A DNA stretch of 64,000 nucleotides from IMG/VR virus record IMGVR_UViG_2925939204_000001; one strand, written 5' to 3'. Source of the stretch: a virus. Its lineage: Duplodnaviria > Heunggongvirae > Uroviricota > Caudoviricetes. The stretch's first letter is position 1. Each line of letters opens with the position of its first letter. A program made the translations under genes and the position numbers. Positions 1-64,000 of the stretch are shown piece after piece. The notes beneath the pieces were generated by a model. That model had not been told where the DNA came from, did no database searches, and saw nothing but the letters and a program-made list of their open reading frames with translations.

Positions 1-64
1 GGCATTTGAAAGTGAATCCAGCTCAGGCAGTCGGCTTCTTTCTTGTGTGAGATGTAGCGTATTT

Positions 65-88
65 GCCCATCTTCGGGTGGGCTTTTTT
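65..88 (+). terminator. Rho-independent terminator-like hairpin
   Basis: GC stem GCCCATCTTCGGGTGGGC followed by a T run. Confidence 0.5.
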
Positions 89-548
89 AGGGTTTTCGTC
101 ATGGTTAGCGACTTTGCGGCGGTTTAGAAACCGACCATTAAAGTAAATGCAAACGATGATCTGATGATGGTAGCGGCCTAAGAAGCCTGACGCCACGGGG
201 TATGAGTCGTCCCCCGTCGAAAAATCGACCGCAGAGTGTCCCCGTCTGTGTATTAGGGAACGGGGAGGCATAACAGGCAAGGGCGCTGGTGTGATTAACC
301 AGATGAATGAGAAGGGTCAGGTCTTTCTGGTCAGCGCCCTTACCTGTTACGTCCCTCCCGCGTAACAGCCATTGGTTAATGGCTTTCTGGGATAATGTCT
401 TGTAACGGGTATATCCCGTCATGCTGAAGGCGCTAATCACGCTGGAAGCCAGGGTTGTGCATCCCCTGTTACCGAATTGCAGCCAGGGCGCGGTGCGCCG
501 AAAAGCATACGGAGGTGGAAGCCCTCGCCGGAGACGTACCCGGCAAGT

Positions 549-625
549 GATGGTGTAGCTCAGTAGGATAGAGCAGCAGCCTTCTAAGCTGTCGGTCGGT
601 GGTTCGAATCCACCCACCATCGCCA
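549..625 (+). tRNA. tRNA-Arg (anticodon TCT)
   Basis: Cloverleaf readable by eye: acceptor GATGGTG/CACCATC, D arm TAGCTCAGTAGGATAGAGCA, anticodon loop CTTCTAA, T loop TTCGAAT, encoded CCA. Confidence 0.8.
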
Positions 626-630
626 ATTTA

Positions 631-717
631 GGGGAGTTAGTCCGTAGGGGTAGCGGGGTAGACTGTAAATCTACTGTCATTGCGACTCGGGTGGTTCGAC
701 TCCATCACTCCCCACCA
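631..717 (+). tRNA. tRNA-Tyr (anticodon GTA), type II with long variable arm
   Basis: Acceptor GGGGAGT/ACTCCCC, anticodon stem-loop GTAGA-CTGTAAA-TCTAC, ~15-nt variable arm, T loop TTCGACT, encoded CCA. Confidence 0.75.
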
Positions 718-721
718 AATT

Positions 722-797
722 GCCGGTTTAGCTCAGTTGGTAGAGCAGTCGCTTTGTAAGCGAATGGTCAGCGGTTCGATCCCGTTAACCGGCACCA
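722..797 (+). tRNA. tRNA-Thr (anticodon TGT)
   Basis: Acceptor GCCGGTT/AACCGGC, D arm TAGCTCAGTTGGTAGAGCA, anticodon loop TTTGTAA, T loop TTCGATC, encoded CCA. Confidence 0.8.
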
Positions 798-1252
798 ACA
801 CAACAGGTAAGAGCATTTGTAGAGTTCGACTCTCTACCGTGGGCTTTTTCCCGCGATGCGAGCCATAAATGCTCTTACCGTTGTGATGAAGTGCAGCTCT
901 TTGAAGCAACCAGAAGATAAGCATCTGGCTTCACAACATAAACCGCAGGAACGACCAATAAACGGTAGTCCGTATGGAGAACACCCCGTTGAGGAAGAGG
1001 CCTGGCCGGAACCGTAACCGGCACTACAACGTTGAGAACACTGGCGTAACGGGGTCATATCCCAATCTACGAATAAATGTTGCGTTGCAGCGTGACAACC
1101 AGTGTTCTCAACATTGTGGTGAATGCGCAGGCTGATGCGCGAAAGACATTGCAGCTATTGCGGAAAAGAGCTGTTCGGCGGGGCAATTAAACGCCCGTGA
1201 GAGTCTGAAATAACCGCAAGCCGGAGATCAGCACCGGTCGCCACAATAACGG

Positions 1253-1339
1253 GAGAGTAGGGAGCATGGTGCTCAAGCGGTCTTGAAAACCGTCCCATTG
1301 CGCAAGCGATGATGGTTCGATTCCATTACTCTCCGCCAG
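1253..1339 (+). tRNA. tRNA-Ser (anticodon TGA), type II; atypical D arm
   Basis: Acceptor GGAGAGT/ACTCTCC, anticodon stem-loop GCGGT-CTTGAAA-ACCGT, long variable arm, T arm GATGG-TTCGATT-CCATT, discriminator G, CCA; D stem imperfect. Confidence 0.55.
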
Positions 1340-1498
1340 TGCAACGTTAAGAGTATTTGGCTAATTAAGCGAATGCCGGAAGCAGAACCGGATCACCAAA
1401 TGCGTACAGGCGTCATCGCCGCCCAGCCAGCCAAGTGCTCTTACCATTGCGGTGAATGCGGCTAAGCGCACGCGGAACAGTTAAAACAATCCTCCTTA

Positions 1499-1822
1499 GT
1501 GGTTAAGTCAAACATCCCGGCGTTAATTGTTAACTGGTTAACGTCACCTGGAGGCACCAGGCACCGCAATCTAATAAAGTTTCAAGCAATGGAGTTTTTG
1601 TTGTCAGACTTCAGATATAGATGGTTGTGGAAGGAGAGCCTGTGCATAGTGCAGTTATTTCTTCCGCTATTTGTCTGCTTTGTCATGCTTCCTGAGCTGA
1701 AATACGCAATTTCAGACACTTTAAGCACTATCGTTACTTTTGTGTTTTATCTTTACTTTGATTACTTATTGAGCACTAAAATCAATGAATTATCCGAGGA
1801 AATTCAAGGTGGCTGTAAGTGA
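1499..1822 (+). CDS. hypothetical hydrophobic protein (107 aa)
   Basis: Complete ORF between tRNA genes; hydrophobic stretches; no recognisable motif. Confidence 0.3.
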   Translation: MVKSNIPALIVNWLTSPGGTRHRNLIKFQAMEFLLSDFRYRWLWKESLCIVQLFLPLFVCFVMLPELKYAISDTLSTIVTFVFYLYFDYLLSTKINELSEEIQGGCK

Positions 1823-1950
1823 TGAATTTTTGGGCGTTTGCCGATAAGAACCCTGGTTGGACATTTTTATTTTTGCTGGTGGTTGCATATGGGGTCGAGC
1901 AAGCGGCAAAAGCCTTACGCGGTTCTGGCAAAAAGCGTAAGCGGAATTAA
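1822..1950 (+). CDS. small membrane peptide (42 aa, MNFWAFADKNPGWTFLFLLVVAYGV...)
   Basis: ATG overlaps the stop of the upstream ORF; one predicted TM helix followed by a basic tail; below the ORF-track size cutoff. Confidence 0.3.
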   Translation: MNFWAFADKNPGWTFLFLLVVAYGVEQAAKALRGSGKKRKRN

Positions 1951-1959
1951 CAGTAATCT

Positions 1960-2035
1960 GGCCCTTTAGCTCAGTGGTTAGAGCTGGCGACTCATAATCG
2001 CACGGTCACCGGTTCAAGTCCGGTAGGGGCCACCA
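1960..2035 (+). tRNA. tRNA-Met or tRNA-Ile2 (anticodon CAT)
   Basis: Acceptor GGCCCTT/AGGGGCC, D arm TAGCTCAGTGGTTAGAGCT, anticodon loop CTCATAA, T loop TTCAAGT, CCA; differs from host elongator tRNA-Met. Confidence 0.8.
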
Positions 2036-2488
2036 TATTTGGTTGTAACACGGCGTCTGGCACATGCGTCGTTAGCGGTCTGGTGACGTTAAAGGGGTTA
2101 CCTTTTCCCCTAGCTCAGGCAACAAACCAGGTAGCCGGAATGTGCAAGCCCCGTTCATATGTCGGACCGAGGACTCACCATCCTGGCGATTCGGTGTGAC
2201 AGCCGGAAGAGTACGGCGCACAACAGGAAAAGGCGTTTAATTAACGCGAGCGCCGTTTCCGTTGTGGTAATTGCGGCTATGCGCTCGTGACGAAGCCATT
2301 TTCATTCATTGAGGTTCTGATAAGTGTCGTCGCCGGGCGTGGCTGACCTGGCAGGTGGAGGCACCACCGCCACAACTCCTTTCAATTCATCATATAGCCG
2401 CTCAGGCTGTAACCCTTAATTAATACGAAGTTTCGACATCTCTATCGGTTTAACCGAGAGATGGTCGCGCGTGTAAAAAGGAGACGTT

Positions 2489-3064
2489 ATGTTAATGGCG
2501 AACGATAACGCATATGCAGAAGAAGATCTCATTTTGAGTGACTTCATAGGGAAGCGGGAACGCTGGACCCAAAAGCGAGAGGAACTTTACGCCTCATTAG
2601 TTCGCAAAGGCGTCAATATCGAAACCGCACAGAGCGGCGATATGACAGTGGTAAGCGTTGGATTGCACGGTGTAAGCGTGTCAGCAATCAATCATGAGCC
2701 ATACGTTGCGTTATCCGAGTCAATGGTAAGGTTAGTTAAGTTCCTGAAGTACACAGAAGCGAATAATGTAATCATTGGCAAAAAGAATATCCCTTTTTCC
2801 TCGGCTTTTTACTGGATGATGAAAGGGCTTGATGCCCGGCGGACATCATGGCCTAAAGGGAGCTATATATCGATGTTCCGTGGCAGCATTGGCAGCAAAG
2901 AAAAGCTCTTCGAATTCTTGCCGGAAGAGGCATTCGATATTGTGGAAGGGTGCGATGTGATGGTGATGCCTCGCCTGGTAATGATGAATGGGGATTTACA
3001 GGCGCAGACAGACTGGTTTGCAACTGGTGTGGATATAATCGCGACTGACTGGGAGGCTTTCTGA
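2489..3064 (+). CDS. hypothetical protein (191 aa)
   Basis: Complete ORF with RBS-like AAAAAGGAGA upstream; translationally coupled to the next ORF. Confidence 0.55.
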   Translation: MLMANDNAYAEEDLILSDFIGKRERWTQKREELYASLVRKGVNIETAQSGDMTVVSVGLHGVSVSAINHEPYVALSESMVRLVKFLKYTEANNVIIGKKNIPFSSAFYWMMKGLDARRTSWPKGSYISMFRGSIGSKEKLFEFLPEEAFDIVEGCDVMVMPRLVMMNGDLQAQTDWFATGVDIIATDWEAF

Positions 3065-3456
3065 TGTACGGGACTACCAAATTAAGCACTCAACAGGCCA
3101 CCAATATGGAGTGGTCTATCGCTAACTGTAAGATCGTGTCATGCAATGCCACGCGTACTGATGTGGGCCATAAAAGCACTATAACAGGCTATCTAGTAAT
3201 GACCACCAGGGGGATGAGGGTTAGATTTCGCTGGAAAGCAGAGCAAGTAACGCCATTCAGAGAGCCATCAATGCCGCTGCAGGTTGAGCAGGATTATCTA
3301 TGTTTACCAGAAATAGATGGAGGAATGCTGGTGGAGTCTGATGGTAGTAAGGCTGATTTTGAAGCCAATTTGAAGCTGGCACAGGCCGTAATCAATAGTT
3401 ATCGCGGAAAGTGGATCGCAAAAGTGAAACATGTTGTTCGTTTGTCTCGCTGGTAG
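3064..3456 (+). CDS. hypothetical protein (130 aa)
   Basis: ORF start overlaps upstream stop (TGATG). Confidence 0.5.
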   Translation: MYGTTKLSTQQATNMEWSIANCKIVSCNATRTDVGHKSTITGYLVMTTRGMRVRFRWKAEQVTPFREPSMPLQVEQDYLCLPEIDGGMLVESDGSKADFEANLKLAQAVINSYRGKWIAKVKHVVRLSRW

Positions 3457-3474
3457 CGTTAGGTATTTAATATT

Positions 3475-3490
3475 AATTTTCTAATATAAT
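3475..3490. promoter_or_regulatory. operator-like site (weak copy, TTTTCTAATAT)
   Basis: Variant of the recurring TTTTCTAACA motif, upstream of the 3565 gene. Confidence 0.3.
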
Positions 3491-3564
3491 CATCTTTTTA
3501 CCAGTCTATACAGTTTTAACATTCTCATTATCATCCCCTCGGTCATTTCCTGCCCGGGGGATTA

Positions 3565-3957
3565 ATGGAACAAATCAGCAGCGCAGAAATTGCGGATATC
3601 ATGATCAGGGCTGACTGCTATCTGACAGTCACTGAAATTACCACTCTCGCCAAAGAAAAATACCCTCATCTCCATGTTTCACGAGTAAGTGTAACTAACA
3701 TCATTCGTCATTTTGTTCGTTCAAGCAGGGCAATCTGTGAGCTGGATGATCGTGTGTATCCACGAAAATACTGGCTACATGGTCTAAACGGATATCAGTT
3801 CAAGGTGCGCGGGCGCACGCCTGAATACGGTAGCTTACTGGTTAAAAACTGTAGCAGGAAATCAGTCGAACAGGCGCGAAAAGAGCAACGAGAGCTGGTG
3901 GACATGGCGAATAAGCTGTGGAATGCCGCCGTTAAAAAGCGTGGTGTTGCTTTATGA
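3565..3957 (+). CDS. putative HTH regulator immediately upstream of pacA (Lpa-like by position)
   Basis: 130-aa ORF with HTH-like segment LTVTEITTLAKEKY; position corresponds to the late-promoter activator gene of P1-type phages; preceded by an operator-like site. Confidence 0.4.
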   Translation: MEQISSAEIADIMIRADCYLTVTEITTLAKEKYPHLHVSRVSVTNIIRHFVRSSRAICELDDRVYPRKYWLHGLNGYQFKVRGRTPEYGSLLVKNCSRKSVEQARKEQRELVDMANKLWNAAVKKRGVAL

Positions 3958-5318
3958 GTCTGGTTAATTGGGAGGAGCACCGCGCCCGCTTTATAGCGTT
4001 GCGTGAAGAAAAAGGGATCACTGTAAAGGAATACTGTGAGGAGCATGGCCTTAGCTTCAATACAGCCAGAAAGCATCTCAATATGAAAAAAAATGAGGTG
4101 CGGTCGCAGGTAAAGACAACAAAAAAAAGCACCAAATCACCTGAAAAAAAACGGGCGGGAAGAGCAACAAAAAAGCTGGAAGAGGGTGCAGAAAAAACAA
4201 AATTTACAGAAATTGACAATTCGCAGGGCGCAGGTTCTTTCCGAAGTATGCCGAGAAAGAAAACTTCGGATCATGAAAATAATGCGAATAATAACAATGA
4301 GATAAAAGAATCTGTCAGGAGATCATTGCGCGAAAAAATGGCGAAAATGATCCCCGAAGAAGATAAAAGCGCCCCAAAAATTGAGGGATCTTCTGCAATG
4401 ATCCCCGACGGTGCTGTGCAGCGTGCCACATTGCCCACTACGAATGTGGCTCGCGATATGATGAAGAACGGCGCAGAAGAACACCTGCGGTTAGCAATTC
4501 AAATGGCGCAAGAGCGCGCACTTCAGTATCAAAGCATTGTTGATCAGGAGGCCGAACGTCTACAGGCGGAAATAGACGCCTTGGGCGATAAAGAGCCAGA
4601 AGGAATGCACCCTGGGCAGCGCCTTCTCGGTCTAATCAGTGGCGCGGCCTACTACATGAATGATTTTATCAGTAGGTTGGCAGCTATATATCAGTCCGAA
4701 CAAAAGCTGCGACAGGGGGATGAAAAGCTTCGTCAGAGCGCTCGCCAGCAAGCATTCAAAGAGGCTGAGGCCAGAGAAAAACTCGAATTAGCACGCCTAC
4801 AGGCCGAACAGCGTGGCAAAGAGATTGAATATCGCATTGGCGCTGACGCACGCGCAGCCAGAGTTATCGCCGCCGCTATACGTATGCGTGAGCGCGAGGA
4901 ACTGGATGATATCGGTGTTGCTGAATACATCGAGCGCCAGGGTGTCAGCGTCCCGGCTATCCTCGCGGCGCGCGCGGCGAAAGCTATCACTCTTCTCGAA
5001 CCACCTGTTTCTGACGTCAATGATGTTGATGATGAACAGCTGGACAAAGAGGCAAGGGAGTTTGCAACGCTTCAGGCTAACCATCCGCAATGGCTGGCAG
5101 AGCGCCGGGCGGATGTGGCAACCATTGTTGAAGAATTGGGGTGCGGAGATTACGACCGCAATGGCGAGCGTAAAGCTGGAGAATTCGAGGCCAACGACGA
5201 AGAGCTGGATATTGACCCTTCGGCAACGGCTGAAATTTACGGTGATTATGATGTATCTGATGCAGGGTATGACGCCGGAGATGATGATATCGCGATAGAA
5301 CCGCCGGAGGATGATTAA
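3954..5318 (+). CDS. pacA: terminase small subunit PacA-like
   Basis: 454-aa ORF, N-terminus MSLVNWEEHRARFIALREEKGITVKEYCEEHGL (HTH-like), coupled to the large subunit; GATC-rich cluster inside 5' part. Confidence 0.7.
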   Translation: MSLVNWEEHRARFIALREEKGITVKEYCEEHGLSFNTARKHLNMKKNEVRSQVKTTKKSTKSPEKKRAGRATKKLEEGAEKTKFTEIDNSQGAGSFRSMPRKKTSDHENNANNNNEIKESVRRSLREKMAKMIPEEDKSAPKIEGSSAMIPDGAVQRATLPTTNVARDMMKNGAEEHLRLAIQMAQERALQYQSIVDQEAERLQAEIDALGDKEPEGMHPGQRLLGLISGAAYYMNDFISRLAAIYQSEQKLRQGDEKLRQSARQQAFKEAEAREKLELARLQAEQRGKEIEYRIGADARAARVIAAAIRMREREELDDIGVAEYIERQGVSVPAILAARAAKAITLLEPPVSDVNDVDDEQLDKEAREFATLQANHPQWLAERRADVATIVEELGCGDYDRNGERKAGEFEANDEELDIDPSATAEIYGDYDVSDAGYDAGDDDIAIEPPEDD

Positions 5319-6826
5319 TGGCTGGCGGGCGCAAGATTAAATGCGTCACCAGCGATCCACGCTGGCGCGATATGGTAATCAAATACCGCTACAACTTTAC
5401 CCAGGCTGTTGTCGATATTTTTGGGATGTTCCCCTCCCACCAGCAGCAGCAGATCATTCAGTCAGTGCAGGAAACGGGGAGTAGGACTACCGTCACGTCC
5501 GGACACGGAACGGGGAAGTCGTCCCTTACCGCGATGTTGCTGTTGATTTTTATGATCCTGTTCCCCGATGCCCGTGTCATCATTGTTGCTAACAAGATAG
5601 GCCAGGTAAAAACAGGCGTATTCAAATACGTTAAACAGTATTGGGCGAATGCAGTTAAGCGTCATGGGTGGTTGCAGACCTATTTTGTCCTCTCTGACAC
5701 CATGTTTTATGAGCGCTCCCGTAAGGGGATTTGGGAAGTTCTCTGCAAAGGTTATCGACTCGGCAACGAAGAAGCGCTGGCGGGGGAACACGCGGCACAT
5801 TTGCTTCTAATTCTGGATGAAGCATCTGGTATATCTGATAAGGCGATCGGCGTAATGACCGGTGCTCTTACTGAAGAAGATAACCGGATGTTGATGCTAT
5901 CCCAGCCAACAAGGCCAAGTGGTTATTTCTACGATTCGCACCATTCTCGAGCAAAAACCCCAGACAACCCGAAAGGGATCTGGACAGCAATTGTTCTTAA
6001 CTCGGAAGAATCACCGTTCGTCACACCACAATTCATCAAGCAGAAGCTTCTGGAATATGGCGGGCGCGATTCTATTGAGTACATGGTCAAGGTGCTTGGT
6101 CAGTTCCCACGAGAAATTAACGGCTATTTGCTTGGTCGTGATGAATGCGATCGCGCTGCTCGCCGCAAGGTGTTGTTGGAGAAAAACTGGGGATGGGTGG
6201 CAACGGCTGACGTTGGTAATGGGCGAGATAAGTCGGTCCTCAACATCTGCAAGGTATCTGGTCACAGGGATAAGCGGCGCGTTGTTAACTTTAAGGTAAT
6301 GGAGATGCCTGGCACTATGGACCCATTGGCCTTTGCTGACTTCATATATAACGAATGTACGCCGGAAAAATACCCGAATATAACAATCGCGGTTGATGCT
6401 GATGGTTTTGGTTCTGATACGTGTGCGCAGTTGGTGCGTCGTGGTGCGAACCCGGTACGTATTCGGTGGGGAAAACCCATGTTTGCGAACAAAGACAGGG
6501 AGCGATTTGTTAATCAGCGTGCCTACGCAAATATTATGGCGCGTGATGCCATAAAGTCAGGGCGTATGCGGATAGACAGTGACCCTAAAACGGCAGAGCA
6601 AGCGTCAAAAATCCCCTTTTTACTGAATGAAGAGGGGAAAATGGCGATGATGCGCAAAGAGCACATGCGGCAAAAGCTAAACATCAAATCGCCTGACCGA
6701 TGGGATACCTACTGCTTCACTATGCTGGTGGACTATGTGCCTGCTAATGAAGATATTGGTGCCGAAATGGCAACTTTCCGAGATCAGGTTCTGGCGGATA
6801 TCGAAATGCCGGCTCTGGATATATAA
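5318..6826 (+). CDS. pacB: terminase large subunit PacB-like (ATPase/nuclease)
   Basis: Walker A SGHGTGKS and Walker B LLLILDEAS motifs; 502 aa; overlaps pacA stop. Confidence 0.85.
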   Translation: MAGGRKIKCVTSDPRWRDMVIKYRYNFTQAVVDIFGMFPSHQQQQIIQSVQETGSRTTVTSGHGTGKSSLTAMLLLIFMILFPDARVIIVANKIGQVKTGVFKYVKQYWANAVKRHGWLQTYFVLSDTMFYERSRKGIWEVLCKGYRLGNEEALAGEHAAHLLLILDEASGISDKAIGVMTGALTEEDNRMLMLSQPTRPSGYFYDSHHSRAKTPDNPKGIWTAIVLNSEESPFVTPQFIKQKLLEYGGRDSIEYMVKVLGQFPREINGYLLGRDECDRAARRKVLLEKNWGWVATADVGNGRDKSVLNICKVSGHRDKRRVVNFKVMEMPGTMDPLAFADFIYNECTPEKYPNITIAVDADGFGSDTCAQLVRRGANPVRIRWGKPMFANKDRERFVNQRAYANIMARDAIKSGRMRIDSDPKTAEQASKIPFLLNEEGKMAMMRKEHMRQKLNIKSPDRWDTYCFTMLVDYVPANEDIGAEMATFRDQVLADIEMPALDI

Positions 6827-6853
6827 AGCCCCGCGATGCGGGGCCGGTTGTGA

Positions 6854-7891
6854 TTACCAGAGCTTCGCGGCGTACTGCGTTTGGGGGAATGTGTATCCGT
6901 AACGTTCTTCGATTGCTTTGCCGTATTTTTTACGAGCTTCATTCAGTTTAATGCCGGTCAGGTCGTCTCCAGAGGCCATCATTACGTCTAACAATTCCAG
7001 ATCCATTTTATCCAGCCTTGCCATTGCTTCACGTGATGTACGTATCTTACGCTCAATGATATGGCGAATAGCCGGATCGGCATCCTCCAGCATCTTAGCG
7101 GATTTCTGCTTAAGGCTTTCATTGCGAATATCGATGTTCCTTAAGATGTACGACTTCGCAACATAGCTTGGCTGGTGTTTTTCCAGGTCACGAACACGAT
7201 ATAAGTTAAAATCGCCGAGAAGGCTGCAAGGTACCGATTCGACGCCAGAATAAATTGTAATGCTCCGGCGTTCACCAACATTATTGACAACGGGGATCGT
7301 TGTCTTCGGTAGTCTTGCGAAAACCAATGCACCATGTGCGCCAACTCTAAAGCGAGAAAGGGCATTGCTGCCTTCGATGTTTGTTGTCAGCACAACATCT
7401 GTATATGCCTCTTTACGCGCCCGGTAGATCTCGCCTTCAGGCTCAGCTTCAAAGAAGCGCTGTTCTTCTTCAAGAGCACCTACGATTTGAGAAAAAACCC
7501 TATTTTTCAGGCTTTTCTTTATGATTTTGTCGTATTTTTTGAGCAATTGTTCACGTGTAAATGTACGTGTTGTTGTAGCGCTTTGCACAACAACATGCGT
7601 GCTTTGATTGGTGTCCTCAATGATGAATGGGATCGGAGAATATACAGACTCAACAATGTTCGACGCTTTGCCGTCGGCATCGCGACACATGTCAACGAAG
7701 GCTTTCCATTCAGCAAGACATTTTTCAGCTTCTTCTAATATGTTTTGGTCATGCGTTAATGCAACATGGCGGAATTCCTCGCCAGCATAACTGGTATCAT
7801 GGAAAACAGAGTTTGCGACCACCAGCTCTTTCCACCGTTCAGCGGTTTGCAGGAACCGTTTGTACTCTTTCTCGATCGACTTCTTACTCAT
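6854..7891 (-). CDS. hypothetical 345-aa protein in the position occupied by the c1 repressor gene in P1
   Basis: Complete ORF convergent with pacB, divergent from rox-dre; operator-like motif just upstream of its start; sequence itself not recognised. Confidence 0.5.
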   Translation of the reverse strand: MSKKSIEKEYKRFLQTAERWKELVVANSVFHDTSYAGEEFRHVALTHDQNILEEAEKCLAEWKAFVDMCRDADGKASNIVESVYSPIPFIIEDTNQSTHVVVQSATTTRTFTREQLLKKYDKIIKKSLKNRVFSQIVGALEEEQRFFEAEPEGEIYRARKEAYTDVVLTTNIEGSNALSRFRVGAHGALVFARLPKTTIPVVNNVGERRSITIYSGVESVPCSLLGDFNLYRVRDLEKHQPSYVAKSYILRNIDIRNESLKQKSAKMLEDADPAIRHIIERKIRTSREAMARLDKMDLELLDVMMASGDDLTGIKLNEARKKYGKAIEERYGYTFPQTQYAAKLW

Positions 7892-7906
7892 TATTCCTAC
7901 TCGATT

Positions 7907-7920
7907 TAGTTTTCTAACAT
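7907..7920. promoter_or_regulatory. operator-like site TAGTTTTCTAACAT
   Basis: Copy of the recurring motif, 16 bp upstream of the 6854..7891 start codon. Confidence 0.4.
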
Positions 7921-8101
7921 AAAATTACTATGACAAATTTATGTCGAATAACAGAGTGAGTAAAGGATAGAACTGTGATTTTTTGTCATCAATTTTAGAA
8001 AACCAACTGTATAAACCACACTTCGCAAATTAAAGACCATGAAGGCAACGTGTTACTGGTCAGAATCAATCTGTGATGGATTAAAAAAAATCGCCATTTT
8101 A

Positions 8102-8133
8102 TAACTTTAAATAATTGGCATTATTTAAAGTTA
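8102..8133. other. rox site-specific recombination target (Dre target)
   Basis: 14-bp inverted repeats TAACTTTAAATAAT / ATTATTTAAAGTTA around a 4-bp spacer TGGC; matches the published rox sequence in reverse orientation. Confidence 0.85.
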
Positions 8134-8285
8134 GGCTATAATCATGGGTGGATGATCAGTGTTGACATCACTGAAAATACGTGCCTCGAATCAAAGGTTT
8201 GAATCTTGAAAATTAACTTATAGCTACCCTGTCATTTTTATATTTTTCGCGTAGCGTCATCTGTATATAGAGGTTAAATAGTTTC

Positions 8286-9314
8286 ATGAGTGAATTAATT
8301 ATCTCTGGCAGCTCCAGTGGTTTTCTGCGCAACATTGGCAAAGAGTACCAGGAGGCCGCAGAAAACTTTATGCGGTTCATGAATGACCAGGGGGCTTATG
8401 CGCCGAATACTCTGCGCGACCTCCGGTTGGTGTTTCATTCCTGGGCGCGCTGGTGTCACGCTCGCCAGCTTGCCTGGTTTCCGATCTCACCAGAAATGGC
8501 CCGCGAGTATTTTCTTCAGTTGCATGATGCCGATCTGGCTTCGACCACCATTGATAAGCACTATGCCATGCTTAACATGCTGCTTTCGCAATGTGGCCTC
8601 CCGCCGCTGTCGGACGATAAAAGTGTGTCTCTGGCCATGCGGCGCATCCGGCGCGAAGCGGCAACTGAAAAAGGCGAACGAACAGGCCAGGCTATACCGC
8701 TGCGGTGGGACGATCTGAAACTGCTCGACGTCCTGTTGTCCAGGTCAGAACGGCTGGTGGACCTGCGCAACCGGGCTTTTCTCTTTGTTGCATACAATAC
8801 CCTGTTGCGTATGGCTGAAATGTCCCGCGTGCGTGTTCGCGATCTGGAACAGACTGGTGACACTGTCACGCTACATATTTCACACACGAAGACAATAACG
8901 ACCGCCGCCGGGCTTGATAAGGTGCTTTCCCGTCGCACTACCGCTGTGCTGAATGACTGGCTGGATGTTTCCGGGCTTCGCGAACATCCTGACGCAGTGC
9001 TGTTCCCGCCGATACACCGTAGCAATAAGGCCAGGATCACGACAACGCCCCTTACTGCACCTGCAATGGAGAAAATATTCAGCGACGCCTGGGTGTTGCT
9101 GAATAAAAGAGATGCTACGCCAAACAAAGGAAGATACCGGACGTGGACCGGGCATAGTGCACGCGTCGGGGCCGCTATTGATATGGCTGAAAAGCAGGTG
9201 TCTATGGTGGAGATCATGCAGGAAGGAACCTGGAAGAAACCGGAAACACTTATGCGGTATCTTCGCCGTGGCGGCGTGTCTGTGGGGGCTAATAGCCGCC
9301 TGATGGATTCGTAA
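8286..9314 (+). CDS. dre: Dre tyrosine site-specific recombinase (Cre homologue)
   Basis: 342 aa, N-terminus MSELIISGSS...; Cre-family catalytic region with GHSARVGAA; adjacent rox site. Confidence 0.9.
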   Translation: MSELIISGSSSGFLRNIGKEYQEAAENFMRFMNDQGAYAPNTLRDLRLVFHSWARWCHARQLAWFPISPEMAREYFLQLHDADLASTTIDKHYAMLNMLLSQCGLPPLSDDKSVSLAMRRIRREAATEKGERTGQAIPLRWDDLKLLDVLLSRSERLVDLRNRAFLFVAYNTLLRMAEMSRVRVRDLEQTGDTVTLHISHTKTITTAAGLDKVLSRRTTAVLNDWLDVSGLREHPDAVLFPPIHRSNKARITTTPLTAPAMEKIFSDAWVLLNKRDATPNKGRYRTWTGHSARVGAAIDMAEKQVSMVEIMQEGTWKKPETLMRYLRRGGVSVGANSRLMDS

Positions 9315-9317
9315 ATT

Positions 9318-9331
9318 AAATTTCTAACACA
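9318..9331. promoter_or_regulatory. operator-like site AAATTTCTAACACA
   Basis: Copy of the recurring motif between dre and the next ORF. Confidence 0.4.
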
Positions 9332-9387
9332 TCTTTTTAGATTAACTCCTTTGATGTAAAGTACCCTCGCCTATTTAGGAGGGTGCT

Positions 9388-9732
9388 TTGCAGAGTCAAA
9401 TCACGGAATCAAGACGCTTCAAGGTGGATGGTTACACCGTAACCTTCGCCGCTGGTGTTAAGAACAGTCATGCTGTCGTTGTGTTCGGCATCATGACCGG
9501 GCTTGAGGCCGTTCCTGTGTTTACCCTCGAAAAAAACTGGCGAAATCTGGAGGAAGCAGAAAGCTACGTCCGGAAAGTAACCATCATTGCCGCCGAAAAA
9601 CTCCTGGCCCACTATCAGGAAAATTATCGCACTATGGTCGAGAAGATTAATCTCGCTTTCACTCGCCCCACTACCGGCTTTATTGCACCGGATACTAATG
9701 CAGGTCGATATCCGGCAAGGGGGCGTCGGTGA
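9388..9732 (+). CDS. hypothetical protein (114 aa)
   Basis: Complete ORF downstream of dre. Confidence 0.5.
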   Translation: MQSQITESRRFKVDGYTVTFAAGVKNSHAVVVFGIMTGLEAVPVFTLEKNWRNLEEAESYVRKVTIIAAEKLLAHYQENYRTMVEKINLAFTRPTTGFIAPDTNAGRYPARGRR

Positions 9733-10205
9733 AAACTTATTACACATCTCTGAATTGTTACCCGTCTTCCTATCCAGAATTATCAGGGAAGCTGTTAGCT
9801 CTATTAGCTAAAGCACCTACGGAATGGTTTAAGCCAGTCGTTATCAATCCACACTTCCTGGATTACGGATCTGTTCGCACTCGTAACGAACTCAAAAACC
9901 TACTGGCGCATGGATTCATTCGACACCGTGCCGGGAAAGGCTATCAGTTAGCGATTGCGCCAGAGGAGGCCGTGCGGCTATTCGCATATCGTGACAGCCA
10001 GACAAAAGCTCGGGTAATAGCTCAAATACTTCATAACGGCAGCACCTATGCCCGCCAGTTTGGCGGCGACACGTCGCAGTTCTTGCGGGCGGTGCGATCG
10101 CTGGAGGAGCAAGGAGTTATTGAAAGTTCCTGTCTTCCTGTTCCTACCGTTCCACATATCAAACGTCGGGTTTACACCTTCACGCAGAGAGCTAAAAAAC
10201 AATGA
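9729..10205 (+). CDS. hypothetical protein (158 aa)
   Basis: ORF overlapping upstream stop. Confidence 0.5.
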   Translation: MKTYYTSLNCYPSSYPELSGKLLALLAKAPTEWFKPVVINPHFLDYGSVRTRNELKNLLAHGFIRHRAGKGYQLAIAPEEAVRLFAYRDSQTKARVIAQILHNGSTYARQFGGDTSQFLRAVRSLEEQGVIESSCLPVPTVPHIKRRVYTFTQRAKKQ

Positions 10206-10696
10206 TTTACGTAAAAGTGAAACGCCTACATCCGGCAGCAAAACTTCCAGCTTATGCCACCTCCGGATCGGCGGCGATGGATTTTGAGGCTGTTGAAATA
10301 AAACCATGCGTCGATAGCAATGGTGCAATTTCCTCAAGCTGGTGGGTGTATACCGGACTGGCTATGGAGATCCCGCCCGGCTGGTGTCTGAAACTCTATC
10401 CGCGATCCGGATTGGGCTGCAAAAAACATACTCGCCTGGCTAACTGCGTAGGAATTATCGACTCCGATTATCGCGGCGAAATCATGGCAAAACTGATTAC
10501 TGATCCCGGCGGGGAAGGCGTTTGTCTCAAGCCTGGAATGGCTGTCATGCAAGGAATTTTTGAACGTGTTGAACAAGTCTCACTAGTCGAGGTTGAGGAA
10601 CTCAACGAAACGGAACGTGGTGCTGGTGGCTTTGGTAGCACATCGGAAGGCCACTTTGAAATTAAGCGTTCACCGCTTCAGTACGAAAAGTTATAA
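10202..10696 (+). CDS. dut: dUTP diphosphatase (dUTPase)
   Basis: Trimeric dUTPase motifs RSGLG, GIIDSDYRGE and a C-terminal RG.GGFGSTS-type motif. Confidence 0.85.
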   Translation: MIYVKVKRLHPAAKLPAYATSGSAAMDFEAVEIKPCVDSNGAISSSWWVYTGLAMEIPPGWCLKLYPRSGLGCKKHTRLANCVGIIDSDYRGEIMAKLITDPGGEGVCLKPGMAVMQGIFERVEQVSLVEVEELNETERGAGGFGSTSEGHFEIKRSPLQYEKL

Positions 10697-10710
10697 GCAG
10701 AGAAAAGACT

Positions 10711-11388
10711 ATGAATAACATGGCAACGAAAGAGCTTTTTAAGTTCCTTCCCAAATACAAAGCTCACAAAAACGTTAGTGCATCGAAAATCAAAAATGTT
10801 GTTATTTTCGGAGTAACTGATGCCCCACTTTGGGGCTGCATCGAACTCGTTGAACCAAAAGGGGCAACAGTTTGTGTTGACGCAATGTTTTTACAAAAAC
10901 ACCGACCAAAAACTGGCGGATATCTGATCGTTTATGAAAACGGTTATCTGTTCTATGCCCCGGAGAAACCATTTGAGGAACGCTATGGCCTGGTTAACGA
11001 CGCCTCCAAAAATGGAACCACGGTCATCATTACGGATGACAACGGCGTGATGATTAATCTTACCGGGAGCGTAACTATTTCTGCTGGTGGCATCACCACC
11101 CAGCAAGAAGAAATCGACCTTGAAGCAGCCGACTTTTCTGACGCGCTGATGTGGCTGAAGGATGGCAAGAAAGTTGCTCGACGCGGGTGGAACGGCGAAA
11201 ACCAATTCTGCTGGCTGGTTCCTGAAGGACAGTACCCGGCACGAATGGAAGCCATTAAGGGATATTTCCCCGGCGACCTCGTTCCGTATGGTGCTTATTT
11301 CGCCTTAAAAAATGCACAAGGTGTAGTTGTTCAGTGGGTTCCTTCTGTAGGCGACTTACTGGCATGTGACTGGTTTGTAGTGGAGTGA
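10711..11388 (+). CDS. DUF2829-like phage protein
   Basis: C-terminal segment ALMWLKDGKKVARRGWNG...CDWFVVE resembles the DUF2829 fold as I recall it. Confidence 0.45.
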   Translation: MNNMATKELFKFLPKYKAHKNVSASKIKNVVIFGVTDAPLWGCIELVEPKGATVCVDAMFLQKHRPKTGGYLIVYENGYLFYAPEKPFEERYGLVNDASKNGTTVIITDDNGVMINLTGSVTISAGGITTQQEEIDLEAADFSDALMWLKDGKKVARRGWNGENQFCWLVPEGQYPARMEAIKGYFPGDLVPYGAYFALKNAQGVVVQWVPSVGDLLACDWFVVE

Positions 11389-11394
11389 TTTAAC

Positions 11395-12195
11395 GTGGAA
11401 AATACTAAAACAATTCAATACCGCTTGCGTAATGGCCTGCTGGTGGCTGTTAACGCCGACATGTCACTGCCGTTTGACACGATTGAACGTACTATCATGA
11501 CGTATCTCGGCTTTAATGAAGAGCTGAATGAAGAGCATGGCGTAGCTATATGGAGTGATGCAGAAAGCGGCGTTCATCGTTACATCACCGCCAGGGGTAA
11601 AGACTACTCTCTGGAAGAACTGTTTACCCTTGCACAGTCTTTCGAATGTGTAGCATTAGACATGTTTAATGATCCTGCTATAGCGCAACGACTTATACGC
11701 GAGCTTGGGCTATCCGTTACACCAATTATCTTTAAGAATGGCAGCCTGACTGGCACATGGCGCGTAGAACGCATCTCAAACTACCTTCCATATAACCGAC
11801 AGTTAAATGGAGTAATCTCCGGCGTTAATCAGCCCGTAGCGTGTGAAAATGTAAACCTGGTTGCCGCTGTTTTGGCAACCGCATGTCGTGTTATCGGTTT
11901 GGCTAAACAGGCTTTTATTCATTTCCCAAATGGTGCAGAAGGTAGCGCAGAGATTATCGCGTGTGATTTCGAATTTACCTGGATGCTACGCGAATATCTG
12001 GACCAAACAGTGTTCCGCGCCGAAGAACTGGATATGTATATCACGTCAACGATTCCTGATGATGTGCGTGCTGAAGCAATCGCCACAGCAAGGGCCAAAT
12101 GCCGTGCGGCGATTGCAGAGCAGGCCAAAGAAGAACCGTCCGATGAAGCCGTGGCTGATGTTGAAGCAGAGGTAGCGGAGGATGCTGACGCCTAA
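11395..12195 (+). CDS. hypothetical protein with acidic C-terminus (266 aa)
   Basis: Complete ORF; C-terminal Glu/Asp/Ala-rich tail. Confidence 0.5.
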   Translation: MENTKTIQYRLRNGLLVAVNADMSLPFDTIERTIMTYLGFNEELNEEHGVAIWSDAESGVHRYITARGKDYSLEELFTLAQSFECVALDMFNDPAIAQRLIRELGLSVTPIIFKNGSLTGTWRVERISNYLPYNRQLNGVISGVNQPVACENVNLVAAVLATACRVIGLAKQAFIHFPNGAEGSAEIIACDFEFTWMLREYLDQTVFRAEELDMYITSTIPDDVRAEAIATARAKCRAAIAEQAKEEPSDEAVADVEAEVAEDADA

Positions 12196-12249
12196 AAACA
12201 TCACCGAATTAGCTGGCTGACAGCAGAAAAAATCATTGAGTGATAGTAG

Positions 12250-12280
12250 GAAGCCCGCCTGGTTGAGCGGGCTTCTTTTC
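12250..12280. terminator. bidirectional terminator hairpin between 11395..12195 and doc
   Basis: GAAGCCCGC-CTGGTTGA-GCGGGCTTC stem-loop followed by TTTTC. Confidence 0.55.
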
Positions 12281-12659
12281 AAATATTGGAACCAAATAAT
12301 TCACGTAGTTTTTCCGCTACTGAAGATACGGGGATTTCACCAGTTGCGGCCCCCACCGCAAGTTCCACCAGCACGGGAGAATCATATACCTGTATGCCGT
12401 TACGGCGTAGAAATAGCAGCGCACTGTTTAGCGCGGTACGCTTATTGGCATCATTGAATATATGCCCTCTCGCCGTAGCTACCAGGTAGGTGGCGGAGAC
12501 TTCGAAAAGGTCGGTGATCTCTTCGTAGGCAACTCTGGCCTGAACTCTCCCGATAATGGCCTCTGCCCTACCCGGATCAGACATTCCCGGCAGGCCGCCG
12601 TAGCGGTTTATATTCGCATCATGAAGCGCAATAAGTTCTTCTGGTGATATATGCCTCAT
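12279..12659 (-). CDS. doc: Doc toxin (Fic-fold kinase of the phd-doc addiction module)
   Basis: 126 aa; [17 protein letters not shown]...[13 protein letters not shown] matches P1 Doc as I recall it. Confidence 0.9.
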
Positions 12660-12880
12660 TATCGGTTAACCAGTTCCTTGTTGGTGGAGTCCAGGGTGTC
12701 AAACAGGGATGCAAATTCAGCATCCAGCGCCGCTTTTTTGTAGGCTTCAAAAGTAGCCTTGCTGACAATTACTGCTGGCTCTCGGCCTCTGCGGGTGATT
12801 TCAACCTCTTCCCCGGCTTCAACATTGTTGAGCACTTCAGAAAGGTTGCCGCGCGCGGTACGGAAGTTAATGGATTGCAT
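12659..12880 (-). CDS. phd: Phd antitoxin
   Basis: [39 protein letters not shown]; start overlaps doc; real start taken at the internal Met. Confidence 0.9.
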
Positions 12881-12952
12881 AAACACCTCATGTACTCGTT
12901 ATGTGTACACAACTATAAACTTCACAGGTATAAAGCACCAGCACTTTGCAGC

Positions 12953-13342
12953 TTAAATCACCGGACAATCATCAAATTCCCCACTTCGGGCATCATTGAT
13001 GGCATGAGTGATCACACCAAAAACAGCATTACTGCCCGTGTATCCATCGTCATCTACTGGTAACGCCTCTTTCTTCCCGGTGCTTAAGTCCTCCAGGTGC
13101 TGGCGCGGATACTTCCTGTATCTCTTTATGCGATATTCACCCTCCATAGCGCACACAAGCAGAGAACCATCAACCGGAGTAAGCGAGGAATCAACCACCA
13201 GCAAAGCACCCTGCAATATTCCCTCACGGTGATGGCTGTCTGCCGCCCGCATGAAGTAGGTCGCTGATGGATGCCTGATTAGTTGCTGATCAAGAGAAAT
13301 TCGGCTTTCAACATAATCCGCCGCAGGAGAAGGGAAGCCCAT
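12953..13342 (-). CDS. humD: HumD, UmuD'-like translesion synthesis accessory protein
   Basis: GFPSPAADYVE.RI.L.Q.LI.HPSATYF matches the UmuD core; lacks the UmuD N-terminal extension. Confidence 0.88.
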   Translation of the reverse strand: MGFPSPAADYVESRISLDQQLIRHPSATYFMRAADSHHREGILQGALLVVDSSLTPVDGSLLVCAMEGEYRIKRYRKYPRQHLEDLSTGKKEALPVDDDGYTGSNAVFGVITHAINDARSGEFDDCPVI

Positions 13343-13362
13343 AGCGTTTTACCTCAATGATA

Positions 13363-13378
13363 CTGTTTATTCATACAG
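13363..13378. promoter_or_regulatory. LexA box (SOS operator) upstream of humD
   Basis: CTGT-ttattcat-ACAG matches CTGT-N8-ACAG; 21 nt upstream of the humD start codon. Confidence 0.6.
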
Positions 13379-13379
13379 T

Positions 13380-15300
13380 GTGCGCCGGGAGACCGGTAGA
13401 GATCAAGGGGTGAAAGTCCCCGACCATTGAAGGACCAGCAATCCACAAGGTCCCCGAGTCATGCGTTGCATACCGCGAGGTATGGGGCGAAGCGTTGACA
13501 GGGGTGTTGACAGGCCAGCCATTGAGCCACGAAATGTATATTAAATTACCGGGTGCCGACGTTGTACTGTTAACGGAAGGCAACATCATAGGGTGCGATA
13601 CTGCGAGTGCCACATGGACCCGGCGGGGTCTGAGACCCTGGCATGTCAATACGATCTCTACGCGGGAACCGGGAGATCTCCCCTCTGACCATCTGCCAGT
13701 GTCGGAGATGGCCCGCACCGGGAAGACGAGGAGTCATAGCCGGTGATGTACGGAGAGGAGAAGTCGGACTCGCTCATAGTAGCGGCGAAGCAGGCGAACA
13801 ACCCGAAAGGAGCGGAGTCAGTGGAGCGAAGGAGCGGGGCCAAGGGGAACGCGGAACAGCCACACATGCGCCGGACACAGAGCCGGGAAAGCATGTCACA
13901 GAGGCTGTCACGCGTGCGGGAAGCTGCGAAGCAGCAGAAGAAAGAACGGTTTACAGCATTGTTCCACCTGCTGACAGTCGAAGCACTGGAAGCCGCATTC
14001 CTCTCCCTGAGCAGGAAAGCGGCCGCGGGAGTGGATGGCATCAGGTGGATGGACTACGCCGGAAACATGAAGAACAACATAACAGATCTGCACCGGAGGC
14101 TACATCAGGGCAGCTACAGGGCGCAGCCCGGCAGGCGTCACTACATCCCAAAAGCGGATGGAAAACAACGCCCGCTCGGCATCGCCTCGCTGGAGGACAA
14201 GATCGTCCAGTATGCGCTGGTGAAAATCCTGAACGCAGTCTATGAAAACGACTTTATGGGGTTCTCATACGGGTTCAGACCCGGGCGAAACCAGCACGAT
14301 GCACTGGACGCACTGGCCACAGGGCTGGTACGCACTAACGTAAACTGGGTACTGGATGCCGACATCAGTCAGTTCTTCGACAGGGTGAGCCACGAATGGC
14401 TGATCAGGTTCACAGAGCATCGGATCGGCGACCGGAGGGTAATCAGGCTCATACGTAAGTGGCTCACAGCCGGGACGTCGGAGGAGGGTCAATGGCGAGC
14501 AACGGAGGAAGGCACCCCACAGGGTGCGGTCATCTCACCGCTGCTGGCAAACATATACCTCCACTACGTCTTCGATCTGTGGGCGCATCAGTGGCGACGT
14601 CGCTATGCCACAGGCAATGTGGTAATGGTCAGATACGCCGATGACATCGTCATCGGGTTCGACAAACGATACGATGCCCGGCGCTTCCGTATAGCCATGC
14701 AGCGCAGACTGAGGGAGTTCGGACTCACGGTTCACCCGGAGAAAACCCGTCTGATGGAGTTCGGCCGCTTCGCTGCCGAAAACCGTGCCATCAGGGGAAA
14801 AGGCAAACCAGAAACGTTCAACTTCCTCGGGTTCACGCACATCAGCGGGAAAGATCGCAACGGCAGGTTCATGCTGATACGAAAGACCCGCCGGGATCGG
14901 ATGACGGCAACTCTGAAAGCCATCAAAGACGGTCTGCGAAGGCGCTGGCATTACTCAATCCCCGAACAGGGAAAATGGCTCAGGAGAGTGGTTCAGGGAT
15001 ACCTGAACTATCACTCGGTACCGGGCAACTTCCCCACCATGCAGAAGTTCAGGACACACGTAACAAACCTCTGGCGCCGGGCGCTCAGGCGCAGGAGCCA
15101 GAAGGATGATACGACCTGGACGAAAGCAAACAAACTGGCAGCCGCATGGCTACCAAGGGTTCGGGTTCTTCATCCATGGCCTGTGGAGCGGTTCACCGCC
15201 AGACACCCGAGGCAGGAGCCCGGTGCGTAAATCGCGCACGCCGGGATCTGTGCGGGGGGTATCCGGTAACGGGTATCCCTACCGCGACATACATTGAAAA
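13380..15300 (+). mobile_element. group II intron (bacterial, ORF in domain IV); 3' boundary approximate
   Basis: 5' end GTGCGCC; internal RT/maturase ORF; 34-nt domain V-like hairpin with GUAA tetraloop and 2-nt bulge at 15252-15285 after the ORF. Confidence 0.7.
13743..15230 (+). CDS. group II intron-encoded reverse transcriptase/maturase
   Basis: RT motifs including GTPQGAVISPLLANIYL and YADD; C-terminal maturase region; no Cys-rich HNH endonuclease domain visible. Confidence 0.9.
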   Translation: MMYGEEKSDSLIVAAKQANNPKGAESVERRSGAKGNAEQPHMRRTQSRESMSQRLSRVREAAKQQKKERFTALFHLLTVEALEAAFLSLSRKAAAGVDGIRWMDYAGNMKNNITDLHRRLHQGSYRAQPGRRHYIPKADGKQRPLGIASLEDKIVQYALVKILNAVYENDFMGFSYGFRPGRNQHDALDALATGLVRTNVNWVLDADISQFFDRVSHEWLIRFTEHRIGDRRVIRLIRKWLTAGTSEEGQWRATEEGTPQGAVISPLLANIYLHYVFDLWAHQWRRRYATGNVVMVRYADDIVIGFDKRYDARRFRIAMQRRLREFGLTVHPEKTRLMEFGRFAAENRAIRGKGKPETFNFLGFTHISGKDRNGRFMLIRKTRRDRMTATLKAIKDGLRRRWHYSIPEQGKWLRRVVQGYLNYHSVPGNFPTMQKFRTHVTNLWRRALRRRSQKDDTTWTKANKLAAAWLPRVRVLHPWPVERFTARHPRQEPGA

Positions 15301-15374
15301 GGCATAGTTTGTGAAAGCGGGGTTTGTAGGCGCGCCACGCTGGGGGCTAATCACATTTCTCCCCCATCTTGCCG

Positions 15375-15647
15375 TTATTTTTTTGGTGCATCCTCGTTCT
15401 GATACACCGGATCGCTCCCTTTTGGCAACTGGAGGCTTAACTGCCGATAGTGCCGTAACCGTTCCATGAAATAGGTGCGCAGATTCTCTGGTTGCTCGCG
15501 GGCTACCTGTTCAGCTATGACAGGTATGTTCAATCGCTCTTTGTACGCCACACCGCTGGCAGCCAGATCAACGTTAACCTTATCCCGTTCTTCCTGACTT
15601 TTAGCTGCAATATTCCAATCGTGCATATCAAATCCCATCCAGAACAA
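15375..15647 (-). CDS. hot: Hot, homologue of DNA polymerase III theta subunit (HolE)
   Basis: [33 protein letters not shown] aligns with the HolE core. Confidence 0.8.
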
Positions 15648-16075
15648 TTGCGTAACGACTATTATTTAACCAGCAAAGTAACTTTTAATTTTTTTTCTTT
15701 TCCCATTGATTTTTGTGCACAGCTTATCTGCCTTGCCGTGCGCAGAATCAACTTTTTTCTTCCTGATTTATCCACAAAGTTATGCACTTGCAAGAGGGCC
15801 ATTTTCTAAATATTGTGATGTTTCACAAATGAAATGAATTTTGATTAATGAAGATAAGGAGAAAATTTGAGATGCAATCATGACGTTAATAGATAGGGTC
15901 TGCATTACAGACCCCATCCGCATCAAGGAATTAGCCGTTCCCTGATGTTGTTCCGAAAACATGTGCCGTAAGCTCACGTTAACGACTTTCTTTCACCGAA
16001 TCCAACTATATAGGGGTTGGGTTTCTACGTCAACGTGAGCAAGTGCTCCTTTACATTTGACAAGGAACCACCTTA

Positions 16076-16213
16076 ATGACTGCTTTTTTTCAGTTCCTGA
16101 GTGCATTTTTAGATGCGCCTGTTATTAGCCAGATTCTGGCGATCATCCTCATCATCGTTTTGATTTTGCTTTTAAGGTCAGTAAAAAATGGAATTATGCA
16201 CTGGCTTACTTAA
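16076..16213 (+). CDS. small hydrophobic peptide (45 aa, MTAFFQFLSAFLDAPVISQILAIILIIVLILLL...)
   Basis: Short ORF in the gap between hot and the pmg operon; one TM helix; weak RBS; below the ORF-track cutoff. Confidence 0.25.
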   Translation: MTAFFQFLSAFLDAPVISQILAIILIIVLILLLRSVKNGIMHWLT

Positions 16214-16287
16214 TGTTCAGTGAAACATTAAAATCTCCTTGATGTGGAAACAATCATTTTCTGTATGTGCTGGTGGGTACCTGTAGT

Positions 16288-16650
16288 TCAGCTTTCGTTG
16301 GCATTTAACTTCGTCTTTGCTTTCTCCACCAGCAACTTCCAGATGCCTATTTCATTAGCAGCCGCCTTGATGGCGGCATAAAAAGCATCTTGCTGATCGT
16401 AACGCTGAATCTGTTTTTTCAGTTTTGCCTCCACCAATTTAATTTCATTACGTGCTTTCTGAAGCCGCAGCGCCGCCCGGTTACGTCTGTTCTTGTATAG
16501 CGCGTTAATCTCTGATAATTGCTTTAATTTACCAGCCTGACTGCGGATTATCGCCTCTCTGACTTCTGCCGTGCGTCTCATCTGATCTCTTAAGAGTTCA
16601 CCGTTTTCGATAATTCTTTCAAGGTGTTTGATGTGATCTGCAACTCTCAT
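16288..16650 (-). CDS. hypothetical coiled-coil protein (120 aa)
   Basis: Last gene of the leftward operon; start overlaps upstream stop. Confidence 0.5.
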   Translation of the reverse strand: MRVADHIKHLERIIENGELLRDQMRRTAEVREAIIRSQAGKLKQLSEINALYKNRRNRAALRLQKARNEIKLVEAKLKKQIQRYDQQDAFYAAIKAAANEIGIWKLLVEKAKTKLNANES

Positions 16651-17579
16651 ACTTCACCCTCGCTTGTATCGCCAGCATCCACCAGCGGCAATAAAGCCCT
16701 GGCCATCTTATGAACCAATAGTGCATCAATAATGCCAAGCGTATGCCCCGGCTTAATGTTTAATGCCGCCTCAAGGTGACACCTTTCCAGGCCACTTTTC
16801 TCGGCTTGTTTATGATGATCTGGTGTAATAACGTCGCCCAAAACACGGCTAATTCTTTCTCGTAATTGCTGGGTGCCAGCACACTTGATCGCTGTATCGT
16901 GGAGACGGTTAACCAGTTCGCGATAAACATGCGGCTTAATTCGGATACGTTCACCGGTGACGCCCTTTCCTGGTGCTGGCACCGAACTATCCGGAATATC
17001 CGGATAGTTGCCAGCCTCGTAAGCTACCCGCAGCCAGTGCATGAATGTTTCAGTGGACACACAACCACAGTCCACATCGATTTTCCCGCGTTGCTGTTCC
17101 AGCCATTGCCCAAAATCCAACCTGTAAGTCTTACTTTCAAGTTCATCACCATTGAACTCGACTTTCTGCGACGCTATGAGAGCTGATTCGTATTGTTCGC
17201 GAGTGACAACTGACTGGTATTCATCGCTATCAAGGTCACCAATTGGAAGCTCAATCTCACAACAAAAATTGCGCCCAAAGAAAGTGTCTTTTTTGTGGTC
17301 TGAGCCAAAAGCAAAAGTCGCGCATGGTGCCATTAAATTGACACTGGGTAGGTAACAATAACTCATTCCATCAGGCCACCCGCCGCACTTAGGCAGTTCC
17401 TTCACTAACAAGTCGATAAACTTCATTTTTTTATCATCTTTGCAAGCCGCCAAAGCCATTTGGGCAAGTGCCAATACTTCATCTGCCGTATATCCAGCAC
17501 CGTGACCATACATTTCGATACGGGAAATAATCTCTGATATGCGCTCTTCAGTGATTCTGGTCATTTCTTTTTGCGCCAT
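16647..17579 (-). CDS. hypothetical protein (310 aa); segment PHVYRELVNRLHD...QQLRERISRVLG resembles the C-terminus of 28390..29001
   Basis: Complete ORF, translationally coupled; internal paralogous segment. Confidence 0.55.
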   Translation of the reverse strand: MAQKEMTRITEERISEIISRIEMYGHGAGYTADEVLALAQMALAACKDDKKMKFIDLLVKELPKCGGWPDGMSYCYLPSVNLMAPCATFAFGSDHKKDTFFGRNFCCEIELPIGDLDSDEYQSVVTREQYESALIASQKVEFNGDELESKTYRLDFGQWLEQQRGKIDVDCGCVSTETFMHWLRVAYEAGNYPDIPDSSVPAPGKGVTGERIRIKPHVYRELVNRLHDTAIKCAGTQQLRERISRVLGDVITPDHHKQAEKSGLERCHLEAALNIKPGHTLGIIDALLVHKMARALLPLVDAGDTSEGEV

Positions 17580-17935
17580 TTCTTTTCACATTCCTTAGTC
17601 CATTCTTCAATGTTCATTTTGGCAATATCAGTCATTCCATCACCTAAGAAATACTTTTTCCGGTATGTCTTGCACTTAAACCACACTACAACAGCCACCA
17701 GCCAGAAAATAAAAGGCCATACAGCAATACCAACGACAGCCGCGATAAAGCCCAATAGCCATAAATGAAGCTCTCCAACTTCTGTTTCCGGCAATATTCT
17801 TAAAGAATTAAACAGCAGGATGAACGAATGGTCGTATGCATTGGCAGTATAAGACATGCAATCCATATAATTAAAGTCATAGCCTGCGGCTGCCGCCCAT
17901 AATGGGCGGTCAAGAAAATGTTTTAGTGTCATCAT
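17561..17935 (-). CDS. small membrane protein (124 aa)
   Basis: Two hydrophobic helices (LWLLGFIAAVVGIAVWPFIFWLVAVVVWF). Confidence 0.5.
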   Translation of the reverse strand: MMTLKHFLDRPLWAAAAGYDFNYMDCMSYTANAYDHSFILLFNSLRILPETEVGELHLWLLGFIAAVVGIAVWPFIFWLVAVVVWFKCKTYRKKYFLGDGMTDIAKMNIEEWTKECEKKWRKKK

Positions 17936-17941
17936 ATAAAT

Positions 17942-18331
17942 TTAAGGTTCAGACCAGTTATCTTCAATAGCAATGCTTAATCTTTGTAGCCATTCTGCTA
18001 ATTTCAGCATTGCTTCTCTTTCGCTTAAACCACGAGGAAAATCATCAAGCGAAATTGTTGGCTTGAAGCCCCCGTAATTATCCATTTCAACAGTCAGATT
18101 TTGCTCCAGCACGGTATTCCTTACGCGGCTATTGTGCCGAAGCAAATATACTGAACGTGATTTATTGGTTTTATGGTCAAACTGATATTCGGTAAGTATC
18201 ATCTGGCTTTTGCCATGACTATTACCTCTCCACATACTTACCTCACTTAATAAAACAACTCCATGCGTAGTTGATGATTTTTTCCCACGTAATATAAATC
18301 TGCACTCCGGCAGTAAAACCAAAGCCAACAA
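17942..18331 (-). CDS. hypothetical protein (129 aa)
   Basis: Complete ORF in operon. Confidence 0.5.
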   Translation of the reverse strand: MLALVLLPECRFILRGKKSSTTHGVVLLSEVSMWRGNSHGKSQMILTEYQFDHKTNKSRSVYLLRHNSRVRNTVLEQNLTVEMDNYGGFKPTISLDDFPRGLSEREAMLKLAEWLQRLSIAIEDNWSEP

Positions 18332-18413
18332 TTGCTGAAAAAATCAAAACATTTACTTTTGACATTATAAATTTTCTCTCGGCGTCGTAGGTGATAGCAC
18401 CATAATTGATAAT

Positions 18414-18647
18414 TTAGTGAGTTAGCAGCTCCATTTTTTGGATGATTTCCGCATGAGCATCATCGTTATCAACACTTAACTCGTTTAATGCCTCTCGCAC
18501 TACATCAACTTCTTCTGGTTGGAAGAAGTCATCTCGGTAGTCACCAAATAGAACCGAAACAAGCCTGCCACCAGCAACATCAAGATTGGCGCTAACAGGT
18601 GGCTCTTTGCCATCCTCAAATTCGACTACAAAAGTTAATTTTCCCAT
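18414..18647 (-). CDS. hypothetical acidic protein (77 aa)
   Basis: Complete ORF in operon. Confidence 0.45.
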   Translation of the reverse strand: MGKLTFVVEFEDGKEPPVSANLDVAGGRLVSVLFGDYRDDFFQPEEVDVVREALNELSVDNDDAHAEIIQKMELLTH

Positions 18648-18723
18648 CGTTACCCCCAGAAGATAAAAATAGCGGCAATCGCCATAGCTACGCCTACAAT
18701 CGCAAATGCTTCAGGCCAGCTTA

Positions 18724-18984
18724 TTACCTCACCTCCAGTCTCCATACCGCCTGACCAATCCGGCTGGCATGGGTATCTTTGGATACTGTTCCATCTTTAG
18801 CCATCTCCATAAGAATTTTGCGCAAATCTGCCGAACGCCATTCTTCATCAGGAAATTCCTTCTCCATTGCCAACCGCAGATTCCAGGTTGCCATCCTGAA
18901 TGGATATTTCCCGCCGAGAGCTTTATCTTGCAGGGCAGCCCGGGAACGCATCACCTGCAAAACCTTCTCTTTTACATCCATCAT
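18724..18984 (-). CDS. hypothetical protein (86 aa)
   Basis: Complete ORF; start overlaps upstream stop. Confidence 0.45.
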   Translation of the reverse strand: MMDVKEKVLQVMRSRAALQDKALGGKYPFRMATWNLRLAMEKEFPDEEWRSADLRKILMEMAKDGTVSKDTHASRIGQAVWRLEVR

Positions 18985-19856
18985 TTCGCCTCCTGCGGCG
19001 GTTCTGGTAGAGGCATCCAGTGGGTTACACCGCCAATTGGCTCATCGTCGTCGTACTCCAATGCGGCTATATAGAACCCGTCACGACGAGAATAAGAAAT
19101 CCCGGACATTACAATGCCATCCGAAACAACAATAATGTCACCCGTTTCTTTCGGCATTCGCTCACTACAGCTTATCCAACCATCCGGAGTTACCGGAGAG
19201 TTGCCCGATAGTGCATTCTGCTCCAGTGATGCTTTTACAAACCACGCTGCCTGAACTATAACGCCATGAATCCAGCGCAAATCAGCATCGCGATCTTTCT
19301 TTTTCATCTTTTCGCCACTTAAGGCCTTGCTTATGTGGCTGCGTACCAGGTCTTCATGTAATTCCTTCGCCTCCTCAATGGTGAAACCACCAGGCAGAAG
19401 AGCCGGAGTTACCGGAGAGCTGGTTGACGCTTCCGGGATTTCCCGAAAATTATTGGTTGACGAATCTTTATTTTCCCGAAAGTTTCCGGACTGAAGCATG
19501 GCTTCGCGGCAATCGTTCCAGCCTGTAGCGTATGCAGCCGCTTTGCTGCTGCCTTCAACTGGCGCATCCTGCCAATACATTTCTTCCGGCACTATCGGCG
19601 CTGGAGGGGCGGCAAATAGATATCCGCCAAAGTCAGGAAGCTCTCTAATGGCCTGTACGAATTTTTGTTTGCCTACGTCAACTCCTAATGGGTAATGAGC
19701 TATAATCTTTGCCACCGGCTCTGCTGCCAGTGATGCCAGAGCAATTCGTGCCAGTTCTTCCGCTTCTTCTGCTGGCAGTACAACGTTGCTACCCGGTCCG
19801 TATGTTTCGCGCCACTGCTTGATTGTCAGTAGTCGATCTTTGGCAATAGTGGTCAT
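18981..19856 (-). CDS. hypothetical protein with DUF551-like C-terminus (291 aa)
   Basis: C-terminal ...WISCSERMPKE...HWMPLPEPP pattern; N-terminal region similar to the N-terminus of 21139..21591. Confidence 0.5.
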   Translation of the reverse strand: MTTIAKDRLLTIKQWRETYGPGSNVVLPAEEAEELARIALASLAAEPVAKIIAHYPLGVDVGKQKFVQAIRELPDFGGYLFAAPPAPIVPEEMYWQDAPVEGSSKAAAYATGWNDCREAMLQSGNFRENKDSSTNNFREIPEASTSSPVTPALLPGGFTIEEAKELHEDLVRSHISKALSGEKMKKKDRDADLRWIHGVIVQAAWFVKASLEQNALSGNSPVTPDGWISCSERMPKETGDIIVVSDGIVMSGISYSRRDGFYIAALEYDDDEPIGGVTHWMPLPEPPQEAK

Positions 19857-20368
19857 GCCGCGTTTCCTTCTTTCTTATTAACAATTACACCGTCATATAT
19901 TTCATTAAGGTGCCCTCTCAACTCCATACGCCTTAATGCAGATAACATGTAATCGCATTCAACCTGCTTATTTCCAGTAAATGGCTTATCGTCAGGATTA
20001 CCCCAACAGCAATTACCCTTGGGCCACCCATGTACTTTCCGTACTCTTCCGTTAACAACGTGAAGTAATCCCCAGCCAGGTGGTAAATCCTCAATTGAAA
20101 TAATTCCCGGCTCACTAATAAAGAATCGCCAGTCGCCCATTCCAAGAGACGGATTTTTACGAAAACGCTTTTTTCTATCTGCCAACAAGTCAGCACGAGA
20201 ACATTTCGCCTCTATCAGGCATGATGCTGAATTTCTGAATCCCATAGCATCTGGCTGTTCTCCGGTACTGGTTACAGCTATAAAGCGGTCATGAAAACAA
20301 ACCTTGAACCCGTTGCGCTTAAGGAACTTGTACGCAATCTGACAGAGTTCGCGGTGTGTTAACGCCAT
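19853..20368 (-). CDS. putative PD-(D/E)xK-type nuclease-like protein
   Basis: Segment TGEQPDAMGF...SCLIEAKCS fits a PD...(D/E)xK core; start taken at internal Met after the overlapping upstream ORF. Confidence 0.45.
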   Translation of the reverse strand: MALTHRELCQIAYKFLKRNGFKVCFHDRFIAVTSTGEQPDAMGFRNSASCLIEAKCSRADLLADRKKRFRKNPSLGMGDWRFFISEPGIISIEDLPPGWGLLHVVNGRVRKVHGWPKGNCCWGNPDDKPFTGNKQVECDYMLSALRRMELRGHLNEIYDGVIVNKKEGNAA

Positions 20369-20369
20369 A

Positions 20370-20558
20370 TCACTCTCCTTTAGTGCGCAAGTGGTTTTTC
20401 CAGCGGTTTTGCGCCGCGCTGGGCTTTTTGCAAAAACCACAATCCATCATCCCGTAATATTTCATCAACCCCATCCGTCGGTTGCTGAGTCTCACCCACT
20501 GCCAGACGCCAGGAGCGTTTCTACGAACTAACAGAATCTTTGCTTTACGGTTTTTCAT
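20370..20558 (-). CDS. small basic protein (62 aa, MKNRKAK...)
   Basis: Complete ORF; a second MKNRKAK-initiated short ORF lies at about 20570-20740 on the same strand. Confidence 0.35.
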   Translation of the reverse strand: MKNRKAKILLVRRNAPGVWQWVRLSNRRMGLMKYYGMMDCGFCKKPSAAQNRWKNHLRTKGE

Positions 20559-20891
20559 CTTACAGCGTACCCTTTCTTCCGCCTGTTCTGTGACGCAGTA
20601 GGCTTACGCTTTGCGGCAAAAGCCACCTGACCAAATGGATGGAGTACCGCTATCTTATGGTTGCTAATAACCAGCTCCACCACACGCACAGGTCGCTGTA
20701 AAAAAAGTCGTTTTGCCTTACGGTTTTTCATCGCTTTGCTCTCCTGCGTTTCTTTGCTGCACGCCGAGCCGCCGCGATACCAGTACGACGCTTTGATGCA
20801 GGAATACCGGTTCCATCAGAAAAGACATGCGACTTTATGAGTGATGTTGACGCCCAAAGGCGAATTGGGTGTGGAAGCAAGCCGAAGAACA

Positions 20892-21137
20892 CTATCTGCA
20901 TTTCACACCACCATTTGTATTCGGTGAGCTATTTACTTCTTTCGCGTTAGCTTTGCGCTCAGCTTCACGAATGGTATAAGCAATGTCATTTAGCATTATG
21001 ACCGACGCGAGGATGTTGCTATGCAGTTGTTCTTCAACGCGGTGCAGCACCACTATTAAATCAGGATGCTCTCTTTCAAACTTTGCACGCTCAATCTGCC
21101 ACAGATTGGCAGCTTCTAACGTTTTATTAGTCGCCAT
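20892..21137 (-). CDS. hypothetical protein (about 81 aa)
   Basis: ORF in operon; start set at internal Met (MATNKTLEAANLW). Confidence 0.4.
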   Translation of the reverse strand: MATNKTLEAANLWQIERAKFEREHPDLIVVLHRVEEQLHSNILASVIMLNDIAYTIREAERKANAKEVNSSPNTNGGVKCR

Positions 21138-21138
21138 A

Positions 21139-21591
21139 TTATTCTCCTTTTTCTTTAAGCATGGCCGCGCGGCAGGCATTCCACCCCTTCACATAACCGA
21201 ACGCCATCAACTGATCACTCATGGCGGGCAGCATTGTGTGGGTCGTACTGATTTCTTCCGGCACTACCGGCGCTGGCGGGGCGATGCGTCCAAGCAACTT
21301 ATTTACCTCTTTCGCCATCGCGTCATATTTATCTAAATGGCGATTAGCTTCTAAGCAGACTCGGCGCATCTGATCTGAGTTAACTCGTTTAACTGGATCT
21401 GCTTCCAGCGATGCCAGCGCCAACTTGAACGCCTGAAGCTCAATGGCACTGTTGGTATCCAGTCCAAACGGTAATTCATCACGATTGGCTTCGTATTCAG
21501 CGATAGTTTGCTTCAGCCATTCTTTGGTTAGTTCAGCCATATCCCTAATTCCCCTTGATGCTGACTTTGACGCCAACCTTGCGAATCTCAT
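21139..21591 (-). CDS. hypothetical protein (150 aa)
   Basis: Complete ORF in operon. Confidence 0.5.
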   Translation of the reverse strand: MRFARLASKSASRGIRDMAELTKEWLKQTIAEYEANRDELPFGLDTNSAIELQAFKLALASLEADPVKRVNSDQMRRVCLEANRHLDKYDAMAKEVNKLLGRIAPPAPVVPEEISTTHTMLPAMSDQLMAFGYVKGWNACRAAMLKEKGE

Positions 21592-22204
21592 CGGCGCATC
21601 TGTTCACGATACTCCGGTGAAACTCACAAAAAATTTTCGCCGACTGCGGCCCTAATGGGTGAACATCGTGCGCACGCGGCAGTACAACCTCCCGTGCTTC
21701 CAGTTCTGCTATGCGATTCTCTGCGGATTCCAGCTTCTCGCGCATATCGTCAACGTACTCGACCAGAGATCCGCCAGCAGGAATTTCGCACTCCTCGACC
21801 AGTTGGAAGTAGATATCAGCTGCGGCCCGTGTGTTGCTATGCCTAGCGTCGCCCATCTCACCTTCACGAAGAGCATCGCGTTCGGCGGTAAGATTGGCTA
21901 TTTTGCTGTCTTTGCCTTCCAGCTCAACGCGCAGCTTCCCTACCGTTAGCGCAATATCCTCGTTCTCCTGGTCGCGGCATTTTATGTATTGCTGGTTTCT
22001 TTCCCATTCATCCAGTAGTGCCAGCACGGTTTCTGGTCCGGTCAGAAATTTGAAGGCGTTGAGCGCATCAATATCCACACCGTAATCCTTAAGTTCCTGT
22101 TCAGTTAACAAATCATCATCAGCTGGCAACATTAACAGGCGTTCCATTGCTGGAATTGCACGTTCCGCCACCTCACGCAGTGCCTGGTAATTAATTTCGC
22201 TCAC
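21545..22204 (-). CDS. hypothetical protein, paralogue family A ([26 protein letters not shown]...)
   Basis: 219 aa; N-terminal ~90 aa near-identical to 27107..27592. Confidence 0.55.
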   Translation of the reverse strand: MSEINYQALREVAERAIPAMERLLMLPADDDLLTEQELKDYGVDIDALNAFKFLTGPETVLALLDEWERNQQYIKCRDQENEDIALTVGKLRVELEGKDSKIANLTAERDALREGEMGDARHSNTRAAADIYFQLVEECEIPAGGSLVEYVDDMREKLESAENRIAELEAREVVLPRAHDVHPLGPQSAKIFCEFHRSIVNRCADEIRKVGVKVSIKGN

Positions 22205-22613
22205 TGGATGACTCCTTTACGAAGCTGTTCAGCGATATCTTCGAGAACGCCATCAGAGAATGAGCGGTCAAAATCTCCTTCCGGCGCATTAGCCATAAAC
22301 TCAGTAGAGGTAAGAATCATCCTGGCAATATCCGCGGCGTTCTTCGCAGTATCATCAATAAAACCAGCTACCCAGGCAGCCAGCATTCTGTTCGCCACAA
22401 AGTAGGCGCCTTCCTTGCGTGCTTCAGTCTTCACTTCAGCCAGGAAAGCGTCGGTGGCTGACATATTTCCTGTTGCCTTCATGGCCTTCAAAATAACCAG
22501 AACGCCATCTTGCCCTACCAACTCGGAGATAATCTCAGTGTTGTCGCCAACAACCTCACAGAATGCCTGAACAGCTTTACGAGCAAGTGCATTCTCCGCC
22601 GCCAGCGCCGCGC
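21916..22613. repeat. ~700-bp direct repeat, copy 1 (partner at 27304..28002)
   Basis: Long near-identical runs visible by eye, e.g. CTGGATGACTCCTTTACGAAGCTGTTCAGCGATATCTTCGAGAACGCC at 22204 and 27592. Confidence 0.8.
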
Positions 22614-22860
22614 ACTTGGCCTCAAGAGCGGCAACCACTTCCTGATGGTCTTTGTACTTAACGTATGAGCCGGAGATGTCATCACCTTCGGTGTTTAGCC
22701 ATGCGTCATTGCAATTCACTGCGTAGGTTCTGATGCTCATGCTGATGCTCTCCCGCCCCTGACAGACGCCAGGCCAGTCAATAAAGTATCCGCAATGCCT
22801 ACCCTCAGACGTGCGCGCAGGATAAATGCCGTTATGACCGGCAAAATATATGCTACCCAT
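22201..22860 (-). CDS. hypothetical protein, paralogue family B
   Basis: 219 aa; C-terminal ~115 aa near-identical to 27589..28086. Confidence 0.55.
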   Translation of the reverse strand: MGSIYFAGHNGIYPARTSEGRHCGYFIDWPGVCQGRESISMSIRTYAVNCNDAWLNTEGDDISGSYVKYKDHQEVVAALEAKCAALAAENALARKAVQAFCEVVGDNTEIISELVGQDGVLVILKAMKATGNMSATDAFLAEVKTEARKEGAYFVANRMLAAWVAGFIDDTAKNAADIARMILTSTEFMANAPEGDFDRSFSDGVLEDIAEQLRKGVIQ

Positions 22861-22905
22861 TCATCTTGCGTTGCCTGGTCCGCCGCCTCGCGCAGTTCTT
22901 GATAG

Positions 22906-23502
22906 TTAATTTTGCTCACTGGTTGCCCCCTGAATACGCTTAAACTCGATTACCCATACCCACGGGTTAGATAGCCAGTTATCCTGCCCGTAAATACTGC
23001 GCCAGATATCACCAAAACCAACGCGATAAACAGCTTCAGGTGGCGTAATCTTGTACGTCGCCGGAGTTGCGCCTTCTGCTTTAGCATCTGCCTCGCTCAT
23101 GTCACGCAGCCGTTCCACACGCACGTCGGTAATTTCCAGAAGAATGCGCGATGCCCAGCGCGGCATGTGAATTGATGGCGTCCACTTTTCTGATACTGGT
23201 TTATTACAAACATCGACCGGAACCCGGTGCGTTTGTTCTGTCCAGGAGTTACGCACGCTTGCGCGATAAACCAGCGTTGCGACGTCCGTCGCTTTGCCAT
23301 GTACCCGGTAGGTTTCGCGAACCCAAATACGATCGCCCGGTTGACCATATGGACAATGCTTGGCAAACAACTCTGCGGCAACTGCTCGTCCATAGAATTT
23401 TTCTTCAACAATCCTGCGAGTCTGTGTTTTATTCCCGCCAAGAATTGCCCGGACCATCTCATCGTTAAAAATCATCCCGCGTTCTTTCATTTTTTGATCC
23501 AC
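22906..23502 (-). CDS. hypothetical protein (198 aa)
   Basis: Complete ORF in operon. Confidence 0.5.
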   Translation of the reverse strand: MDQKMKERGMIFNDEMVRAILGGNKTQTRRIVEEKFYGRAVAAELFAKHCPYGQPGDRIWVRETYRVHGKATDVATLVYRASVRNSWTEQTHRVPVDVCNKPVSEKWTPSIHMPRWASRILLEITDVRVERLRDMSEADAKAEGATPATYKITPPEAVYRVGFGDIWRSIYGQDNWLSNPWVWVIEFKRIQGATSEQN

Positions 23503-23506
23503 TCCA

Positions 23507-24502
23507 TCAGTTATTGAACGTGATCACTCCGCGCTCGATGGCGAAGTCGAAAAGCTGGTTGGCGGCTACGTAAAGGCGTATGCCATGTGCTTTTTCCCAT
23601 GCCCGGACATCGTTTTCTGCGCTTCTGGCGCATTCATCGCAAAGAGGAACGGCCCAGCGATCGTGTTCGTTTAACGAGCGGGCGCGGTACATGAACGGGT
23701 GATTAACTTTGCCTCCGCATCCGATGCACGGACGAGAAATCACAAACCGGAGATAAGCCGGGCTTTTACCGAGAACCGCTTTTGGTCGGCGCATATACAG
23801 CAGGCCGGAATCCTCATCTACAGACAGGTTGACGATCTGCTCTGCGGTTATGTCCACCAGCTCACGGGTGCTGTGCTCCCAGGTGATATCCGATTCTTTC
23901 AGTGTGCCGGTAGGGATTTCCTGTTTTGGCTGACAAAATGCAATGCGACCGGCTTCATCTGGCAGCTCGTCTTTCAGATTCCGGCGAATGGCCCAAAAAG
24001 TGAGTTCAACCATGCTCAGATCGCGTTCTGGCGGTAGTTTTAACTCGCTCGCAGCCCAGTTCATAACCCAGTTGGCACGATTCAGGGATAACTGGTCATC
24101 CAGCTTGCCGTACCCCTTCATCATGTATTCCGCATCATGCTTCCAGCACAGGCGAACGGCAGAGCCGTTATAGAAATGAGTGGTTAGCTGGTGGCTGCAA
24201 TCGCGCTTATCGTGCGCCTGGCAATCGTGGATATTGGAACTTACCCAATGAACAAGCGAATCTTCACCGCCTAATGCGTTAAATACGCGCTCGCTTTGAA
24301 AAAATGCTTTCAGAGACTGGTTGGCAACCAGCGAATAGTTCAGATCCACTACGCCATCTGGCGTGTTTTCAGCCTGTTCGCGCGGAAGTGGAGAGATAAT
24401 GAAACGGCGACCTGCGCCAATGTAGTTGCTGGTGGGCTTGTCTACCGGAAAGACAGCCACACCAGCTCCGTTTACGAAATGAGGTGTGATTATTGCACTC
24501 AT
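23507..24502 (-). CDS. hypothetical protein with C-terminal Cys cluster (331 aa)
   Basis: CIGCGG...CDEC pattern near C-terminus suggests a zinc-binding module. Confidence 0.5.
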   Translation of the reverse strand: MSAIITPHFVNGAGVAVFPVDKPTSNYIGAGRRFIISPLPREQAENTPDGVVDLNYSLVANQSLKAFFQSERVFNALGGEDSLVHWVSSNIHDCQAHDKRDCSHQLTTHFYNGSAVRLCWKHDAEYMMKGYGKLDDQLSLNRANWVMNWAASELKLPPERDLSMVELTFWAIRRNLKDELPDEAGRIAFCQPKQEIPTGTLKESDITWEHSTRELVDITAEQIVNLSVDEDSGLLYMRRPKAVLGKSPAYLRFVISRPCIGCGGKVNHPFMYRARSLNEHDRWAVPLCDECARSAENDVRAWEKAHGIRLYVAANQLFDFAIERGVITFNN

Positions 24503-24542
24503 AATGTATACCGACTCTGTTTTGTTCCGAGCGGTACAATAA

Positions 24543-24576
24543 TATGTTAGAAAACTAAAATCAATGTTCTAACACG
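24543..24576. promoter_or_regulatory. paired operator-like sites (TATGTTAGAAAACTAAAAT and TGTTCTAACAC)
   Basis: Two copies of the recurring motif in opposite orientation, upstream of the 23507..24502 gene. Confidence 0.4.
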
Positions 24577-24599
24577 TATTGAGTGCGTAAATGATTTGA

Positions 24600-25292
24600 T
24601 CAGACTTTAAGCTGCCCTCCCTTCACATGCATTAGCGTCAGATTTCCGCAAAAAACCGCGCCCGTGTCTATGTAGTGCTGATTCCAGTATGCTTTTGGTC
24701 TTCGTACCGGTGTGTGCCCAAAGATAAAGCGATCTGCGCCTGTGATTTCTCCACCAATGCCATCTATCGAATCACCGACGCGACTGCGCGACCAGACAAC
24801 ATCAAAAAGCGACACATCCTTACCGAACTGGTACTCTCCACCTGGATAGTCGGCATGGGCTATAACGATAGTTTCATGCCCGGTGTTCAGCTCAATGATA
24901 TAGGGCAGACGCTTTACCAGCTCCACCAGCGCCCTGGCTAATATTTCCTGATCAGTGTCCAGCATGAAGAACCATTGACCGCCATTCATTAGCCAGTTAT
25001 TCACATTGCCTGCGGGACTTAACGCATCGATCATTAATCGCTCGTGGTTTCCCATAACCGACCGAAACCAGGGCATCTGCAATAGCTCTAGGCATTCAAC
25101 ATTTTCGGTGCCGCGATCGATAAGGTCGCCAACCGATATCAGTAAATCCTGTGTCGGGTCAAAATCCACACGATGGAGTTCATTCATAAGTAGGGTGCAG
25201 CAACCGTGCAAATCACCAACAACCCATATGTTTCTGTAGCCTGAACCATCAATACGGCTATATAAATTCACTTCATGCAGCGCCTGATTCAT
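24600..25292 (-). CDS. Ser/Thr protein phosphatase (lambda-PPase / PrpA-like metallophosphatase)
   Basis: Metallophosphatase motifs GDLHG, GDLIDRG, GNHE. Confidence 0.8.
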
Positions 25293-25600
25293 GCGGCAAC
25301 CTTCTCCCGCAGCCAGATACAAACCGGGCCATCTTCAGTGTCATGAATAGAGCCTACAAACCATCCTTCGCCCTCTGGTCGCTCTGGTTCCCAGGCGGCA
25401 ATATCGGGACCATCTGCGTCCAGATTAAAATCATCTTCATCCATACTGCGAATAGTCCACTGAAGATTATTTTCCTTCATCCAGGCGTCAAATTCCTCAG
25501 TGGATATATATTCACGACCTGCGCAAAACTTTTCATACTCCGGATGTGTCCAGCAGCCATATTCATCACGTTCTACCGGCATTTCTTTAATTGTGTTCAC
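25289..25600 (-). CDS. hypothetical protein (103 aa)
   Basis: Complete ORF; coupled. Confidence 0.5.
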
Positions 25601-25821
25601 TCTTCATCCTCCAAATCAGCAACCGCGTCCATCACATCAGAACCGCGAATAACTTCAAAAGCGCGGCAGGCCATTTGAAATACCCGTTGCTCTTGCGGGT
25701 GCGGAGACTCCCAATATTTGAAGCCTGGGCGATGCGTGTACCCCATCATGGAATAAAAATCGCCAGCAAGTTCAATCGCGGCATCAACAAGTTCGCGATT
25801 TGTCATCGTCTGTTCTGTCAT
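25597..25821 (-). CDS. hypothetical protein (74 aa)
   Basis: Complete ORF; coupled. Confidence 0.45.
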   Translation of the reverse strand: MTEQTMTNRELVDAAIELAGDFYSMMGYTHRPGFKYWESPHPQEQRVFQMACRAFEVIRGSDVMDAVADLEDEE

Positions 25822-26093
25822 TTGGTTTTATCCTGTCTGAACATCACTATCATCAGGTCGCCTTTTGTCGCTATCCTCGCTGTTGTGCCTGGTTCAATGC
25901 TGCCAAGTTCAAATGCGTCATAGAACGCTTCTAATGCCTTCTGGCGTAGTTCCTGTTTGCGCCGTTTTTTCCACTGTTTCAGGAAAATGGAACCCAGCCA
26001 TCGCCATGTACGGGACATGATGTAAAGCCAACCGAGAAGTGCCAGACCGGAATTTAGGAGCGTATCGATCGTTATTGTCGTGTCGATATTCAC
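25818..26093 (-). CDS. small membrane protein (91 aa)
   Basis: Hydrophobic helix LLNSGLALLGWLYIM. Confidence 0.45.
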   Translation of the reverse strand: MNIDTTITIDTLLNSGLALLGWLYIMSRTWRWLGSIFLKQWKKRRKQELRQKALEAFYDAFELGSIEPGTTARIATKGDLMIVMFRQDKTK

Positions 26094-26785
26094 TGGCTGC
26101 CTCCTCTTCGAAGCTCATCGGCAAAGTCAGTTGCATGTTCACCGAGTAGTTTCCAGTTATCGCGTATATCAGATGCAAGCGACTGTTCGGATTTTGAGTT
26201 ACATTTCTGTGCAAACATCTCCAATCCCTGCGCCCGGACTTCAGCCAGGAAAGCATCAGTGGTTGGCGTTTCAGGTATCTGTCTCCTCATCCGTTCTATT
26301 GCATGATTGAACCCGAAGTCTTCCGCGAGAGATACGTCATCCATATTGTCATTGTCATCCTCAATATCCCGTGATTCTGGAATTGCAGACTTTATTCCCG
26401 CATTCTCCGCCGCCAGCGCCGCGCAATTACCCTCCAGCTCTGCAATGCGCTGTTTTGCGGCATCAAGTTCAATCGATAATTTTTCCAACTGCTCTTTATG
26501 CTTCTTGTATTCCTGATATGCGTGCCAGGACTGACCTTTGCGCACACTATCAGTAATATCAGTAATCTGTTCTGGTGTTAGCGTGGTCAGTGGCTGTGCT
26601 GGGAAAATCAGCACTTTCCCGGAATCCCAATCAAAACCAGCGTGAATTGACTGAACCTCAACTGAAGGTGTTGAACCAATGCTGCCAGGCGAATGAACAA
26701 CGATCGTTACATCCATATCGCGACGATGGCTGTGGTTGTTGGACAAAATACGATTCACCAACTCAGAAAATTTGGAAAATTTCAT
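26090..26785 (-). CDS. hypothetical protein with coiled-coil segment
   Basis: Contains the LAAENA motif shared with the paralogue-B family; start set at internal Met overlapping upstream stop. Confidence 0.5.
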
Positions 26786-27138
26786 GCTGATTCCCTTTGA
26801 TCTTCCTGGATAATGTTGTTGCAATCTTTCACGCACTCGTTGCAGATGAAAGCGTTGTCCCCGGCAATTAACTTTTTAACGGTGTGCTGGGATTTGTTGC
26901 AGAAGCTGCAATAAAGCGTTGGACTGGCTGATACGGATGGTGCGCCAGATGTCAGCCGCGCGATGTCGTTCTTGCGACGCAATATCACACGGCTGCACTC
27001 AACCAGCATCTCCGGGGATATACCCTCCTCCGTGGCGAGCGCCTCCAGACGTTCGAGCAAGCGAAATACTTTTTCCTGGGTGATTGCATAATGCGATGTG
27101 GCCATCTCACTCTCCTTTGATGCGAATGCCTGTTGCAA
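26782..27138 (-). CDS. small protein with ClpX-type zinc-binding domain
   Basis: [29 protein letters not shown] closely resembles the ClpX N-terminal C4 zinc-finger (LYCSFCGKSQHEVRKLIAG...ICDECV); no AAA+ module. Confidence 0.6.
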
Positions 27139-27592
27139 TGCTGTTTATGATGCTGTCAGTGCATGGGGTAGAAAGCTGGGCATCTCCAGCAATTTTCATG
27201 ACCTCAACATCTGCATATCGAATACCGAGGTGTATCAGACCGGCTATGCCTGACTTAAGCCGAGCATTTTCCATAAATAGAACTTTTGCCCGCTGTTTTT
27301 CTGCTTCAAGCTCAACGCGCAGCTTCCCTACCGTTAGCGCAATATCCTCGTTCTCCTGATCGCGGAGTTTGATGTATTGCTGGTTTTTTTCCCGTTCATC
27401 CAGTAGTGCCAGCACGGTTTCTGGTCCGGTCAGAAATTTGAAGGCGTTGAGCGCATCAATATCCACACCGTAATCTTTAAGTTCCTGTTCACTTAACAAG
27501 TCATCATCAGCTGGCAACATTAACAGGCGTTCCATTGCTGGAATTGCACGTTCCGCCACCTCACGCAGTGCCTGGTAATTAATTTCGCTCAC
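27107..27592 (-). CDS. hypothetical protein, paralogue family A (second copy)
   Basis: 161 aa; N-terminus near-identical to 21545..22204. Confidence 0.55.
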
Positions 27593-28002
27593 TGGATGAC
27601 TCCTTTACGAAGCTGTTCAGCGATATCTTCGAGAACGCCATCAGAGAATGAGCGGTCAAAATCTCCTTCCGGCGCATTAGCCATAAACTCAGTAGAGGTA
27701 AGAATCATCCTGGCAATATCCGCGGCGTTCTTCGCAGTATCATCAATAAAACCAGCTACCCAGGCAGCCAGCATTCTGTTCGCCACAAAGTAGGCGCCTT
27801 CCTTGCGTGCTTCAGTCTTCACTTCAGCCAAGAAAGCGTCGGTGGCTGGCATATTTCCTGTTGCCTTCATGGCCTCCAAAATAACCAGAACGCCATCTCT
27901 CCCAACCTCCTCACAGATAACCTCAGTGTTGTCGCCAACAACATCGCAGAATGCCTGAACTGCTTTACGAGCCAGCTCATTCTCCGCAGCCAGCGCCGCG
28001 CG
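27304..28002. repeat. ~700-bp direct repeat, copy 2 (partner at 21916..22613)
   Basis: Same near-identical runs as copy 1. Confidence 0.8.
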
Positions 28003-28086
28003 CTCTTTCTCAAGTCGGGAAATTTCCGTTACATACTCAGCGTTACGCTCTGCCAGTTGTGCGGGCGTTAAACCTTCAGACTTCAT
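27589..28086 (-). CDS. hypothetical protein, paralogue family B (second copy)
   Basis: 165 aa; C-terminus near-identical to 22201..22860. Confidence 0.55.
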   Translation of the reverse strand: MKSEGLTPAQLAERNAEYVTEISRLEKERAALAAENELARKAVQAFCDVVGDNTEVICEEVGRDGVLVILEAMKATGNMPATDAFLAEVKTEARKEGAYFVANRMLAAWVAGFIDDTAKNAADIARMILTSTEFMANAPEGDFDRSFSDGVLEDIAEQLRKGVIQ

Positions 28087-28393
28087 ACACTCTCCTTTCG
28101 AAATAAACGTACTGATTAATCATGCCCAGGGGCATTTCGAGTTTTTCCGCGATCTCACGGCGGGGAACACCACACTGATGAAGCTGCCGTGCCAGTTCTA
28201 TATCGCTCTGCCGGTATTTGGTTGACGGATGAAAGTCTCCTTTCAGAATCATGCTGATCCCCAGCTCCCGCGCTTTAGTCCTGACGGCATCACCGGTACG
28301 ACCGATCAGCTTCCCAATACTCTCTACCGTCATAGTTCCGGCGCACTGGCGGAGTATCATGATTTCTGCCCTTCCCCATCCCAGCCAGCTCAC
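28076..28393 (-). CDS. putative HTH DNA-binding protein (105 aa)
   Basis: HTH-like segment ESIGKLIGRTGDAVRTKARELG. Confidence 0.45.
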   Translation of the reverse strand: MSWLGWGRAEIMILRQCAGTMTVESIGKLIGRTGDAVRTKARELGISMILKGDFHPSTKYRQSDIELARQLHQCGVPRREIAEKLEMPLGMINQYVYFERRVYEV

Positions 28394-29001
28394 GCAGAAC
28401 TCCTTCTAACCAAAAGAACGCCATCTTCAGAAACAACGTTGCAGGACTTCAGGTAATTCATTGCCTCTTTCGGTAATGGATTCTTTGGATCGGCGTTTGC
28501 CAGGGATTTCGATAACCTCATGATAAATTTGATCATTACCTTCTGGCGGAGCTTGTGCTCATGAGATAAAGAAAGGTAATAGGAAATGGTATGGGCTAAA
28601 CGCTCACGAAGCTGTTCTGTGCCGTGATATACAGCAGCGATATCACGCAGTGCATTGACCAGTTCCCGGTAAATATGCGGAGCAACCTGGCATTCAATGT
28701 TGGTTGGTGACTCATAAATTACAGTCAGCCCCAGCTTTTCAGCCAGCGCGTGCTCTGCACGAGCACCAACCGAATCTTCCCATCGATTGAGCAAATAGAT
28801 CGCATCAGCAGAACGCACCATTGCCAGGCAAATATCCATGTATTCACTCTGACAAAGGCCACCAGGTAACACAGCTGGATTCAGAACGATATGCCCTTCA
28901 GCCATCAACTCGCTCGCTTTCGCATTAAACGCCGCACGGTTGTAATCTGGATAACCTGTCATCGGCCCCGCGATGTAAATTTTCAAAACACGTTTCACCA
29001 T
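28390..29001 (-). CDS. nucleoside 2-deoxyribosyltransferase-like (Rossmann-like) protein
   Basis: N-terminal KIYIAGPMTGYPDYNRAAF...VLNP pattern; start set at internal Met; first gene of the leftward operon. Confidence 0.45.
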   Translation of the reverse strand: MVKRVLKIYIAGPMTGYPDYNRAAFNAKASELMAEGHIVLNPAVLPGGLCQSEYMDICLAMVRSADAIYLLNRWEDSVGARAEHALAEKLGLTVIYESPTNIECQVAPHIYRELVNALRDIAAVYHGTEQLRERLAHTISYYLSLSHEHKLRQKVMIKFIMRLSKSLANADPKNPLPKEAMNYLKSCNVVSEDGVLLVRRSSA

Positions 29002-29193
29002 CAAAATTTCCCCAGAATCGTGACGCAAAACATAAGCACTGCGAAAAGCTCAATACCAAGCTCAAGTAGCGCCAACGCCCCGAAAACCAACACATAGAAC
29101 AGGCCAATCTCATTCACAGATGGCTGGTGGATCGCACTTAAAGCTATAAGCATCATGTCCTCCAAACATTTATCAGTGATGATATTAATGTTT

Positions 29194-29230
29194 TGTGTTA
29201 GAAAATCAATTTTGAATATCTAACAGTTTT
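29194..29230. promoter_or_regulatory. paired operator-like sites in the divergent promoter region between the pmg operon and ref
   Basis: TGTGTTAGAAAATCAAT and ATATCTAACAG copies of the recurring motif. Confidence 0.4.
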
Positions 29231-29273
29231 GATCAATCATAGAAAAATCGTTGAAAAGTAAGAGACTGCCATC

Positions 29274-29852
29274 ATGCAGAAACAGAGCTATTGGGAGAAA
29301 CAGAGACAAAAAGCCATGCAAAAATTGGCTGACTCAGCCTGGCGAGAGGAACAAAGGGCAAAGCGCCTTCAACAAGCTCAACGCCAGCAGCAGCGAGCGA
29401 GAGAAAAAGCCGCATCGCCTGAATATCGGCAAAAGAAAATTGAAAAAGCAAAGCAATATGAACAGCGGAGAAAAGATAAAGCTGTATCCGCTCCGTCCAA
29501 AAAAACACGCACGTCACGCGGCCTGAAAGGCAGATCACTCACAGCCGATGAACGCCGGATACAGACCGCTATCGGTGCTCTCCCCTGCATTGCCTGCCAT
29601 ATTCACGGGCAACATAGCCCAGTGGTATCCCTGCACCATATCTTCGGGAGAACGGCAGAGAACGCGCATAAATATGTCCTCCCTTTGTGTAAATGGCACC
29701 ACCAGTACGCAGCGCCAGCCGAGGTCAGAGAACAATATCCCTGGCTGGTCCCTGTTCATGCTGACGGAAAAATAGGCGGAAAAGCAGATTTCATGCGGCA
29801 CAATGCCGATGAAATGACGTTGTATCAGATGGCGATTGAGTTGATAAATTAG
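29274..29852 (+). CDS. ref: Ref-like HNH endonuclease (recombination enhancement function)
   Basis: Lys/Arg/Gln-rich N-terminal ~80 aa then Cys/His-rich HNH-like core CIACHIHGQHSPVVSLHHIF...CKWHH; architecture matches P1 Ref. Confidence 0.6.
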   Translation: MQKQSYWEKQRQKAMQKLADSAWREEQRAKRLQQAQRQQQRAREKAASPEYRQKKIEKAKQYEQRRKDKAVSAPSKKTRTSRGLKGRSLTADERRIQTAIGALPCIACHIHGQHSPVVSLHHIFGRTAENAHKYVLPLCKWHHQYAAPAEVREQYPWLVPVHADGKIGGKADFMRHNADEMTLYQMAIELIN

Positions 29853-29863
29853 TTTTCTAACAT
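29850..29863. promoter_or_regulatory. operator-like site TAGTTTTCTAACAT
   Basis: Copy of the recurring motif just downstream of ref. Confidence 0.4.
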
Positions 29864-30456
29864 TTTAAGTTGAATTGAAAAACTCTCCGATGTACATTCA
29901 CTACCGATTGGCACACCGGTCAACTTTTTGAGACAAACTGTTTAGTTTTTCGTATTATTGCCTCCGCCATACCTATGGCGGTGCAATATAGGTGGCTGAA
30001 AAGCCCCCGTTGACTCACGGTGTTCCAGCCTTTATTGCGCCGCCACCAGACCGTGGAACAGTCGATGGCGGCTCCGAAAGCAAGGAGTCACAACACTATG
30101 AACAACTACAGTCTTTTCCCATCACTCGTCGTCCACCACTCACGCGATAATCTGCATTCTTTACTCGCGCTGGGGGTGTCAAAATGACTGTTCGCTACCT
30201 CAACTTTCAAATCAAGAACATTACTGGCGGTTGCTATGACTGGTTTGTCACTCTCGGAAAAGAAGTGATCACCGGGAAGCTGGATGAAGTGAAAGCTAAA
30301 GCAATGGCCTACGCCTGCAAGCAAGCCCGGAAGAAATCCGCCAAAGCATAAAATACTGACTGTTGCGCCCTGGCATTATCGTGGGGTATATTTCTACGGC
30401 ACCTTAGAAAAACGGGTGCCGGGATTGGAACCCCGGATAATGCAAAAGGCGACACA

Positions 30457-30478
30457 GACGCCGAAAGCGTCTTTTTTT
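30457..30478 (+). terminator. Rho-independent terminator
   Basis: GACGCCGAAAGCGTC hairpin followed by TTTTTTT. Confidence 0.6.
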
Positions 30479-30479
30479 G

Positions 30480-30640
30480 TGTCATGCCATCGCACAGCCA
30501 TACGTAGCGTTTAGCTCAGAGATCAATGGTAGTGCTGGCTGGGCTGCCGAAAGGCAGGCCGGTTCCCTTTTGCGCCGGTAGTTCCAACCCAGTCAGTGCT
30601 ACCGCCATTGAGATTGGAACCTCACGCGGTAGCTCCTTAA
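30480..30640 (+). ncRNA. putative c4-like antisense RNA / immI leader region
   Basis: Non-coding leader upstream of an icd-ant pair with short mutually complementary elements (GTTCCAAC at ~30579 and TTGGAAC at ~30613) near the icd RBS; boundaries not determined. Confidence 0.3.
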
Positions 30641-30663
30641 ATTAGCAAAAGGAGGCTGCCATT

Positions 30664-30879
30664 ATGGCTACTACCCCTACCCCAACTCATTCTGAATTTA
30701 TCTGGCGTTTCTATTCCTGCCAAAAACACCTCTATATCTGCGTCATGGCTGCTACCGAAGCAGAAGCGCGCTCATACCTTCCCGAAGAACCCTGCATTTT
30801 TGCTGCTCGCTTCACTCTTGATGCGATGGAGATCCTCAATTACTGGAATCTGCCGATGAACTGCGTGGAGGTGCACTGA
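30664..30879 (+). CDS. Icd-like small protein (71 aa)
   Basis: Small ORF directly upstream of and coupled to the antirepressor gene; paralogue of 51308..51523. Confidence 0.5.
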   Translation: MATTPTPTHSEFIWRFYSCQKHLYICVMAATEAEARSYLPEEPCIFAARFTLDAMEILNYWNLPMNCVEVH

Positions 30880-31820
30880 TGAATCTGTCCATCTCTCAAA
30901 AAGCGACAATGACCAGTATTGAGATCGCGGAACTGGTAGGTAAGCGTCATGATAATGTGAAGCGTACCATTGAAGTATTAACTAAAGGTGGTGTCATTCA
31001 ATTTCCTCAAATTGAGGAAATTGAAAATAAACAATCAGTTGGCCCTCGTCGATTTTCCAAGGCTTACATCTTTGAAGGCGAACAAGGCAAGCGTGACAGT
31101 ATCATTGTCGTCGCACAGCTTTCTCCCGAATTTACCGCCCGGCTGGTGGACCGCTGGCGCGAACTGGAGAATGCCCGGGTACAGTTAAAATCAAAAGCCG
31201 AAATCCTGGCTGAAATGGCGCAAATGCATCTTGAGCATGAACGCCGGATCAACGCCGTAAATGCCCAGGTAGCCGAGGTATCAGCACAAGTATCGATGGT
31301 CGCTGAAACACTCGAGCAAATAAAGAAGGGCAATATTCCGGAAGGCTACATTGGCTACCGCCAGCTGGCTGCGAAATGTGGCCTGACTGAAGCCAAATGC
31401 CGAAACCTGGTCAACGCTTACCGGATTCCCACCGATACGCATGAGTTTTTAACTCCCGATGGTTTGCTTGCGCGACGCTCCATTGTGGCCCTGGCCCCCT
31501 TCCGGAAAGCCTTTAAGCAGGTGATGTCGGAGGCAGAACCACGCAATAAACGCTGGTATCATCCAAAGATGGGGATGTTTCAGGCAATCCACCATCCTGT
31601 GCCTGAAAGCCCAAAGGATAATCTGTCACTACATACCGCCAGAGAGAAGATCAGGACTGGATACGCAACAGTGTGTCGTCGTTCTTCCTGGCCTGAAGGT
31701 ATATGGGTGTGGCCCGAAGGTGGATCACGAAAGCACTGGCGCACCATCCGTGACGGGAAAATCCATGCTATTGATTTAGCTCCAGAGGATGTTATTGCTA
31801 TGGACTGGATTGTTAGTTAA
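30879..31820 (+). CDS. antirepressor-like protein (Rha-type N-terminal domain, shared Ant C-terminal domain)
   Basis: N-terminus TSIEIAELVGKRHDNVKRTIEVL resembles phage Rha regulatory domain; C-terminal ~210 aa near-identical to 51523..52521. Confidence 0.6.
   Translation: MNLSISQKATMTSIEIAELVGKRHDNVKRTIEVLTKGGVIQFPQIEEIENKQSVGPRRFSKAYIFEGEQGKRDSIIVVAQLSPEFTARLVDRWRELENARVQLKSKAEILAEMAQMHLEHERRINAVNAQVAEVSAQVSMVAETLEQIKKGNIPEGYIGYRQLAAKCGLTEAKCRNLVNAYRIPTDTHEFLTPDGLLARRSIVALAPFRKAFKQVMSEAEPRNKRWYHPKMGMFQAIHHPVPESPKDNLSLHTAREKIRTGYATVCRRSSWPEGIWVWPEGGSRKHWRTIRDGKIHAIDLAPEDVIAMDWIVS
31185..31820. repeat. ~635-bp direct repeat, copy 1 (partner at 51887..52521)
   Basis: Near-identical DNA across the 3' two-thirds of both ant genes. 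Confidence 0.85.
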
Positions 31821-31879
31821 ATGCTGCATCCCCGGCGACGCCGGGGATTTAACTGCCAAATAATCGGATTATCCGCACG

Positions 31880-32191
31880 ATGAAAAAAATAGATTTCACT
31901 TATTCTGCCGCCACACTTGAGCGGCGCTTCACCCTCATTAGAGAGTTGGAACTGTCAAAAGTCTGGTATCAAATCCTACTGGATGAAGAGTTTTCACTGA
32001 TGGTTATAGCAGAAAAATTGGCTATGCCTAATGACCGGCACAAGGTCATAGCCAGCCTCGATCTGGTGACAAACAGATACTGGGAAACAGAGGAACTACA
32101 TGAGGCGGGAGTAATTCGTGACCTGATGGAGAATTCCGTTCCCCGCCGCTATCGTGCAGGGAACGGCATCTCCGTGGTTAAAGGTGTTTAA
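31880..32191 (+). CDS. hypothetical protein (103 aa)
   Basis: Complete ORF after terminator hairpin CCCCGGCGACGCCGGGG. Confidence 0.45.
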   Translation: MKKIDFTYSAATLERRFTLIRELELSKVWYQILLDEEFSLMVIAEKLAMPNDRHKVIASLDLVTNRYWETEELHEAGVIRDLMENSVPRRYRAGNGISVVKGV

Positions 32192-32580
32192 AGCTCACCT
32201 GCGCGCTGTTTTTCAAGCACAGATTTAACATTTGGCGCTTTCCCTTTAAAAGAATGGAAAGTGCCACATTTTTCTGTTTTAACCTCGCGCAGAGCTTCGC
32301 CATCGGCGTTCTGCCATTGATGGGATAATGTCATATCACCGCGAGAAGGAACATCCAGCGAGTACAGCGTGTAAGTTCCCCCCATCTCCGCATACTCCTG
32401 GAACACATAGCTCATTACGTCAGATTCAGTTTTTCGGTGTGCGTTATCAACCTTATTCCCATTCAGAAATATGGCATCTGGATAGATTTTTATATCAAAC
32501 CTACCGCACTTAACTTGTAAATTTCCGGCGCTCGCGATCAAAGGGAAAGACGCCAGTAAAGCAATAGCCAATCTTTTCAA
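32188..32580 (-). CDS. secreted protein with N-terminal signal peptide (130 aa)
   Basis: MKRLAIALLASFPLIASA signal-peptide-like N-terminus. Confidence 0.5.
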   Translation of the reverse strand: MKRLAIALLASFPLIASAGNLQVKCGRFDIKIYPDAIFLNGNKVDNAHRKTESDVMSYVFQEYAEMGGTYTLYSLDVPSRGDMTLSHQWQNADGEALREVKTEKCGTFHSFKGKAPNVKSVLEKQRAGEL

Positions 32581-32600
32581 TTCTGCCTCCGCTGCGTAAC

Positions 32601-33224
32601 TTATTGCCCGTATTTTTTACACCATTGCTCTGCCATTTGTTTGGCTAAAGGCCCGGCTACTGCACTGTATTCTGCTGTTTTACTTTGCACACATGAAGCA
32701 GATGGTTTTTTATTTCGCTGCTCGGTTAGTTTGCGCTCATAAGCCATCATGCTATCGAACCCGGCAATATCACTTTGGCGAAGCATTCCCTTTTTAACCA
32801 AAAATTGCTGCCCCTCGGGCACCAGCGCAAGCATAAAAAGTGGTTGTAATAACTCACCTAATCCTTGCTGGCGATACACTTCGAATTGCTGCCATCCCTG
32901 ACTTAATCTGGAAAGAGTATCTTTGGTTGAATAACCTGTTTTTGTTATAGCTTTGTCCGTCAGATATGCTGTATATGCAAAAACGCAAAAGTCAGTTTTA
33001 CCAATAAACTGAGTTCCAACAGGCCGTAATGGAATGCCCTCTCTCTTGCAAAAGTCCATAATTGCCGCTTGTGAATGATCCCCACCAGCGTTATTCATAA
33101 CCTGCTGCCCTGCCCTGAATTGTGCAGGTAACGCAGTTGCATTGGCTGTATTAACAGATACGCATCCCAACATAGCCGCGAGCGCGGTCCCTAAAACCCT
33201 TAACTTCACTACACCGTCCTTCAT
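32601..33224 (-). CDS. secreted/periplasmic protein with signal peptide (207 aa)
   Basis: N-terminal hydrophobic region ending ...VNTANA. Confidence 0.5.
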   Translation of the reverse strand: MKDGVVKLRVLGTALAAMLGCVSVNTANATALPAQFRAGQQVMNNAGGDHSQAAIMDFCKREGIPLRPVGTQFIGKTDFCVFAYTAYLTDKAITKTGYSTKDTLSRLSQGWQQFEVYRQQGLGELLQPLFMLALVPEGQQFLVKKGMLRQSDIAGFDSMMAYERKLTEQRNKKPSASCVQSKTAEYSAVAGPLAKQMAEQWCKKYGQ

Positions 33225-33492
33225 GTAAACAAAATGAAGTTTTATGTTACAAAAACAATCAACTACATCAACATGATTTAGGCCAAATTTCGGTCAAAAA
33301 ATAAAATCCACAAAAAGTGGTTGACACTATTTTGGAAATCACAAACTGCACATAATCCATCGCGCTAACGGCTCCCGTTGAAGGTTCTTTTGACGATTAA
33401 CTTTCAGCCGAAGCGCGGTAGGGAGTCATAACGCCAAAGCAGGCCGCCATGTGCGGCCTTTTTTTGTATCCGTCATCCGTGGAGGAAGGACA

Positions 33493-34146
33493 ATGGAAAA
33501 GATCGCAATATTCAGCCTGACCACCAGCAAGCCTCAAATGCTCACTGCAATACTGAAAGACGGTGCTCTCATTATTAACGAAGTAAAACCCCTTCCCGCG
33601 TCAGCATTGGAGCAAAAGCAAAAAATTCCTCCAGCCATAGCAGCCCTGCGGAAAAGCAAATTTAAGGTACTGGTAGACGAAATTACGCCAACGATCTCCG
33701 CTGGCACCGGAGCAAGCCAGGTGACTCTCAAGACCCGTCATGCCGATGGCAGAGCAGCAATCATCGTCGGGATGGAAAGATACAGAGAGTTAAAACTCCA
33801 GAAGCTATTATCCCTGCCGCAAAATAACAAAGGTGCTTTCGAAATCCCCGACTCTATCGTTGATACCGAATACAACGGTAACGGAGAAGAAGTCTACAGG
33901 GTGAACTGGCAGGATATCAGGCCGGAGCATATTCTGATGATCCTGTGTTGCTACGCGACCGTATACCACAACGTTGCCAGTGCGGATTACGTAGAGCAGA
34001 TGACCGGTACAGTCGATAAAGAGCAAAAAACAGGCATACTCGCTTCGTTCCTTTCCATTATTGGGCATGAAAAAGTTAAAGCAGGCACCTCCCAGCCAAA
34101 GTCACTGGCTGGGAAAGAAGTTGATGAAGATACCGTGATACTTTGA
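33493..34146 (+). CDS. hypothetical protein
   Basis: ORF with GGAGGAAGG RBS before the ATG at 33493. Confidence 0.5.
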   Translation: MEKIAIFSLTTSKPQMLTAILKDGALIINEVKPLPASALEQKQKIPPAIAALRKSKFKVLVDEITPTISAGTGASQVTLKTRHADGRAAIIVGMERYRELKLQKLLSLPQNNKGAFEIPDSIVDTEYNGNGEEVYRVNWQDIRPEHILMILCCYATVYHNVASADYVEQMTGTVDKEQKTGILASFLSIIGHEKVKAGTSQPKSLAGKEVDEDTVIL

Positions 34147-34474
34147 TCACATTAGTAGCTTTGTTAACTCCCTCAATACCAGGTAGAAGAGTAACAAAAA
34201 TATTGACGCGAGTATTTGAGTGGTCAATGAAGCGTTCATAAACAGATCAATTAGCATTAATAATTCGAAGATAACATCCATGTCATTCACTCCGTTTAAT
34301 TTTTAATCTAATGCCAGCAAATGAAGCTGGCCCCCGCATAAAGATTAATGAAAGTCACTTGTCACCAGTGAGGGGATTTATGAACCACATCCCCCTGAAC
34401 TGGTGGCCTGTCTGTTTCTCGCATTTCACACCCTGCATACAGTTTCCCCCAGGTTATGACTGAGAGGCTTTGTT

Positions 34475-34804
34475 ATGGGCTATAGCAGACTCGACGATAG
34501 GTACATTGAAGACGATATTTTTCGTGCGCTGTTTCACCAGGAAATGATTAAGCGGGTATCGGAGTATCACTCTGATAATTTCCAGTACACGATAAAGATT
34601 GATGAAGTATATCGTTCAGACCTTGCAGCCTACAGGGCGTATGGCAATGCAGATTTGCGCTGGGTATTCCGGGTGCTGGTGGGCCATGAGTCAGAAATGG
34701 AAGAAATGCCCGCCGGGACCACGTTAACTCTTCCTGATGTGGCATGGCTGAGGAACAAGATCCGTGATTACGCGAGCGCGGAACCGGAGATAGAAAATGC
34801 CTGA
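34475..34804 (+). CDS. hypothetical protein (109 aa)
   Basis: Complete ORF, coupled to the next. Confidence 0.45.
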   Translation: MGYSRLDDRYIEDDIFRALFHQEMIKRVSEYHSDNFQYTIKIDEVYRSDLAAYRAYGNADLRWVFRVLVGHESEMEEMPAGTTLTLPDVAWLRNKIRDYASAEPEIENA

Positions 34805-35990
34805 TTTCCTGAAAAACCAGGACGGGCGCTATATCACTGACGGCCTGTCCTCTAAGGACTTCACGCGTTTATTCGAGCTTATCAGGAAAGAACAAACCCG
34901 TAAGCGCCGACAAGCTCACCGGACGCTGACGCCAGGTAGACTGAGGAACAAATCCGCCGAAGATATTCTCAAGTTAGGGAAGAAAAAAGGCGGCACGTTC
35001 TTCACGCGAGACGACCTGAAAGGTTTCGAAAAGCTACGGAGTAAAACGCGCGAAAAATATGACAGCAAGACGGCTGGCATCACATACGCCCAGCTGGTGG
35101 CATCCAGCCAGGCAATCGATATTAAGCGTGCAAATAACGCCGTGGATGACGGATCTGGTATCAAAAGAGCTACACCCGTATCTCTTCGCCACAACGTGAT
35201 TAATATCCGCGTAGAAGCATCGGATATATCCGTCCACCAGCACCATATCGTCCGGATACGCTTTGAAGAATGGGATCAGATGGTCGATAACATCGCAGAA
35301 GACGATAAATCAGCTCTGAAAATCACTAAATCACTGTGCGCCGGGCGGGTGTCTTTCGATTGTGACTGTGGTCGTCATCAATACTGGTATCGTTACATCG
35401 CTACTGCGGGTAACTTTGCCCTGGCCCCGCCAAAAGAATACGCCTATCCAAAAGTTCGCAACCCGAAGCTGCAAGGCGTCGCCTGTAAACACGTGATCCA
35501 CTCAATGACGCGGTTACAGTCCGCCAGTTGGCAAATGAGTATTGCTCGTGCGCTACAAAAGGCTGCAACGCAAATTGCATTTGGTGACGATCGCCGCCGT
35601 ACAACCAAACACTTCTCAAAAGAAGACGAGAAGGAGTTTAATCGCAATCGTAGCAGTAAAACGAACGTTGAAGCCGCCAAACGCGAATGGAGGCTCTATC
35701 AGAAGCGCCAGGCAGCTTTAAGTACAAAACTGGCAAAGGACAACGGCAAGATCGACAAACTACGTGACCAATTGACCAAGGCCAGAAAGTTGTCAGATGC
35801 ACAGAAAAAACGGGCGGCAGCAAAAGAAGCGGCCTTGCAACGTGAGAAACAGAAAAACAAGGAGCTTCAGCAACGCCTTGCCGATCAGTTCGCACTGAAG
35901 AAGCAGGCGTTCATTGATGCGCTTGTCATGGCTGGAACACCACCAGCACAAGCTGAAAAAATGTTCATGGAGTATGTAAAAAAAGCATAA
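34797..35990 (+). CDS. hypothetical protein with Lys/Arg/Glu-rich coiled-coil C-terminus (397 aa)
   Basis: Complete ORF; Cys/His cluster CDCGRHQYW...CKHVIH mid-protein. Confidence 0.55.
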   Translation: MPDFLKNQDGRYITDGLSSKDFTRLFELIRKEQTRKRRQAHRTLTPGRLRNKSAEDILKLGKKKGGTFFTRDDLKGFEKLRSKTREKYDSKTAGITYAQLVASSQAIDIKRANNAVDDGSGIKRATPVSLRHNVINIRVEASDISVHQHHIVRIRFEEWDQMVDNIAEDDKSALKITKSLCAGRVSFDCDCGRHQYWYRYIATAGNFALAPPKEYAYPKVRNPKLQGVACKHVIHSMTRLQSASWQMSIARALQKAATQIAFGDDRRRTTKHFSKEDEKEFNRNRSSKTNVEAAKREWRLYQKRQAALSTKLAKDNGKIDKLRDQLTKARKLSDAQKKRAAAKEAALQREKQKNKELQQRLADQFALKKQAFIDALVMAGTPPAQAEKMFMEYVKKA

Positions 35991-36023
35991 ACCACACATA
36001 GCCTAGCTGCCTAGGCTAGGCTT

Positions 36024-36752
36024 TCATCTTTTTGAAAAATCAATTTCCGTTTTATCAAATAAATTTGAAATATCAGCAACCAATTTATTAAAATCATGAT
36101 CGCCATTATAAAGCGAAGTCTTCTTTATTGCCATTACAAAATCATATAACTTTTCTGGGGAGTCAATACCAACCCCTCTACTTTTAAAAAGCTCAATGAT
36201 AACTCCAACATCATCATATAATAACTTTATTGCCGCCATAATCTCTTTTTGCTGCCTAAGCAATCTCTCAAGTTCATTTTTATTTTCATCCATAATTCTT
36301 TTGTTGAATTGTGTATCATTAATACTTTTTATTATTTCAGCCTCTTTTATTTGCAACGCCTTTCTTTTATTTTGATCCATGTCAGCATCCAAATACCTTA
36401 TCTCTGTGTATATTTTACTTGTTAGCTTTGATACGCAAAGAGTGACAATCGGAGCTGCAATTGATGCAATAATTCCAAAAATAAATGGCAAGAAAAAATG
36501 ATAAAACCAAGGAGACAAAACGCCTTCATAAACTAGAGGAATCTTACCTCCAACAAATGTTACAGATAAAGTATATAGGATATCATCCTTTGACTTCATC
36601 AATATTAGTATATCTTTCCAATTAATAATTAGAAAAGAAATTAATATATATGCAAACACTTTATTAAAAAGCTTGTCTTTTATGGCATCTCCAAAAGATA
36701 CTTTGATTAGATCATTTTCAGTCAATTTTTCTGTTGATGAATCTGTATTCAT
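36024..36752 (-). CDS. AT-rich membrane protein, candidate defence/abortive-infection effector
   Basis: 242 aa; two hydrophobic helices then coiled-coil region; gene visibly much more AT-rich than neighbours; last gene of a minus-strand cluster. Confidence 0.55.
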   Translation of the reverse strand: MNTDSSTEKLTENDLIKVSFGDAIKDKLFNKVFAYILISFLIINWKDILILMKSKDDILYTLSVTFVGGKIPLVYEGVLSPWFYHFFLPFIFGIIASIAAPIVTLCVSKLTSKIYTEIRYLDADMDQNKRKALQIKEAEIIKSINDTQFNKRIMDENKNELERLLRQQKEIMAAIKLLYDDVGVIIELFKSRGVGIDSPEKLYDFVMAIKKTSLYNGDHDFNKLVADISNLFDKTEIDFSKR

Positions 36753-36814
36753 ATAAACTACCGTGATTTCTAATATCTATTTTATGAAAATAGCTGTCAT
36801 CCAGACCGCCAAAC

Positions 36815-37174
36815 TCAAATACCAACCAAGCTTTCAAGAGGAATGCCAAACTGGGAATGTAAACGGCGAATCATAGGTAACGTCAAATTTCGTGTCCCAT
36901 TTAGCACTTCGTAAACACGATTTGACTTACCAATCGCCGGCTCCAGATCCTTCACGGTCAGCCCTTGCTGTTCCATACGGAATTTAATGGCCTCAATAGG
37001 TGATGGTGGCTCAATTGGGTAATGTTTTTTCTCGTACTCCTCAATGAGAAGACTCATAACCTCAAAGAAATCACCTTCCGGAGTATTCATTTCCGGTTCG
37101 TTATCGAACATCGGTTCGACCGCACGCAGTGCGGCCTCATAATCTTGTTCTGTACGGATAGGTTTAATGTTCAT
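36815..37174 (-). CDS. HigA-family HTH antitoxin-like protein (second copy, C-terminal HTH)
   Basis: C-terminal LTVKDLEPAIGKSNRVYEVLNGTRNLTLPMIRRLHSQFGIPLESL resembles E. coli HigA-type antitoxins; no cognate RelE-like toxin directly upstream. Confidence 0.65.
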   Translation of the reverse strand: MNIKPIRTEQDYEAALRAVEPMFDNEPEMNTPEGDFFEVMSLLIEEYEKKHYPIEPPSPIEAIKFRMEQQGLTVKDLEPAIGKSNRVYEVLNGTRNLTLPMIRRLHSQFGIPLESLVGI

Positions 37175-37230
37175 TAATTACAAAGGAAAGCCCACTTGCT
37201 AAGTGGGCTTTTTGTATGTGTTTTACTATA

Positions 37231-37569
37231 TCAGGCTGCTTTTTTATTCAGGTTCCGCTGAGAAATAAATTTTTCAGCAGTATTGATACGACTTAACTCT
37301 TCCTGGACGCGCATATCATTTTCGACTTCCCACAGATCTACTGCGGTCTGAAGATTAATCCAAAAATCTACAGAAGTATCGAATGCTTTTGCCAGGCGAT
37401 ATGCCATATCCATCGTTAGCTTACGATTGTTATTAACAAGAGCGCTTACGGTGTTACGATGAACATGAAGTATTTCTGCTAACTCGTTGATCTTCAGCTC
37501 TAACGGCTCCAGGTATTCGTACAGCAGGATATCACCTACGGTCGTCGGTTTTCTGGTTGCCTGTTTCAT
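37231..37569 (-). CDS. higA: HigA antitoxin (XRE-family HTH)
   Basis: TVGDILLYEYLEPLELKINELAEILHVHRNTVSALVNNNRKLT; immediately downstream of the higB-type toxin gene. Confidence 0.75.
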   Translation of the reverse strand: MKQATRKPTTVGDILLYEYLEPLELKINELAEILHVHRNTVSALVNNNRKLTMDMAYRLAKAFDTSVDFWINLQTAVDLWEVENDMRVQEELSRINTAEKFISQRNLNKKAA

Positions 37570-37639
37570 TTTTTGCCCTTACTAGCGTGCGTATTAAGTG
37601 GACTCTGGTCAGAACCCGGTCCGTAACCGGGTATCTGTT

Positions 37640-37942
37640 TTAGTATTTGTGAGGGTCGAGATACAAGTCCTCGGCCTTTCCGTTAACCCACTTAAAAATT
37701 AACCTATATTGCTTATTCACCCTTACTGATGAATAGCCATTTAGCTTCCCTGACAGTTCCTCATACCGATTACCTGGTGGTGATCTTAAATCCTTACAGG
37801 TAGTTGCGGCATTGATAATGTCCAACTTCCGTGACAATGTCATATGAATATCAGGAGGTATCTTTCTATGTGGTGTTGAAAATTCAAAAAAATCATCAAG
37901 CCACGCATCCCTGAAATCCTTTATGTTAATTTTTTTGGTCAT
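37640..37942 (-). CDS. higB: HigB toxin (RelE/ParE superfamily)
   Basis: 100 aa; C-terminal YRLIFKWVNGKAEDLYLDPHKY resembles the HigB killer-protein core; toxin-first gene order. Confidence 0.75.
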   Translation of the reverse strand: MTKKINIKDFRDAWLDDFFEFSTPHRKIPPDIHMTLSRKLDIINAATTCKDLRSPPGNRYEELSGKLNGYSSVRVNKQYRLIFKWVNGKAEDLYLDPHKY

Positions 37943-38104
37943 TAGTCATTTGATCCTCCGTGATGATTACCGAATGCCATAACTATAGCGCACCGTTGCA
38001 CTGTGCGCAAGTGCATTTTATGAATTCCCCCTCCTTCATCCAAAATCACAATCTCCCGAAAATCTTCCTTTCGATACCTGACAGATCGACCTTTGAGGAT
38101 GCTT

Positions 38105-38896
38105 ATGGGCCGTTTTGACGAATGGTTTGCTGACGATGCAAACCTGGCAAGTAAGGAGTCAGAACATGACAGCACGCAGAGAGAAACGCCAGCGCCGATT
38201 GAAGCGAATGCAGGAGGCGCGCCGGAACATGGCAATACCGGTTCGGATTCATTCAGCATTCTGGAAGAGCAACCCGCCGCCAAAGCTGATAGCCATGATA
38301 ATTTTGCTGATAGCAACGGTGGCCTTACTCCGGATGCTGGCGAATCAGATATAGCCATACTTCCATCTTCCCTGGCTGGCAGAGAACCGACTCCACAGTT
38401 AAAAGCACGCTATAACGGGCATAAAGCCTTTAACGACCAAATCCGCGCAGACTGGATGCTGATTATTGAATCCAGCCCAGACGCGTTTCAGGCTCTCTTA
38501 TATCGACCAGATGTTGGCACATATGGGGTAGTCAGCGACGAAACAGGAGAAGAGTCATTCACTGAACTGGATAACAACCAACGCGAACTGACTTACCAGG
38601 AACCTGAAATCGTTTATGTGCTGGATAACCCTGACGGGCGTGACTCTTTCCATGCGATTGACGCAGACGGTGAGCAGGATGGCTTAACCGATGATGTTCT
38701 GATTCTGCGTATTGCAGCAAATAACGTCCCCGTCGGCTCAATTCTTGAATGGAATGAAGAGATGGTAAACGGCGTAGCGCGCCGCTGGTGGTACGTGCAC
38801 CGTATTTTTAGCTACGGCACACAGCATGTTGGTTCGCTTTACTACTGCATACCTGCCAGGAATTTTGATACGACTCAAAACGGAGTGATCGAATGA
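38105..38896 (+). CDS. putative virion/baseplate protein; true start uncertain
   Basis: Long ORF with ordered C-terminal half; N-terminal ~100 aa low-complexity and overlapped out of frame by a strongly-initiated small ORF (38166..38354). Confidence 0.45.
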   Translation: MGRFDEWFADDANLASKESEHDSTQRETPAPIEANAGGAPEHGNTGSDSFSILEEQPAAKADSHDNFADSNGGLTPDAGESDIAILPSSLAGREPTPQLKARYNGHKAFNDQIRADWMLIIESSPDAFQALLYRPDVGTYGVVSDETGEESFTELDNNQRELTYQEPEIVYVLDNPDGRDSFHAIDADGEQDGLTDDVLILRIAANNVPVGSILEWNEEMVNGVARRWWYVHRIFSYGTQHVGSLYYCIPARNFDTTQNGVIE

Positions 38897-39660
38897 CTTC
38901 AAATAAAACCCTCCTGGCGCGAACAGGTGAATGGCAAACCTCACGTACAGGAAAATTCCAGACCACGGGCTTTGAAAACGTGGATAACGCGTTTGCGACG
39001 CTAATCAGCAACATTTTTTCTGATATCTTACTGGTGGCCCCCGCGCCGGAAGAAAAACGCTTTGCGTCATTCCTGAATCGTCCACCAGCAGAGCGTGTCT
39101 ATGTGGCCCGTTTCGACAATGCGATCGAGTTTCTTAAAGCAGTTCGTCGCGCAAATGCCGGGCAAGGGAGAAAACCTGAAAACCAGAACATTAACCGGGA
39201 TGCTCTCCCCCTGGTCAATATCTCACGCACTATGGATATCAATTATATCAACGATGATCAGCAGATTGACCGCAAAAAAGTAGCCAGTTTTTGCGAACCG
39301 GATACCGGAATGCCTTTAGCAGAACTGGAATACACCCAGGCCATTCTGACGTATGACGTTACGTTAATGGCAACTGATAAAGCGACCATGAGTCTGATGT
39401 GTAATTCGCTGGGCGCACGGCTTCGCCTGATGACAGGTACACAATTTGAAGCAACCACTCACCTTGTTCGTGTCCCGGTCCCGCTGATTTGCTCGATACA
39501 GGATGCCAAAGAAGTCGGCTTTACGGATGTTTCAGCACCAATTGGAGAAGAGCGTATTTATGCCACACAAGCGCCGATAAGTGTGATTGCAGACGTGATC
39601 ACAGCATGGGAGTTGGACGCAAAACGTATTATTACCGAAACCTCGATATCTATGGGGTGA
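38893..39660 (+). CDS. putative virion/baseplate protein (255 aa)
   Basis: Coupled ORF in a structural gene cluster. Confidence 0.5.
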   Translation: MTSNKTLLARTGEWQTSRTGKFQTTGFENVDNAFATLISNIFSDILLVAPAPEEKRFASFLNRPPAERVYVARFDNAIEFLKAVRRANAGQGRKPENQNINRDALPLVNISRTMDINYINDDQQIDRKKVASFCEPDTGMPLAELEYTQAILTYDVTLMATDKATMSLMCNSLGARLRLMTGTQFEATTHLVRVPVPLICSIQDAKEVGFTDVSAPIGEERIYATQAPISVIADVITAWELDAKRIITETSISMG

Positions 39661-39663
39661 TAA

Positions 39664-40644
39664 GTGGCCCAGGAGTTACAACAATATTTTCTACAGTCAG
39701 TGCTCATTAACGATAACAAAGTGCCACGAGACTGGATTTTTACCGCAGTATATGTAGAAAAAACCAGCCTCAAAGCCCCTTTGCTAAAACTGGAAATTCA
39801 TGACGCTACCGGCACCGTAATTGATGACTGGAAAGCCAAATACGGTGCATCGCTGGTGGCTGAAATGGGCGATCCAAACGGTAATGCAGGCACTTTTAAA
39901 ACAGATTTCTTTGTTACGTCTGCAATGCTGGCTGGTGATGTTGTTACCGTTATTGCTGTCAGTGAAGACGTGCGCAGGTTTAAGATCCCCTCCCCGCGCA
40001 CAAATTTACATACCAACAAAACACCAGACGCTATATTCAAGGCATATTCCGGCAAACTTAAAATTACCAGCAGCGTGCTAAAACGCGCAGTTACATATCA
40101 TCTGAATGCCGGTGACAAACCGTCAAAAATGCTTTCGGAGATAGCGCGAGACAAAGGTGCATTGTGTTGGGTATGTCGGGGGGAATTTAACTTTTACACC
40201 CTGGCTGATCTGATGAAGCAAACGCCATCATTTACCTACGAGGGGAATAACCCTAAAGCAGAATACACTTTGTCCAAAATGCGCCTACTCCAACAGGAAC
40301 ATGCGACAACAGCAAAGAATCAATATCGTTTTGTTGGGTATTCCATGACCGATGGCTACGTCGAATATGGCGATAGCTCACTCCCAGTGCGTTATATATC
40401 CGACTCTGATATGGAAACTCTTCGCAATATGCAGCTGTCTCTCGTCCCCAAAATGGATATAGAAGTCGCAGGCAATCCTGATATAAAACCGGGGATGGTA
40501 ATAGAGATTATCGTATACCGCTATGACCAGGAAAACCGCATTGATGAATCAATGCCCCGTAAGCTGATAGTAAAAAATGTTGCGCACTTTGAGGACCGCG
40601 TAGGCTACACAACACGAATGATATTGGGAGTGCCTAACAAATGA
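39664..40644 (+). CDS. putative baseplate protein (326 aa)
   Basis: Coupled ORF directly upstream of a gpV-like spike gene. Confidence 0.5.
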   Translation: MAQELQQYFLQSVLINDNKVPRDWIFTAVYVEKTSLKAPLLKLEIHDATGTVIDDWKAKYGASLVAEMGDPNGNAGTFKTDFFVTSAMLAGDVVTVIAVSEDVRRFKIPSPRTNLHTNKTPDAIFKAYSGKLKITSSVLKRAVTYHLNAGDKPSKMLSEIARDKGALCWVCRGEFNFYTLADLMKQTPSFTYEGNNPKAEYTLSKMRLLQQEHATTAKNQYRFVGYSMTDGYVEYGDSSLPVRYISDSDMETLRNMQLSLVPKMDIEVAGNPDIKPGMVIEIIVYRYDQENRIDESMPRKLIVKNVAHFEDRVGYTTRMILGVPNK

Positions 40645-41294
40645 AGCGTAGAGCGCAAATTGTTGGAACTGTGCACCCGGCAGGGCTTATGCGTGCTCAA
40701 GTCCGTGTTTTACCTGACTGGAATGGCGTTCCTGATGACGATCTACCCTGGGCGGAATACCAGTTACCCATCGGGAACGCTTTTGTACCTACAGTCAAAG
40801 GTGACCTGGTCTGGGTAGAGTTTCCTTATTTAGATGTTAACGGTCGAATAGACACCAGACGCCCAATGATAGTTGGTGCCGCTCAGGATGCACCGGGAGG
40901 AATTCCAAACGTTGCACCAGAAGCATCTGGTAAAGGCAACGGCTGGACGCCGCCGGAAGTAGATGGAGCACCTCCCCGCCCCCAAATCTCAGCAACGAAA
41001 GACTTCGTTATTCACCGCAACAATATTCTTGAAGTACGAACTGCTGGTGGCGGCTATGAAATTGCCAATACGGCAGCAGGCTCAAGGATTGGCATGAATG
41101 AGTCCGGGCAGATATATATCATTGGTCCGGCTGATGTAATCGTGAATGCAGGAGGGAGTGTTAACGTCAAATCAGCCAACAACATCAATGTTAATGGGGA
41201 AAATATAGCTGTCACCGCTAACGGAGACATAGCTTTCAAGGCAGGAGGAACCTTTCAGGCCACTGCTGGCAACTTCGATTTCAAGAAAGGATAG
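40641..41294 (+). CDS. baseplate spike/hub protein (gpV-like)
   Basis: Size and Gly-rich repetitive beta-strand C-terminal region typical of gpV/gp5-type spike proteins. Confidence 0.45.
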   Translation: MKRRAQIVGTVHPAGLMRAQVRVLPDWNGVPDDDLPWAEYQLPIGNAFVPTVKGDLVWVEFPYLDVNGRIDTRRPMIVGAAQDAPGGIPNVAPEASGKGNGWTPPEVDGAPPRPQISATKDFVIHRNNILEVRTAGGGYEIANTAAGSRIGMNESGQIYIIGPADVIVNAGGSVNVKSANNINVNGENIAVTANGDIAFKAGGTFQATAGNFDFKKG

Positions 41295-41304
41295 AAAATG
41301 CACC

Positions 41305-41346
41305 CATTTGTGTTAGATAATTAATATGTATTTTCTAACACAAATG
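41305..41346. promoter_or_regulatory. inverted pair of operator-like half-sites (CATTTGTGTTAGA ... TCTAACACAAATG)
   Basis: Perfect 13-bp inverted repeat with 16-bp AT-rich spacer directly upstream of hrdC. Confidence 0.5.
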
Positions 41347-41353
41347 GTGAGAC

Positions 41354-42259
41354 ATGAGATCAGTCGCTTTCAAAAATATCTTCATCTATCGTCTTTCACG
41401 CGAAGTTAGCTGGGATACTGCAGAAGTAAATGCAGCCCTTAGCAAGTTTGTGTTTACCCCATGCGGTTCTCAGGATATGGCTAAAGCTGGTTGGACCTCC
41501 GTTCTTGGTGACAACCTCACCCATGAATACCAGGGTTTTCTTCTGATACAGCATAAACGAGAGGAAAAAATCCTACCTTCTCAAGTGCTCAAAGAAGAGT
41601 TACAGAAAAAAATCCTGACACTTGAAGAAGAGCAAGACAGAAAGCTGAAGAAGACCGAAAAAGATTCGCTGAAGGATGAAGTGCTTCACTCTCTTCTTCC
41701 TCGTGCTTTCACGAGAAAATCACTCGCCAAAATCCTGATCGACCGCAGCAACCATCTGGTATTCGTTGAGGCAAGCAGCGCCAAAAAGGCAGAGGACCAG
41801 CTGGCTTTATTGCGAAAATCGCTCGGCAGCCTGCCTGTCATTCCATTCACACCACGCGAACCGCTGGAAATTACAATGACCGAGTGGTTTAAAAACGGCT
41901 TCCCTGCCGGATTTACAGCAGGTGAAGACGCCACATTAAAGGGTCTGCTCGATAATGGTGGTGCCGTTCGCTGCAACAAAGTTGATCTACAGTCCGACGA
42001 GATTATGTCTCACATTGAGGCGGGGAAAGTAGCTACGACCGTTGCAATTAACTGGATGGACCGCGCGTCGTTCAGAGTCAACGATGATATGAGTATCAAA
42101 GCCCTGACATTCTGTGATGATCTCTATGACCAGAACGACGATATCGACCGGGAGGATGTAGCACAACGATTTGATGCTGATTTCGTGCTCTTTACGGGCG
42201 AATTATCTGCACTGTTTAACGCGCTGGTGGAGGCCATTGGCGGTGAAGCAGAACGTTAA
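41354..42259 (+). CDS. hrdC: RdgC homologue (recombination-associated protein)
   Basis: Collinear similarity to E. coli RdgC, e.g. [60 protein letters not shown]. Confidence 0.85.
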
Positions 42260-44399
42260 CCTTCGATATGGTTCAGTTTGCAGTGGAATTGAAGCCGCGA
42301 GCATTGCCTGGGAACCGTTGGGTATGCGTCCGGCGTGGTTTGCTGAAATTGAGCCTTTTCCATCTGCCGTTCTTGCGCACCGCTGGCCTCATATCGCCAA
42401 CCTTGGCGATATGACAAAACTTGCCAAAAAAGTCCTGGCTGGGGAAATCGAATCCCCTGATGTGCTCGTCGGGGGAACACCTTGTCAGGCATTCAGTATC
42501 GCGGGATTACGTGGTGGGCTTGATGATGAGCGCGGCGCGCTAACTTTGAAGTATGTGGAGCTTGCAAATGCAATTGACGACAAACGGTCTGAGTCCTTCC
42601 TCAAACCGACAGTTATCGTCTGGGAAAATGTCCCAGGAGTCCTGTCATCGGCAGATAACGCCTTCGGATGTTTCCTTGCCGGATTGGCTGGAGAAGATGC
42701 ACCATTTGAACCAGGTGATCGACCTGAATCAGGAAAAAGTAACGCGTTCTGGCGGTGGGATGGCAAAACCGGTTGCCATGCTCCAAAGTGGCCGCAGTGT
42801 GGTTGTATTTATGGACCGCAGCGAAAGGTGGCCTGGAGAATACTTGATGCCCAATACTTCGGAGTGGCACAACGACGCCGACGCGTGTTTGTTGTCGCAA
42901 GTGCTCGAACAGACCTCGATCCCGCAACGGTACTTTTTGAGTTCGAAGGCGTGCGCCGGGATATTGCGCCGAGCAGAGGCGAGGGGAAGGAAGTTGCCGG
43001 AAATGTTGGAAATGGCATTAAAAGCGGGAGCCATTGGGATAACCCTGTAAATCCTCACCCGACACTTGCCCGATCGCACAATACCGGCGGGACGGGTGCA
43101 AGCAACCAGGAGATTTTTTCACAGCGCGGAAGTGGGCTTGTCGGTGCTTACCGGATGGTAGCATTTGGTGAGTATGCGGATGATGAGGCGGCTTCCACGG
43201 TCAAGGCCAGAGATTTTAAGGATGCAACCGACCTGGCTGTTTTTGACAGTGCGAACGTCGGAGTGGCAGTACGTCGCTTAACGCCTGTCGAGTGCGAACG
43301 CCTGCAGGGCTTTCCTGACGGGCACACGTTGATCCCTACGGAAAAGCGTAAAAAAGTTTCTTCAGATGAACTGGCATACCTTCGCAATCACTATCCAGAT
43401 TTAAGCGAAGAAGAGGCCGCGATGCTTGCAGCTGACGGACCGCGTTACAAAGCGATCGGCAACAGCATGGCAGTTCCTGTTATGCAATGGATAGGGTGTC
43501 GCATTCTTGCGACCGTAGCGGATAAACAGCAAAAAACAATAAATACCATTACCTACACAAGAAAACTCCGGACTCCGGATGAATATGAACGCCCAATATT
43601 CAAATGGGTAGGCGGTAAATTCTCAGAGTTGCCTACAGTGCTTGAGCATCTACCACACGGCAAGCGGTTAATAGAACCATTCGTTGGTGGCGGTTCCGTA
43701 TTTACGAATGCAGGATTTCGCCACAACCTGCTTAATGATATTAACGGTGACCTGATTAACTTCTATCAGACATTGCAGCGAGAGGGACATTCGCTCGTCA
43801 CGCTGGCATATAGTTTTTTCAAAAATTACAACAACGCTGACGCTTACCTCGAAGTGCGCGAGGCATTTAACAGAGGAAAGTATGACCAGCTACATCATGC
43901 TGCCGCCTTTTTGTACCTTAATCGGCACTGTTTTAATGGCGTAACGCGGTACAACCAAAATGGCGAGTTCAACGTGGGGTATGGCAAATACAAAGCGCCC
44001 TACTTCCCACATGCAGAGATGGAGGCATTTTTGGCTGATGACGTACTCAAAAACACGTCCTTTGTATCAGGTGACTTTGCTGGCGTCATCGAGGCGGCTG
44101 GTGAAGGCGATGTGATTTTTTGCGATCCGCCGTATGAACCGCTGCCGGATACAGAAGGGTTTACCAGTTATTCAGGAAATAGCTTCCGTTTCGACGAACA
44201 GAAACGGCTGGTATCTCTATTGGTGGAAGCCCACCAGCGCGGCGCTAAGGTAGTGATAACAAATAGTGGTGCGCCAAACATCCGTGAACTATATGAACGA
44301 AACGGGTTTAAAGTACATCATATGGCAGCCAGACGGTCGGTGTCCTGCAAGGCGTCAACACGTGTAGTTGCTAACGATATAATTGCAATAATGAAGTAA
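42171..44399 (+). CDS. dmt: bifunctional DNA methyltransferase Dmt (N-terminal C5-cytosine MTase, C-terminal Dam-like N6-adenine MTase)
   Basis: C5-MTase motifs GTPCQAFS and ENVPG; Dam-type DPPY motif in C-terminal half; real start probably near GTG 42243 just before the hrdC stop. Confidence 0.85.
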
Positions 44400-44404
44400 A
44401 AAAC

Positions 44405-44435
44405 GCCGCAGTAGCGGCGTTTACTTTTTTATGTG
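44405..44435. terminator. bidirectional terminator between dmt and glnS
   Basis: AACGCCGC-AGTA-GCGGCGTT hairpin flanked by A and T runs. Confidence 0.55.
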
Positions 44436-44447
44436 GCGAAATACCTA

Positions 44448-46109
44448 TTAACCTAACTTCGCCCAGGTATCACGCAGCCCAACGGTGCGGTTAAATACCG
44501 GTTTTTCCGCCGTAGAATGGCGGCTGTCGAGGCAGAAATAACCTTCACGCTCAAACTGGAATGCTTTACCCGCTACCGCTTCTTTCAGCGACGGTTCAGC
44601 AAAACCCTGTTTGATCACCAGCGATTCCGGGTTAATCACCGACAGGAAATCATCCGCAGCACCTGGGTTCGGCACGCTGAACAGACGATCGTACAGGCGG
44701 ATTTCAACCGGCAGCGCATGTGCCGCGCTCACCCAGTGAATAACGCCTTTCACTTTACGACCATCTGCCGGATCTTTGCTTAAGGTGTCGGCGTCATAAG
44801 TACAGAAGATGGTGGTGATATTGCCTTCGGCATCTTTCTCCACGCGTTCAGCCTTAATGACGTAAGCATTACGCAGACGCACTTCTTTACCCAGCACCAG
44901 ACGTTTGTACTGCTTGTTAGCTTCTTCGCGGAAATCGGCGCGGTCGATCCAAATCTCACCGCTAAACGGCACCTGACGGCTACCCATTTCCGGTTTGTTT
45001 GGATGGTTCGGCATGGTGACCATTTCGCCTTCGCCCTGGTAGTTTTCGATAACCAGTTTCACCGGATCGATAACCGCCATTGCGCGCGGCGCATTTTCGT
45101 TGAGATCTTCACGGATGCAGGATTCCAGCGACGCCATCTCAATGGTGTTGTCCTGCTTGGTCACGCCGATGCGTTTGCAGAACTCACGAATAGAAGCCGC
45201 AGTGTAACCACGACGACGCAGACCGGAAATGGTCGGCATACGCGGGTCATCCCAGCCTTCAACGTGCTTGTCGGTCACCAGCAGGTTCAGCTTACGCTTG
45301 GACATCACAGTGTATTCCAGATTCAGGCGCGAAAATTCGTACTGGCGCGGGTGAACAGGAATGGTGATGTTGTCCAGTACCCAGTCATACAGACGACGGT
45401 TGTCCTGGAACTCAAGCGTACACAGAGAGTGCGTAATACCTTCCAGCGCATCGCTGATGCAGTGGGTGAAGTCGTACATCGGGTAGATGCACCACTTGTT
45501 GCCAGTCTGGTGATGTTCAGCAAACTTAATGCGGTACAGCACCGGGTCGCGCATCACGATAAACGGCGAAGCCATGTCGATTTTCGCACGCAGGCAGGCT
45601 TTACCTTCTTCAAAACCACCGGCACGCATTTTTTCGAACAGCGCCAGGTTCTCTTCAACGCTGCGGTCGCGGTACGGGCTGTTTTTACCCGGCTGCGTCA
45701 GGGTGCCGCGGTATTCGCGGATCTGTTCCGGCGTCAGTTCGTCAACATACGCCAGGCCTTTGTTGATCAGTTCAACAGCATAGGCATGGAGTTTGTCAAA
45801 ATAATCGGAGGAGTAACGGATGTTGCCAGACCAGTGAAAACCTAACCATTCAACGTCGTTTTTAATCGACTCGACGTACTCGATATCTTCTTTTACCGGG
45901 TTAGTGTCGTCGAAACGCAGGTTGCACTGGCCTTTATAGTCCTGGGCGATCCCGAAGTTCAGGCAGATAGATTTCGCATGACCAATATGCAGATAGCCAT
46001 TCGGTTCCGGCGGGAAACGGGTATGTACTGTGGTGTGCTTACCACTGGCCAGATCTTCATCGATGATCTGACGAATAAAGTTAGTCGGGCGGGCTTCTGC
46101 CTCACTCAT
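44448..46109 (-). CDS. glnS: glutaminyl-tRNA synthetase
   Basis: 553 aa with class I HIGH ([11 protein letters not shown]) and KMSKS (VMSKR) motifs; full-length match to E. coli GlnRS as I recall it. Confidence 0.95.
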
Positions 46110-46377
46110 TGTGGATTCCTCAAAGCGTAAACAACGTATAACAGCGTATGATCTTATAAGCCGAATAGGCTGACAACCACTAGTTGATTAGAAATTACTT
46201 TCTATCGTTATTTCAATAATGAGCTTTTTCATGAAGCCCACTTTTGCGCATAAGTAAATTAATGACAAATGGTACACAATTGGAACCAAAAAGGATGTAA
46301 AGGTGCACCAAATTAGTGGTGTATTGGTGCACCTTTGGTTCAAGACTTTTTAAGTTCTAAAACCAACCTGAAAGACT

Positions 46378-46665
46378 TTATTTTGCTTCCTCAGACTCCG
46401 CTAACATGAGGATAGCATGGCGGATCATATTCAATTTGCTGCGATTATGCTTTTTGCTCAACGCATCAAGTACCTGGTACTCGTATTCATTGAAACCAAC
46501 ACGAATAGATTTAAAATCACGTGGAGCGTCCTTATCGAGCACTTTGTTGTCTTCTGGTTGCTCACCCGGCACCAAATCAGCCTTACTTGCAAAATCCTCA
46601 ATTCGGCGTTCAAGATCGGGGTCTTTTACTTCGGGGGCTTTTACCGATTTACGAGGCTTAATCAC
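46378..46665 (-). CDS. ParG-like centromere-binding protein (ribbon-helix-helix)
   Basis: 95 aa; basic flexible N-terminus and C-terminal RHH-like segment; immediately downstream of, and overlapping, the ParF-like ATPase gene. Confidence 0.5.
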   Translation of the reverse strand: MIKPRKSVKAPEVKDPDLERRIEDFASKADLVPGEQPEDNKVLDKDAPRDFKSIRVGFNEYEYQVLDALSKKHNRSKLNMIRHAILMLAESEEAK

Positions 46666-47329
46666 TTAATAACTCCTTAACCAACATCTGGATTTCACCT
46701 TTAGCTTTCCCGTTGTCCATCTCAACAACGCCCTTCCCTTCAGCCATGCAATCGCGGTAAACCTTACGATCACGAATGATGGTTTTCAGCAACTTCAGTT
46801 GCGGATATTCAGCCAGGTACTCTTTGGCCTCATTGGTTTCATTCACAACCGGATTGGATGGGGCCATTGTTAAGACTGCGAACGCCTTAATGCTAGGATT
46901 AGGCATCAGGTCCAAAGCCTCTTCAAACACTTCAACAAAGTGTGCCAGCGTGTCTAAATCTGGTTGAGATGGTCTGAATGGGACCAACACAATATCTGCA
47001 GCGGTTATGCCTGTACGCATCTCTTTGCTATCGCGCCCGGCTGTATCAACAACAACAAATTCATAACGCTTATCCAGATCGAGAAGTGTTTCTCGAATAT
47101 TACCAAACTTCTGGACACAATGAATTACAGGAGAAACCTCTGCCGTGTTACGGTCAGCTGCCCAGCGGGCAGCTGTTCCTTGCTTGTCTGCATCTAGTAA
47201 CACTACATCCTTATTTGCGCGGGCAAGCTCCGCACAGATGTTTACGCTTGTGGTTGATTTTCCACAGCCACCTTTTTGGCTGACTACCAATATAATCATA
47301 TCCGTTCCTCGGTGTGATTTTGGTATCAA
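46658..47329 (-). CDS. ParA/ParF-family partition ATPase (small type Ib)
   Basis: Deviant Walker A VVSQKGGCGKST; probable real start at internal Met (MIILVV...). Confidence 0.8.
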   Translation of the reverse strand: MIPKSHRGTDMIILVVSQKGGCGKSTTSVNICAELARANKDVVLLDADKQGTAARWAADRNTAEVSPVIHCVQKFGNIRETLLDLDKRYEFVVVDTAGRDSKEMRTGITAADIVLVPFRPSQPDLDTLAHFVEVFEEALDLMPNPSIKAFAVLTMAPSNPVVNETNEAKEYLAEYPQLKLLKTIIRDRKVYRDCMAEGKGVVEMDNGKAKGEIQMLVKELLSD

Positions 47330-47580
47330 AACGGTTCCAGATAAGAGCCTTTTTGATGCGGGACAGGCTCTATAATGGAGTCATGAATGTTTGGCAAAGT
47401 ATAACATCAATCAGACCAAATACACCTTATATTGCATCCTATTTAACACGAAATCAGCCCTAAATTGGAACCAGATACAAAATTGCACCATAACAGCACC
47501 TAAATGGTGCCAGTTCAACACTAATTAGACACCATTAAGGCACAAAAAGGGCTGCAATTTGCAGCCTTAAACCAGCACAT
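47330..47580. repeat. iteron-like repeat cluster upstream of the ParF-like gene (putative centromere/operator)
   Basis: Repeated AAATTGGAACCA / AAATTGCACCAT / AAATGGTGCCAG units; related units also at 46241-46320 and 50255-50300. Confidence 0.4.
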
Positions 47581-47586
47581 CTTCTG

Positions 47587-47931
47587 TCAATCAGGTAGAG
47601 AGTCAGCCAGATTGCGCGCCGACGCGCTTTTGGCAACAACTTGCTCCTTCACTGGCTCAATGGAGGCAGGGCGCTCCTCAACCGCAGCTGGTAGTTCCAG
47701 GAAGGATGCCAGCATTTTTCGGATCAGCTCCGGGTTATTGTCTTCGGTCAGCAGGGAAGCCAGTAATCCTGGAAGCCTGCTATCGACTTCTCCCAGCGCA
47801 AGCCCTGCCAACAATGCAGTTCTTGCCATATCGCTATGTTTTTTTATCTTCTCGCTCGCCGCCTTTTCATTGGCATAAGCCTCTGGGCGAAGATAAATCA
47901 TCACTTTCTTACGTTCCTGAGACATGGACAT
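47587..47931 (-). CDS. ParR/StbB-like partition adaptor (114 aa)
   Basis: Small protein directly downstream of the ParM-like gene; assignment by position and size. Confidence 0.45.
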   Translation of the reverse strand: MSMSQERKKVMIYLRPEAYANEKAASEKIKKHSDMARTALLAGLALGEVDSRLPGLLASLLTEDNNPELIRKMLASFLELPAAVEERPASIEPVKEQVVAKSASARNLADSLPD

Positions 47932-47937
47932 ACCTCG

Positions 47938-48918
47938 TTAACCGATTGCTTTCAGGCCATGAACAAGAGCAAGTTGCGGGTCATCCGCCACGAAGAAACG
48001 GTCATCACGAATATTAACTTGCTCGCGAATTGCATCTGCCACCAGCGGTGCGCCACCACCGATCACCATGACATGCGTATATCCTTTAAAGTCGCCAATC
48101 ACATCAAGAACGCGGGTACGCAGACGGTCAATGCTTGCGGCAATGGCCTTTTTCACATCACCAATCGCTGATGGGTCATTGATATTGTCGTTCAGATAAT
48201 CTTCATCGTGGCGGTTAATAATGAGCTGATCAACATTGTAATTTGACGTTTCGGTATTGGCTCTGGCAAGTGCTTGCCTTACTTCCCTGGTAACCAGAGA
48301 GACGCCAAGATTCGAATCGCCAAAAACACGGGAAACTGCCGTCATTTGCCCGGCGACCATTGAAACATCAAGGGTAGTTCCACCCAAATCGACGATAAGA
48401 ATAGAATGGGCAGGGTTCAGATTGTCGCACAGGCCAATTCCTGCCGGAATAGACTCCGGTCGTACCGTAACTTTCTTAATCGTGAACACATTGCCTTTAT
48501 TCAGCGTGACGGGGCGCATAAGGCTGGCTTTCTTGCGCTCGATGTTATCGAGATTGTATTGCGCGTCGTCGTCGTAAAACTCCGCCAGAGGCAGCGTGAC
48601 CACAATTTCTACTTCCTGCGGCTCAATGCCACTTGTCAGCAGGGCATGGTGAACAGCCAGGACGTTAAGCGGGCTGTATTGCCATTCCACGTTATTCGTC
48701 GGCAGAACATCTGGCGAGATCAAATCATACGAATACTTTTCGTCGTCAATGACATAGTTAAACGGCTTGCCAGCACCAAATGTTGCTGACCATCCGCGCT
48801 TAAAGCTGTTAGGGCTGATGTGAGTGCGAGTTTCCCCGTCGTGCTCCCACAGCATTTTGATATTGGTTGAACCATCATCGATAAAAATGCGCATCTTCTT
48901 GCTCCACTTCTGAGACAC
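47938..48918 (-). CDS. parM: ParM/StbA actin-like partition ATPase
   Basis: Actin-fold phosphate motifs IFIDDGSTNIK and LIVDLGGTTLD, GGGAP near C-terminus. Confidence 0.75.
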   Translation of the reverse strand: MSQKWSKKMRIFIDDGSTNIKMLWEHDGETRTHISPNSFKRGWSATFGAGKPFNYVIDDEKYSYDLISPDVLPTNNVEWQYSPLNVLAVHHALLTSGIEPQEVEIVVTLPLAEFYDDDAQYNLDNIERKKASLMRPVTLNKGNVFTIKKVTVRPESIPAGIGLCDNLNPAHSILIVDLGGTTLDVSMVAGQMTAVSRVFGDSNLGVSLVTREVRQALARANTETSNYNVDQLIINRHDEDYLNDNINDPSAIGDVKKAIAASIDRLRTRVLDVIGDFKGYTHVMVIGGGAPLVADAIREQVNIRDDRFFVADDPQLALVHGLKAIG

Positions 48919-49090
48919 ATTTGAGAATCAAAATGTAATTTTAAAAGAGAAGCACCCAAAAATCCACACCAAACGAGATAAAGAAGAGCGATTGTTGAGT
49001 TTATTTTGAGAATATCTTGATCACCCACCGAATGATGGTCTGACAGTGAGATTTATTTGAGAACGAATTGAGAATGCAAAAATATTCCGA
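48919..49090. repeat. parC-like centromere/promoter repeats upstream of parM
   Basis: Five TTGAGAA(T/C) units between 48920 and 49076. Confidence 0.4.
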
Positions 49091-49160
49091 AATTTAACTC
49101 TCCGTTTGAATGACGAAATAACAAAGTGATGACAATAGGAGGATAACCAGGAGGTGAAGA

Positions 49161-49445
49161 ATGAGCGCAATAGCCACCAGCGACACCCTTTGTTCTGGTC
49201 ACGGAGGATTTCCGCCGCGACTGGTAGCTGAAACCGTTCCCTGGTTCACCGTTAACGGTAAGCCAGTTGTTGTAGATGGTGCCATGTTTCCCAGTCACAC
49301 TGACGGTAACAGTGCACATCCAGGGGCAGCTGTATCGACGCGAGTATGGTTTTCGATAGGTGGAAAGGGAGTTGTCTGTGTAGGCGATCCGCTTTCTTGT
49401 GGTTCTGTTATCGCCAACGGCGAGGATATTTTTCAGGTTGCATAA
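49161..49445 (+). CDS. PAAR-like spike tip protein
   Basis: 94 aa Gly-rich protein with CSGHGG...VNGKPVVVDGA...CVGDPLSCGSV pattern reminiscent of PAAR repeats. Confidence 0.45.
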   Translation: MSAIATSDTLCSGHGGFPPRLVAETVPWFTVNGKPVVVDGAMFPSHTDGNSAHPGAAVSTRVWFSIGGKGVVCVGDPLSCGSVIANGEDIFQVA

Positions 49446-50251
49446 TGCTTGATTCAATAGGTGAAGTTAAAGCCTTCAAAATTCTGTCAGATGCCGGTAT
49501 CTCTACACCAGAATCTATAACCATAAGCCGGGCAGCTTCTGTAAAAGCCTCATCGCTCGCCAGCGCCATACAGGGAATAGTTCACGCCGATAAAACCTAT
49601 CCTGATTCTGTTTCGGCCTGGACTACTCAATTGCTTGGCTTTTCTGAACAGCTCAATGAGGCCAGCAAAGCGTCTTCATCACTGGCTGATTCTCTTTCCC
49701 CATACACCAAGCCATCAGAGCTGTTACAGATGAAGATTGGCTGGGAATGCTACGCAAAAGGTAACGAGCTGACCCCCATACCTGCTTTCGCCCTTGTTGA
49801 GGGAATGGGGAATGTTTCCATTCCGCAATCTCTAACGGACGCATTGACGGCGCTAAAACTTGATGCTCTGAAAACCGCCATGAACGCCATTAACGCAAAA
49901 ATTGAAGCTGCCGGAAGTGCTGGTGGTGGTGATAGCAATGGTGGACAGGGTGGTGCTGGGGGCGCTCAGGCTCCAGTCATTACTCAGGATGAAATTGATG
50001 CTTTACGGGAAGCAGTGACAGCCGCCGAAGCTTTACTCTCCGAAATTAACTCAGCAAGTGAGAGTGTCGTAGCCCTTACAGGTCGCATTAAAACGTCAAC
50101 CACTCAGGCAACCAAAGGTTTAGAGAACGCTGTCGCCATCACGTTAACTGGTTCTCTACTGGATGATGCAGTAATGAGTCCGGCACTCAGTTTAATCATG
50201 CCACAAGGCGTTATCGATGCGCTCCAAAAGAACACCAAAAAGGAACCATAG
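49445..50251 (+). CDS. hypothetical protein (268 aa), Ala/Ser-rich
   Basis: ATG overlaps the stop of the PAAR-like gene (TAATG). Confidence 0.5.
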   Translation: MLDSIGEVKAFKILSDAGISTPESITISRAASVKASSLASAIQGIVHADKTYPDSVSAWTTQLLGFSEQLNEASKASSSLADSLSPYTKPSELLQMKIGWECYAKGNELTPIPAFALVEGMGNVSIPQSLTDALTALKLDALKTAMNAINAKIEAAGSAGGGDSNGGQGGAGGAQAPVITQDEIDALREAVTAAEALLSEINSASESVVALTGRIKTSTTQATKGLENAVAITLTGSLLDDAVMSPALSLIMPQGVIDALQKNTKKEP

Positions 50252-50306
50252 CAACACCACTTAGGCACACAAAAGGATGTAAATTGGCACATGTTTAACA
50301 CCAAAA

Positions 50307-50780
50307 ATGAACCTGAAGAGGATGGTTTTGAAAAAGATAATTTTGATTGTAATTGCGCTTTTAGCCATTTCTGGAATTTACCGAACAACGACGGCAGTTA
50401 TCGAACACATCAGGTATGTCCGATCGCTTGAAGACTCAAAATCACAACTGGAAAGCACGAACAACACGCTTTCTGCCGCATTACAGTTAAGTGAGAACGC
50501 TCGCTCAGCCATGCTGACCGAAAACGAAAGAATTAAAGCACTGGAAAAGGAGTACCAGCGCAAAACAGCAGAACTGAATGCCAACCTAATCAAACAACGA
50601 GAGGAAAGCCAGAATGAAATCACTCGCCTTGAAAATGCGTTACGCCGTGCTGGGATTAACGATGTGCGTGTGCCTGATGACGTTATCAGGATGCAGCGGG
50701 AACGGGCAAAAGCCATCAACCAGCGTGCCAGTGAAAATTACCGTAGAAGCCACCAGCAAGCCGCAGGCAAATCTGATTGA
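50307..50780 (+). CDS. Rz-like i-spanin
   Basis: N-terminal TM anchor then coiled-coil periplasmic domain; contains an embedded out-of-frame lipoprotein ORF. Confidence 0.5.
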   Translation: MNLKRMVLKKIILIVIALLAISGIYRTTTAVIEHIRYVRSLEDSKSQLESTNNTLSAALQLSENARSAMLTENERIKALEKEYQRKTAELNANLIKQREESQNEITRLENALRRAGINDVRVPDDVIRMQRERAKAINQRASENYRRSHQQAAGKSD

Positions 50781-50940
50781 TTACTCCCCTTGTTTAGTGC
50801 CAGAGGACACGCCAGTGCTGTTAAACAAGTATCCGACATACGCTGAACAGTTATTCAGCACGATCGACGAATGCAACCAACGAAACGCACTGAATAACCA
50901 AAGAAACAGGGAGATTTGGGAAGGGAAGGGGCGGCAGTGA
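50614..50940 (+). CDS. Rz1-like o-spanin lipoprotein (overlapped architecture)
   Basis: Lipobox LSGC after signal peptide; starts inside the Rz-like gene in another frame and extends beyond it. Confidence 0.45.
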   Translation: MKSLALKMRYAVLGLTMCVCLMTLSGCSGNGQKPSTSVPVKITVEATSKPQANLIDYSPCLVPEDTPVLLNKYPTYAEQLFSTIDECNQRNALNNQRNREIWEGKGRQ

Positions 50941-50966
50941 GCTTCACAAAATCTATATAGCTATTT

Positions 50967-51003
50967 TATGTTAGAAAAATAATTTGAATTTTCGAACATA
51001 AAC
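50967..51003. promoter_or_regulatory. paired operator-like sites (TATGTTAGAAAAATAAT and variant TTTTCGAACAT)
   Basis: Copies of the recurring motif upstream of the second immI-like module. Confidence 0.35.
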
Positions 51004-51134
51004 AATAAAATAAATCATCAAAAATTTGATGTTGATCTTCCATGTTTTCAGGCTTATATTCACGCCGTTGCAGCAAATTCTGCGACCGGGTTTAGCAGCC
51101 TGAATGTACATGCGGACAACCGCAGATATCCGAT

Positions 51135-51300
51135 ATTGCGGTATTTTTGTGTCCGTAAAACCATGTTACGCCCGAATTATGGTGGGGCGTGATGGGGAGG
51201 CTTCGGCCTGCTGGTTTCATGTACGCCAGTCTGCTAACCCCGTCACGTCCTGCCACCCGTTTAGCAGCGGGTAGCAGGTTGTTAAACCTGTACATGAGGC
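51135..51300 (+). ncRNA. putative c4-like antisense RNA / immI leader region (second copy, different sequence)
   Basis: Same architecture as 30480-30640: hairpin with T run at ~51101-51130, then leader with self-complementary TGTACA-containing elements near the icd RBS. Confidence 0.25.
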
Positions 51301-51307
51301 CGTAACT

Positions 51308-51523
51308 ATGGTTAATGCCAATCCTTGCGCACGCCCGGAATTTATCTGGCGCTTTTATTCCTGCACAAAACACACCTACATCAGCGTAATGGCAGCTACT
51401 GAGGCTGAAGCGCGTTCATTTCTTCCTACAGATCCATGCATTTTTGCCGCTCGCTTTAAACTCGATGCTCTGGACGTTTTGACCTACTGGAACCGCCCAA
51501 TGAACTGCGTGGAGGTGCATTAA
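51308..51523 (+). CDS. Icd-like small protein (71 aa)
   Basis: Paralogue of 30664..30879 (shared EFIWRFYSC...VMAATEAEARS...PCIFAARF...NCVEVH). Confidence 0.5.
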   Translation: MVNANPCARPEFIWRFYSCTKHTYISVMAATEAEARSFLPTDPCIFAARFKLDALDVLTYWNRPMNCVEVH

Positions 51524-52521
51524 TGGACGCAGTAACTATCAATAACAAACCATTCCCGACTCTCGAATATAAAAATCAGCGTGTAGTGACCTTTGAGATG
51601 ATTGATGAGGTGCACGAACGTGTTGATGGGGCAGCCAGGGGAACATTTAAGCGAAACAGAAGTCGTTTCATTGAAGGGGTGGATACTTATGTTATTGATT
51701 ATTCTGAAAAGGGCTTTTTAAGCCCATTTGGAATTGATGTCCCCCCGCGCGGTTTGCGCGTGTTCACTGAGTCCGGCTATCTGATGATTGTTAAGTCATT
51801 CAATGACGATCTGGCCTGGCAAGTGCAACGTGAGCTGGTAAACAGCTATTTTCGTATTAAGCAATTAATACCGGAGCACTCACCGCTAAAATCAAAAGCC
51901 GAAATCCTGGCCGAAATGGCGCAAATGCATCTTGAGCATGAACGCCGGATCAACGCCGTAAATGCCCAGGTAGCCGAGGTATCAGCACAAGTATCGATGG
52001 TCGCTGAAACACTCGAGCAAATCAAGAAAGGCAATATTCCGGAAGGCTACATTGGCTACCGCCAGCTGGCGGCGAAATGTGGCCTGACTGAAGCAAAATG
52101 TCGCAACCTGGTCAACGCTTACCGGATTCCCACCGATACGCATGAGTTTTTAACTCCCGATGGTTTGCTTGCGCGACGCTCCATTGTGGCCCTGGCCCCC
52201 TTCCGGAAAGCCTTTAAGCAGGTGATGTCGGAGGCAGAACCACGCAATAAACGCTGGTATCATCCAAAGATGGGGATGTTTCAGGCAATCCACCATCCTG
52301 TGCCTGAAAGCCCAAAGGATAATCTGTCACTACATACCGTCAGAGAGAAGATCAGGACTGGATACGCAACAGTGTGTCGTCGTTCTTCCTGGCCTGAAGG
52401 TATATGGGTGTGGCCCGAAGGTGGATCACGAAAGCACTGGCGCACTATCCGGGACGGGAAAATCCATGCTATTGATTTAGCGCCAGAGGATATTGTTGCT
52501 ACGGACTGGATTGTTAGTTAA
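51523..52521 (+). CDS. antirepressor-like protein (KilA-N/Bro-N-type N-terminal domain, shared Ant C-terminal domain)
   Basis: N-terminal ~110 aa unrelated to 30879..31820; C-terminal ~210 aa near-identical. Confidence 0.6.
   Translation: MDAVTINNKPFPTLEYKNQRVVTFEMIDEVHERVDGAARGTFKRNRSRFIEGVDTYVIDYSEKGFLSPFGIDVPPRGLRVFTESGYLMIVKSFNDDLAWQVQRELVNSYFRIKQLIPEHSPLKSKAEILAEMAQMHLEHERRINAVNAQVAEVSAQVSMVAETLEQIKKGNIPEGYIGYRQLAAKCGLTEAKCRNLVNAYRIPTDTHEFLTPDGLLARRSIVALAPFRKAFKQVMSEAEPRNKRWYHPKMGMFQAIHHPVPESPKDNLSLHTVREKIRTGYATVCRRSSWPEGIWVWPEGGSRKHWRTIRDGKIHAIDLAPEDIVATDWIVS
51887..52521. repeat. ~635-bp direct repeat, copy 2 (partner at 31185..31820)
   Basis: Near-identical DNA with a handful of substitutions. 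Confidence 0.85.
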
Positions 52522-52556
52522 TTACTGTTGCCCCGGCCTGTCCGGGGCTTTCGTGA

Positions 52557-52961
52557 CTAAAAATCTGTTCGCTGTCGCCATGCGTTTTTTAACTCAGGAA
52601 TATCCGCCATTTCAATTAACTTGCGAAGTCCAGCACTGACTTTCCCATTGCCAACCATAGCAAGCCAATCTCTTACTGCTTTCGGCATGTAGAGCGTTGC
52701 AGTTACCGGCTCTTCAACCCTGGCAGGACATCCGCATACAGGCCATTTAACTGATTCCATAACTTCGGATGCCGGGGTGAGGGCGGGGACATTGAGTATA
52801 TCTCTACCAGAAAACTGGATAACGATCCGTTCAGCGAGCGAGAGTATCTCACTTTCGGCAAGAATTGATGCCAACTGCGCCTCAACAAGAAAGCGACTTG
52901 TTGTGTTCAGAGAGTGGCTCTTAGCGCCATTTTTATACGAAACAAAGATTCGATACGCCAT
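52557..52961 (-). CDS. hypothetical protein (134 aa)
   Basis: Complete ORF; operator-like motif just upstream of its start. Confidence 0.45.
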   Translation of the reverse strand: MAYRIFVSYKNGAKSHSLNTTSRFLVEAQLASILAESEILSLAERIVIQFSGRDILNVPALTPASEVMESVKWPVCGCPARVEEPVTATLYMPKAVRDWLAMVGNGKVSAGLRKLIEMADIPELKNAWRQRTDF

Positions 52962-52974
52962 AACTCTAATGATT

Positions 52975-52993
52975 TGTGTTAGAAAACTAAAAT
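52975..52993. promoter_or_regulatory. operator-like site TGTGTTAGAAAACTAAAAT
   Basis: Copy of the recurring motif in the divergent region between 52557..52961 and 53120..54817. Confidence 0.4.
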
Positions 52994-53119
52994 TAAATCA
53001 CATAACAACATGCGTGTTAATAGATTTTATTTTACTAAACCTATTGACTAAATCACAAAGTAGGTATTGTTAGCCCGTCAAAAGAACCTTCACGCCGCGC
53101 CCGAATTTAGGGCTTAACC

Positions 53120-54817
53120 GTGAATAAAAACATTCAGCCAGCTCGTGATCGCGAGCGCGAGATTATGAATCGGGCGGCAAGCGTCATGGCTATGACCGTC
53201 GATCCGACCACCGATGCAGCAGGCAACATGATTGCTGACCAGGCAGTAATGATGGAAAACCTGGATAAAGCAATCCAGAAAGTGCCTATGTTTGAAGGCG
53301 TAAATCCAGAGGTCGCTCGTCAGATCACTGGTGGGTGGGCTATGTCTCTGCATGAGTATAAACGTCAACATGGTCATTACCCGGCAAGTGACATCCTGGC
53401 GAACGCACACATGGCTCTTGAGCGCCTGATGACTGAATGTGCCAGTGATACCCATGAAGGCACGGGTAAGGCAATGTTTGAGTCTGTCGCGCAATCAATG
53501 CGTAGCTCTGACGGCGTAATGAAAGTTGCTCAATATGCTGCTCTAATTCTGCCTGCCTCTCTGGGCGCTGCTACCAGTGATGCCTGTACTTTTGTTCCTT
53601 GTGATCGTGACGAGTCAAATATTTATGAACTGGTCAACGTAGCAGGCACAAAATTCGGCACCTTCAAACAAGGTGACGAACTGAATATGCAGTCAGCTGG
53701 TGTTTATTCTCAAATGAAGCGCCTGTATACCCTTTCCACTAAAGGGGATGGCAGCACCAAAACCTTCCAGTTCGACATCCAAAATTTTGAGGGACAATCC
53801 TGCCCGCTTCGCGCTGGTTATAACAAACTGCTGATCAACCGCAAACCGTCCAAAGTTGACGACGGCGATGGCAACCTTTATTTCAATGCTAAAGACAGCA
53901 AAGGTAATGCTTTCTCAGCGACTGCCAAAGTTGCCTATGACACTGGTGTCATTGACATTACATTTACCCAGGCTCCGCCAGTAGGTACTGAAATTGCTGT
54001 TCAGGTCGAAATTAACATCGAGCGCAATCCAAGCCTGATTCCGGTGATCAACCAGGCTATGCGTAAGTACGAAGTTCGTCCGTCCCAGTACGTACTTGCT
54101 TCCGAACACACGGTAATGTCCGCATCCGATTTAAGCCGTGAGCACGGCCTTGAATTAGCGGCACTTCAGTTCTCCGCGATGCGTAACTGGATCTCCCATG
54201 AAACCGACATCATGCGTCTGCGCACCCTGGTATTCCATACCGTTTATGGTCGTGAATTTGATGTGGCTCTGCCGGAAGCTCAAAACTATGAGTCCTGGGT
54301 CGGCCTCCTGCGTCACGCAGTAAACGCTCTGTCTCAAGAAATGGCAAATCGTACCCTGACAACGGGTATTCGTGGCGGCTTTGCTGGTAGTGACGCCGCG
54401 AACTTCCTGCGCTCTCTGCCTCCACAGCACTTCCAGATCGCACCAGGTTACGTTCAGTCGCCGTATGTACAGTACATCGGCACCCTGTTTGGCACGATTC
54501 GTATTTACGAAGTGCCGCAACCTGTCTGTGAGCAATTCCTGGCACAGGGATATGACTTCGGGCTGGATGACATCTTCTTCTATGGGCGTGGCGAAGGCAT
54601 CGGTAAAGCCGGTCTGATTGCTGGTGATGCAGTCCCAGCAATCCCTTACGTTCACGAAACCAATCCGTCTCTCGTTAACCGTACCACTCTCTGGGGCAGT
54701 GCCATCAACGAAGTACATCCTCGCAACGGTGAAAACTACTTCACCCGCCTGCGTCTGACTCGTGCCAAAGAAGGTGCTATCGACATGCTGACAGGCAAGG
54801 TTAACGAAAAAAAGTGA
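53120..54817 (+). CDS. large virion structural protein (565 aa; head-protein size class)
   Basis: First gene of a rightward structural cluster; no motif recognised by eye. Confidence 0.45.
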   Translation: MNKNIQPARDREREIMNRAASVMAMTVDPTTDAAGNMIADQAVMMENLDKAIQKVPMFEGVNPEVARQITGGWAMSLHEYKRQHGHYPASDILANAHMALERLMTECASDTHEGTGKAMFESVAQSMRSSDGVMKVAQYAALILPASLGAATSDACTFVPCDRDESNIYELVNVAGTKFGTFKQGDELNMQSAGVYSQMKRLYTLSTKGDGSTKTFQFDIQNFEGQSCPLRAGYNKLLINRKPSKVDDGDGNLYFNAKDSKGNAFSATAKVAYDTGVIDITFTQAPPVGTEIAVQVEINIERNPSLIPVINQAMRKYEVRPSQYVLASEHTVMSASDLSREHGLELAALQFSAMRNWISHETDIMRLRTLVFHTVYGREFDVALPEAQNYESWVGLLRHAVNALSQEMANRTLTTGIRGGFAGSDAANFLRSLPPQHFQIAPGYVQSPYVQYIGTLFGTIRIYEVPQPVCEQFLAQGYDFGLDDIFFYGRGEGIGKAGLIAGDAVPAIPYVHETNPSLVNRTTLWGSAINEVHPRNGENYFTRLRLTRAKEGAIDMLTGKVNEKK

Positions 54818-54964
54818 TGGTGGCGAACGTGTCGGTATCACCAACGTCACTTGACGTAGATGAAGGTGAAACTATCGCCGCGAACACTTCAAAGGCACAG
54901 AAAAAAACAAAGCAGAAGTAAGGCAAAAACACGCCCCTGATTAAGGGGCGGTAAGGAGAAAAAA

Positions 54965-55243
54965 ATGGCAAACATTCAAGTAACTATCACGCCACCTGAC
55001 GCAACAGACAAATCTTTCACTGTTGAGTCAGATCACCCTGATATTGTCCAGGTTGATGGCACTACATGTACCGCTCTTAAGGCCGGGCAGGCAGTGCTGA
55101 CAATCAAAACAAATGACGGCAATAAAACCGCACAGTGCACAGTCACTGTTAGGGAGGCACATAAAAGCGTAAGCACCGTCAGTGTTGAACCAACTACGAA
55201 AGAAGTAACTGTAGGCGATAACTTCACGGTAAGCGAATCCTGA
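54965..55243 (+). CDS. Ig-like (Big_2-type) domain protein, possible decoration protein
   Basis: 92 aa with Thr/Val-rich beta-strand pattern VTITPPDATDKSFTVESDHPDIVQVDG typical of bacterial Ig-like domains. Confidence 0.5.
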   Translation: MANIQVTITPPDATDKSFTVESDHPDIVQVDGTTCTALKAGQAVLTIKTNDGNKTAQCTVTVREAHKSVSTVSVEPTTKEVTVGDNFTVSES

Positions 55244-55310
55244 TCAGAGGCTGCCCATTAACCGTGGGCAGCCTTGCCTCGTTCTCTCGCTTTAGAGGAT
55301 AAGAACCAGC

Positions 55311-56969
55311 ATGAATAAGATTAGTTTTTCGGTAGGGCAGGCAGCTGGCGTTGCTGTAATGTCAGTAAATGCTGACGCTAACCTCACCAATACCAGCGGT
55401 GGCGCATCCGTCTTTGCTGGGCTTGTAATATCGCGTCGTGGCGCACCGGGTAAGGTACTGAAAGTTGACGATACGACTTATCAAAGCGTATTAGGTTCAC
55501 CGATTCACCCTCGCCTGGGCGCGGCATTTGAACCATATCGCCACGTGGAGCGTGCAGTAAAAGGCGGCTCTGGATATGTCGTTCGAGTTTGCGCTAAAGA
55601 CATGAAGGTGCCGGGTATTTCTGTTTCCGTTGTGGGCAAAGCAAAAGCGGCAAAGGCGAGCAAAGAACTTTCCGTTGAACCTACTGAAACCACAGCAAAT
55701 CTAGGTGACACATTAAGCGTTGGTGTTGCTCCAACTGCAACGACTCAATCAGTGACCTTCACACCCAAAGAGACGCCCCAGATTAAAGGTGGAGAGAAGG
55801 CATTATTCTTCATCAAAGATGGTGATGCATCTCAAAATCGCACGTTATCACTAACTCGCGATGATGAAGAAAGCAAACTCTTTACGCTGACGCTGAAAGA
55901 AAAACAAACCGATGGGTCCATTGAGGTGCTGGAAAGCCACCAAGTGTCTTTCAATCCAGAAGGCACCAACGACATGGGCCAACCAGCATGGATTCCGACA
56001 CTGCTTGAAAGCCAGTCCGCTCGCATTGGTGCCGTACTGGCAGATAATGCAGAAGCATCCGCTGCTCAACTCATTTTTGAGGATGTGGCTTTTGAAGGTG
56101 GTACTGATGGAAATCTGTCCGAAATTGCCGCTGCAGACTATCTGGAAGCATTAAAGGTTCTCGAAGCTTCAGAGGTTAATTACACCGCATTGCTGTCATT
56201 GGGTTGTTATGACGCATCCGCCTTAGCCGCAATCAAAAAGCTGGCTGAAGATGTTCGCGTAGACATGTTCTATGACCTGAAGGGCAACCAGACACCTGAA
56301 AACGCTATTTCAGAAGCGAAAAGCCATAGTTTTGGCGGCTCACATCAACCAAGCCGTTACTACTTCCCGCTCTCCTGCCGAGATACTTTCACTGGAATGA
56401 ATGTCGTCTATGGCATTAGCTGCGACGCATTCGTAGCGAAGGCAAAAGGAGTGGCGCTGGTACCGGATGTTGGTGGTTGGCATTACGCACCGGCAGGTAT
56501 ATCACGCGCGATTATTGATCGACAGAACATTGCCCGAATTCCAAATATCGGTGCAGTTGATCGTGAAGCGTTCGTTCTTGCGCGCATTAATCCAGTTTCA
56601 GTTGCTGCTGACGGGTCCGTTTACATTGACGACTCTTTAACAACTTACAGCAAAAACAACTATCTGCGATTCCAGCATGTGTCTTCCTTGATGAACGCCA
56701 TCGCCAGAGATTTCTATGAAGTAGCTCAGGCGATTAAGCACGAACCGGATGGCATTACCAAAGAAGCGCTAATGAAAGCAATGACTGAATTGCTTGACCG
56801 TTACGTTGCAGCCGGTGCGCTGGTTACTCCACGTGACAAGTCCCAGGGTGAAGATCCATATGTTGTTCAGGTTGTCCAAAAGGACATCGATCTGTGGGAA
56901 GTGCCCTGGTCTGTTTGTCCGACCGGTACAGCTCGCCGAATCGCCGGTAAGCCAATTCTGATGCGCTGA
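55311..56969 (+). CDS. putative contractile tail sheath protein
   Basis: 552 aa; N-terminal pattern ...SVFAGLVISRRGAPGKVLKV... resembles sheath N-termini. Confidence 0.45.
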   Translation: MNKISFSVGQAAGVAVMSVNADANLTNTSGGASVFAGLVISRRGAPGKVLKVDDTTYQSVLGSPIHPRLGAAFEPYRHVERAVKGGSGYVVRVCAKDMKVPGISVSVVGKAKAAKASKELSVEPTETTANLGDTLSVGVAPTATTQSVTFTPKETPQIKGGEKALFFIKDGDASQNRTLSLTRDDEESKLFTLTLKEKQTDGSIEVLESHQVSFNPEGTNDMGQPAWIPTLLESQSARIGAVLADNAEASAAQLIFEDVAFEGGTDGNLSEIAAADYLEALKVLEASEVNYTALLSLGCYDASALAAIKKLAEDVRVDMFYDLKGNQTPENAISEAKSHSFGGSHQPSRYYFPLSCRDTFTGMNVVYGISCDAFVAKAKGVALVPDVGGWHYAPAGISRAIIDRQNIARIPNIGAVDREAFVLARINPVSVAADGSVYIDDSLTTYSKNNYLRFQHVSSLMNAIARDFYEVAQAIKHEPDGITKEALMKAMTELLDRYVAAGALVTPRDKSQGEDPYVVQVVQKDIDLWEVPWSVCPTGTARRIAGKPILMR

Positions 56970-57006
56970 TTTATAACCCCCGCTAAATGATGCGGGGGAG
57001 AGAGGT

Positions 57007-57747
57007 TTGAATATGAAAAATTATACTGCTGATCCGTTTATGCGTGCGATTTTCGGTTCTGGCTGCTTTGAAAGCGGTGATAAATCCACTCAGGACAATA
57101 ATGATAACGCCATGCTGGAAAGCGCAGGACAGAAAGGAAAGGACACTCAACCAAAGCCCAAAGACGACATTGAAACCGCGATGATGGAAGCGGTTGAATC
57201 CCGTGCACAAGGTGATATGCGCAGCCTGGCAGCGTCCATGCTTGCTGGTTGGGTTGAAGATGGTGATCCGGAGGCTGACTCATTTGATGCATTAGCAATC
57301 ACTATGGCTGGCCTGGCTGATATCGATGAAGGCACCGATTTCACCGATGAACAAATCGATGCTTATAACGATGCTCTCGCAGCTCTTGCTGATGCAGCTG
57401 TTGCGCTTGGCGCTGATCAGGACGATGTAACCGAAATGATCGACGATGAAGATGACTCAGCTGCCGAACGTGTTTATGACGCTCTTTCCGAAAGCGACAC
57501 CGACATGATGGAAACAGCTATTGCCATTTACACCGTTGCTGGTGGTGATAGCGCAATGCTGGAAGCGGTACGTAAAAAAGTGGTTCGTGATGGCAAGGTT
57601 ACCATCATCCGTAAACGCCCGCGTCCTCGCCGCATGACGTCATTGCAAAAACAGGCGCTGAAAAAAGCACGCCGCAAAGCACATACATCCGTAGCGAATA
57701 TCAACCGCAAAAAATCAATGCGCATTCGCAAAAAACGCGGTTTGTAA
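57007..57747 (+). CDS. acidic protein with basic C-terminal tail (246 aa)
   Basis: Asp/Glu-rich body and KKARRKAH...RKKRGL tail; in structural cluster. Confidence 0.5.
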   Translation: MNMKNYTADPFMRAIFGSGCFESGDKSTQDNNDNAMLESAGQKGKDTQPKPKDDIETAMMEAVESRAQGDMRSLAASMLAGWVEDGDPEADSFDALAITMAGLADIDEGTDFTDEQIDAYNDALAALADAAVALGADQDDVTEMIDDEDDSAAERVYDALSESDTDMMETAIAIYTVAGGDSAMLEAVRKKVVRDGKVTIIRKRPRPRRMTSLQKQALKKARRKAHTSVANINRKKSMRIRKKRGL

Positions 57748-57795
57748 GTGACATAGGCCGCCTGCAAAGGTGGCCTCTACCTGGGAGAAATAGCT

Positions 57796-58392
57796 GTGTA
57801 TTGCGGAGCAAGTTTAGCTGATGGCATAAGCCCTTTTTTAAAGGTTTATATTATAAACGAGTCCAATACAGATATGGTGGTCGGCTATATTGGAGAAGGT
57901 TCGTCGGCGGAATTAGCATCACTATGGCAATCCCCATTTGAAGATAAAGCTATGGGAAGTTTGTTAGGCTCAATTAGTGAAGCAGCGTCATCATTTGCCA
58001 GCATAGTTCAAAATTTAAGTGGACTGACAAGCAAAAGCCGATTCAATTCCACGTTAATCTGGGAAGGACAACAGCCACCAGAGTTCAATCTTGTGCTGGA
58101 TTTCTTAGCAACATCCAATGCAAAAATTGAAGTTAATGACGCAATTACAACCTTATTGAAAATGGCCTCTCCAGAGTTAAATGACGTTGCGCCAATGGGA
58201 AGGATTCCTGAAACAGTCACAATTAATATTGGCAGAAACGTCCTGCTAACTGGCGTTGTTATCAAAAGCGTGAGTTACCAACTGGACGCCCCGCGCACAC
58301 CAGAAGGCTATTTCACTCATAACACGGTAACCCTGCAATGCAGCGGTAATACATCGATCAACCGTAGCAATATCTCATCTGTTTTTGTGTAG
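57796..58392 (+). CDS. putative virion protein
   Basis: ORF in structural cluster; true start possibly at internal Met. Confidence 0.45.
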   Translation: MYCGASLADGISPFLKVYIINESNTDMVVGYIGEGSSAELASLWQSPFEDKAMGSLLGSISEAASSFASIVQNLSGLTSKSRFNSTLIWEGQQPPEFNLVLDFLATSNAKIEVNDAITTLLKMASPELNDVAPMGRIPETVTINIGRNVLLTGVVIKSVSYQLDAPRTPEGYFTHNTVTLQCSGNTSINRSNISSVFV

Positions 58393-58400
58393 GAGTATTT

Positions 58401-58892
58401 ATGTCCGGTTTTGCAAATACAAAAGCCGATATGGCCTTTCTAAAATCCCGGTTTAATAAAAACCTGGCTGCAGGCGAAAAACTTATTGGTTCTGAATATT
58501 GGATGACCATTAAGGGTTACGAACATCTGTCTGTACTTGTTCGTTCCACTCAGTTACCAGAAATGACACGCGAAGATGTGGAGGATTACGCCCCTGGCGG
58601 CATGAAATTCAACCAGCACGGACCATTACGCAACTCTGGTGAATTTCAGGTCACATGCGCGGAAACTATCGAAGGCGCAGTTCTCGCCGCTGTAAAACAG
58701 ATGGTATACGGAAAAGAATATCTGGAAATTACCTTACAGGCGGCGGCTGAATCGAATAGCGGTAACCATAAAGGTCTGATCCGCACATATTCTCATTGCA
58801 AAGTGTATTCCGACGCCGTGGACTTCTCATCCGAAGACGTAACGGCGGTCGTTAAACCTTCCCTGCGCATTGTTTACAACTGGGCGGAATAA
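58401..58892 (+). CDS. putative tail tube-size protein (163 aa)
   Basis: Size and position downstream of the sheath-like gene. Confidence 0.4.
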   Translation: MSGFANTKADMAFLKSRFNKNLAAGEKLIGSEYWMTIKGYEHLSVLVRSTQLPEMTREDVEDYAPGGMKFNQHGPLRNSGEFQVTCAETIEGAVLAAVKQMVYGKEYLEITLQAAAESNSGNHKGLIRTYSHCKVYSDAVDFSSEDVTAVVKPSLRIVYNWAE

Positions 58893-58946
58893 TCCCTATC
58901 CCGCCCTTGTGGCGGGAACATCCTTGTTATTGAGTTGTAGGCAACA

Positions 58947-59498
58947 ATGACACCAATTGAATTATTAGAAAGCGTTAAAGAGCGATTTAATCCGCTGCTT
59001 GTGCGTGAAGAAGAAACGTTGAAAGCATTCCTGATCAAAGCTCTGACCACGTATCAGGACAGGGCAGGGGTAGTGAAAACGTTAAAACTTGAAAAAGCTG
59101 GTGGTACTGCAATCCCGTTGCCAGAAGATTATCTCTCTTTGGTTCATGTTACCGACAACAACGGCTTGTTGGTCTATTCGGATGAATTATCCGGATTTAT
59201 TGAATTAGAACTAACAGGTTCAGAACGCTGGCCTTTTCGAATGCTGTATCTGGTTAATCTACGCGACAGAGAGCTGGATGAATGGCAAGTGCCTCCTGCA
59301 ATCATTGGAATGCTGGAGGAATATCTGGAGGCGCTTATCAATGTAAGAAATGTCGCCCGGCAGCGTAGAGCGTCCATCGACGGGAAATTTGACTACTCCG
59401 ATCTGCCCGATGAAGCCACGCTATATGCCCGCGTGCAGGAGATTGAGGAAAAAATGTCCTCAAACCGGGCCATTATTCCGGGGGCTACCATTTTTTAA
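58947..59498 (+). CDS. putative virion protein (183 aa)
   Basis: ORF in structural cluster. Confidence 0.45.
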   Translation: MTPIELLESVKERFNPLLVREEETLKAFLIKALTTYQDRAGVVKTLKLEKAGGTAIPLPEDYLSLVHVTDNNGLLVYSDELSGFIELELTGSERWPFRMLYLVNLRDRELDEWQVPPAIIGMLEEYLEALINVRNVARQRRASIDGKFDYSDLPDEATLYARVQEIEEKMSSNRAIIPGATIF

Positions 59499-59513
59499 CG
59501 CTGGAGGCGCAGA

Positions 59514-60221
59514 GTGAGTATTTTCAGCAGCGTTGGTAGAACGTTGACCACCGCATTGTCATTTAACACGAAATCATTCACCAGCAACCTCATTAGCGAC
59601 ATTCTTGATAAAGCCATATCAGGCGGCGGGGTAAGCGGGAATTACAGTAGCGATATTGCCTACGGGAAAAATATTGTTGCTGCCGCTATGCGTATCCGTT
59701 ACGCCCAGGGGTGGCAGTGGACCGTTGAAGTGGATGGTCTGAACGGCTTCGATATGTTCGTGAAGGATATCACCTACAGCAGTGGGAACATCGAGACAGA
59801 AAGCAAGGTGATCGGCAGCGTAGAATTCAGCAAGCCAACCTATGTTAGCGCCGGACCGGTCACTATGACCGTGAGGGATACCGAAGATGGCAAGATCATG
59901 GACTGGTTCAAAGAGCGTCGTTCTCGTGTAACAAATCCTGATGGAACAATAAACCTTCCTCCGGAATATCTGATGAAAATCCGTGTCTACCGGGTAACTC
60001 AGGACGGCGGAAAAGAACTGGAAGAAGAAATGCGCGTATTTCCTACTCAACTTGGGGAAATCACCCGCTCACGTGATCAGGTGTCAGAGTTCTTGTCATA
60101 CCCAATCACTTTCCAGAAATACACATCCGCAGGCTCAGGTGTTTCTGCTTTGGTCAACGGTGCCGCTGGCATGGCTACAAGTGCGTTAAAGGGGGCTGTG
60201 AGTGGAGTGATCAAATTCTGA
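59514..60221 (+). CDS. putative virion protein (235 aa)
   Basis: ORF in structural cluster. Confidence 0.45.
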   Translation: MSIFSSVGRTLTTALSFNTKSFTSNLISDILDKAISGGGVSGNYSSDIAYGKNIVAAAMRIRYAQGWQWTVEVDGLNGFDMFVKDITYSSGNIETESKVIGSVEFSKPTYVSAGPVTMTVRDTEDGKIMDWFKERRSRVTNPDGTINLPPEYLMKIRVYRVTQDGGKELEEEMRVFPTQLGEITRSRDQVSEFLSYPITFQKYTSAGSGVSALVNGAAGMATSALKGAVSGVIKF

Positions 60222-60299
60222 ATAGCTTTAATTATGTGTGCTGGAGGGTTGCTCATTTCCCGTCAGCACCCACGACCTCAACGATAGCGGGTAGGGAAG

Positions 60300-60606
60300 G
60301 TAGCGCAATGTTGAGGGCATTTTTTACATCATCAATCCATCAGCAATGAAGGCATTCTTTACATATTTCAATAATATCAATCAGTTAACACAGTGAATGA
60401 TAATAAAAAAGCGCAATAAGAATGCACGATACGCACGATATTGGTTGAGGGCGATTTTTACATAATCCTTACATATCAATATGTTATATAAAAACACAAC
60501 TTGCTAATAACGAGATACATGCAATTAAGATGTAAAAATTGCCCTCAATTGCCGATCGTTAAGGGCAAATTCTACACCTTGAGAGGGGTGTAAAAATTGC
60601 CCTTAA
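60300..60606. repeat. incA-like iteron array downstream of repA
   Basis: About six 19-bp units related to TTGAGGGCAAATCTTACACC in both orientations. Confidence 0.55.
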
Positions 60607-61391
60607 GACTGCTGATAGGTAAATTTTATCCTGGTAACTTTGCCGCCTTCCGTCACCTCTGAGAAGACTATTTTCATTTTTGTATTTTTTTCAATCTCTG
60701 CTACAGCCTTCGTTAAAAAACTTCTCTTAAATTCGGCATACCGCTGATAGCTTTTTGGTAACCCATAACGCTCCCGCATCCATTCGACGCCAAGTATGGC
60801 AAAGCCGCTTCCATCATCCTTCCTGTACTGGCATAAGGACTCATAAAGCCGCATAGAATAAGGATTTGTAAGGCGAGATACTTCGGTAAAATTCAGCCTT
60901 GTGAATCTCTTATCAAGCAGAGTAAAAAACGGCATGAGATATGGATTAAGATGAATAATGTAAGTCCCGCGCCGTGGTGAATAGGCATCCTTAATCATCC
61001 AGGGATAAGACTCATAACTGTCTTCTGATTCGGTCGATTCATCAGGGTTATATATCGTAACTTTCTTCTCGCTAAGACCTGAAATGGCCTTACGAATATC
61101 CTTGCTGGCTTCAGCAGAGGGCAAATTATACATCTCTGCATATTCGTTGACCGTCAACTCACAGGCACCTGAACCAAGAACGCCATCCTTAGAAGCATAG
61201 CGAAGTCTTCCCACCACAATAAACAACAGTCGCTTTTGGTCGCGAGTCAGGTGATAAGCAGCCTCCGTGATCTCATTGGCTTGTGCCAGACTACGACTAA
61301 TAGGTGTCGCTGACTCAATCAGGCTGACGGCTTTTGCTGTTAATTCCGCTCTGTTCATAACCCTGTGTGATCCTTCAAATGGTGAGGGCAA
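60603..61391 (-). CDS. repA: iteron-binding plasmid replication initiator RepA
   Basis: ORF bracketed by iteron arrays on both sides as in the P1 R replicon; probable real start at internal Met (MNRAELTA...) since the first iteron overlaps the upstream codons. Confidence 0.7.
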   Translation of the reverse strand: MPSPFEGSHRVMNRAELTAKAVSLIESATPISRSLAQANEITEAAYHLTRDQKRLLFIVVGRLRYASKDGVLGSGACELTVNEYAEMYNLPSAEASKDIRKAISGLSEKKVTIYNPDESTESEDSYESYPWMIKDAYSPRRGTYIIHLNPYLMPFFTLLDKRFTRLNFTEVSRLTNPYSMRLYESLCQYRKDDGSGFAILGVEWMRERYGLPKSYQRYAEFKRSFLTKAVAEIEKNTKMKIVFSEVTEGGKVTRIKFTYQQS

Positions 61392-61500
61392 TTTTTACAC
61401 CACTTTGAGGGCAATTACTACACCTTTTGAGGGCAAATCTTACACCTTCTGAGGGCAAATCTTACACCGATCGTATTTAATTGAGGGCAAATCTTACACC
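61383..61500. repeat. incC-like iterons (5 direct copies of TGAGGGCAA(A/T)TNTTACACC)
   Basis: Five ~19-bp direct repeats at roughly 22-23 bp spacing immediately upstream of repA. Confidence 0.65.
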
Positions 61501-61660
61501 AGCCTCCTCTACAGCCCGCGCCACTACTGGCCCCAGCGACGCCTAAAAAGGATCTAAAAAGGATTAAAAATGGAAAAAGGTTTATAAAAATACTCTGTGG
61601 ATATGTGAGTAGCGTCACTTAAGGTGTAAAAATCACCCTCAATAATCGCTTCTCGACCGG
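61500..61660. other. putative plasmid origin region (oriR-like)
   Basis: AT-rich segment with GATC sites, DnaA-box-like TGTGGATAT and one inverted iteron, adjacent to incC-like iterons. Confidence 0.4.
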
Positions 61661-61746
61661 CAAAGATCTTCATTCAATCCCCATCGCAAATCACACACTC
61701 CCTATCCTCTGGAAAATGAACAGATACCTGCTTTTCGGAGGAATAA

Positions 61747-62568
61747 TTGAACATTCCAAAATTCCCATTGCCTTCCCGTCCTGAGACAGAAATTCAGTTC
61801 CACGCCCCTACCGTGAAGGATGCGCTGAAATATTCTGACCTGAACCCGGCAGAAGATGAGGCAACGACTACAGAGTACCTTAACTCTATGCAGGATGGTG
61901 AAATTAACGACAGTGCTAACTGGACAGTTCAGGACCGCAGAACTGCTCTTTGGTGGATATTTGTTAATTCGCGCCCCGATGCAGTAATGACCTACTCCTA
62001 TGAGTGCAGTCACTGCGGTAATACGCATCATGCAGATATTAACCTGAGCGACCTGGCCCAAACAGTAGAAATACTCACTGTACCTCCTTACGTGAAAACC
62101 AACGTACCAGTAAATGGAGTACCAACTGACTGGATACTTAAACCATTAACCGGGAAAGGCGCGGAACTCCTTGAACGAATGCGAGCGTCACTTCCTGATA
62201 TGAAAACTCCCGAATACAGTGCTGGCGTAGCACGGATGCGAATTGCTGAACTCGCTTTATGCACGGCGCTTGAAGACGATCCGGAGGACTTCACGCAGGC
62301 CGCTAACCGACGCTTTGACATCATTGAAAGCATGGCGCTTGAAACCGAATTTACCCCGCTTGTGGCTCGCATACAGCTTATGCAAAAAGACCTACGCCAC
62401 GGCCTGAAAATGTCTATTGAGAGAGGCTCAAGCCGACTGATCCTGCCTCCGCAACATTGCAAAAACGCTAAGGAGGGTGCAGATGTGACAACCACACTGT
62501 ACGTCCCCTTTCTCAATAGAGAGTTTATCCCATCAATTAGATCTGAATGGATGGCTAACCATTATTAA
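61747..62568 (+). CDS. hypothetical protein (273 aa)
   Basis: Complete ORF next to the origin. Confidence 0.5.
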   Translation: MNIPKFPLPSRPETEIQFHAPTVKDALKYSDLNPAEDEATTTEYLNSMQDGEINDSANWTVQDRRTALWWIFVNSRPDAVMTYSYECSHCGNTHHADINLSDLAQTVEILTVPPYVKTNVPVNGVPTDWILKPLTGKGAELLERMRASLPDMKTPEYSAGVARMRIAELALCTALEDDPEDFTQAANRRFDIIESMALETEFTPLVARIQLMQKDLRHGLKMSIERGSSRLILPPQHCKNAKEGADVTTTLYVPFLNREFIPSIRSEWMANHY

Positions 62569-62622
62569 CAACCTGACTCTGTATGGATATCAGCCCGTTA
62601 GTGACGTTGAACAATTGCCACA

Positions 62623-64000
62623 ATGGCGAGCACTCCATATGTCAAAAGCCCTGGAAGAAAAATACAAAGCTCAAGCCGGGAAACGTTGATCGCCGCTGGC
62701 AAAAGAGAGGTTATTTTGAAAGAGAATAAAGACCGTATCGCAATAATTGACGCTATTCAGGGGGCGAGCACAAACGAACTTAACGCTCTTGCTGAGATCA
62801 AAGACGCCATTCTCTCTGGTAGAGGGTCTATAACTCAACTTGGTGAAAATCAAGGTAATGTAAGTCAAAGACTATCCCGTAGACTCATAGCAAGCGAACC
62901 CTATGTCTCTGATGATGCCAAGAATACCCAAGCTAACCCATATATAAAACGCCTTCCGATGAAAAAAGGGAGGACGCAGATCAACAACGGAGAAGAACGT
63001 CTCATTGTTGCAACCAACACATCAGAGCGCGTTCATTTTGCGTCATCACGCCAGTCAGCCCAAAAGTTGAAAGGTTCTGTGCCAGTAGCCGCTAATTCTG
63101 CTCCTCTTGAACCACAATCCCCCCAAAGCCAAAAAGGACCGCTTCGGGATAGTAACGGACGCTTTGTATCCCAGAAAAACAACGAAGATATAGCCAGAAA
63201 AAAAGAATGGCAGAAAGCACGTAAGGCTGACGCCAAACTACAAGAAGGCTTCCTCCGAAAATTAGGCTCCATTATAGGGGTAGATGGCAATCAGTCTTCC
63301 AGTGAAGAGTCTTTAACAGATGCCGCAGGTGTTGGCGCTGGTGGTCCGTTGTGGATGGCTGCTCGCGGCATGTACGACATTACTAAAGAGATCACAGGTA
63401 AAGCAGAATCTCTTAAAGAATGGGTAGAAAAGGGGAAAGGTGAGGCTTCACCTTCGAAAGCGACATCTCCAGCTATCACTTATCCGGCGGTGGTGAACAC
63501 TCAAAAAGCAACCTCTGCAACAGCATTTAATACTGCTGTTGAGACAAAATCAGCACAAGCAGTAGAAGAGCAAACAAAAATTCTTCAGACCAATGACAAC
63601 AAAATCATTGATGGTCTGGAAAATGTCTCCGACGAAGTAGTTAAGCTACGCAAATCAGTATCTTCTGGGGATAAGTTCGGCTTAAGTGATCTCTGGAAAA
63701 ATCGAGCAAGCAGAAGAAATAAAATCAATATTGGCGATCAGGCTGGTAAAAATAAACGGAACAAACCGAAAAGGAAAGGTCGCAATCTGGGGAAAAAAGC
63801 CCTTTCTGTTGGTGAAAAAGCCGCTGCCGGAACCGCTGCTGCTGGAGCTGGTGCCGGAGCTGCAAAGGCTGTTAAAACAAAGGTTAGTAAAGCCAAAGAC
63901 ATCAGCACCACAAGCGACGCATCTAAGGGTATTGCTAAAGAAACAAAAAACACAACAAAGGCAGTTAAGCCAGCAGGTGTTGTTGCCGAAGAGGCCACAA
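62623..64000 (+). CDS. hypothetical protein, 3'-truncated by window end (Ala/Gly/Lys-rich C-terminal region)
   Basis: Open frame from ATG 62623 to the window edge with no stop; absent from the ORF track for that reason; antisense ORFs in the track look spurious. Confidence 0.5.
   Translation, partial: MASTPYVKSPGRKIQSSSRETLIAAGKREVILKENKDRIAIIDAIQGASTNELNALAEIKDAILSGRGSITQLGENQGNVSQRLSRRLIASEPYVSDDAKNTQANPYIKRLPMKKGRTQINNGEERLIVATNTSERVHFASSRQSAQKLKGSVPVAANSAPLEPQSPQSQKGPLRDSNGRFVSQKNNEDIARKKEWQKARKADAKLQEGFLRKLGSIIGVDGNQSSSEESLTDAAGVGAGGPLWMAARGMYDITKEITGKAESLKEWVEKGKGEASPSKATSPAITYPAVVNTQKATSATAFNTAVETKSAQAVEEQTKILQTNDNKIIDGLENVSDEVVKLRKSVSSGDKFGLSDLWKNRASRRNKINIGDQAGKNKRNKPKRKGRNLGKKALSVGEKAAAGTAAAGAGAGAAKAVKTKVSKAKDISTTSDASKGIAKETKNTTKAVKPAGVVAEEAT

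Follow-up and report, generated by a model that had tools for sequence, protein, structure and literature searches.

The window, by which the whole analysed stretch of 64 kb of viral DNA is meant, carries between hot and the UmuD′-like gene humD a group II intron of 1909 nt (plus strand, GUGCG...GCGAC) that is oriented antisense to humD (Table 1). As the original prediction had it, the 5′ end of the intron adjoins a canonical LexA (SOS) box near the start of humD: the CTGT-N8-ACAG core with its A/T-rich spacer spans 13363–13378, 20 nt from the humD start (13342, minus strand), and the junction of box and intron reads TACTGTTTATTCATACAGTG. humD is an SOS gene with an invaded operator. The intron does not fill the whole interval between the two genes, as had been assumed, since 37 nt towards humD and 86 nt towards hot are left outside it, and its 3′ end lies at 15288, i.e. 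12 nt before the interval end of 15300 given initially.

Table 1. Features of the humD locus and its intron, with window coordinates; a slash marks the point of insertion.
Feature	Position	Strand	Basis
humD, UmuD′-like, Peptidase_S24	12953–13342	−	Pfam PF00717; P1 humD annotation
LexA (SOS) box, first 19 nt of 20 bp, TACTGTTTATTCATACAGT/A	13361–13379		intron 5′ exon
IBS1 (ACAGT), right arm of the box	13375–13379	+	flank conservation; covariation with the EBS1 loop
Group II intron, copy of Se.ma.I1/Kl.pn.I5	13380–15288	+	empty-site comparison; identity to the CP023932 copy
Ribozyme domains D1–D4, 5′ part	13413–13638	+	Rfam group-II-D1D4-6
Candidate EBS2, single-stranded GUAUAUUAAAUUA	13536–13548	+	complementarity in relatives
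EBS1 (ACUGU)	13566–13570	+	terminal loop 13564–13571 of a D1 hairpin
Intron-encoded protein, 495 aa, RT + maturase (X)	13743–15230	+	TIGR04416, RVT_1; YADD motif
Domain V	15216–15248	+	AGC triad 15217–15219, AC bulge 15238–15239
Domain VI	15252–15285	+	14 bp, GUAA loop, bulged UA; MFE fold
3′ exon, first bases	15289–15291		A15289 continues the split LexA box as position 20; empty site
Predicted −35 hexamer TTCACA of the former humD promoter	15310–15315	−	promoter scan of intron-less 813R1

The identification of a group II intron beginning with GTGCG at 13380 is borne out at both the RNA and the protein level. The Rfam family RF02005 (group-II-D1D4-6) matches 13413–13638 over the full length of the model (186.6 bits, E 1e-54, gathering score 49), so that a lack of group II RNA domains in covariance model searches, which would have refuted the prediction, is not encountered. 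RF00029, the Rfam model for domain V/VI, gave no match at E≤10 between 13200 and 15500, and the domain V/VI type of this intron falls outside that model. Both domains were located by alignment and covariation in 12 diverse relatives (alignment A1). The 12 pairs of domain V are paired throughout the 12 relatives (100%), five of them with compensatory changes, and the same holds for the 14 pairs of domain VI (100% paired, five with compensatory changes), for which none of 500 shuffles reached the observed values on four of five measures. Hence, the hairpin at 15252–15285 that had been taken for domain V is domain VI, and A15281, located 7 nt 5′ of the 3′ splice site, is the presumed branch point.

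The open reading frame within the intron encodes the RT/maturase that had been proposed. TIGR04416 (group II RT/maturase) matches residues 81–451 with 374.6 bits at a cutoff of 300, RVT_1 matches with an E value of 7e-47, and its best PDB relatives are group II RTs, among them the GsI-IIC RT. Apart from RVT_1, no Pfam domain was found in the 495-aa protein at E≤10; an HNH endonuclease domain is absent and the TIGR04416 match stops at residue 451, in agreement with the endonuclease-less maturase suggested before and in contrast to En+ group II introns, which possess a C-terminal HNH endonuclease. The reading frame overlaps domain V, with its stop codon (15228–15230) located at the tip of the domain V hairpin. 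With a GUGYG 5′ end, the D1–D4 fold, domains V and VI, an RT/maturase and EBS–IBS pairing (see below), the element meets the sequence and structure criteria for a mobile bacterial group II intron. Its class is known only as Rfam type D1D4-6, and no lettered class (A–F, CL, ML) is given.

The window intron is an intact copy that was probably inserted recently. Over its 1909 nt, which is also the modal length of other copies, it shares 99.79% nucleotide identity with a copy in plasmid CP023932, whose intron has been named Se.ma.I1 (= Kl.pn.I5; PMC6764390). The pOXA-48 copy and one from an E. coli chromosome are, like that in CP023932, about 99.8% identical to it over the full 1909 nt, and the proteins encoded by these two copies share 99.6% identity with the window protein. 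Se.ma.I1/Kl.pn.I5 (names of the bacterial group II intron database), also known as the ‘ltrA’ intron from pOXA-48 and numerous Klebsiella plasmids, is very common in enterobacteria and present in more than 4000 plasmids, pOXA-48 among them, as well as in prophages and chromosomes. The humD insertion site of the present P1-like element was absent from INPHARED, PLSDB, the complete genomes of E. coli and IMG/VR.

Comparison with an intron-less relative, which had been put forward as a check, reveals the exact empty site. In phage vB_EcoM-813R1 (L001), TACTGTTTATTCATACAGT is directly followed by the A that opens the 3′ exon in the window, which indicates a precise insertion, and the full 20-mer TACTGTTTATTCATACAGTA is intact (L001, 762–781). 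Likewise, 42 IMG/VR contigs contain the exact humD-type empty site. The P1 annotation places a LexA binding site for lxr/humD at the homologous position (L003, 763–782), and the intron splits this box between positions 19 and 20. It did not replace lxr, whose slot in P1 it had been said to occupy, and instead entered a common type of backbone without lxr, as seen in these 42 contigs. On its own, the motif would not be noteworthy: CTGT-N8-ACAG occurs only once in the window, where 0.6 occurrences are expected by chance, and at least one was present in 43 of 100 shuffles. Its significance thus derives from homology, namely from the P1 annotation and the intact 20-mer in the intron-less relative. 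It fulfils the criteria of sequence and location for a LexA operator, being a CTGT-N8-ACAG palindrome that lies within the promoter region of a gene linked to DNA damage and corresponds by homology to a recognised site. The box-like sequence could also have been carried by the element at its 5′ end rather than having pre-existed as the target, and BLAST matches between copies indeed reach 5–32 nt upstream of GTGCG. Yet, the complete box without intron in 813R1 and the 42 contigs, the LexA site annotated in P1, as well as spacers that vary from site to site and match known local operators, e.g. that of umuDC, render this scenario highly unlikely.

The insertion falls within the SOS promoter region of humD, as anticipated, even though this promoter is a consensus-scan prediction only. 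In 813R1 (L001, 807–778), a sigma-70-like site TTCACA-18-TATACT with 10 of 12 matches was detected, whose −10 hexamer overlaps the LexA box and is split by the insertion point (TAT/ACT). In the window, the first half of this hexamer (TAT) is found on the minus strand at 15291–15289, and the predicted −35 hexamer is now 1.9 kb away from humD. Neither a promoter-like site between 13200 and 13480 nor a plus-strand promoter able to drive the window intron was found. A minus-strand promoter-like site inside the intron (13613–13585, 9/12 matches) was rejected as no better than chance. The P1 record predicts PhumD elsewhere, inside lxr. Because the −10 hexamer is cut and the −35 hexamer was moved by 1.9 kb, it is inferred that SOS-inducible transcription of humD was probably lost or much reduced by the insertion, which would leave the phage gene cut off from its SOS promoter. 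LexA binding is inferred, from sequence alone, to be retained, with 19 of 20 positions and the whole core still in place. There is no evidence on transcription or splicing of the window copy, and the analysis is purely computational.

The adjacency to a LexA box had been regarded as a peculiarity of the humD locus; a comparison of approximately 240 copies, collected by their exact 5′ pattern, points instead to a homing specificity of the whole intron lineage. CTG-N10-CAG at −17 to −2, ending one base before the intron, is found in 88 of 100 unique 5′ flanks and in the same register in 62 of 73 unrelated flank clusters, with a chance of about 1 in 4096 for this motif at a fixed register. Many copies reside at orthologous prophage sites and the events are not all independent. 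The target consensus is TACTGTATATATATACAGT/AT: the right arm (A−5, C−4, A−3, G−2, T−1) is conserved in 92–100 of the 100 unique flanks and the left arm (C−17, T−16, G−15) in 90–95, while on the 3′ side +1 is A at 33 of 35 sites and +2 is T at 31 of 35. The left arm is missing from about a tenth of the sites. IS genes lie next to some of the partial boxes, which may thus have been truncated secondarily. The boxes hit are those of known SOS genes, namely umuD homologues, dinI, tum-like and sbmC-like genes, imuA and cloacin; at the protein level, they flank genes for UmuD-like S24 peptidases, DinI, Tum-like, GyrI-like and ImuA proteins and the PA0069 radical SAM protein, and individual cases are the chromosomal E. 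coli umuDC, the mucA-like gene of pOXA-48 and cloacin. Identity among the copies from dozens of different sites is 99.5% or higher, and the box preference is common to variants from Burkholderiales with about 72–74% identity.

As negative controls served other group II intron lineages recovered in a genome scan with an 18-mer, which also caught coincidental coding matches in Actinobacteria. Among the matches listed, none of about 20 introns of other lineages abuts a LexA box. A coincidental adjacency at humD, i.e. an intron of other or loose specificity that landed beside a LexA box by chance, would be in keeping with the unremarkable number of one motif per 64 kb, but it is effectively refuted by the flank counts, given the identical register of the box in 62 of 73 unrelated contexts. 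It is also at odds with the right arm being complementary to a loop whose sequence, over the whole class, covaries with the respective target, and can practically be disregarded. Judged by these sequences, the whole lineage appears to target LexA boxes, and the position beside the humD box is not due to chance.

How the box is read can be deduced from the relatives. The loop sequence ACUGU in D1 is assigned to EBS1 because it covaries with the right arm of the box: in at least nine differently targeted relatives, this loop covaries with the last 5–7 nt of the 5′ exon, for example in L008, where the target ends with AUACAGG directly before the intron and the loop reads CCUGUAU. For the candidate EBS2, a tentative partner is the A/T-rich spacer of the box, at about −13 to −9. 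The equivalent stretch of relatives complements −14 to −7 of their own targets, with the pairs GUCCC/GGGAC in L094, AGAUGUC/GACAUCU in L045, UGAUC/GAUCA in L011 and GGAUA/UAUCC in L116. For the window intron, the assignment remains tentative because only A-U pairs are possible; the register of EBS2–IBS2 is ambiguous and merely about 3 bp can form at its own spacer TTATTCAT. A δ–δ′ interaction of the nucleotide 5′ of EBS1 with +1 was rejected, as it fits the window lineage (U/A) but not the relatives, with a T at +1 and a U in the loop of both L045 and L094.

Given that the palindrome of the box is perfect or nearly so, the intron might recognise not its sequence but a hairpin that it forms in single-stranded DNA, analogous to class C introns, whose proteins also lack an endonuclease domain; insertions in both orientations would be compatible with such a structural recognition. 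However, the insertion takes place inside the palindrome and not downstream of it, and IBS1 is the 3′ arm itself, which makes hairpin formation and EBS1 pairing mutually exclusive. Moreover, the hairpin stem would be A/T-rich and weak, about a tenth of the sites have no left arm, the RNA is of the Rfam type D1D4-6 and a terminator-like hairpin is absent. Structural recognition is hence regarded as improbable.

A more serious possibility, albeit a minority one in our assessment, is that the pairing is only loose (ACAGT plus an A/T-rich stretch) and that the enrichment of full boxes has another origin: either solely intergenic operator insertions survive, or the intron protein or bound LexA contacts the left arm. 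The left arm is indeed strongly conserved although no EBS was found for it, and ACAGT without left arm is almost never occupied (8/1904). In contrast, the extended right half (TATNNANACAGT) without left arm is occupied in 8 of 15 cases, comparable to 70 of 95 for full boxes. This suggests that the 12–13 nt of the right part suffice and that most sequences of this kind just happen to be LexA boxes. In addition, given the near-identity of the copies from dozens of sites, selection has had little time to do more than eliminate lethal insertions.

Sequence-directed homing to the SOS box accounts best for these data, and it is considered very probable that the window intron is a mobile Se.ma.I1/Kl.pn.I5 that retrohomed into the humD LexA operator as a member of a lineage that homes to this box. 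According to this proposal, the γ/β-proteobacterial SOS box itself would be the homing site. The EBS1 loop 5′-ACUGU would pair with the right arm ACAGT and EBS2 probably with the A/T-rich spacer, before reverse splicing would place the intron after position 19 of the box (TACTG-N10-CAGT/A). As the box is palindromic, either strand could be used; both orientations relative to the target gene are found, and no box occupied on both strands was detected. Sense-oriented copies at umuDC of E. coli (Ecol_AZ146), cloacin, tum-like and sbmC-like genes place the intron just 3′ of an SOS promoter, and their expression may be coupled to DNA damage. This coupling is an inference, and promoter scans at sense sites mostly yielded nothing, as at E. 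coli umuDC and in Kpn_R1, with only a weak signal in the cloacin plasmid. Endonuclease-less group II introns such as RmInt1 prime cDNA synthesis from replication forks. As the window protein has no endonuclease domain, its cDNA is, by analogy, probably primed in the same way. Mobility, splicing and retrohoming are themselves inferred, with the near-identical copies at dozens of sites as indirect basis.

On a broader level, we cautiously favour the idea that the widespread clade comprising Se.ma.I1/Kl.pn.I5 and its Burkholderiales relatives evolved its exon-binding sites for the LexA operator. If so, it would have gained a landing site that is conserved, intergenic and present in multiple copies in nearly all γ/β-proteobacterial chromosomes, plasmids and temperate phages, the possibility of SOS-induced intron expression in sense orientation and, as a side effect, an orientation-dependent rewiring of SOS genes, by which umuDC, mucAB, humD-type mutagenesis genes, colicins and prophage antirepressors would be uncoupled from their promoters. 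Every SOS box would be a potential landing pad, which would explain the spread of the intron in more than 4000 sequenced plasmids, prophages and chromosomes. The SOS response is itself set off by conjugation as well as by the induction of prophages. Orientation-dependent effects are predicted for error-prone polymerases (umuDC, mucAB, humD), colicin/cloacin release and prophage antirepressors, which would bear on mutagenesis and plasmid fitness in clinical Enterobacterales. As far as searched, LexA-operator homing by a group II intron clade has not been described before, and no paper on a LexA or SOS-box specificity of group II introns was found among the matches listed in a literature search. 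Leclercq and Cordaux (2012) derived the homing site of Se.ma.I1/Kl.pn.I5 as a strict consensus from three copies, without mention of LexA or SOS for this site, and reported no free sites (PMC3522654). Homing to LexA operators would correct this estimate, according to which K. pneumoniae MGH lacks free homing sites for the intron (PMC3522654).

A transcription-factor operator as homing site would be a new kind of target for group II introns. To our knowledge, these elements target either a single defined site in a gene or, as class C does, the hairpins of terminators or attC. Compared with Se.ma.I1/Kl.pn.I5, the window intron is the same element, for which the humD site is new with respect to the databases searched. 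Sister lineages of the same RNA class, such as L055, L089, L090, L094 and L045, share the 5′ 18-mer, the domain V/VI architecture and a reading frame extending into domain V, and their proteins are 59–68% identical, but their EBS1 loops and targets differ and the targets are not LexA boxes. Class C introns (IIC, including IIC-attC) resemble the window intron in lacking an endonuclease and in their recurrent use of a palindromic intergenic motif at many loci instead of one gene. They insert downstream of terminator or attC stem-loops by recognition of structure and very short IBS1/IBS3 (PMC3001079, PMC3522654). The window intron, in contrast, is located inside the palindrome with one arm as IBS1, is of the Rfam type D1D4-6 and encodes a 495-aa protein; the class C hallmark of a position a few nt 3′ of an intrinsic terminator or attC stem-loop does not apply, as no terminator-like site was found upstream, in accordance with the missing upstream terminator hairpin noted originally. 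RmInt1 from Sinorhizobium meliloti is similar in its RT-maturase without endonuclease, in a target read by EBS1 and EBS2 and in the presumed priming at replication forks. While RmInt1 homes within an insertion sequence, the lineage described here would home to a regulon-wide transcription-factor operator found on many plasmids and phages.

Phage vB_EcoM-813R1 (ON470617), an intron-less genome of the kind with which the original prediction had proposed comparison, has flanks 98.4% identical to those of the window, lacks the insert and supplies the exact empty site, GATACTGTTTATTCATACAGT/ATACATTGAAAAGG (here and below, the slash marks the insertion point). In the window, the same sequence is broken after ...ACAGT by GTGCG...GCGAC. 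As the 813R1 site is uninterrupted there, the intron spans 13380-15288 (1909 nt), inserted into the 20-bp LexA box TACTGTTTATTCATACAGTA after position 19 and before position 20. The box is a host feature that predates the insertion rather than the element's own, since the homologous position in the P1 record bears the annotation of a LexA binding site 'in the regulatory region of lxr and humD'; lxr is absent from the backbone that received the intron. The exact 35-nt empty site was found in 42 IMG/VR contigs and the occupied humD junction in none; in INPHARED, PLSDB and the complete E. coli genomes, both window junctions are never covered by a single record. Given this absence from the databases searched, the humD insertion is rare and presumably recent. 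The window itself is part of a P1-like phage-plasmid. It opens with a cluster of four tRNA genes (549-2032, Rfam tRNA matches), and C4 antisense RNA matches at 30399-30609 (76.7 bits, adjoining an isrK-like sRNA match) and 51054-51260 (71.7 bits, adjoining c4 a1/b1 target sites) suggest two immunity-type regions within one such element.

Features of the humD-hot interval and its surroundings in the window
Feature	Position	Strand	Basis or remark
doc	12279-12659	minus	Pfam Fic/DOC
phd	12659-12886	minus	Pfam PhdYeFM
humD	12953-13342	minus	Pfam Peptidase_S24
LexA box core	13363-13378		CTGT-N8-ACAG, 20 nt from humD start codon
Predicted -10, second half ACT	13379-13377	minus	equivalent of 813R1 site
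Intron start GTGCG	13380	plus	between humD and hot
Rfam group-II-D1D4-6	13413-13638	plus	full-length match, 186.6 bits, E 1e-54
ORF, 495 aa	13743-15230	plus	RVT_1; TIGR04416 (group II intron RT/maturase), 374.6 bits, cutoff 300
Domain V	15216-15248	plus	AGC triad, 9-bp lower helix, 2-nt AC bulge
Domain VI	15252-15285	plus	A15281 bulged, 7 nt before 3' splice site
Predicted -10, first half TAT	15291-15289	minus	equivalent of 813R1 site
Predicted -35	15315-15310	minus	equivalent of 813R1 site
hot	15375-15647	minus	Pfam DNA pol III theta subunit

The intron, its RT/maturase ORF and the LexA box beside humD were thus all recovered as originally predicted, as was the lack of an endonuclease domain: no Pfam domain beyond RVT_1 was detected in the 495-aa protein with the threshold relaxed to E<=10, and TIGR04416 matches it as far as aa 451, which leaves no room for an HNH domain. 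The covariance models answered in part, group-II-D1D4-6 being found whereas the Rfam domain V/VI model gave no match in the window intron. Domains V and VI were instead established by aligning the final 81 nt of the intron with those of 11 relatives, which included introns whose proteins share no more than 59-74% identity with that of the window copy. In this 12-sequence alignment, two 3' hairpins have 100% of cells paired, with compensatory changes at ten pairs; 0 of 500 shuffles attained the observed values on four of five measures, and shifting the 3' partners by 1-3 columns abolished the signal. The hairpin previously called domain V-like is domain VI, domain V being the preceding one, whose tip holds the TAA stop codon of the ORF.

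ORF, YADD motif, domain V and domain VI are all intact. The element, a bona fide mobile group II intron, is the one named Se.ma.I1/Kl.pn.I5; its full-length identity to a copy in K. pneumoniae plasmid CP023932 is 99.79%. At least 80% of it is present in 4116 PLSDB plasmids, chiefly from Klebsiella, and it occurs in 203 complete E. coli genomes, in several Klebsiella and E. coli phages and in pOXA-48, where it is the gene annotated 'ltrA'. Six contigs of 0.7-12 kb from actinobacterial type-strain assemblies (L022, L032, L043, L054, L057 and L063; Nocardiopsis, Leucobacter, Brevibacterium, Arthrobacter, Streptomyces and Actinomadura) carry this enterobacterial intron beside gamma-type LexA boxes; the flank of L054 is identical to that of a Klebsiella cloacin plasmid, and these contigs are probably contamination.

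Judged from its 5' flanks, this lineage as a rule lies next to a LexA box. In Klebsiella phage Kpn_R1, a 99.5% identical copy follows a different box, ACTGTATATAAATACAGT/. An exact-pattern scan of three public collections yielded at least 243 intron 5' ends, many of them at orthologous prophage sites. Among the matches listed, 88 of 100 unique 22-nt 5' flanks carry CTG-N10-CAG at -17..-2, and 71 carry CTGT-N8-ACAG; at a fixed register, the motif is expected by chance about once in 4096. After clustering of the distal flanks (-80..-21), the full box is still found in 62 of 73 unrelated contexts among these matches. Their consensus is TACTGTATATATATACAGT/AT, which is the E. coli LexA consensus TACTGTATATATATACAGTA, with A at +1 in 33 of 35 listed sites. 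T at +2 (31 of 35 listed) is more conserved than would be expected outside the 20-bp box. The 5' 18-mer used in the scan also picked up group II introns belonging to other lineages; among those listed, none abuts such a box. Variants from Burkholderia, Paraburkholderia, Herbaspirillum and related genera, 72-74% identical to the window copy, keep the LexA-box position, and the next relatives (59-68% protein identity) are inserted elsewhere; hence, the preference is a clade-level trait. In an alphaproteobacterial sister lineage, the intron of a Mesorhizobium locus (L055, both junctions read) is centred in an inverted repeat, GAACAAG/AGCTGTTC (GAAC-N7-GTTC), which differs from the known alphaproteobacterial LexA motif; a Microvirga locus (L016) shares this 5' flank.

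Covariation indicates how the intron reads the box. The terminal loop of a D1 hairpin just 5' of GGAAGGCAAC covaries class-wide with the final 5-7 nt of the 5' exon, which identifies window 13566-13570 as exon-binding site EBS1 and the right arm of the box as its partner IBS1.

Covariation of 5' exon ends and D1 loops (L-numbers: loci collected from public databases)
Locus	5' exon end	Loop
window	ACAGU	ACUGU
L008	AUACAGG	CCUGUAU
L055	ACAAG	CUUGU
L089	UUCUGA	UCAGGA
L094	UUGGUA	UACCAA
L090	GGAUA	UAUCC
L088	UUUGUG	CACAAA
L011	UCAGG	CCUGA
L045	GGAGAC	GUUUCC

The stretch homologous to single-stranded 13536-13548 is complementary to -14..-7 of the relatives' own targets and so behaves as EBS2 there. 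For introns of the LexA-box lineage, its only possible partner is the A/T spacer, in an ambiguous register; the strong conservation of T-12, A-11 and T-10 (94-98, 90 and 94 of 100 listed flanks) is consistent with such pairing. For the left arm, no RNA partner was found. Sequences with the extended right half TATNNANACAGT carry the intron in 8 of 15 cases when the left CTG is missing and in 70 of 95 when it is present; for ACAGT alone, the figure is 8 of 1904. Possibly, then, the right 12-13 nt suffice, most such sequences simply being LexA boxes. IS genes lie next to some of the partial boxes, whose left arm may have been lost secondarily to a later IS insertion; nor can a protein contact to the left arm be ruled out. 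Left-arm-less sites L274, L283 and L300 lie beside genes resembling, by eye, ISL3-type or IS1 InsA transposases. Tandem head-to-tail arrays occur in L146 (IMG/VR 2880021599_000003; 6088-11856, four copies) and L183 (1103-3053, two copies), with a spacing of exactly 1909 nt, no exon between copies and the junction ...CCGCGAC/GTGCG. Re-invasion of the retained box-intron junction by a further copy would be expected to produce such arrays, IBS1 and IBS2 both being confined to the 5' exon; an assembly artefact is not excluded.

Genes beside occupied boxes encode UmuD-like S24 peptidases, DinI, a 146-aa Tum-like protein with a C-terminal DinI domain, GyrI-like (SbmC-type) proteins, ImuA (NF033429, 207 bits) and a PA0069-family radical SAM protein, and include chromosomal E. 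coli umuDC, the mucA-like/umuC operon of pOXA-48 and the cloacin gene of ColE1-type plasmids. These genes are known to be LexA-regulated, and with such classic regulon members as neighbours, the occupied boxes are true SOS operators. The palindromic box offers the same site on either strand, and the intron occurs in both orientations relative to the SOS gene. No collected box is occupied on both strands, although each occupied box retains a near-complete target on its other strand.

Insertion within the SOS promoter region of humD, as originally proposed, is supported by a consensus scan of intron-less 813R1, in which the sole promoter-like site is TTCACA-18-TATACT (10/12 matches) on the humD strand. 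Its predicted -10 hexamer overlaps the LexA box and is divided by the insertion point between TAT and ACT. The same scan finds no promoter-like site left next to humD in the window. Hence, although 19 of 20 box positions remain beside it, humD has probably lost its SOS promoter, itself a consensus prediction; the gene may be silent, or it may be transcribed by read-through that comes from hot and crosses the antisense intron. Like lxr in P1, the intron is directed away from humD, and the scan found no promoter driving it. Every functional statement on intron and humD is an inference from sequence. In pOXA-48 (L338, NZ_CP144892, 2498-4445), the 'ltrA' intron follows LexA box AACTGTTTATACATACAGT/, 16 nt from the mucA/umuD-like start codon, and is divergent from and antisense to this gene as in humD; given this same arrangement, the mucAB-like operon may likewise be severed from its SOS promoter. 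Sense-oriented copies lie between SOS promoter/operator and gene, for example with 18 nt separating the intron from umuD in E. coli Ecol_AZ146, and with about 47 nt between it and the start codon of cloacin in a cloacin plasmid. SOS-coupled intron transcription is plausible there, albeit unproven; simple promoter scans of these sites were mostly uninformative.

The literature searched, which did not extend to subscription-only articles or the intron database, yielded no report of LexA/SOS boxes as targets of a group II intron, so that such targeting is likely, though not certainly, unreported. Only one paper was found to have analysed the homing site of Kl.pn.I5; it derived a strict consensus from three copies and concluded that K. 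pneumoniae MGH has no free sites, without mention of LexA, SOS or a palindrome (Leclercq & Cordaux 2012, PMC3522654); other papers record the presence or movement of the intron and nothing more. Like RmInt1 and other endonuclease-less introns, Se.ma.I1/Kl.pn.I5 relies on EBS/IBS pairing, as inferred from sequence, and it shares with class C introns the exploitation of a recurrent palindromic intergenic motif. Unlike class C introns, it inserts inside the palindrome, its RNA is of a different type and a terminator is absent, as had been noted for the window site; together, these features rule out a class C assignment.

Follow-up and report, generated by a model that had tools for sequence, protein, structure and literature searches.

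Two EaE-EaD gene pairs with a partly shared sequence occupy two recombination hotspots of a D6-like (P1-related) phage-plasmid of E. coli, represented here by the window (the whole 64,000-nucleotide stretch of DNA that was analysed). The pair at one hotspot, site B, is the resident pair that is common to close relatives. In the lineage of the window, the content of the other hotspot, site A, was replaced by a mosaic EaE-EaD segment that came from outside, is at least 1.35 kb long and derives in part from chromosomal prophages. After this import, gene conversion within the genome probably made the two sites identical over 330 bp that span the gene junction. We estimate a probability of about 75% that the gene identities and this origin by recombination plus conversion are both correct. 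The 698 bp shared by the two sites is a case of ordinary module swapping with a probable recent gene conversion and is unsurprising; both gene families are known and highly mosaic, and no new kind of system is revealed.

The gene pairs and their genomic context

The assignment of the window to the D6-like phage-plasmids is based on a match to D6 at 94.5% identity and on a gene order shared with the annotated D6 and D6-like plasmids. An earlier note on this DNA had placed the genes in a pmg operon. They are not morphogenetic pmg genes of P1; instead, they are EaE and EaD (Ea22) genes of lambdoid type that lie in the ppp-pdcB accessory region of P1 and D6 (ppp/pdcB/Ref). Within this non-essential region the hotspots lie at 21545-22919 (site A) and 26090-28086 (site B). 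Both are occupied by the same two families of lambdoid accessory genes, one P22-EaE-like and the other P22-EaD/lambda-Ea22-like, and both are recombination hotspots in relatives as well.

All of the genes are on the minus strand. The four open reading frames named in the earlier note exist (21545..22204, 22201..22860, 27107..27592 and 27589..28086). At site A, EaE-A (22201..22740, 179 aa; phrog_614, 6e-44) starts at an ATG at 22740 (MSIRTY...), although the mechanically called frame reaches 22860, and its last 137 codons are inside the repeat. Its stop is overlapped by the GTG start of EaD-A (21545..22204, 219 aa), an Ead/Ea22 family member (Pfam PF13935, 3.4e-29; P22 EaD by blastp, 2e-17). 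Residues 1-96 of EaD-A are inside the repeat, and its C-terminal half is unique within the window yet present in chromosomal prophages. At site B, EaE-B (27589..28086, 165 aa; phrog_614, 2e-43) has an N-terminus of the MKSEGLTPAQLAE type, matches P22 EaE at 75% over the C-terminal 106 aa (blastp, E 2e-54), and is found as the exact protein on 13 contigs. EaD-B (27107..27592, 161 aa, C-terminal IKGE) matches PF13935 over its full length (9e-32), and the same gene is at the same site in CP104667. Downstream is a gene for a protein of 107 aa (from MATSHY) that consists only of a ClpX C4 zinc finger (26782..27105; Pfam PF06689, 2e-17). It lies between EaD-B and EaE-C and is a conserved neighbour at site B, in the same order in relatives. 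EaE-C (26090..26785, 231 aa; PF13935, 4e-9; phrog_368/614) is a third EaE-like gene, which differs from the other two in its N-domain, middle segment and C-terminal domain.

Membership in Ead_Ea22 was judged by the Pfam gathering score of 27 bits. The frames 21545..22204 (102.6 bits), 27107..27592 (110.9), 26090..26836 (37.5) and 22737..22919 (32.3) score above it, and the two frames that do not reach it, 22201..22860 (18.8 bits) and 27589..28086 (no match), are both EaE-type. By tblastn, the shared module matches P22 EaE at 65.7% over 99% of its length, and the gene order resembles eaE-(eaF)-eaD of P22.

The 698-bp repeat

As the earlier note had reported, a direct repeat of about 700 bp spans the junctions of two gene pairs. 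Copy A (21916..22613) takes in the last 413 nt of EaE-A, the GTGA junction and the first 289 nt of EaD-A, and copy B (27304..28001) likewise takes in the 3' portion of EaE-B, its junction with EaD-B and the 5' portion of EaD-B. The copies are in direct orientation and are 95.99% identical, with 28 mismatches and no gaps (self-BLASTN). A repeat search of the window recovers the same 698-bp block (family D1), and the similarity is far above chance. Each pair is translationally coupled, its genes overlapping by GTGA.

The two copies had been described as near-identical. This is true of the core (22113..22442 in copy A and 27501..27830 in copy B), which is 100% identical over 330 bp and crosses the gene junction, but it does not hold uniformly: the left segment (21916-22112) is 94.9% identical, with 10 mismatches, and the right segment (22443-22613) is 89.5% identical, with 18. 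Beyond the repeat the distal halves of the genes do differ, as had been noticed. The alignable part of EaD-A and EaD-B is confined to residues 1-118, and the N-terminal ~35-45 residues are not the same in EaE-A and EaE-B.

The ends of the repeat coincide with conserved coiled-coil motifs, AALAAEN and KLRVELE. The AALAAEN-coding boundary motif is at the right end of copy A (22589..22614) and of copy B (27977..28002) and recurs in EaE-C (26400..26425), in each case on the minus strand; the match between 22589-22614 and 26400-26425 is perfect over 26 nt. Together with the Ead_Ea22 match of EaE-C, this bears out the view that the motif family reappears in 26090..26785.

Import at site A and probable conversion between the sites

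The closest relatives of the window (L014 and L017-L020) are 99.5-99.7% identical to it down to position 22768. They keep the pair at site B and have a single Ea22 gene of 216 aa at site A; the site-B arrangement alone is found in more than 10 further contigs. The site-A sequence has other affinities. Positions 21421-22197 are 97.6-97.9% identical to chromosomal prophages, and the right third of copy A agrees at 99.4% with a site-B gene of LR890273 but at only 89.5% with copy B. No record covers 80% or more of the site-A segment. The proposal that the genes diversified by recombination is thus well founded, since the motif boundaries join different partners and site A matches site-B alleles of other plasmids and alleles of prophages.

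When the core was compared with 858 complete E. coli genomes, which contain 1,031 matching places, the best match outside the window was 97.0% identical. The core is therefore more alike within this genome than to any sampled allele and its flanks are more diverged, with a clustering of mismatches that is significant by permutation (P<5e-6). Because the two copies of the core match at 100% while no sampled copy elsewhere exceeds 97%, we infer from the sequences that it is a recent tract of intragenomic gene conversion, the direction and timing of which are estimated from limited sampling; the core could conceivably also stem from an unsampled donor in which it is identical.

Two independent imports of allelic EaE-EaD cassettes, without exchange between the sites in this genome, could also have produced the arrangement. 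The EaE-EaD junction is widespread, occurring in 858 of 5,426 complete E. coli genomes (16%), on chromosomes and plasmids, and both sites attract recombination in relatives. However, independently imported cores would be expected to be roughly as divergent as the flanks (5-10%), and the perfect identity of the core within the genome, set against the lower identity to every other sampled copy, makes this account improbable. A simple recent duplication, in which about 700 bp was copied within the genome and then diverged by point mutation, is less probable still. Although the single gap-free block of 96% identity and the identical core are what such an event would leave, the segment-wise identities largely refute it: there are 0 mismatches in 330 bp and 28 in 368 bp, the right third of copy A is far closer to the LR890273 allele than to copy B, and the sequences flanking the site-A pair match prophages and not the closest relatives. 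Of the internal duplication that had been proposed, the repeat and the paralogous pairs stand and simple copying does not; site A is an imported mosaic, and only the 330-bp core looks like the result of exchange within the genome. Finally, short-read polishing can homogenise repeats of this size, but an assembly or polishing artefact as the source of the second copy or of the identical core is extremely unlikely given the 28 differences between the copies, their unique flanks and intact open reading frames, the occurrence of the double arrangement in plasmid CP021537.1 (100% identical, both copies included) and in the independent assembly GCA_017143575.4 (99.99% identical over 10.4 kb, including both copies), and the contigs that have the site-B arrangement alone.

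Modules and exchange points

The proteins are modular. They have a variable N-terminal head, a coiled-coil stalk, a variable middle with a hinge, and a variable C-terminal domain, and an alignment of homologues shows alternative modules, arranged in blocks, at the N-terminus, in the middle and at the C-terminus. In 15 genes, at least 3 left modules are combined with at least 4 right modules across the AALAAEN motif. One natural chimera (P0001) joins the N-terminus of Oad2 (HK446 gp27) to the middle and C-terminal modules of the window. The DNA coding for AALAAEN (in EaE) and KLRVELE (in EaD), together with the conserved Shine-Dalgarno sequence and GTGA junction, probably provides short patches of homology for module swaps by homologous recombination.

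In two respects this is the usual mosaicism of lambdoid phages and phage-plasmids: exchange points are on short conserved sequences, and alleles are common to plasmid prophages and chromosomal prophages. Gene flow between phages and phage-plasmids has been reported (PMC10879196), in agreement with the allele sharing seen here. In contrast to the usual case, the boundaries are inside genes, in coiled-coil heptads, so that what is reassorted is protein domains and not entire genes, and an apparent intragenomic conversion tract is superimposed.

A split Ea22N-EaE gene at site A

Upstream of EaE-A is an open reading frame of 60 aa (MSKINYQELREAADQ...; 22737..22919, minus strand) that matches the N-terminus of Pfam Ead_Ea22. 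It had been taken for a third, truncated relative of the duplicated genes. The frame and its Ead_Ea22 N-terminus are real, but it is not a third copy: it contains 27 genuine residues of the Ea22 N-domain followed by 33 out-of-frame residues, and it represents what is left of the 5' end of a gene in which Ea22N and EaE were fused. The frame 22201..22860 belongs to that same gene; the two were parted by a deletion of 1 bp at about 22838 (GCCGGGT to GCCGGT), which is why the 60-aa frame does not count as a separate relative. Linked to the deletion is a 12-bp duplication that creates an ATGA junction at 22737-22740 and thus a clean restart. This split haplotype is present in 21 of the 234 matching E. 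coli records and is spread over plasmids and chromosomes. In CP085058 and CP086338 the 60-aa frame is annotated as a separate coding sequence. The split allele of CP086338 is directly downstream of anti-RecBCD and DUF2737 genes, and gp27 of HK446 is annotated in the same position.

Possible functions of the gene products

EaD (Ea22) and EaE are among the commonest "dark-matter" genes of enterobacterial temperate phages, and a function is established for two members only, lambda Ea22 (lysogeny bias) and Oad2 (OLD block). Oad2 (OLD anti-defence 2) is related to EaE and inhibits the OLD nuclease by direct binding, an activity reported for HK446 gp27 only, whereas a homologue from HK75 with 54% identity fails to inhibit OLD, so that activity is allele-specific (bioRxiv 10.64898/2026.07.10.737580). 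It follows that specificity for OLD is not transferable to the EaE genes of the window. Oad2 matches phrog_614 at 8e-53, and the EaE genes of the window match it as well (EaE-C at 1e-18). This kinship with Oad2 is the one published lead to the anti-defence role that had been suggested from the sequence and that the EaE genes may have. EaE-C is the closest relative of Oad2 within the window (28% identity over 172 aa, 3e-13 by blastp, from the coiled coil to the C-terminus). In contrast, full-length similarity to Oad2 was not found in EaE-A or EaE-B, in which only a 15-aa hinge aligns; they have in common with Oad2 the AALAAEN coiled coil and the hinge, and their C-terminal domains are of another type. 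Our analysis found no link of OLD or another defence target to the window element, and the PADLOC defence models gave no match except one of coiled-coil type, EaD-A to LmuB (E 0.0064). An AF2 model of EaE-B of moderate confidence (pLDDT 67.9) is all-helical, with a long helix at residues 8-53, and a fold search with it returned no match.

We tentatively postulate, with less than even confidence, that the products could form oligomeric coiled-coil scaffolds whose exchangeable heads are displayed to proteins of the host or of defence systems. Two pairs with different distal modules might then widen the range of targets. A more elaborate version, which we regard as doubtful, is that EaE and EaD form a combinatorial counter-defence toolkit in which the heads would inhibit host immune or stress proteins, the coiled-coil DNA would double as recombination sites between phages, prophages and phage-plasmids, and the two pairs, homogenised in their cores, would co-assemble as mixed oligomers of several specificities.

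It is also conceivable, but unlikely, that the genes serve no selected function and are carried along, in decay, by a recombination hotspot. The fusion gene at site A is frameshifted, relatives have partial or pseudogene Ea22 annotations, and lambda ea22 and the P1 region (ppp/pmg genes) are non-essential. Decay, however, is hard to reconcile with five intact open reading frames that have Shine-Dalgarno sequences and overlapping start/stop coupling, or with a C-terminal domain that is almost invariant in an alignment of 32 diverse homologues. The split allele itself pairs its deletion with the duplication that creates the restart, and its spread has reached plasmids as well as chromosomes. In addition, deletion of lambda ea22 has a phenotype (PMC7093339).

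Whatever its function, the locus is a clean natural example of diversification through coiled-coil domain swaps, exchange between plasmid and chromosomal prophages, conversion between paralogues (as the core suggests) and gene fission. Matched pairs in which one half is common and the other differs should be handy for mapping the specificity module.

Comparison with lambda Ea22 and P22 EaD

Lambda Ea22 is pro-lysogenic and tetrameric and has a variable C-terminal domain (PMC7093339, PMC10834534); the pro-lysogenic phenotype is reported for lambda and Stx phages only (PMC7093339). Judged by their sequences, the window genes appear to follow the three-part plan of lambda Ea22 and P22 EaD, with an N-domain, a coiled coil and a variable C-terminal domain (PMC7093339, PMC10834534), and they have the same extreme C-terminal mosaicism. 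Unlike those genes, they are on a P1/D6-type plasmid prophage and not in the pL-driven exo-xis/early-left region of a lambdoid phage, although lambdoid prophages do have homologous alleles. Here a single element contains two full copies and fragments besides, and the C-terminal domains are unrelated to the solved C-terminal domain of lambda Ea22 (no sequence match in the PDB). A pro-lysogenic role would presumably have to mean something else for a plasmid prophage that does not integrate. The C-terminal tripeptide K/R-G-E is a feature of the Ead/Ea22 family (PMC7093339). It is absent from EaD-A, which ends in IKGN, and present in EaD-B. The Shine-Dalgarno sequence of the following gene lies where the K/R-G-E motif is encoded.

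Two EaE and EaD/Ea22 cassettes share a 698-bp repeat

The earlier note had described an internal direct duplication of about 700 bp, and self-BLASTN of the window bears this out. There is a single direct repeat without gaps, 21916-22613 (copy A) against 27304-28001 (copy B), of 698 bp at 95.99% identity with 28 mismatches. A separate repeat search of the window returned the same 698-bp block and three short satellite families. All of the ORFs that had been named are present, on the minus strand. At both site A (21545-22919) and site B (26090-28086), the upstream gene (22201..22860; 27589..28086) overlaps the downstream gene (21545..22204; 27107..27592) at a GTGA, and the repeat takes in 137 codons at the end of the upstream gene and 96 at the beginning of the downstream gene. 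The flanks are unique to each copy. Copies A and B are 94.9% identical in the left segment, 100% identical in a 330-bp core (22113-22442, partner 27501-27830) and 89.5% identical in the right segment, and a mismatch-free run as long as the core was obtained in 0 of 200,000 permutations.

The repeated genes had been placed in a "pmg operon", an identity that did not hold. Pfam PF13935 (Ead/Ea22-like) matches the downstream gene of each pair (EaD-A and EaD-B), a 60-aa ORF at site A and the gene 26090..26836, and the module common to the upstream genes (EaE-A and EaE-B) is a homologue of P22 EaE (tblastn, 65.7% over 99% of the query; blastp, 75% over 106 aa, E 2e-54). We therefore conclude that the two pairs are EaE-like and EaD/Ea22-like cassettes of the lambdoid type. 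The gene order in P22 is eaE-eaF-eaD, immediately downstream of abc2/erf. The window also has a third EaE-like gene at 26090-26785 (EaE-C). None of the five genes matched an NCBIfam family, PADLOC gave no match except one of coiled-coil type (EaD-A to LmuB, E 0.0064), and sequence searches of solved structures (PDB) with EaE-A, EaD-A, EaD-B and EaE-C returned nothing significant. The AlphaFold2 model of EaE-B, made from a 32-sequence alignment, is predicted with only moderate confidence (pLDDT 67.9, pTM 0.42) to be all-helical with a long N-terminal helix; Foldseek of this model against the PDB gave no match below E 0.5.

Origin of the site-A pair and the identical core

Contigs that encode an exactly identical EaE-B protein reveal the former state of the backbone. 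Thirteen were found and eight of them were read. Between 30000 and 22768, five of the eight (L014 and L017-L020) match the window at 99.5-99.7% identity; below 22768 they contain one 216-aa Ea22 gene, and homology is back at 21420. Thus, the site-A pair came into this lineage when 1.35 kb or more was replaced. The imported segment is a mosaic. Its portion at 21421-22197, which covers EaD-A and the beginning of the following gene, matches chromosomal prophages at 97.6-97.9% identity. Over its right third, copy A matches a site-B gene of plasmid LR890273 at 99.4%, much better than it matches copy B. Among complete E. coli genomes, none had 80% or more of the site-A segment and no single donor was found.

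Of 5,426 complete E. coli genomes, 858 contain the 330-bp core, in 1,031 places, with a maximum identity of 97.0%; in the window its two copies are identical. An assembly artefact is very unlikely: the copies differ at 28 sites and have unique flanks, and both are also found together in an independent assembly, GCA_017143575.4 (99.99%), and in the plasmid CP021537.1, a 100% match across 10.4 kb. Homogenisation of the core by polishing has a small probability. The simplest reading is one of residence, import and later conversion: site B had a resident pair, a foreign mosaic pair was imported at site A, and a probable intragenomic gene conversion then spanned the junction of the genes. Site-B-type alleles match the core at 96-97% and site-A-type alleles at 93-94%, which weakly suggests that conversion ran from B to A.

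A spreading fission allele at site A

The 60-aa ORF had been regarded as a third, truncated relative. It is instead the 5' remnant of a fusion gene. In relatives, an Ea22 N-domain (MSKINYQELREAA...FIDWPG) is fused in frame to an EaE body. Compared with the fused allele of CP029365, the window has a 1-bp deletion (GCCGGGT to GCCGGT) and a 12-bp duplication (AGCATCAGCATG) that jointly close the N-terminal frame at codon 60, in an ATGA where "MSIRTY..." begins. The two changes are linked in every fetched locus that has them (the window, L010, L011, L013, L015 and L016), and the fused allele has neither. Thus, the 60-aa ORF is a gene-fission remnant of the same gene and not a third copy, and EaE-A most likely starts at 22740 and is 179 aa long. 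The deletion-bearing sequence is in 21 of 234 matching E. coli records, both plasmids and chromosomes, and PGAP annotates the 60-aa piece in these as a separate CDS. We rejected programmed frameshifting at the deletion. The sequence there, "TTTTGCCGGTC", lacks both an X XXY YYZ heptamer and a long homopolymer, and the linked duplication supplies an ordinary ATGA restart.

Exchange at coiled-coil motifs

Both ends of the repeat fall on conserved coiled-coil motifs. The right end is a stretch encoding AALAAEN, which EaE-C also has as a 26-nt perfect match, and the motif at the left end is conserved in P22 EaD as well. In a comparison of 15 EaE-type genes from the window and the fetched loci, AALAAEN is preceded by three or more kinds of sequence and followed by four or more, in different combinations. 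A 32-protein alignment has the same blocks (N-head, middle segment and C-terminal domain). The blocks and their varied combinations are direct evidence that exchange occurs at these motifs.

Possible functions and the link to Oad2

In phage lambda, Ea22 is an early protein that the phage can do without. It forms a coiled-coil tetramer, varies in its C-terminal domain, tips the decision towards lysogeny and has no known partner (PMC7093339, PMC10834534, PMC10695390). HK446 gp27 was identified as Oad2 (OLD anti-defence 2), which binds and inhibits the OLD abortive-infection nuclease and is described as "related to P22 EaE" and, in some phages, "fused with an EaD/Ea22 protein"; a homologue 54% identical to Oad2 did not block OLD (2026 preprint 10.64898/2026.07.10.737580). 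The specificity of Oad2 is therefore not transferable to the genes in the window.

Oad2, EaE-A, EaE-B and EaE-C all match phrog_614. The match of EaE-C to Oad2 extends from the coiled coil through to the C-terminus (28%, E 3e-13), whereas EaE-A and EaE-B have only the coiled coil and hinge in common with Oad2. In a database protein (P0001), the N-terminus of Oad2 is joined to the middle and C-terminal modules found in the window. In the chromosome CP086338, the split allele is immediately after anti-RecBCD and DUF2737 genes, the position in which HK446 gp27 is annotated. We speculate, with a probability of about one in three, that the products might be oligomeric scaffolds with exchangeable binding heads for host or defence proteins.

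Neither the two gene families nor their mosaicism is new, and genes are already known to flow between phage-plasmids and phages. What this locus adds is detail: module boundaries that fall within genes, on coiled-coil heptads; a probable conversion tract shared by two cassettes of one plasmid prophage; and a gene-fission allele that is spreading. Its main value is that it offers ready-made material with which to map specificity in the EaE and Ea22 families.

Neighbouring genes and other shared modules

Parts of Escherichia phage D6, a P1-related plasmid prophage, match the region at 94.5% identity, and many non-mobilizable E. coli plasmids of ~90 kb do so at 93-98%. The neighbours are D6/P1 accessory genes (Ref, DUF4406, ppp phosphatase and DUF968/pdcB). 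Between EaD-B and EaE-C is a gene (26782-27105, minus strand) with only the zinc finger of ClpX: a stand-alone 107-aa protein whose C-terminal 40 residues are a ClpX C4 zinc finger (Pfam 2e-17). Many relatives keep this gene at site B, flanked by EaD and EaE, and its product, a ClpX N-domain without the ATPase, could be a decoy for ClpX adaptors or substrates.

Simple scans found no sigma-70 promoters or terminators in two intergenic gaps. Three 30-bp palindromic sites, TGTTAGAA-N14-(T)TCTAACA, are candidate regulator-binding sites. They are at 24545-24574 (between ppp and DUF968), 29196-29225 (in the divergent gap between the DUF4406 operon and ref) and 41311-41340 (ahead of 41354..42259), all intergenic and ahead of gene blocks. 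The motif had 4 strand-matches against 0 expected in shuffles, and a simple scan found no sigma-70-like promoter beside the first two sites.

A second internal repeat (31186-31836 and 51887-52537; 651 bp, 97% identity by self-BLASTN) is in two anti-repressor-like genes on the plus strand, 30879..31820 (313 aa) and 51523..52521 (332 aa). The proteins have different N-terminal domains and a common C-terminal module of ~217 aa, and are a further case of domain swapping in the same element. The gene in the equivalent position in L013 and in L016, a 100%-identical locus, matches Pfam Phage_pRha, and the D6 homologue is annotated as anti-repressor Ant. Short common stretches at 19494-19611 and 21157-21283 (33 nt at 94%, 30 nt at 80%) tie the 3' end of 21139..21591 to a gene ~1.67 kb away. 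Where 21421-22197 matches chromosomal prophages, a DUF551-domain gene is annotated beside the EaD homologue. This points to another shared C-terminal module. Two tandem ORFs at 20370-20731 (minus strand; 62 and 58 aa) both begin MKNRKAK, have a 21-nt start region in common and are a small paralogue pair.

A conserved K/R-G-E tripeptide at the C-terminus of Ea22 proteins has been described as "of unknown significance" (PMC7093339). In the window the encoding DNA is AAAGGAGAG-TGA-n-ATG, in which the following, translationally coupled gene has its Shine-Dalgarno sequence and start. This junction is seen at gene ends across 19853-29028 (e.g., 27107-27124 and 20364-20387), including the end of a non-Ea22 gene, 20370..20558. 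The EaE endings LRKGVIQ* and LRRGGSQ* also have AGGAG ahead of a GTGA overlap. The motif may be a product of the DNA at gene junctions and not of a function in the protein.

Follow-up and report, generated by a model that had tools for sequence, protein, structure and literature searches.

A phage-plasmid gene encodes a free ClpX-type zinc-binding domain behind a conserved helical hairpin, a candidate competitor for ligands of the host unfoldase

Why should a phage element carry the recognition domain of a host unfoldase with no unfoldase attached to it? The question is raised by a gene on the minus strand of a 64,000-nucleotide stretch of viral DNA (IMG/VR record IMGVR_UViG_2925939204_000001; hereafter the window), which a reading of the sequence alone had described as a stand-alone ClpX zinc-binding-domain (ZBD) protein, possibly acting as a decoy or competitor for the adaptors and substrates of ClpX. 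The surrounding DNA matches phage D6 and hundreds of ~90-kb non-mobilizable plasmids of E. coli, Salmonella and Shigella, and these plasmids are P1-related phage-plasmids. The window also encodes a UmuD'-like S24 peptidase (12953..13342), Ref, two C4 antisense RNAs and tRNAs.

The open reading frame listed at 26782..27138 (minus strand) yields 118 aa when read from a TTG codon, and this was the length given in the sequence-only reading. The reading frame stands; the length probably does not. An ATG at 27105-27103, which gives 107 aa, is favoured over the TTG because the GGAG core of the Shine-Dalgarno sequence AAAGGAGAG (27110..27118, minus strand) is separated from it by 6 nt, the TGA stop of the upstream gene (27109-27107) lies 1 nt before it, and RefSeq homologues are annotated as 107 aa. 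The equivalent methionine is also the first residue in most homologue clusters. The coding sequence is thus placed at 26782..27105 (minus strand; 107 codons plus TGA), and its product matches PHROG 6797 over residues 1-106/107 with E=5.5e-54. The in-frame extension from the TTG (27106..27138, minus strand) contains the Shine-Dalgarno sequence and shares bases with the 3' end of the upstream gene; it probably does not belong to the protein. The upstream gene (27107..27592, minus strand) encodes a 161-aa Ead/Ea22-like protein (Pfam PF13935, E=9.3e-32). The downstream gene (26090..26785, minus strand) encodes an Ea22-like protein of 231 aa from the ATG at 26785 (PF13935, E=3.7e-9), and this ATG overlaps the stop codon of the ZBD gene as ATGA (26785-26782), a layout shared with D6-type loci. 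From the spacing of stops and starts at both ends, we conclude that the ZBD gene sits in a tightly packed, translationally coupled leftward operon.

The protein's C-terminal portion, residues 63-104 (26794..26919, minus strand), is a C4 zinc-binding domain of the ClpX type. Pfam PF06689 (zf-C4_ClpX) is matched by residues 65-101 over positions 2-39 of its 39, with E=1.8e-17 and a score of 63.4 bits where the gathering threshold is 27, and the best PDB sequence matches (E ~1e-14) are the isolated E. coli ClpX ZBD (1OVX, 2DS5) and full-length ClpX chains. A hand count in the PDB alignment gives 26 identical residues of 39 (67%) relative to E. coli ClpX residues 13-51. Alignment with the ClpX N-terminus, the check proposed with the sequence-only reading, gave identical cysteine spacing: C66-x2-C69-x18-C88-x2-C91 (codons at 26910-26908, 26901-26899, 26844-26842 and 26835-26833) against C15-x2-C18-x18-C37-x2-C40 in ClpX. 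All four cysteines are invariant among 14 family members. In an AlphaFold model built from 13 family sequences (mean pLDDT 72.9, and 80-88 within the ZBD), Foldseek superimposed the predicted domain on 2DS5, 2DS6 and 2DS7 at 0.5-0.7 Å over 38 residues, with 66-68% identity and TM-scores, normalised to the target, of 0.81-0.92. The likeness to the ClpX N-terminal domain is therefore as close as had been claimed from the letters. Conserved positions of the domain comprise the cysteine ligands, F68, the K77-G82 strand, V92, C95-N96 and I98-I99, and the variable positions (70, 72, 74, 75, 83-85, 89, 93, 94, 97 and 100-102) lie on the turn and on the solvent-facing side of the helix. On the strength of this domain identity, the phage protein would be expected to bind zinc and to dimerise.

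No AAA+ module accompanies the domain, again in agreement with the first reading. The chain stops at residue 107; of the ClpX equivalog models, TIGR00382 (cut-off 370.75 bits) gives 41.1 bits and NF003745 (cut-off 359) gives 45.9, with matches at model positions 5-50 only; and the gene downstream is Ea22-like, not an ATPase gene. We conclude that the protein is a free ClpX zinc-binding domain without an ATPase.

To what extent does this free domain retain the surfaces by which ClpX holds its ligands? In ClpX, NMR and mutagenesis place the unfolded degron of MqsA at L12, L13, H23, K27, I29 and A30 in Met1 numbering (PMC8808172), and a hydrophobic pocket for trigger factor, lambda O, SspB and RssB lies around residues numbered F16 and I46 in PMC7804408, which are F17 and I47 in Met1 numbering. 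ClpX L12, L13, H23, K27, I29, A30, F17 and I47 correspond to phage T63, L64, H74, K78, I80, A81, F68 and I98, so that the sole change among these ligand-site positions is L12 to T63. Within the family, F68 and I80 are invariant and L64 nearly so. Pro32 of the GPSV turn, present in all ClpX N-termini recovered, is Asp or Glu (GD/GE) in the D6-type clade and Asp in the window allele, whereas the P88 clade retains GPSVYIC. The position of ClpX Leu43 is Asp in the window allele.

Published biochemistry indicates what such a domain can do by itself. As an isolated domain, the ClpX ZBD is soluble and its Kd for XB-containing peptides is 35-82 nM (PMC12373786), and free ZBD added in trans causes dose-dependent inhibition of the breakdown of sigma-S by ClpXP that RssB mediates (PMC7226468). 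Degradation of lambda O requires the ClpX N-domain (PMC7804408), whose partners also include UmuD', MuA, FtsZ, SspB and unfolded MqsA (PMC8808172). As the isolated ClpX domain binds ligands and inhibits in trans, a free, folded ZBD in the cell is expected to compete for them.

The protein is more than a ZBD, however. Its N-terminal part is predicted to form a helical hairpin at residues 10-52 (26950..27078, minus strand; helices 10-26 and 31-52; pLDDT ~75-78), followed by a flexible linker at residues 53-62 (26920..26949, minus strand; pLDDT <50 at residues 55-60). The PHROG 6797 match extends over this two-domain architecture at full length, and the alignment with the D6 and P88 homologues spans both domains. 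Hairpin residues invariant in the D6-type and P88-type clades include E11, K12, E18, R19, E21, E26, E27, E36, R43, R44, D47 and L51. A phmmer search with residues 1-59 against 1.84 billion cluster representatives found no hairpin relatives outside the family: seven of its 10 matches were family members or fragments and three were unrelated, from which we conclude that the hairpin is family-specific. Searches of the PDB and BFVD found no fold match for the hairpin, only the ZBD part being matched. A derivation of the hairpin from an Ea22 module was also considered and rejected, as it gave no PF13935 hit at E<=1 and hhalign against the neighbouring Ea22-like proteins returned a probability of 0.9%. 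In the variants P0015 and P0017, a different N-terminus is joined at the linker, which is thus the recombination joint in these swapped-N-terminus forms.

Selection was compared between the two domains by pairwise Nei-Gojobori estimates among six D6-type alleles. With small substitution counts throughout, dN/dS was 0.15-0.66 for the hairpin (in pairs with enough substitutions) and 0.34-1.0 for the ZBD. Purifying selection is stronger on the hairpin than on the ZBD, in a direction that is consistent though the counts are small. Were the protein purely a ZBD decoy, the reverse order would be expected; the observed order suggests some partner for the hairpin.

The same family includes phage D6 orf93 (78% identity), phage P88 gp19 (49% identity) and PHROG 6797, whose function is unknown. 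In RefSeq the product is called "ClpX C4-type zinc finger protein"; the label "carboxylate--amine ligase" in older records is evidently wrong. As the gene has been annotated before, its presence is no discovery in itself; what is new here is the two-domain organisation, the order of constraint between the domains, the retained contact residues, the probable repressor-controlled early operon and the coupling to Ea22-like genes. The conserved hairpin, this coupling and the existing annotation had escaped the sequence-only reading.

A family member is found in ~194-220 of 5426 complete E. coli genomes (~4%), about half of the copies on plasmids and half in chromosomal prophages, and many of the carriers are clinical phage-plasmids. 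Across 78 IMG/VR loci, the gene occurs in D6-type 'ea-like' operons, in ~110-kb phage-plasmids, in a lambdoid-phage setting where it lies 2.4-2.9 kb after DnaT-like and lambda-P replication genes, and in P88/P2-type prophages (45 loci), where it directly follows gpA-ParM-StbB and precedes the portal gene. Another lambdoid phage has, behind DnaT/P/DUF1064, a rare variant in which the ZBD is fused to an Ea22-like N-terminus. All these settings are early or replication arms, not typical lysogenic-conversion sites. A conserved downstream partner gene was sought and rejected, since the neighbour varies with context (Ea22-like, hyp_L005, P88 gp20, phd/doc or nothing); P88 gp20 and hyp_L005 contain no Pfam domain. 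Genes for the ZBD only are carried by other phages (PHROGs 12435, 5259 and 20296), and in Pseudomonas D3-like phages they come immediately behind the replication genes.

How the operon might be controlled was examined at its upstream end. The leftward operon that holds the ZBD gene starts beside ref, across a divergent intergenic region, and this region contains a 14-nt inverted pair, TGTTAGAAAATCAA / TTGAATATCTAACA (29196..29225), that is a candidate operator. The window has 15 copies of the half-site TGTTAGAWAWTCAA, where 2.06 would be expected. One occurrence, at 50969, lies ~85 nt upstream of the C4 antisense-RNA locus at 51054, and another, at 29849, ~550 nt upstream of the second such locus at 30399. 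In P1, the C1 operator Op51 is located upstream of c4, and ref is controlled by C1. By analogy, we regard the pair at 29196-29225 as a putative operator of the element's master repressor, and the ZBD operon would then probably be early and repressor-controlled. The P1 C1 operator consensus itself, ATTGCTCTAATAAATTT, gave no site at <=3 mismatches, a different motif being found instead. A scan for sigma-70 promoters across 24-30 kb gave fewer matches than shuffled sequence and nothing usable.

The explanation that we consider best is that the protein serves as a decoy or competitor of the ClpX N-domain; we advance it tentatively, as a reading of sequence and predicted fold. The two-domain protein would be produced early in lytic development. 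Its C-terminal domain, a copy of the ClpX ZBD, would fold and dimerise alone and offer a ClpX-like peptide-binding groove, and the hairpin might contribute oligomerisation or a second, specific contact. Having no ATPase, the protein would hand nothing to ClpP and would compete in trans with host ClpX for ligands of the N-domain. Candidate ligands are XB-type adaptor tails (SspB, RssB), lambda-O-like initiators, UmuD/D', MuA and unfolded antitoxins such as MqsA. These would be selectively stabilised, and ClpXP activity that is independent of the N-domain would go on.

Several observations weigh in favour of such a decoy. The identity of the ZBD, its predicted fold and the conserved ligand-site residues make it plausible, ZBD-only genes are carried independently by other phages, and the genomic settings are consistent with early expression. 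Against it count the change of L12 to Thr, the loss of Pro32 in the D6-type clade and the Asp at the Leu43 position, as well as the abundance relative to ClpX that a decoy would need. The near-constant coupling to Ea22-like genes is not accounted for by the decoy model either. A full-text search of the literature for work on ClpX zinc domains that stand alone or are encoded by phages, and on the homologues described here, found none.

Because the decoy leaves the Ea22-like coupling unexplained, the main rival is that the ZBD acts as a generic peptide-binding or dimerising domain in a complex with the neighbouring Ea22-like coiled-coil proteins, its relation to ClpXP being only ancestral. An Ea22-like gene ends -3 to +23 nt from the ZBD start in 29 of the 32 assessable non-P88 viral loci, and the remaining three have an Ea22-like gene overlapping the 3' end. 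Among the P88-type loci, 8 of 45 have one ~600 nt downstream, whereas 37 have no Ea22-like gene nearby. P0015 and P0017 are natural fusions of an Ea22-like N-terminus to the ZBD, but such fusions are rare, with one cluster member each. Lambda Ea22 is a modular, tetrameric and pro-lysogenic protein that influences the lysis-lysogeny decision, with an exchangeable C-terminal domain and a ligand in the host (PMC10834534). The raised dN/dS of the ZBD and the loss, in the D6 clade, of the Pro32 conserved in ClpX also speak for this alternative. However, the ClpX ligand-contact residues are still conserved, the hairpin is not homologous to Ea22-like proteins by hhalign, and the adjacency may reflect recombination hot spots in mosaic 'ea' regions. 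The coupling and the rare fusions suggest a functional link, or at least shared recombination joints. Taken as a whole, we see this alternative as unlikely, and should the ZBD protein be only a partner of Ea22-like proteins, it would provide a handle on this long-unexplained family.

In a second alternative, the protein would hijack ClpX or act as an adaptor: the phage ZBD would form mixed dimers with the ClpX N-domain, or the hairpin would dock on ClpX. The unfoldase would in this way acquire a new binding surface, and ClpXP would be retargeted or blocked instead of merely losing ligands to the phage protein. Core and helix-face positions of the ZBD match ClpX (V92, C95, N96, I98/I99 and the K77-G82 strand), and stronger purifying selection on the hairpin than on the ZBD is what a specific partner surface would lead one to expect. 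However, no known ClpX-binding motif is recognised in the hairpin, and subunit exchange with a free domain is unlikely, as the N-domains of ClpX form constitutive, stable dimers whose local concentration in the hexamer is high. Phage adaptor-like proteins for host Clp machines do exist, SPO1 Gp53 for ClpCP being an example (PMC6873191). We regard this alternative as improbable.

That the gene is a decaying, functionless fragment of a captured clpX, a notion fed by its clearly ClpX-derived domain and by occasional frameshifted copies (P0035, P0036), is highly improbable and effectively refuted by the conservation data, since intact copies are present in ~220 complete E. coli genomes and in 78/78 IMG/VR loci examined (of 450 candidates), two clades that are 49% identical keep both domains, the four cysteines and a good ribosome-binding site, and dN/dS of the hairpin is 0.15-0.66. 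A recent capture from the host was rejected as well: the ZBD-coding DNA had no chromosomal clpX match in the 5426 genomes (at E<=1e-5 for the D6-type and E<=0.01 for the P88-type). With no residual DNA similarity to chromosomal clpX, the gene is old and independently maintained.

If the decoy reading is followed further, which protein of the element itself could profit from it? The sequence-only reading had named the antitoxin Phd. The element does encode Phd, at 12659..12880 (minus strand), in an ORF whose 5' end was recognised by pattern and whose sequence matches that of P1 Phd, with doc adjoining at 12279..12659 (minus strand). Phd is a ClpXP substrate, as stated in a review (PMC4963847) with reference to Lehnherr and Yarmolinsky 1995. 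The two genes, a core P1-type module, lie ~14 kb from the ZBD gene on the same strand. In P88-type prophages, phd/doc are convergent with the ZBD gene and immediately downstream of it in 4 of 45 viral loci, and they lie beside it in 18 E. coli genomes, compared with ~110 that have a full-length P88-type copy. The downstream site in these prophages is variable (phd/doc, P88 gp20, Ea22-like genes or nothing), and a specific association with phd/doc was rejected because it is confined to a minority of P88-type prophages. On whether recognition of Phd by ClpX needs the N-domain, our literature search found nothing, the review cited above dealing with degradation only (PMC4963847). A link of the ZBD protein to the Phd of its own element is thus weak and circumstantial. 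Under the decoy reading, the protein made early could keep Phd stable, and Doc would spare the phage's own lytic cycle. Lambda RexB is reported to act similarly, stabilising Phd against ClpXP.

A broader conjecture, which is possible and which we hold with more reserve, is that stand-alone ClpX recognition domains represent a general and so far unrecognised phage strategy. At least four PHROG families, from enterobacterial, Pseudomonas and Caulobacter phages, would mimic the substrate-docking domain of the host unfoldase. Made together with the products of early or replication genes, they would protect unstable proteins of the phage (O-type initiators, antitoxins such as Phd, UmuD'-like HumD) or stop host responses that adaptors drive, and the hairpin of the enterobacterial proteins would give a second, specific target. 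If the decoy reading is true, the protein would be, to our knowledge, the first natural trans-acting mimic of the recognition domain of an AAA+ protease. It would add a route by which phages and phage-plasmids tune host proteolysis, beside RexB, PinA and Gp4.5, and, being genetically encoded, would serve to inhibit selectively the ClpXP degradation that depends on the N-domain while sparing degradation of the ssrA type. It could also bear on how P1/D6-type plasmid prophages handle ClpXP-dependent Phd/Doc addiction during lytic growth.

The closest known relative of the domain is the E. coli ClpX ZBD itself (PF06689; 1OVX, 2DS5-2DS8), from which the phage protein takes the same Cys4 spacing, 67% identity over 39 residues and a fold predicted to lie within 0.5-0.7 Å. 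It lacks the ATPase, the ClpP-binding loops and the linker to an AAA+ ring, and differs further in placing a 52-residue helical segment, the hairpin, first. D6 orf93, P88 gp19 and PHROG 6797 share its two-domain architecture, and the window copy is one allele of this family. Other stand-alone ClpX-type domains are encoded among early or replication genes (PHROG 12435 of Pseudomonas D3-like phages, 65 aa; Caulobacter phage Cr30; PHROGs 5259 and 20296), but these ZBD-only proteins lack the hairpin. The Pseudomonas ones have changed residues at the XB site (L13 to H, A30 to K) and may bind something else.

Phages are known to adjust host proteolysis by other means. Lambda RexB blocks the turnover of lambda O, Phd and MazE by ClpXP/ClpAP, and T4 PinA and T7 Gp4.5 are Lon inhibitors. 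SPO1 Gp53 is adaptor-like for ClpCP (PMC6873191). RexB, PinA, Gp4.5 and Gp53 would share a purpose with the phage ZBD protein, and none is related to it in sequence or fold; no phage protein that uses a copy of an unfoldase's recognition domain as a competitor was found in our literature search. On the host side, IraD, IraM, IraP and IraL stabilise sigma-S by binding RssB, and so block delivery rather than the protease. Each of these anti-adaptors, whose folds are unrelated, is directed at a single adaptor, whereas competition by a free ZBD would extend to all ligands of the ClpX N-domain.

The gene for the 107-aa zinc-binding domain (ZBD) protein has as a neighbour a minus-strand gene for a 165-aa protein (27589-28086). 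In several plasmids, the N-terminal 17 residues of this neighbour (MKSEGLTPAQLAERNAE) are joined in frame to the ZBD protein, and both genes in between are lost (homologues P0001, P0004, P0006 and P0011; compared loci L024-L026). These in-frame MKSEGLTPAQLAERNAE::ZBD fusions show the mosaicism of the region, with recombination within coding sequences. GenBank and RefSeq name the 107-aa zinc-finger protein “carboxylate--amine ligase” (phage D6 gp034, phage P88 gp19 and many plasmids). No domain search of this analysis gave a match supporting that name for the 107-aa protein, and it appears to be an annotation error copied between records.

The window has 15 copies of the TGTTAGAWAWTCAA motif, whose core is TGTTAGAAAAnTAA, where 2.06 would be expected. 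The sites are spread over 3473-52990 (for example 29196-29225, 41311-41340, 24545-24558, 29849-29862 and 50969-50982) and include two inverted pairs. Each of the two C4 antisense-RNA loci has a site upstream, at a distance of ~85 nt in one case and ~550 nt in the other. We conclude that these sites are probably an operator set for a C1-type repressor of the element; the P1 operator consensus does not occur in the window. The two C4 loci are separate: that at 30399-30609 comes after an isrK-like RNA and has icd/ant-like ORFs behind it (30664-31820), and that at 51054-51260 has an a1/b1 C4-target element ahead (51054-51106). Two immI-type regions thus appear to be present in the element.

At its left end, the window has a cluster of four tRNA genes (549-2032). 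A group II intron (13413-15230) adjoins phd/doc, directly past a humD-like S24 peptidase gene; its parts are an RNA segment at 13413-13638, which matches Rfam RF02005 with 186.6 bits, and a plus-strand reverse-transcriptase/maturase ORF of 495 aa (13743..15230). A phd/doc toxin-antitoxin pair also lies downstream of the ZBD gene, and convergent with it, in a subset of P88/P2-type prophages (locus L004, 5818-7071; also L052, L074, L075 and L077), at a distance of ~170 bp by the annotated coordinates of L004. There, phd/doc occupies a variable slot with the early arm on one side and the portal gene on the other.

Pseudomonas D3-like phages encode ZBD-only proteins of 65 aa (PHROG 12435, labelled “protease”), whose genes lie directly downstream of replication genes (L010, 2504-2701; L011, 2489-2686). 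Compared with ClpX, these proteins carry two changes in the ligand site, L13 to H and A30 to K, and because of these they may not bind XB-type ligands.

Follow-up and report, generated by a model that had tools for sequence, protein, structure and literature searches.

Work on the mechanism of the immI operon of phage P1 is reportedly that of Citron & Schuster 1990, Biere 1992, Riedel 1993 and Hartmann 1995. The way in which c4, icd and ant act together in this operon is described in PMC8201110 and PMC6906374. In Salmonella Gifsy-1, where the order of elements is isrK-orf45-anrP-isrJ, read-through and a processed RNA of ~80 nt were reported, and IsrK supplied in trans raised the translation of anrP more than 100-fold (Hershko-Shalev et al., 2016, PMC4825925). 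The published Gifsy-1 model reads the c4 segment as a coding ORF, 'orf45', with no mention of the c4 of P1 (PMC4825925), and the literature that we searched draws no connection between IsrK and c4.

Here we analyze a 64,000-nucleotide stretch of DNA (the window) from the Caudoviricetes record IMGVR_UViG_2925939204_000001. Positions 30363–31820 are a complete immI-type operon on a D6-like E. coli phage-plasmid, that is, the switch of P1 immI with recognition sequences of its own. In this switch the small antisense RNA c4 silences the genes for a cell-division inhibitor (icd) and an anti-repressor (ant). We refer to this operon as module 1 and to the second such copy in the window as module 2. 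With a probability of about 0.85, module 1 is a functional secondary immunity operon that resembles P1 c4-icd-ant in its construction and probably also in its working. Within this genome it is an unremarkable feature: modules like it are common, and their kind is largely annotated already.

Layout, promoter and leader RNA

All of the described elements of an immI operon are found on the + strand, in the order a1-b1, c4, a2-b2, icd and an overlapping ant. A preliminary description, made from the letters of the sequence, had likened the locus to P1 immI, and this layout holds element by element against the annotated P1 operon, with Rfam detecting both c4 copies. The start proposed there, 30447, falls inside b1, and the true start lies ~50–85 nt further upstream. 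What had been called a c4-like leader is indeed non-coding as far as the start codon of icd (ATG, 30664), but it consists of three RNA parts, namely an IsrK-like a1b1 RNA, c4, and an a2b2 target.

We place a probable sigma-70 promoter at 30363–30392 on the + strand, with a -35 element TTGCGC (30363–30368), an 18-nt spacer and a -10 element TATATT (30387–30392). The proposal comes from positional comparison only, the site matching in position both the TTGACA/TATATT ahead of Gifsy-1 isrK and the annotated P1c4/P51b promoter of P1. A consensus promoter scan does not report it because the -35 element is weak, agreeing with the consensus at three of six positions. At the far end of the operon, a + strand hairpin at 31828–31848 (9-bp GC-rich stem, weak U tail, -17.2 kcal/mol, z -2.75) is a tentative candidate for the end of the transcript and is absent from the output of the terminator scan. 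A gene for a C1-like repressor is located at 7097–7873 of the window. This C1 homologue is only 21% identical, and no P1-type C1 operator (ATTGCTCTAATAAATTT, ≤3 mismatches) was found at the promoter or elsewhere in the window. The motif TTTAGAAAAC, which occurs close to the c1-like gene and also in the loop of IsrK hairpin 1, was dropped as a candidate, its 8 copies against 6.2 expected being at chance level.

The IsrK-like leader RNA (30399–30479, + strand) is made up of hairpin 1, hairpin 2, whose loop presents a1, then the b1 site and an intrinsic terminator. The Rfam family isrK (RF01394) matches 30399–30477 over its full length (1–77) with 62.5 bits (gathering 50, E 5e-11), and the leader displays the hallmarks of the family, two 5' hairpins of which the second has a UUGGNNN loop, and then an intrinsic terminator. 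The Rfam c4-a1b1 match over the same leader is sub-threshold, at 22.4 bits. Compensatory changes are seen in hairpin 1 among 8 relatives. The terminator hairpin of the preliminary description is present at 30456–30479 (+ strand), with the stem AGACGC/GCGTCT (30456–30472), the loop CGAAA, a stem-loop energy of -7.9 kcal/mol, and a run of seven Ts at 30473–30479. All relatives examined have a hairpin and T-run at this position, and the stem shows compensatory changes (GACGC/GCGTC versus CACGC/GCGTG); judged from the sequence, the terminator belongs to the module as a conserved and integral component and is not merely the end of an upstream gene. The c4 RNA begins 43 nt beyond the T-run, and the c4/'orf45' segment and the effector gene lie downstream, to be reached by predicted read-through.

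The c4 RNA and its target sites

The gene for the c4 antisense RNA is at 30522–30609 on the + strand, where Rfam C4 (RF01695) matches over its full length with 76.7 bits (gathering 45, E 3e-13), and the analogy with P1 predicts a mature c4 of ~79 nt at ~30528–30606. Its fold has a minimum free energy of -46.4 kcal/mol (z -5.5 versus shuffles) and is the conserved three-helix fold. In the c4 relatives, which were located by a folding script, the fold was verified with RNAalifold, and for 8 diverse c4 scaffolds this gave 28 pairs, half of which (14) have compensatory changes. A MAFFT alignment of 3 c4 sequences was not structure-consistent in hairpin 2, and a covariance model was not built on that basis. 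Two elements are positioned to pair with other RNA: b', CCUUUUGC (DNA CCTTTTGC, 30566–30573, + strand), in the loop of hairpin 2, and a', GUUCCAA (DNA GTTCCAA, 30581–30587, + strand), in the single-stranded 3' junction. The c4 region also has a tRNA-like acceptor stem with GCCA after it, a sequence-level hint that RNase P may release the RNA.

It is at c4 that our reading parts from the published Gifsy-1 model, a structural switch in cis in which the c4 region would be the gene of a small protein and the IsrK-like RNA would turn translation on by changing the fold of a long transcript, with no antisense repressor acting in trans. An ORF corresponding to orf45/'Ash family protein' does exist here (30526–30645, 39 aa), starting at an AUG at the 5' end of c4. 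It carries the RefSeq label 'ash family protein', and the translation of 30526–30642 matches Pfam Phage_ASH (PF10554) with 33 bits (cut-off 26). Detection of an orf45-SPA fusion is also reported for Gifsy-1, where mutation of the first AUG lowered the activation of anrP (PMC4825925). We nevertheless consider a cis switch improbable for module 1. The region scores as C4 RNA far over threshold and its stems show compensatory changes, and no reading frame is conserved, since c4 lengths are 74, 76 and 78 nt, differing inside the loop by non-multiples of three; the Gifsy-1 authors themselves describe a conserved nucleotide sequence and a variable amino-acid sequence (PMC4825925). The ORF ends 19 nt ahead of the icd ATG, so that no coupling to icd is possible, and the c4 of P1 is an experimentally established RNA that is annotated as misc_RNA. 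The Phage_ASH match is most likely an artefact of translation, because the DNA there is a c4 RNA gene. For annotation, 30399–30660 is RNA, and neither 'ash family protein' (RefSeq) nor 'hypothetical protein' (RefSeq, D6).

Each of the two c4 elements has two complementary copies on the + strand. The a' element is complementary to TTGGAAC at a1 (30425–30431) and at a2 (30614–30620, in the loop of a small hairpin in the predicted fold), and b' is complementary to GCAAAAGG at b1 (30442–30449) and at b2 (30645–30652). The a1 site covaries with a' and a2, as b1 does with b' and b2, and the complementarity of the c4 elements to a2 and b2 is 7/7 and 8/8 Watson-Crick. The b2 target overlaps the icd Shine-Dalgarno sequence AAGGAGG (30648–30654), and its position relative to the icd start is the same in P1. 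The preliminary description had TTGGAAC and GTTCCAA bracketing the ribosome-binding site; both of them lie upstream of it, and it is b2 that overlaps the Shine-Dalgarno sequence. The b trio as a whole and the third TTGGAAC, that of a1, are additions to the elements listed there. Over the whole window the site words occur about as often as expected by chance, 10 times against 10.3 expected and 5 times against 3.7 expected, and the 230-nt leader holds 3 of the 10 and 3 of the 5 copies, in the order of P1. The arrangement of the sites together with the c4 match exceeds chance.

The icd and ant genes and the proposed switch

The leader is followed on the + strand by an icd-like gene of 71 aa (30664–30879), as the preliminary description had it, whose product matches NCBIfam NF033153 (phage_ICD_like) with 49.5 bits (cut-off 25) and PHROG 1426 with E 1e-40, and is 56% identical to the Icd of P1 and 70% identical to that of module 2. 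The ant-like gene (30879–31820, + strand, 313 aa) overlaps it at TGATG (30877–30881), where the start of ant meets the stop of icd and translational coupling is predicted. Its product has a Rha N-terminal domain and a 211-aa C-terminal part. The former is recognized by Pfam Phage_pRha (PF09669) at residues 11–98 with 37.3 bits (cut-off 29.9), TIGR02681 staying under its cut-off at 18.8 bits, and the latter is 98% identical to the ORF6N protein of module 2. PHROG 63, 'anti-repressor Ant', matches the protein over its full length with E 6e-62, and its middle domain occurs joined to Rha, ORF6N, KilA-N and AntA N-domains. The protein has no detectable homology to P1 Ant1/Ant2 and no ANT/KilAC domain (PF03374), and a tblastn search of the window with P1 Ant1 was empty; similarity to Gifsy-1 AnrP was not detected, and a PDB sequence search gave no match. 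An AlphaFold2 model from a 15-sequence alignment (mean pLDDT 48.7, C-terminal half <50) was too poor for a fold search. Thus, of the Rha-type antirepressor named in the preliminary description, the Phage_pRha domain stands while homology to P1 Ant does not, and the role of antirepressor is suggested by position and family labels only.

That role is the point at which a further reading has to be weighed, in which the RNA circuit is genuine and the protein of 313 aa could serve to regulate transcription by binding DNA, to act on the host or to bring about exclusion; the module would then govern a process different from prophage induction. The protein is named 'Rha family transcriptional regulator' in every source, it is without similarity to P1 Ant, AnrP or any solved structure, and the family of its C-terminal domain is small (50 representative clusters) and uncharacterised. 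However, the gene sits exactly at the position of ant and overlaps icd, its PHROG 63 match is to an anti-repressor family and spans the full length, the shuffling of the middle domain among ORF6N, KilA-N and AntA N-domains is typical of antirepressors, and the ORF6N-type AnrP of Gifsy-1 is reported as an antirepressor (PMC4825925). We regard a role outside prophage induction as unlikely and refer to the protein as Ant.

We now put forward a hypothetical mechanism for module 1 as an immunity switch. The whole unit would be driven by one promoter, and most transcripts probably end at the intrinsic terminator to give an ~80-nt IsrK-like RNA that displays the a1 and b1 copies. From read-through transcripts, c4 would be excised as a stable tRNA-like RNA of ~79 nt, the step carried out by RNase P in P1. 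This RNA would expose b' in its hairpin loop and a' in its 3' junction as short single-stranded elements, and it would base-pair in trans with the a2 and b2 targets of the operon's own leader. We propose that icd is then left untranslated, its ribosome-binding site being covered by b2, and, because ant overlaps icd and would depend on its translation as in P1, that the Rha-domain Ant is not made and the prophage stays repressed. The dependence of ant on icd translation may involve both coupling and Rho polarity. The terminated a1b1 RNA would most likely be a decoy that titrates c4, like IsrK in Gifsy-1, and would set the threshold of the switch, although constitutive expression of orf45/STnc1160 in Gifsy-1 left IsrK toxicity unrelieved (PMC4825925), which runs counter to the decoy step. 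When made, the 313-aa protein would inactivate a C1-like repressor.

Specificity, distribution and relation to known systems

The specificity of the switch would reside in two 7–8-nt site pairs, which in module 1 are those of TTGGAAC (a) and GCAAAAGG (b) and in module 2 those of TTAGCAG (a) and GTACATG (b). Among 80+ loci of related phages and plasmids we distinguish 14 specificity classes, in which a'/a1/a2 and b'/b1/b2 covary three ways. This diversity came from a search of viral contigs; in genome contigs the Icd profile search gave only 6 loci. In a formal pairing test of 10 representatives, cognate sites were fully paired in 39 of 40 cases and non-cognate sites in 6 of 336. The preliminary description had let its reading hang on conserved complementarity in related genomes, and compensatory changes do retain the pairing throughout the 14 classes. 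The resulting catalogue of at least 7 a-types and at least 10 b-types, which reassort freely, offers ready-made orthogonal pairs of antisense and target and documents the evolution of immunity specificity directly.

Since a change in the c4 elements is accompanied across the classes by one in both target copies, modules 1 and 2 differ in specificity, and the element carries two heteroimmune secondary immunity circuits. Two circuits of different specificity had been suspected from the outset, and the differing sites, the covariation and the duplex energies all speak for them. The predicted duplexes of c4-1 with its own a2/b2 have energies of -9.7/-13.9 kcal/mol versus -6.2/-10.5 kcal/mol with those of module 2, and for c4-2 the values are -13.8/-19.5 kcal/mol (cognate) versus -7.2/-8.7 kcal/mol (cross). 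The -10.5 kcal/mol of c4-1 on the b site of module 2 is not negligible, and therefore some cross-talk is possible.

The presence of two circuits also raises the alternative that only one of them matters, module 1 being a decaying or redundant duplicate without a function of its own. Duplication is suggested by the 98% identical C-terminal half that the two Ant genes share, and relative to D6 module 2 was inserted recently, D6 being without it at the corresponding site. On the other hand, module 1 is intact in all parts, with perfect three-way complementarity of its sites, and it is widespread and ancestral, being found in D6, 91 PLSDB plasmids and 86 complete E. coli genomes (≥80% coverage); on plasmids, it occurs in ~6% of complete E. 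coli genomes. Furthermore, a variant site is always matched by coordinate changes at the other two positions, and such concerted change requires selection. We consider it very improbable that module 1 is a relic.

The same locus is seen in D6, as orf83 (icd-like) and orf82 (ant), and in D6-like plasmids such as pYU39_89, with a Ref-like nuclease upstream and a pmgF-like gene downstream. Identity to D6 is 91% over 1.6 kb and 96.7% over leader and icd, and in specificity only the a site differs, TTGGAAC here versus TTGAGAC in D6, altered at a1, a' and a2, with the a' of the D6 type reading GUCUCAA. Over 30363–30900, identity reaches 100% with the E. coli PEC1021 plasmid NZ_CP162407. The minus-strand orf84, annotated across the RNAs in D6, has no family match and is broken in the window, and it was rejected as a gene. 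A report of 2019 had already pointed out a second c4 (antisense RNA)-icd region in D6-like plasmids (PMC6799933). Stx-converting and other lambdoid phages (for example phiP27, LC710660) have isrK-C4-Rha/antirepressor modules, with a leader and c4 that are ~70% identical in 160+ phage records and stand ahead of Rha or 'regulatory' proteins. The a-type of phiP27 and of Klebsiella phage 020009 is TTGGAAC, as in module 1, whereas the lambdoid isrK-C4 modules have no icd, their c4 being directed at the ribosome-binding site of the regulator itself, and have b-types that differ from that of module 1.

With P1/P7 immI, module 1 shares the order of elements, the c4 fold (RF01695), the placing of a' in the 3' junction and of b' in the loop of hairpin 2, and the position of b2 over the icd ribosome-binding site. 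The recognition sequences are different, TTGGAAC/GCAAAAGG in module 1 versus TTGACAG/GTTAGTG in P1, as is the sequence of the c4 scaffold. The a1b1 leader of module 1 has a compact canonical terminator and scores above threshold as isrK, whereas the P1 leader reaches only 35.1 bits and its a1/b1 sites are still annotated as 'putative' in the P1 record. Module 1 further differs in its Ant, which joins Rha to a C-terminal domain of no known type where P1 Ant has a KilAC/ANT domain, and in being without a P1-type C1 operator and without a downstream kilA-repL.

Gifsy-1 isrK-orf45-anrP-isrJ resembles module 1 in that isrK and its terminator come first, a full C4 (69 bits) next, and a2/b2, placed over the ribosome-binding site of the effector, last. 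Gifsy-1 is without icd, so that b2 lies directly on the anrP ribosome-binding site, its AnrP, of the ORF6N type and 187 aa long, is unrelated to the Ant of module 1, and its isrJ has no Rfam match in our window. The compensatory pairs published for Gifsy-1, G28:C162 and G31:C159, coincide exactly with pairings between a1 and the a' of a bona fide C4. From this comparison of sequences, Salmonella Gifsy-1 IsrK/orf45 appears to be the same system, with IsrK as the a1b1 leader and orf45 as c4. We give even odds to the wider proposal that immI circuits in general are three-RNA systems (an a1b1 decoy or IsrK, c4, and a target leader) in which the decoy titrates c4 and thereby triggers the antirepressor, so that Gifsy-1 IsrK/orf45/STnc1160, the 'putative' a1/b1 of P1 and module 1 would embody one mechanism, and in which the two orthogonal copies of this element, feeding Rha and ORF6N Ants with a 98% identical C-terminal half, would form an OR gate with a single output. 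If Gifsy-1 IsrK is indeed part of a c4 system, 'orf45' becomes c4, and the a1/b1 sites of P1 gain a tested function as an anti-antisense decoy.

Leader RNAs and target sites of module 1

The leader of module 1, the immI-type operon at window 30363-31820 (plus strand) in which leader RNAs precede an icd-like and an ant-like gene, yields two RNAs in an Rfam search run at curated thresholds, an isrK RNA at 30399-30477 (plus strand; 62.5 bits, gathering 50) and a C4 antisense RNA at 30522-30609 (plus strand; 76.7 bits, gathering 45, E 3e-13). The preliminary description had read this stretch as a terminator hairpin followed by a non-coding leader, and both are present: the terminator-like hairpin lies at 30456-30472 (plus strand), is followed by seven T and forms the 3' end of the IsrK-type RNA, and we found no convincing gene between it and the ATG at 30664. 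A hairpin with a T-run occupies this position in every relative examined, with compensatory changes in the stem. Structure prediction, proposed at the outset as a check, gives the c4 segment the canonical fold of a long closing stem and two hairpins (-46.4 kcal/mol, z = -5.5), and this domain persists on its own in a fold of the complete 282-nt leader (z = -4.9). In an RNAalifold prediction from eight diverse c4 sequences, 14 of the 28 pairs show compensatory changes.

The elements TTGGAAC and GTTCCAA had been described as bracketing the ribosome-binding site. Both exist, but they are the downstream target a2 (30614-30620) and the single-stranded c4 element a' (GUUCCAA in the RNA, 30581-30587), they do not lie around that site, and a further TTGGAAC at 30425-30431 is the upstream target a1, located in a hairpin loop of the IsrK-type RNA. 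It is the b pair that covers the ribosome-binding site. This second trio, absent from the preliminary description, consists of b' (CCUUUUGC, DNA word CCTTTTGC, 30566-30573) and two copies of GCAAAAGG, b1 just after the a1 hairpin (30442-30449) and b2 (30645-30652), which overlaps the Shine-Dalgarno sequence AAGGAGG (30648-30654) upstream of the icd ATG at 30664; all six sites are on the plus strand. Across the window neither short site word is more frequent than expected by chance; three of ten copies of one and three of five of the other fall within the 230-nt module 1 leader.

Covariation of the sites and two specificities in one window

Eighty-six related loci were gathered with an Icd profile, c4 was placed in each by a folding script, and its flanks were searched for complements of the two single-stranded elements; Gifsy-1 (a Salmonella prophage), the phages RCS47 and phiP27 and a Klebsiella phage were added to the comparison. 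The loci fall into 14 specificity classes, spread over several c4 scaffolds, with seven a-types and ten b-types that combine independently of each other. The sites a', a1 and a2 covary in every class, as do b', b1 and b2, with G·U wobbles in a few classes. Among ten representatives, full-length pairing is found in 39/40 cognate tests versus 6/336 non-cognate sites of different type. Compared with the phage D6, the window differs only in a (TTGGAAC versus TTGAGAC), and all three copies are changed. Complementarity in related genomes, which had been named beforehand as deciding, is therefore kept through compensatory change. The collected set of covarying site types merits further work.

The second c4-icd-ant copy, module 2, comprises a c4-a1b1 RNA (51054-51106) and a C4 RNA (51175-51260), both Rfam matches, an icd gene (51308-51523) and an ORF6N protein gene (51523-52521, plus strand). 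Its sites are TTAGCAG (a) and GTACATG (b), and its leader shares 88-91% identity with the P1 and P7 leaders. The predicted a2/b2 duplexes favor cognate partners: c4 of module 1 gives -9.7/-13.9 kcal/mol on its own sites versus -6.2/-10.5 on those of module 2, and c4 of module 2 gives -13.8/-19.5 kcal/mol on its own versus -7.2/-8.7 on those of module 1. The earlier proposal of two circuits of different specificity on one element agrees with these values and with the differing site sets. Relative to D6, module 2 is an insertion or replacement (window 50932-52572 for D6 54622-55102, flanks 99% identical), and only about 9 PLSDB plasmids carry it in its present form. The P1-like phage RCS47 (NC_042128) carries a module-1-type isrK-c4-icd-ant region at 2501-4100, between pacB and c1, with sites TTGAGAC (a) and GTCAAAGG (b); a further match to the leader-icd query lies elsewhere in its record, so a second c4-type module occurs in P1-like phages too, and two modules are not unique to the window.

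IsrK as the proposed leader of a c4 system

Directly upstream of anrP in Gifsy-1 (NC_010392, 34316-34076, minus strand), Rfam detects isrK (79.3 bits), c4-a1b1 (48.1 bits) and a full C4 (69 bits). The 'orf45' between isrK and anrP is a full-length C4 RNA; the published ORF runs from the AUG at the 5' terminus of the Gifsy-1 c4 to the start of anrP. Numbering from 34316, where the Rfam isrK match begins, was validated by the published positions of A107 and AUG 119-121, and on this scale both published compensatory pairs, isrK-G28A/orf45-C162U and isrK-G31A/orf45-C159U (PMC4825925), coincide exactly with base pairs between a1 (UUGGCGU) and a' (ACGCCAA). These pairs and the full C4 identify IsrK as the a1b1 leader of a c4 system, and the ~80-nt processed STnc1160 as c4. 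IsrK supplied in trans raises anrP translation >100-fold (PMC4825925), and on this reading Gifsy-1 IsrK behaves as an anti-c4 decoy; by homology, the 30399-30479 RNA of module 1 may have the same role. The decoy step sits uneasily with the report that IsrK toxicity is unrelieved by constitutive orf45 expression (PMC4825925). The Gifsy-1 paper mentions neither P1 nor icd (PMC4825925), a 2025 review enters IsrK and c4 separately, a single paper in the literature searched uses both terms, and we found the link made nowhere in that literature. The unification of IsrK and c4 is worth following up.

The c4 DNA of module 1 also carries a RefSeq annotation, 'ash family protein' (30526-30645, plus strand), whose translation passes Pfam PF10554 Phage_ASH (33 bits, cut-off 26). 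It is most likely a translated RNA gene, because it coincides with c4 DNA, because c4 RNAs measure 74, 76 or 78 nt and so vary inside the loop by non-multiples of three, and because the Gifsy-1 authors noted conservation of the nucleotide but not the peptide sequence (PMC4825925). Translated RNA genes may underlie PF10554 wholly or in part. On the opposite strand to isrK and c4, D6 orf84 (D6 4010-4309, minus strand) has no family match, is interrupted in the window (30309-30608) and is probably not a gene.

Icd, the putative antirepressor and comparison with P1

The 71-aa Icd-like ORF of the preliminary description (30664-30879, plus strand) is a clear homologue of P1 Icd (56% identity; NCBIfam Icd model 49.5 bits, cut-off 25), and its stop is seen to overlap the ant start (TGATG). 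The ant-like gene (30879-31820, plus strand; 313 aa) had been called a Rha-type antirepressor. The first half of that name stands, with Pfam Phage_pRha above threshold and the likeness limited to the first ~100 residues; the antirepressor role is suggested by position and family labels (PHROG 63 'anti-repressor Ant' spans the full length, E 6e-62), since comparisons with P1 Ant1, which bears the ANT/KilAC domain, with Gifsy-1 AnrP and with solved structures revealed no similarity. The AlphaFold model was too poor for use (mean pLDDT 48.7). The other 211 residues share 98% identity with the C-terminal region of the module 2 ORF6N protein and belong to a small family (50 representative clusters among 1.84 billion proteins); the first ~135 of these residues are found fused to Rha, ORF6N, KilA-N or AntA N-domains, a shuffling of domains that is usual among phage antirepressor-type proteins. 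In the DNA, 31181-31820 and 51882-52521 (plus strand) are direct repeats of ~640 bp with 97% identity, 20.7 kb apart, behind unrelated N-domains (Rha, ORF6N); the stretches 31181-31480 and 51882-52181 are likewise 97% identical. The repeats suggest gene conversion and one shared effector, and are a potential deletion substrate. A distant P1-type C1-like repressor gene lies at 7097-7873 (minus strand; 21% identity to RCS47 C1, E 3e-7), and no P1-type C1 operator sequence was found anywhere in the window.

The window is part of a D6-like E. coli phage-plasmid. Region 30300-31900 matches Escherichia phage D6 over its full length (91.2% identity; annotated there 'Icd-like' and 'anti-repressor Ant') and ~90 plasmids of E. 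coli, Shigella and Salmonella (93-98%). Leader and icd are present in 313/5426 complete E. coli genomes, plasmid-borne in 324 of 333 occurrences and 100% identical in three records. Just upstream of module 1, as in D6, is a Ref-like RecA-dependent nuclease gene (29274-29852, plus strand; Pfam PF16786, 120 bits). Elsewhere the phage-plasmid holds a group II intron (D1-D4-6 domain at 13413-13638, plus strand; Rfam 186.6 bits) and a four-tRNA-gene cluster (549-2032, plus strand; Rfam tRNA at 549-622, 631-714, 722-794 and 1960-2032).

The P1 c4-icd-ant mechanism was reportedly described by Citron & Schuster (1990), Biere et al. (1992), Riedel et al. (1993) and Hartmann et al. (1995). Carried over from P1 (PMC8201110, PMC6906374; annotated P1 record), it would have c4 cut out of the operon transcript and pairing through a'/b' with a2/b2, blocking the icd ribosome-binding site and, via coupling and polarity, stopping Ant synthesis; the RNAs, their sites, the covariation and the gene overlap are shown by the sequences, while processing of the RNA, polarity and the Ant target are what we infer by this analogy. 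Read side by side with the annotated P1 immI operon, the secondary immunity operon encoding c4, icd (cell-division inhibitor) and ant (antirepressor), module 1 has the identical element register, in keeping with the layout first claimed: a1 (TTGACAG in P1) and b1 (GTTAGTG in P1) upstream of c4, a2 and b2 downstream with b2 over the icd ribosome-binding site, b' as the loop of hairpin 2 and a' as the single-stranded 3' junction. The isrK model also has a full-length but sub-threshold match in the P1 a1b1 leader (35.1 bits). The original observation is confirmed and its interpretation supported, with the anatomy corrected. Databases and literature already contain both module 1 and a second c4-icd region; within a well-known kind of system, module 1 is an allele of distinct specificity whose effector is of the Rha type.
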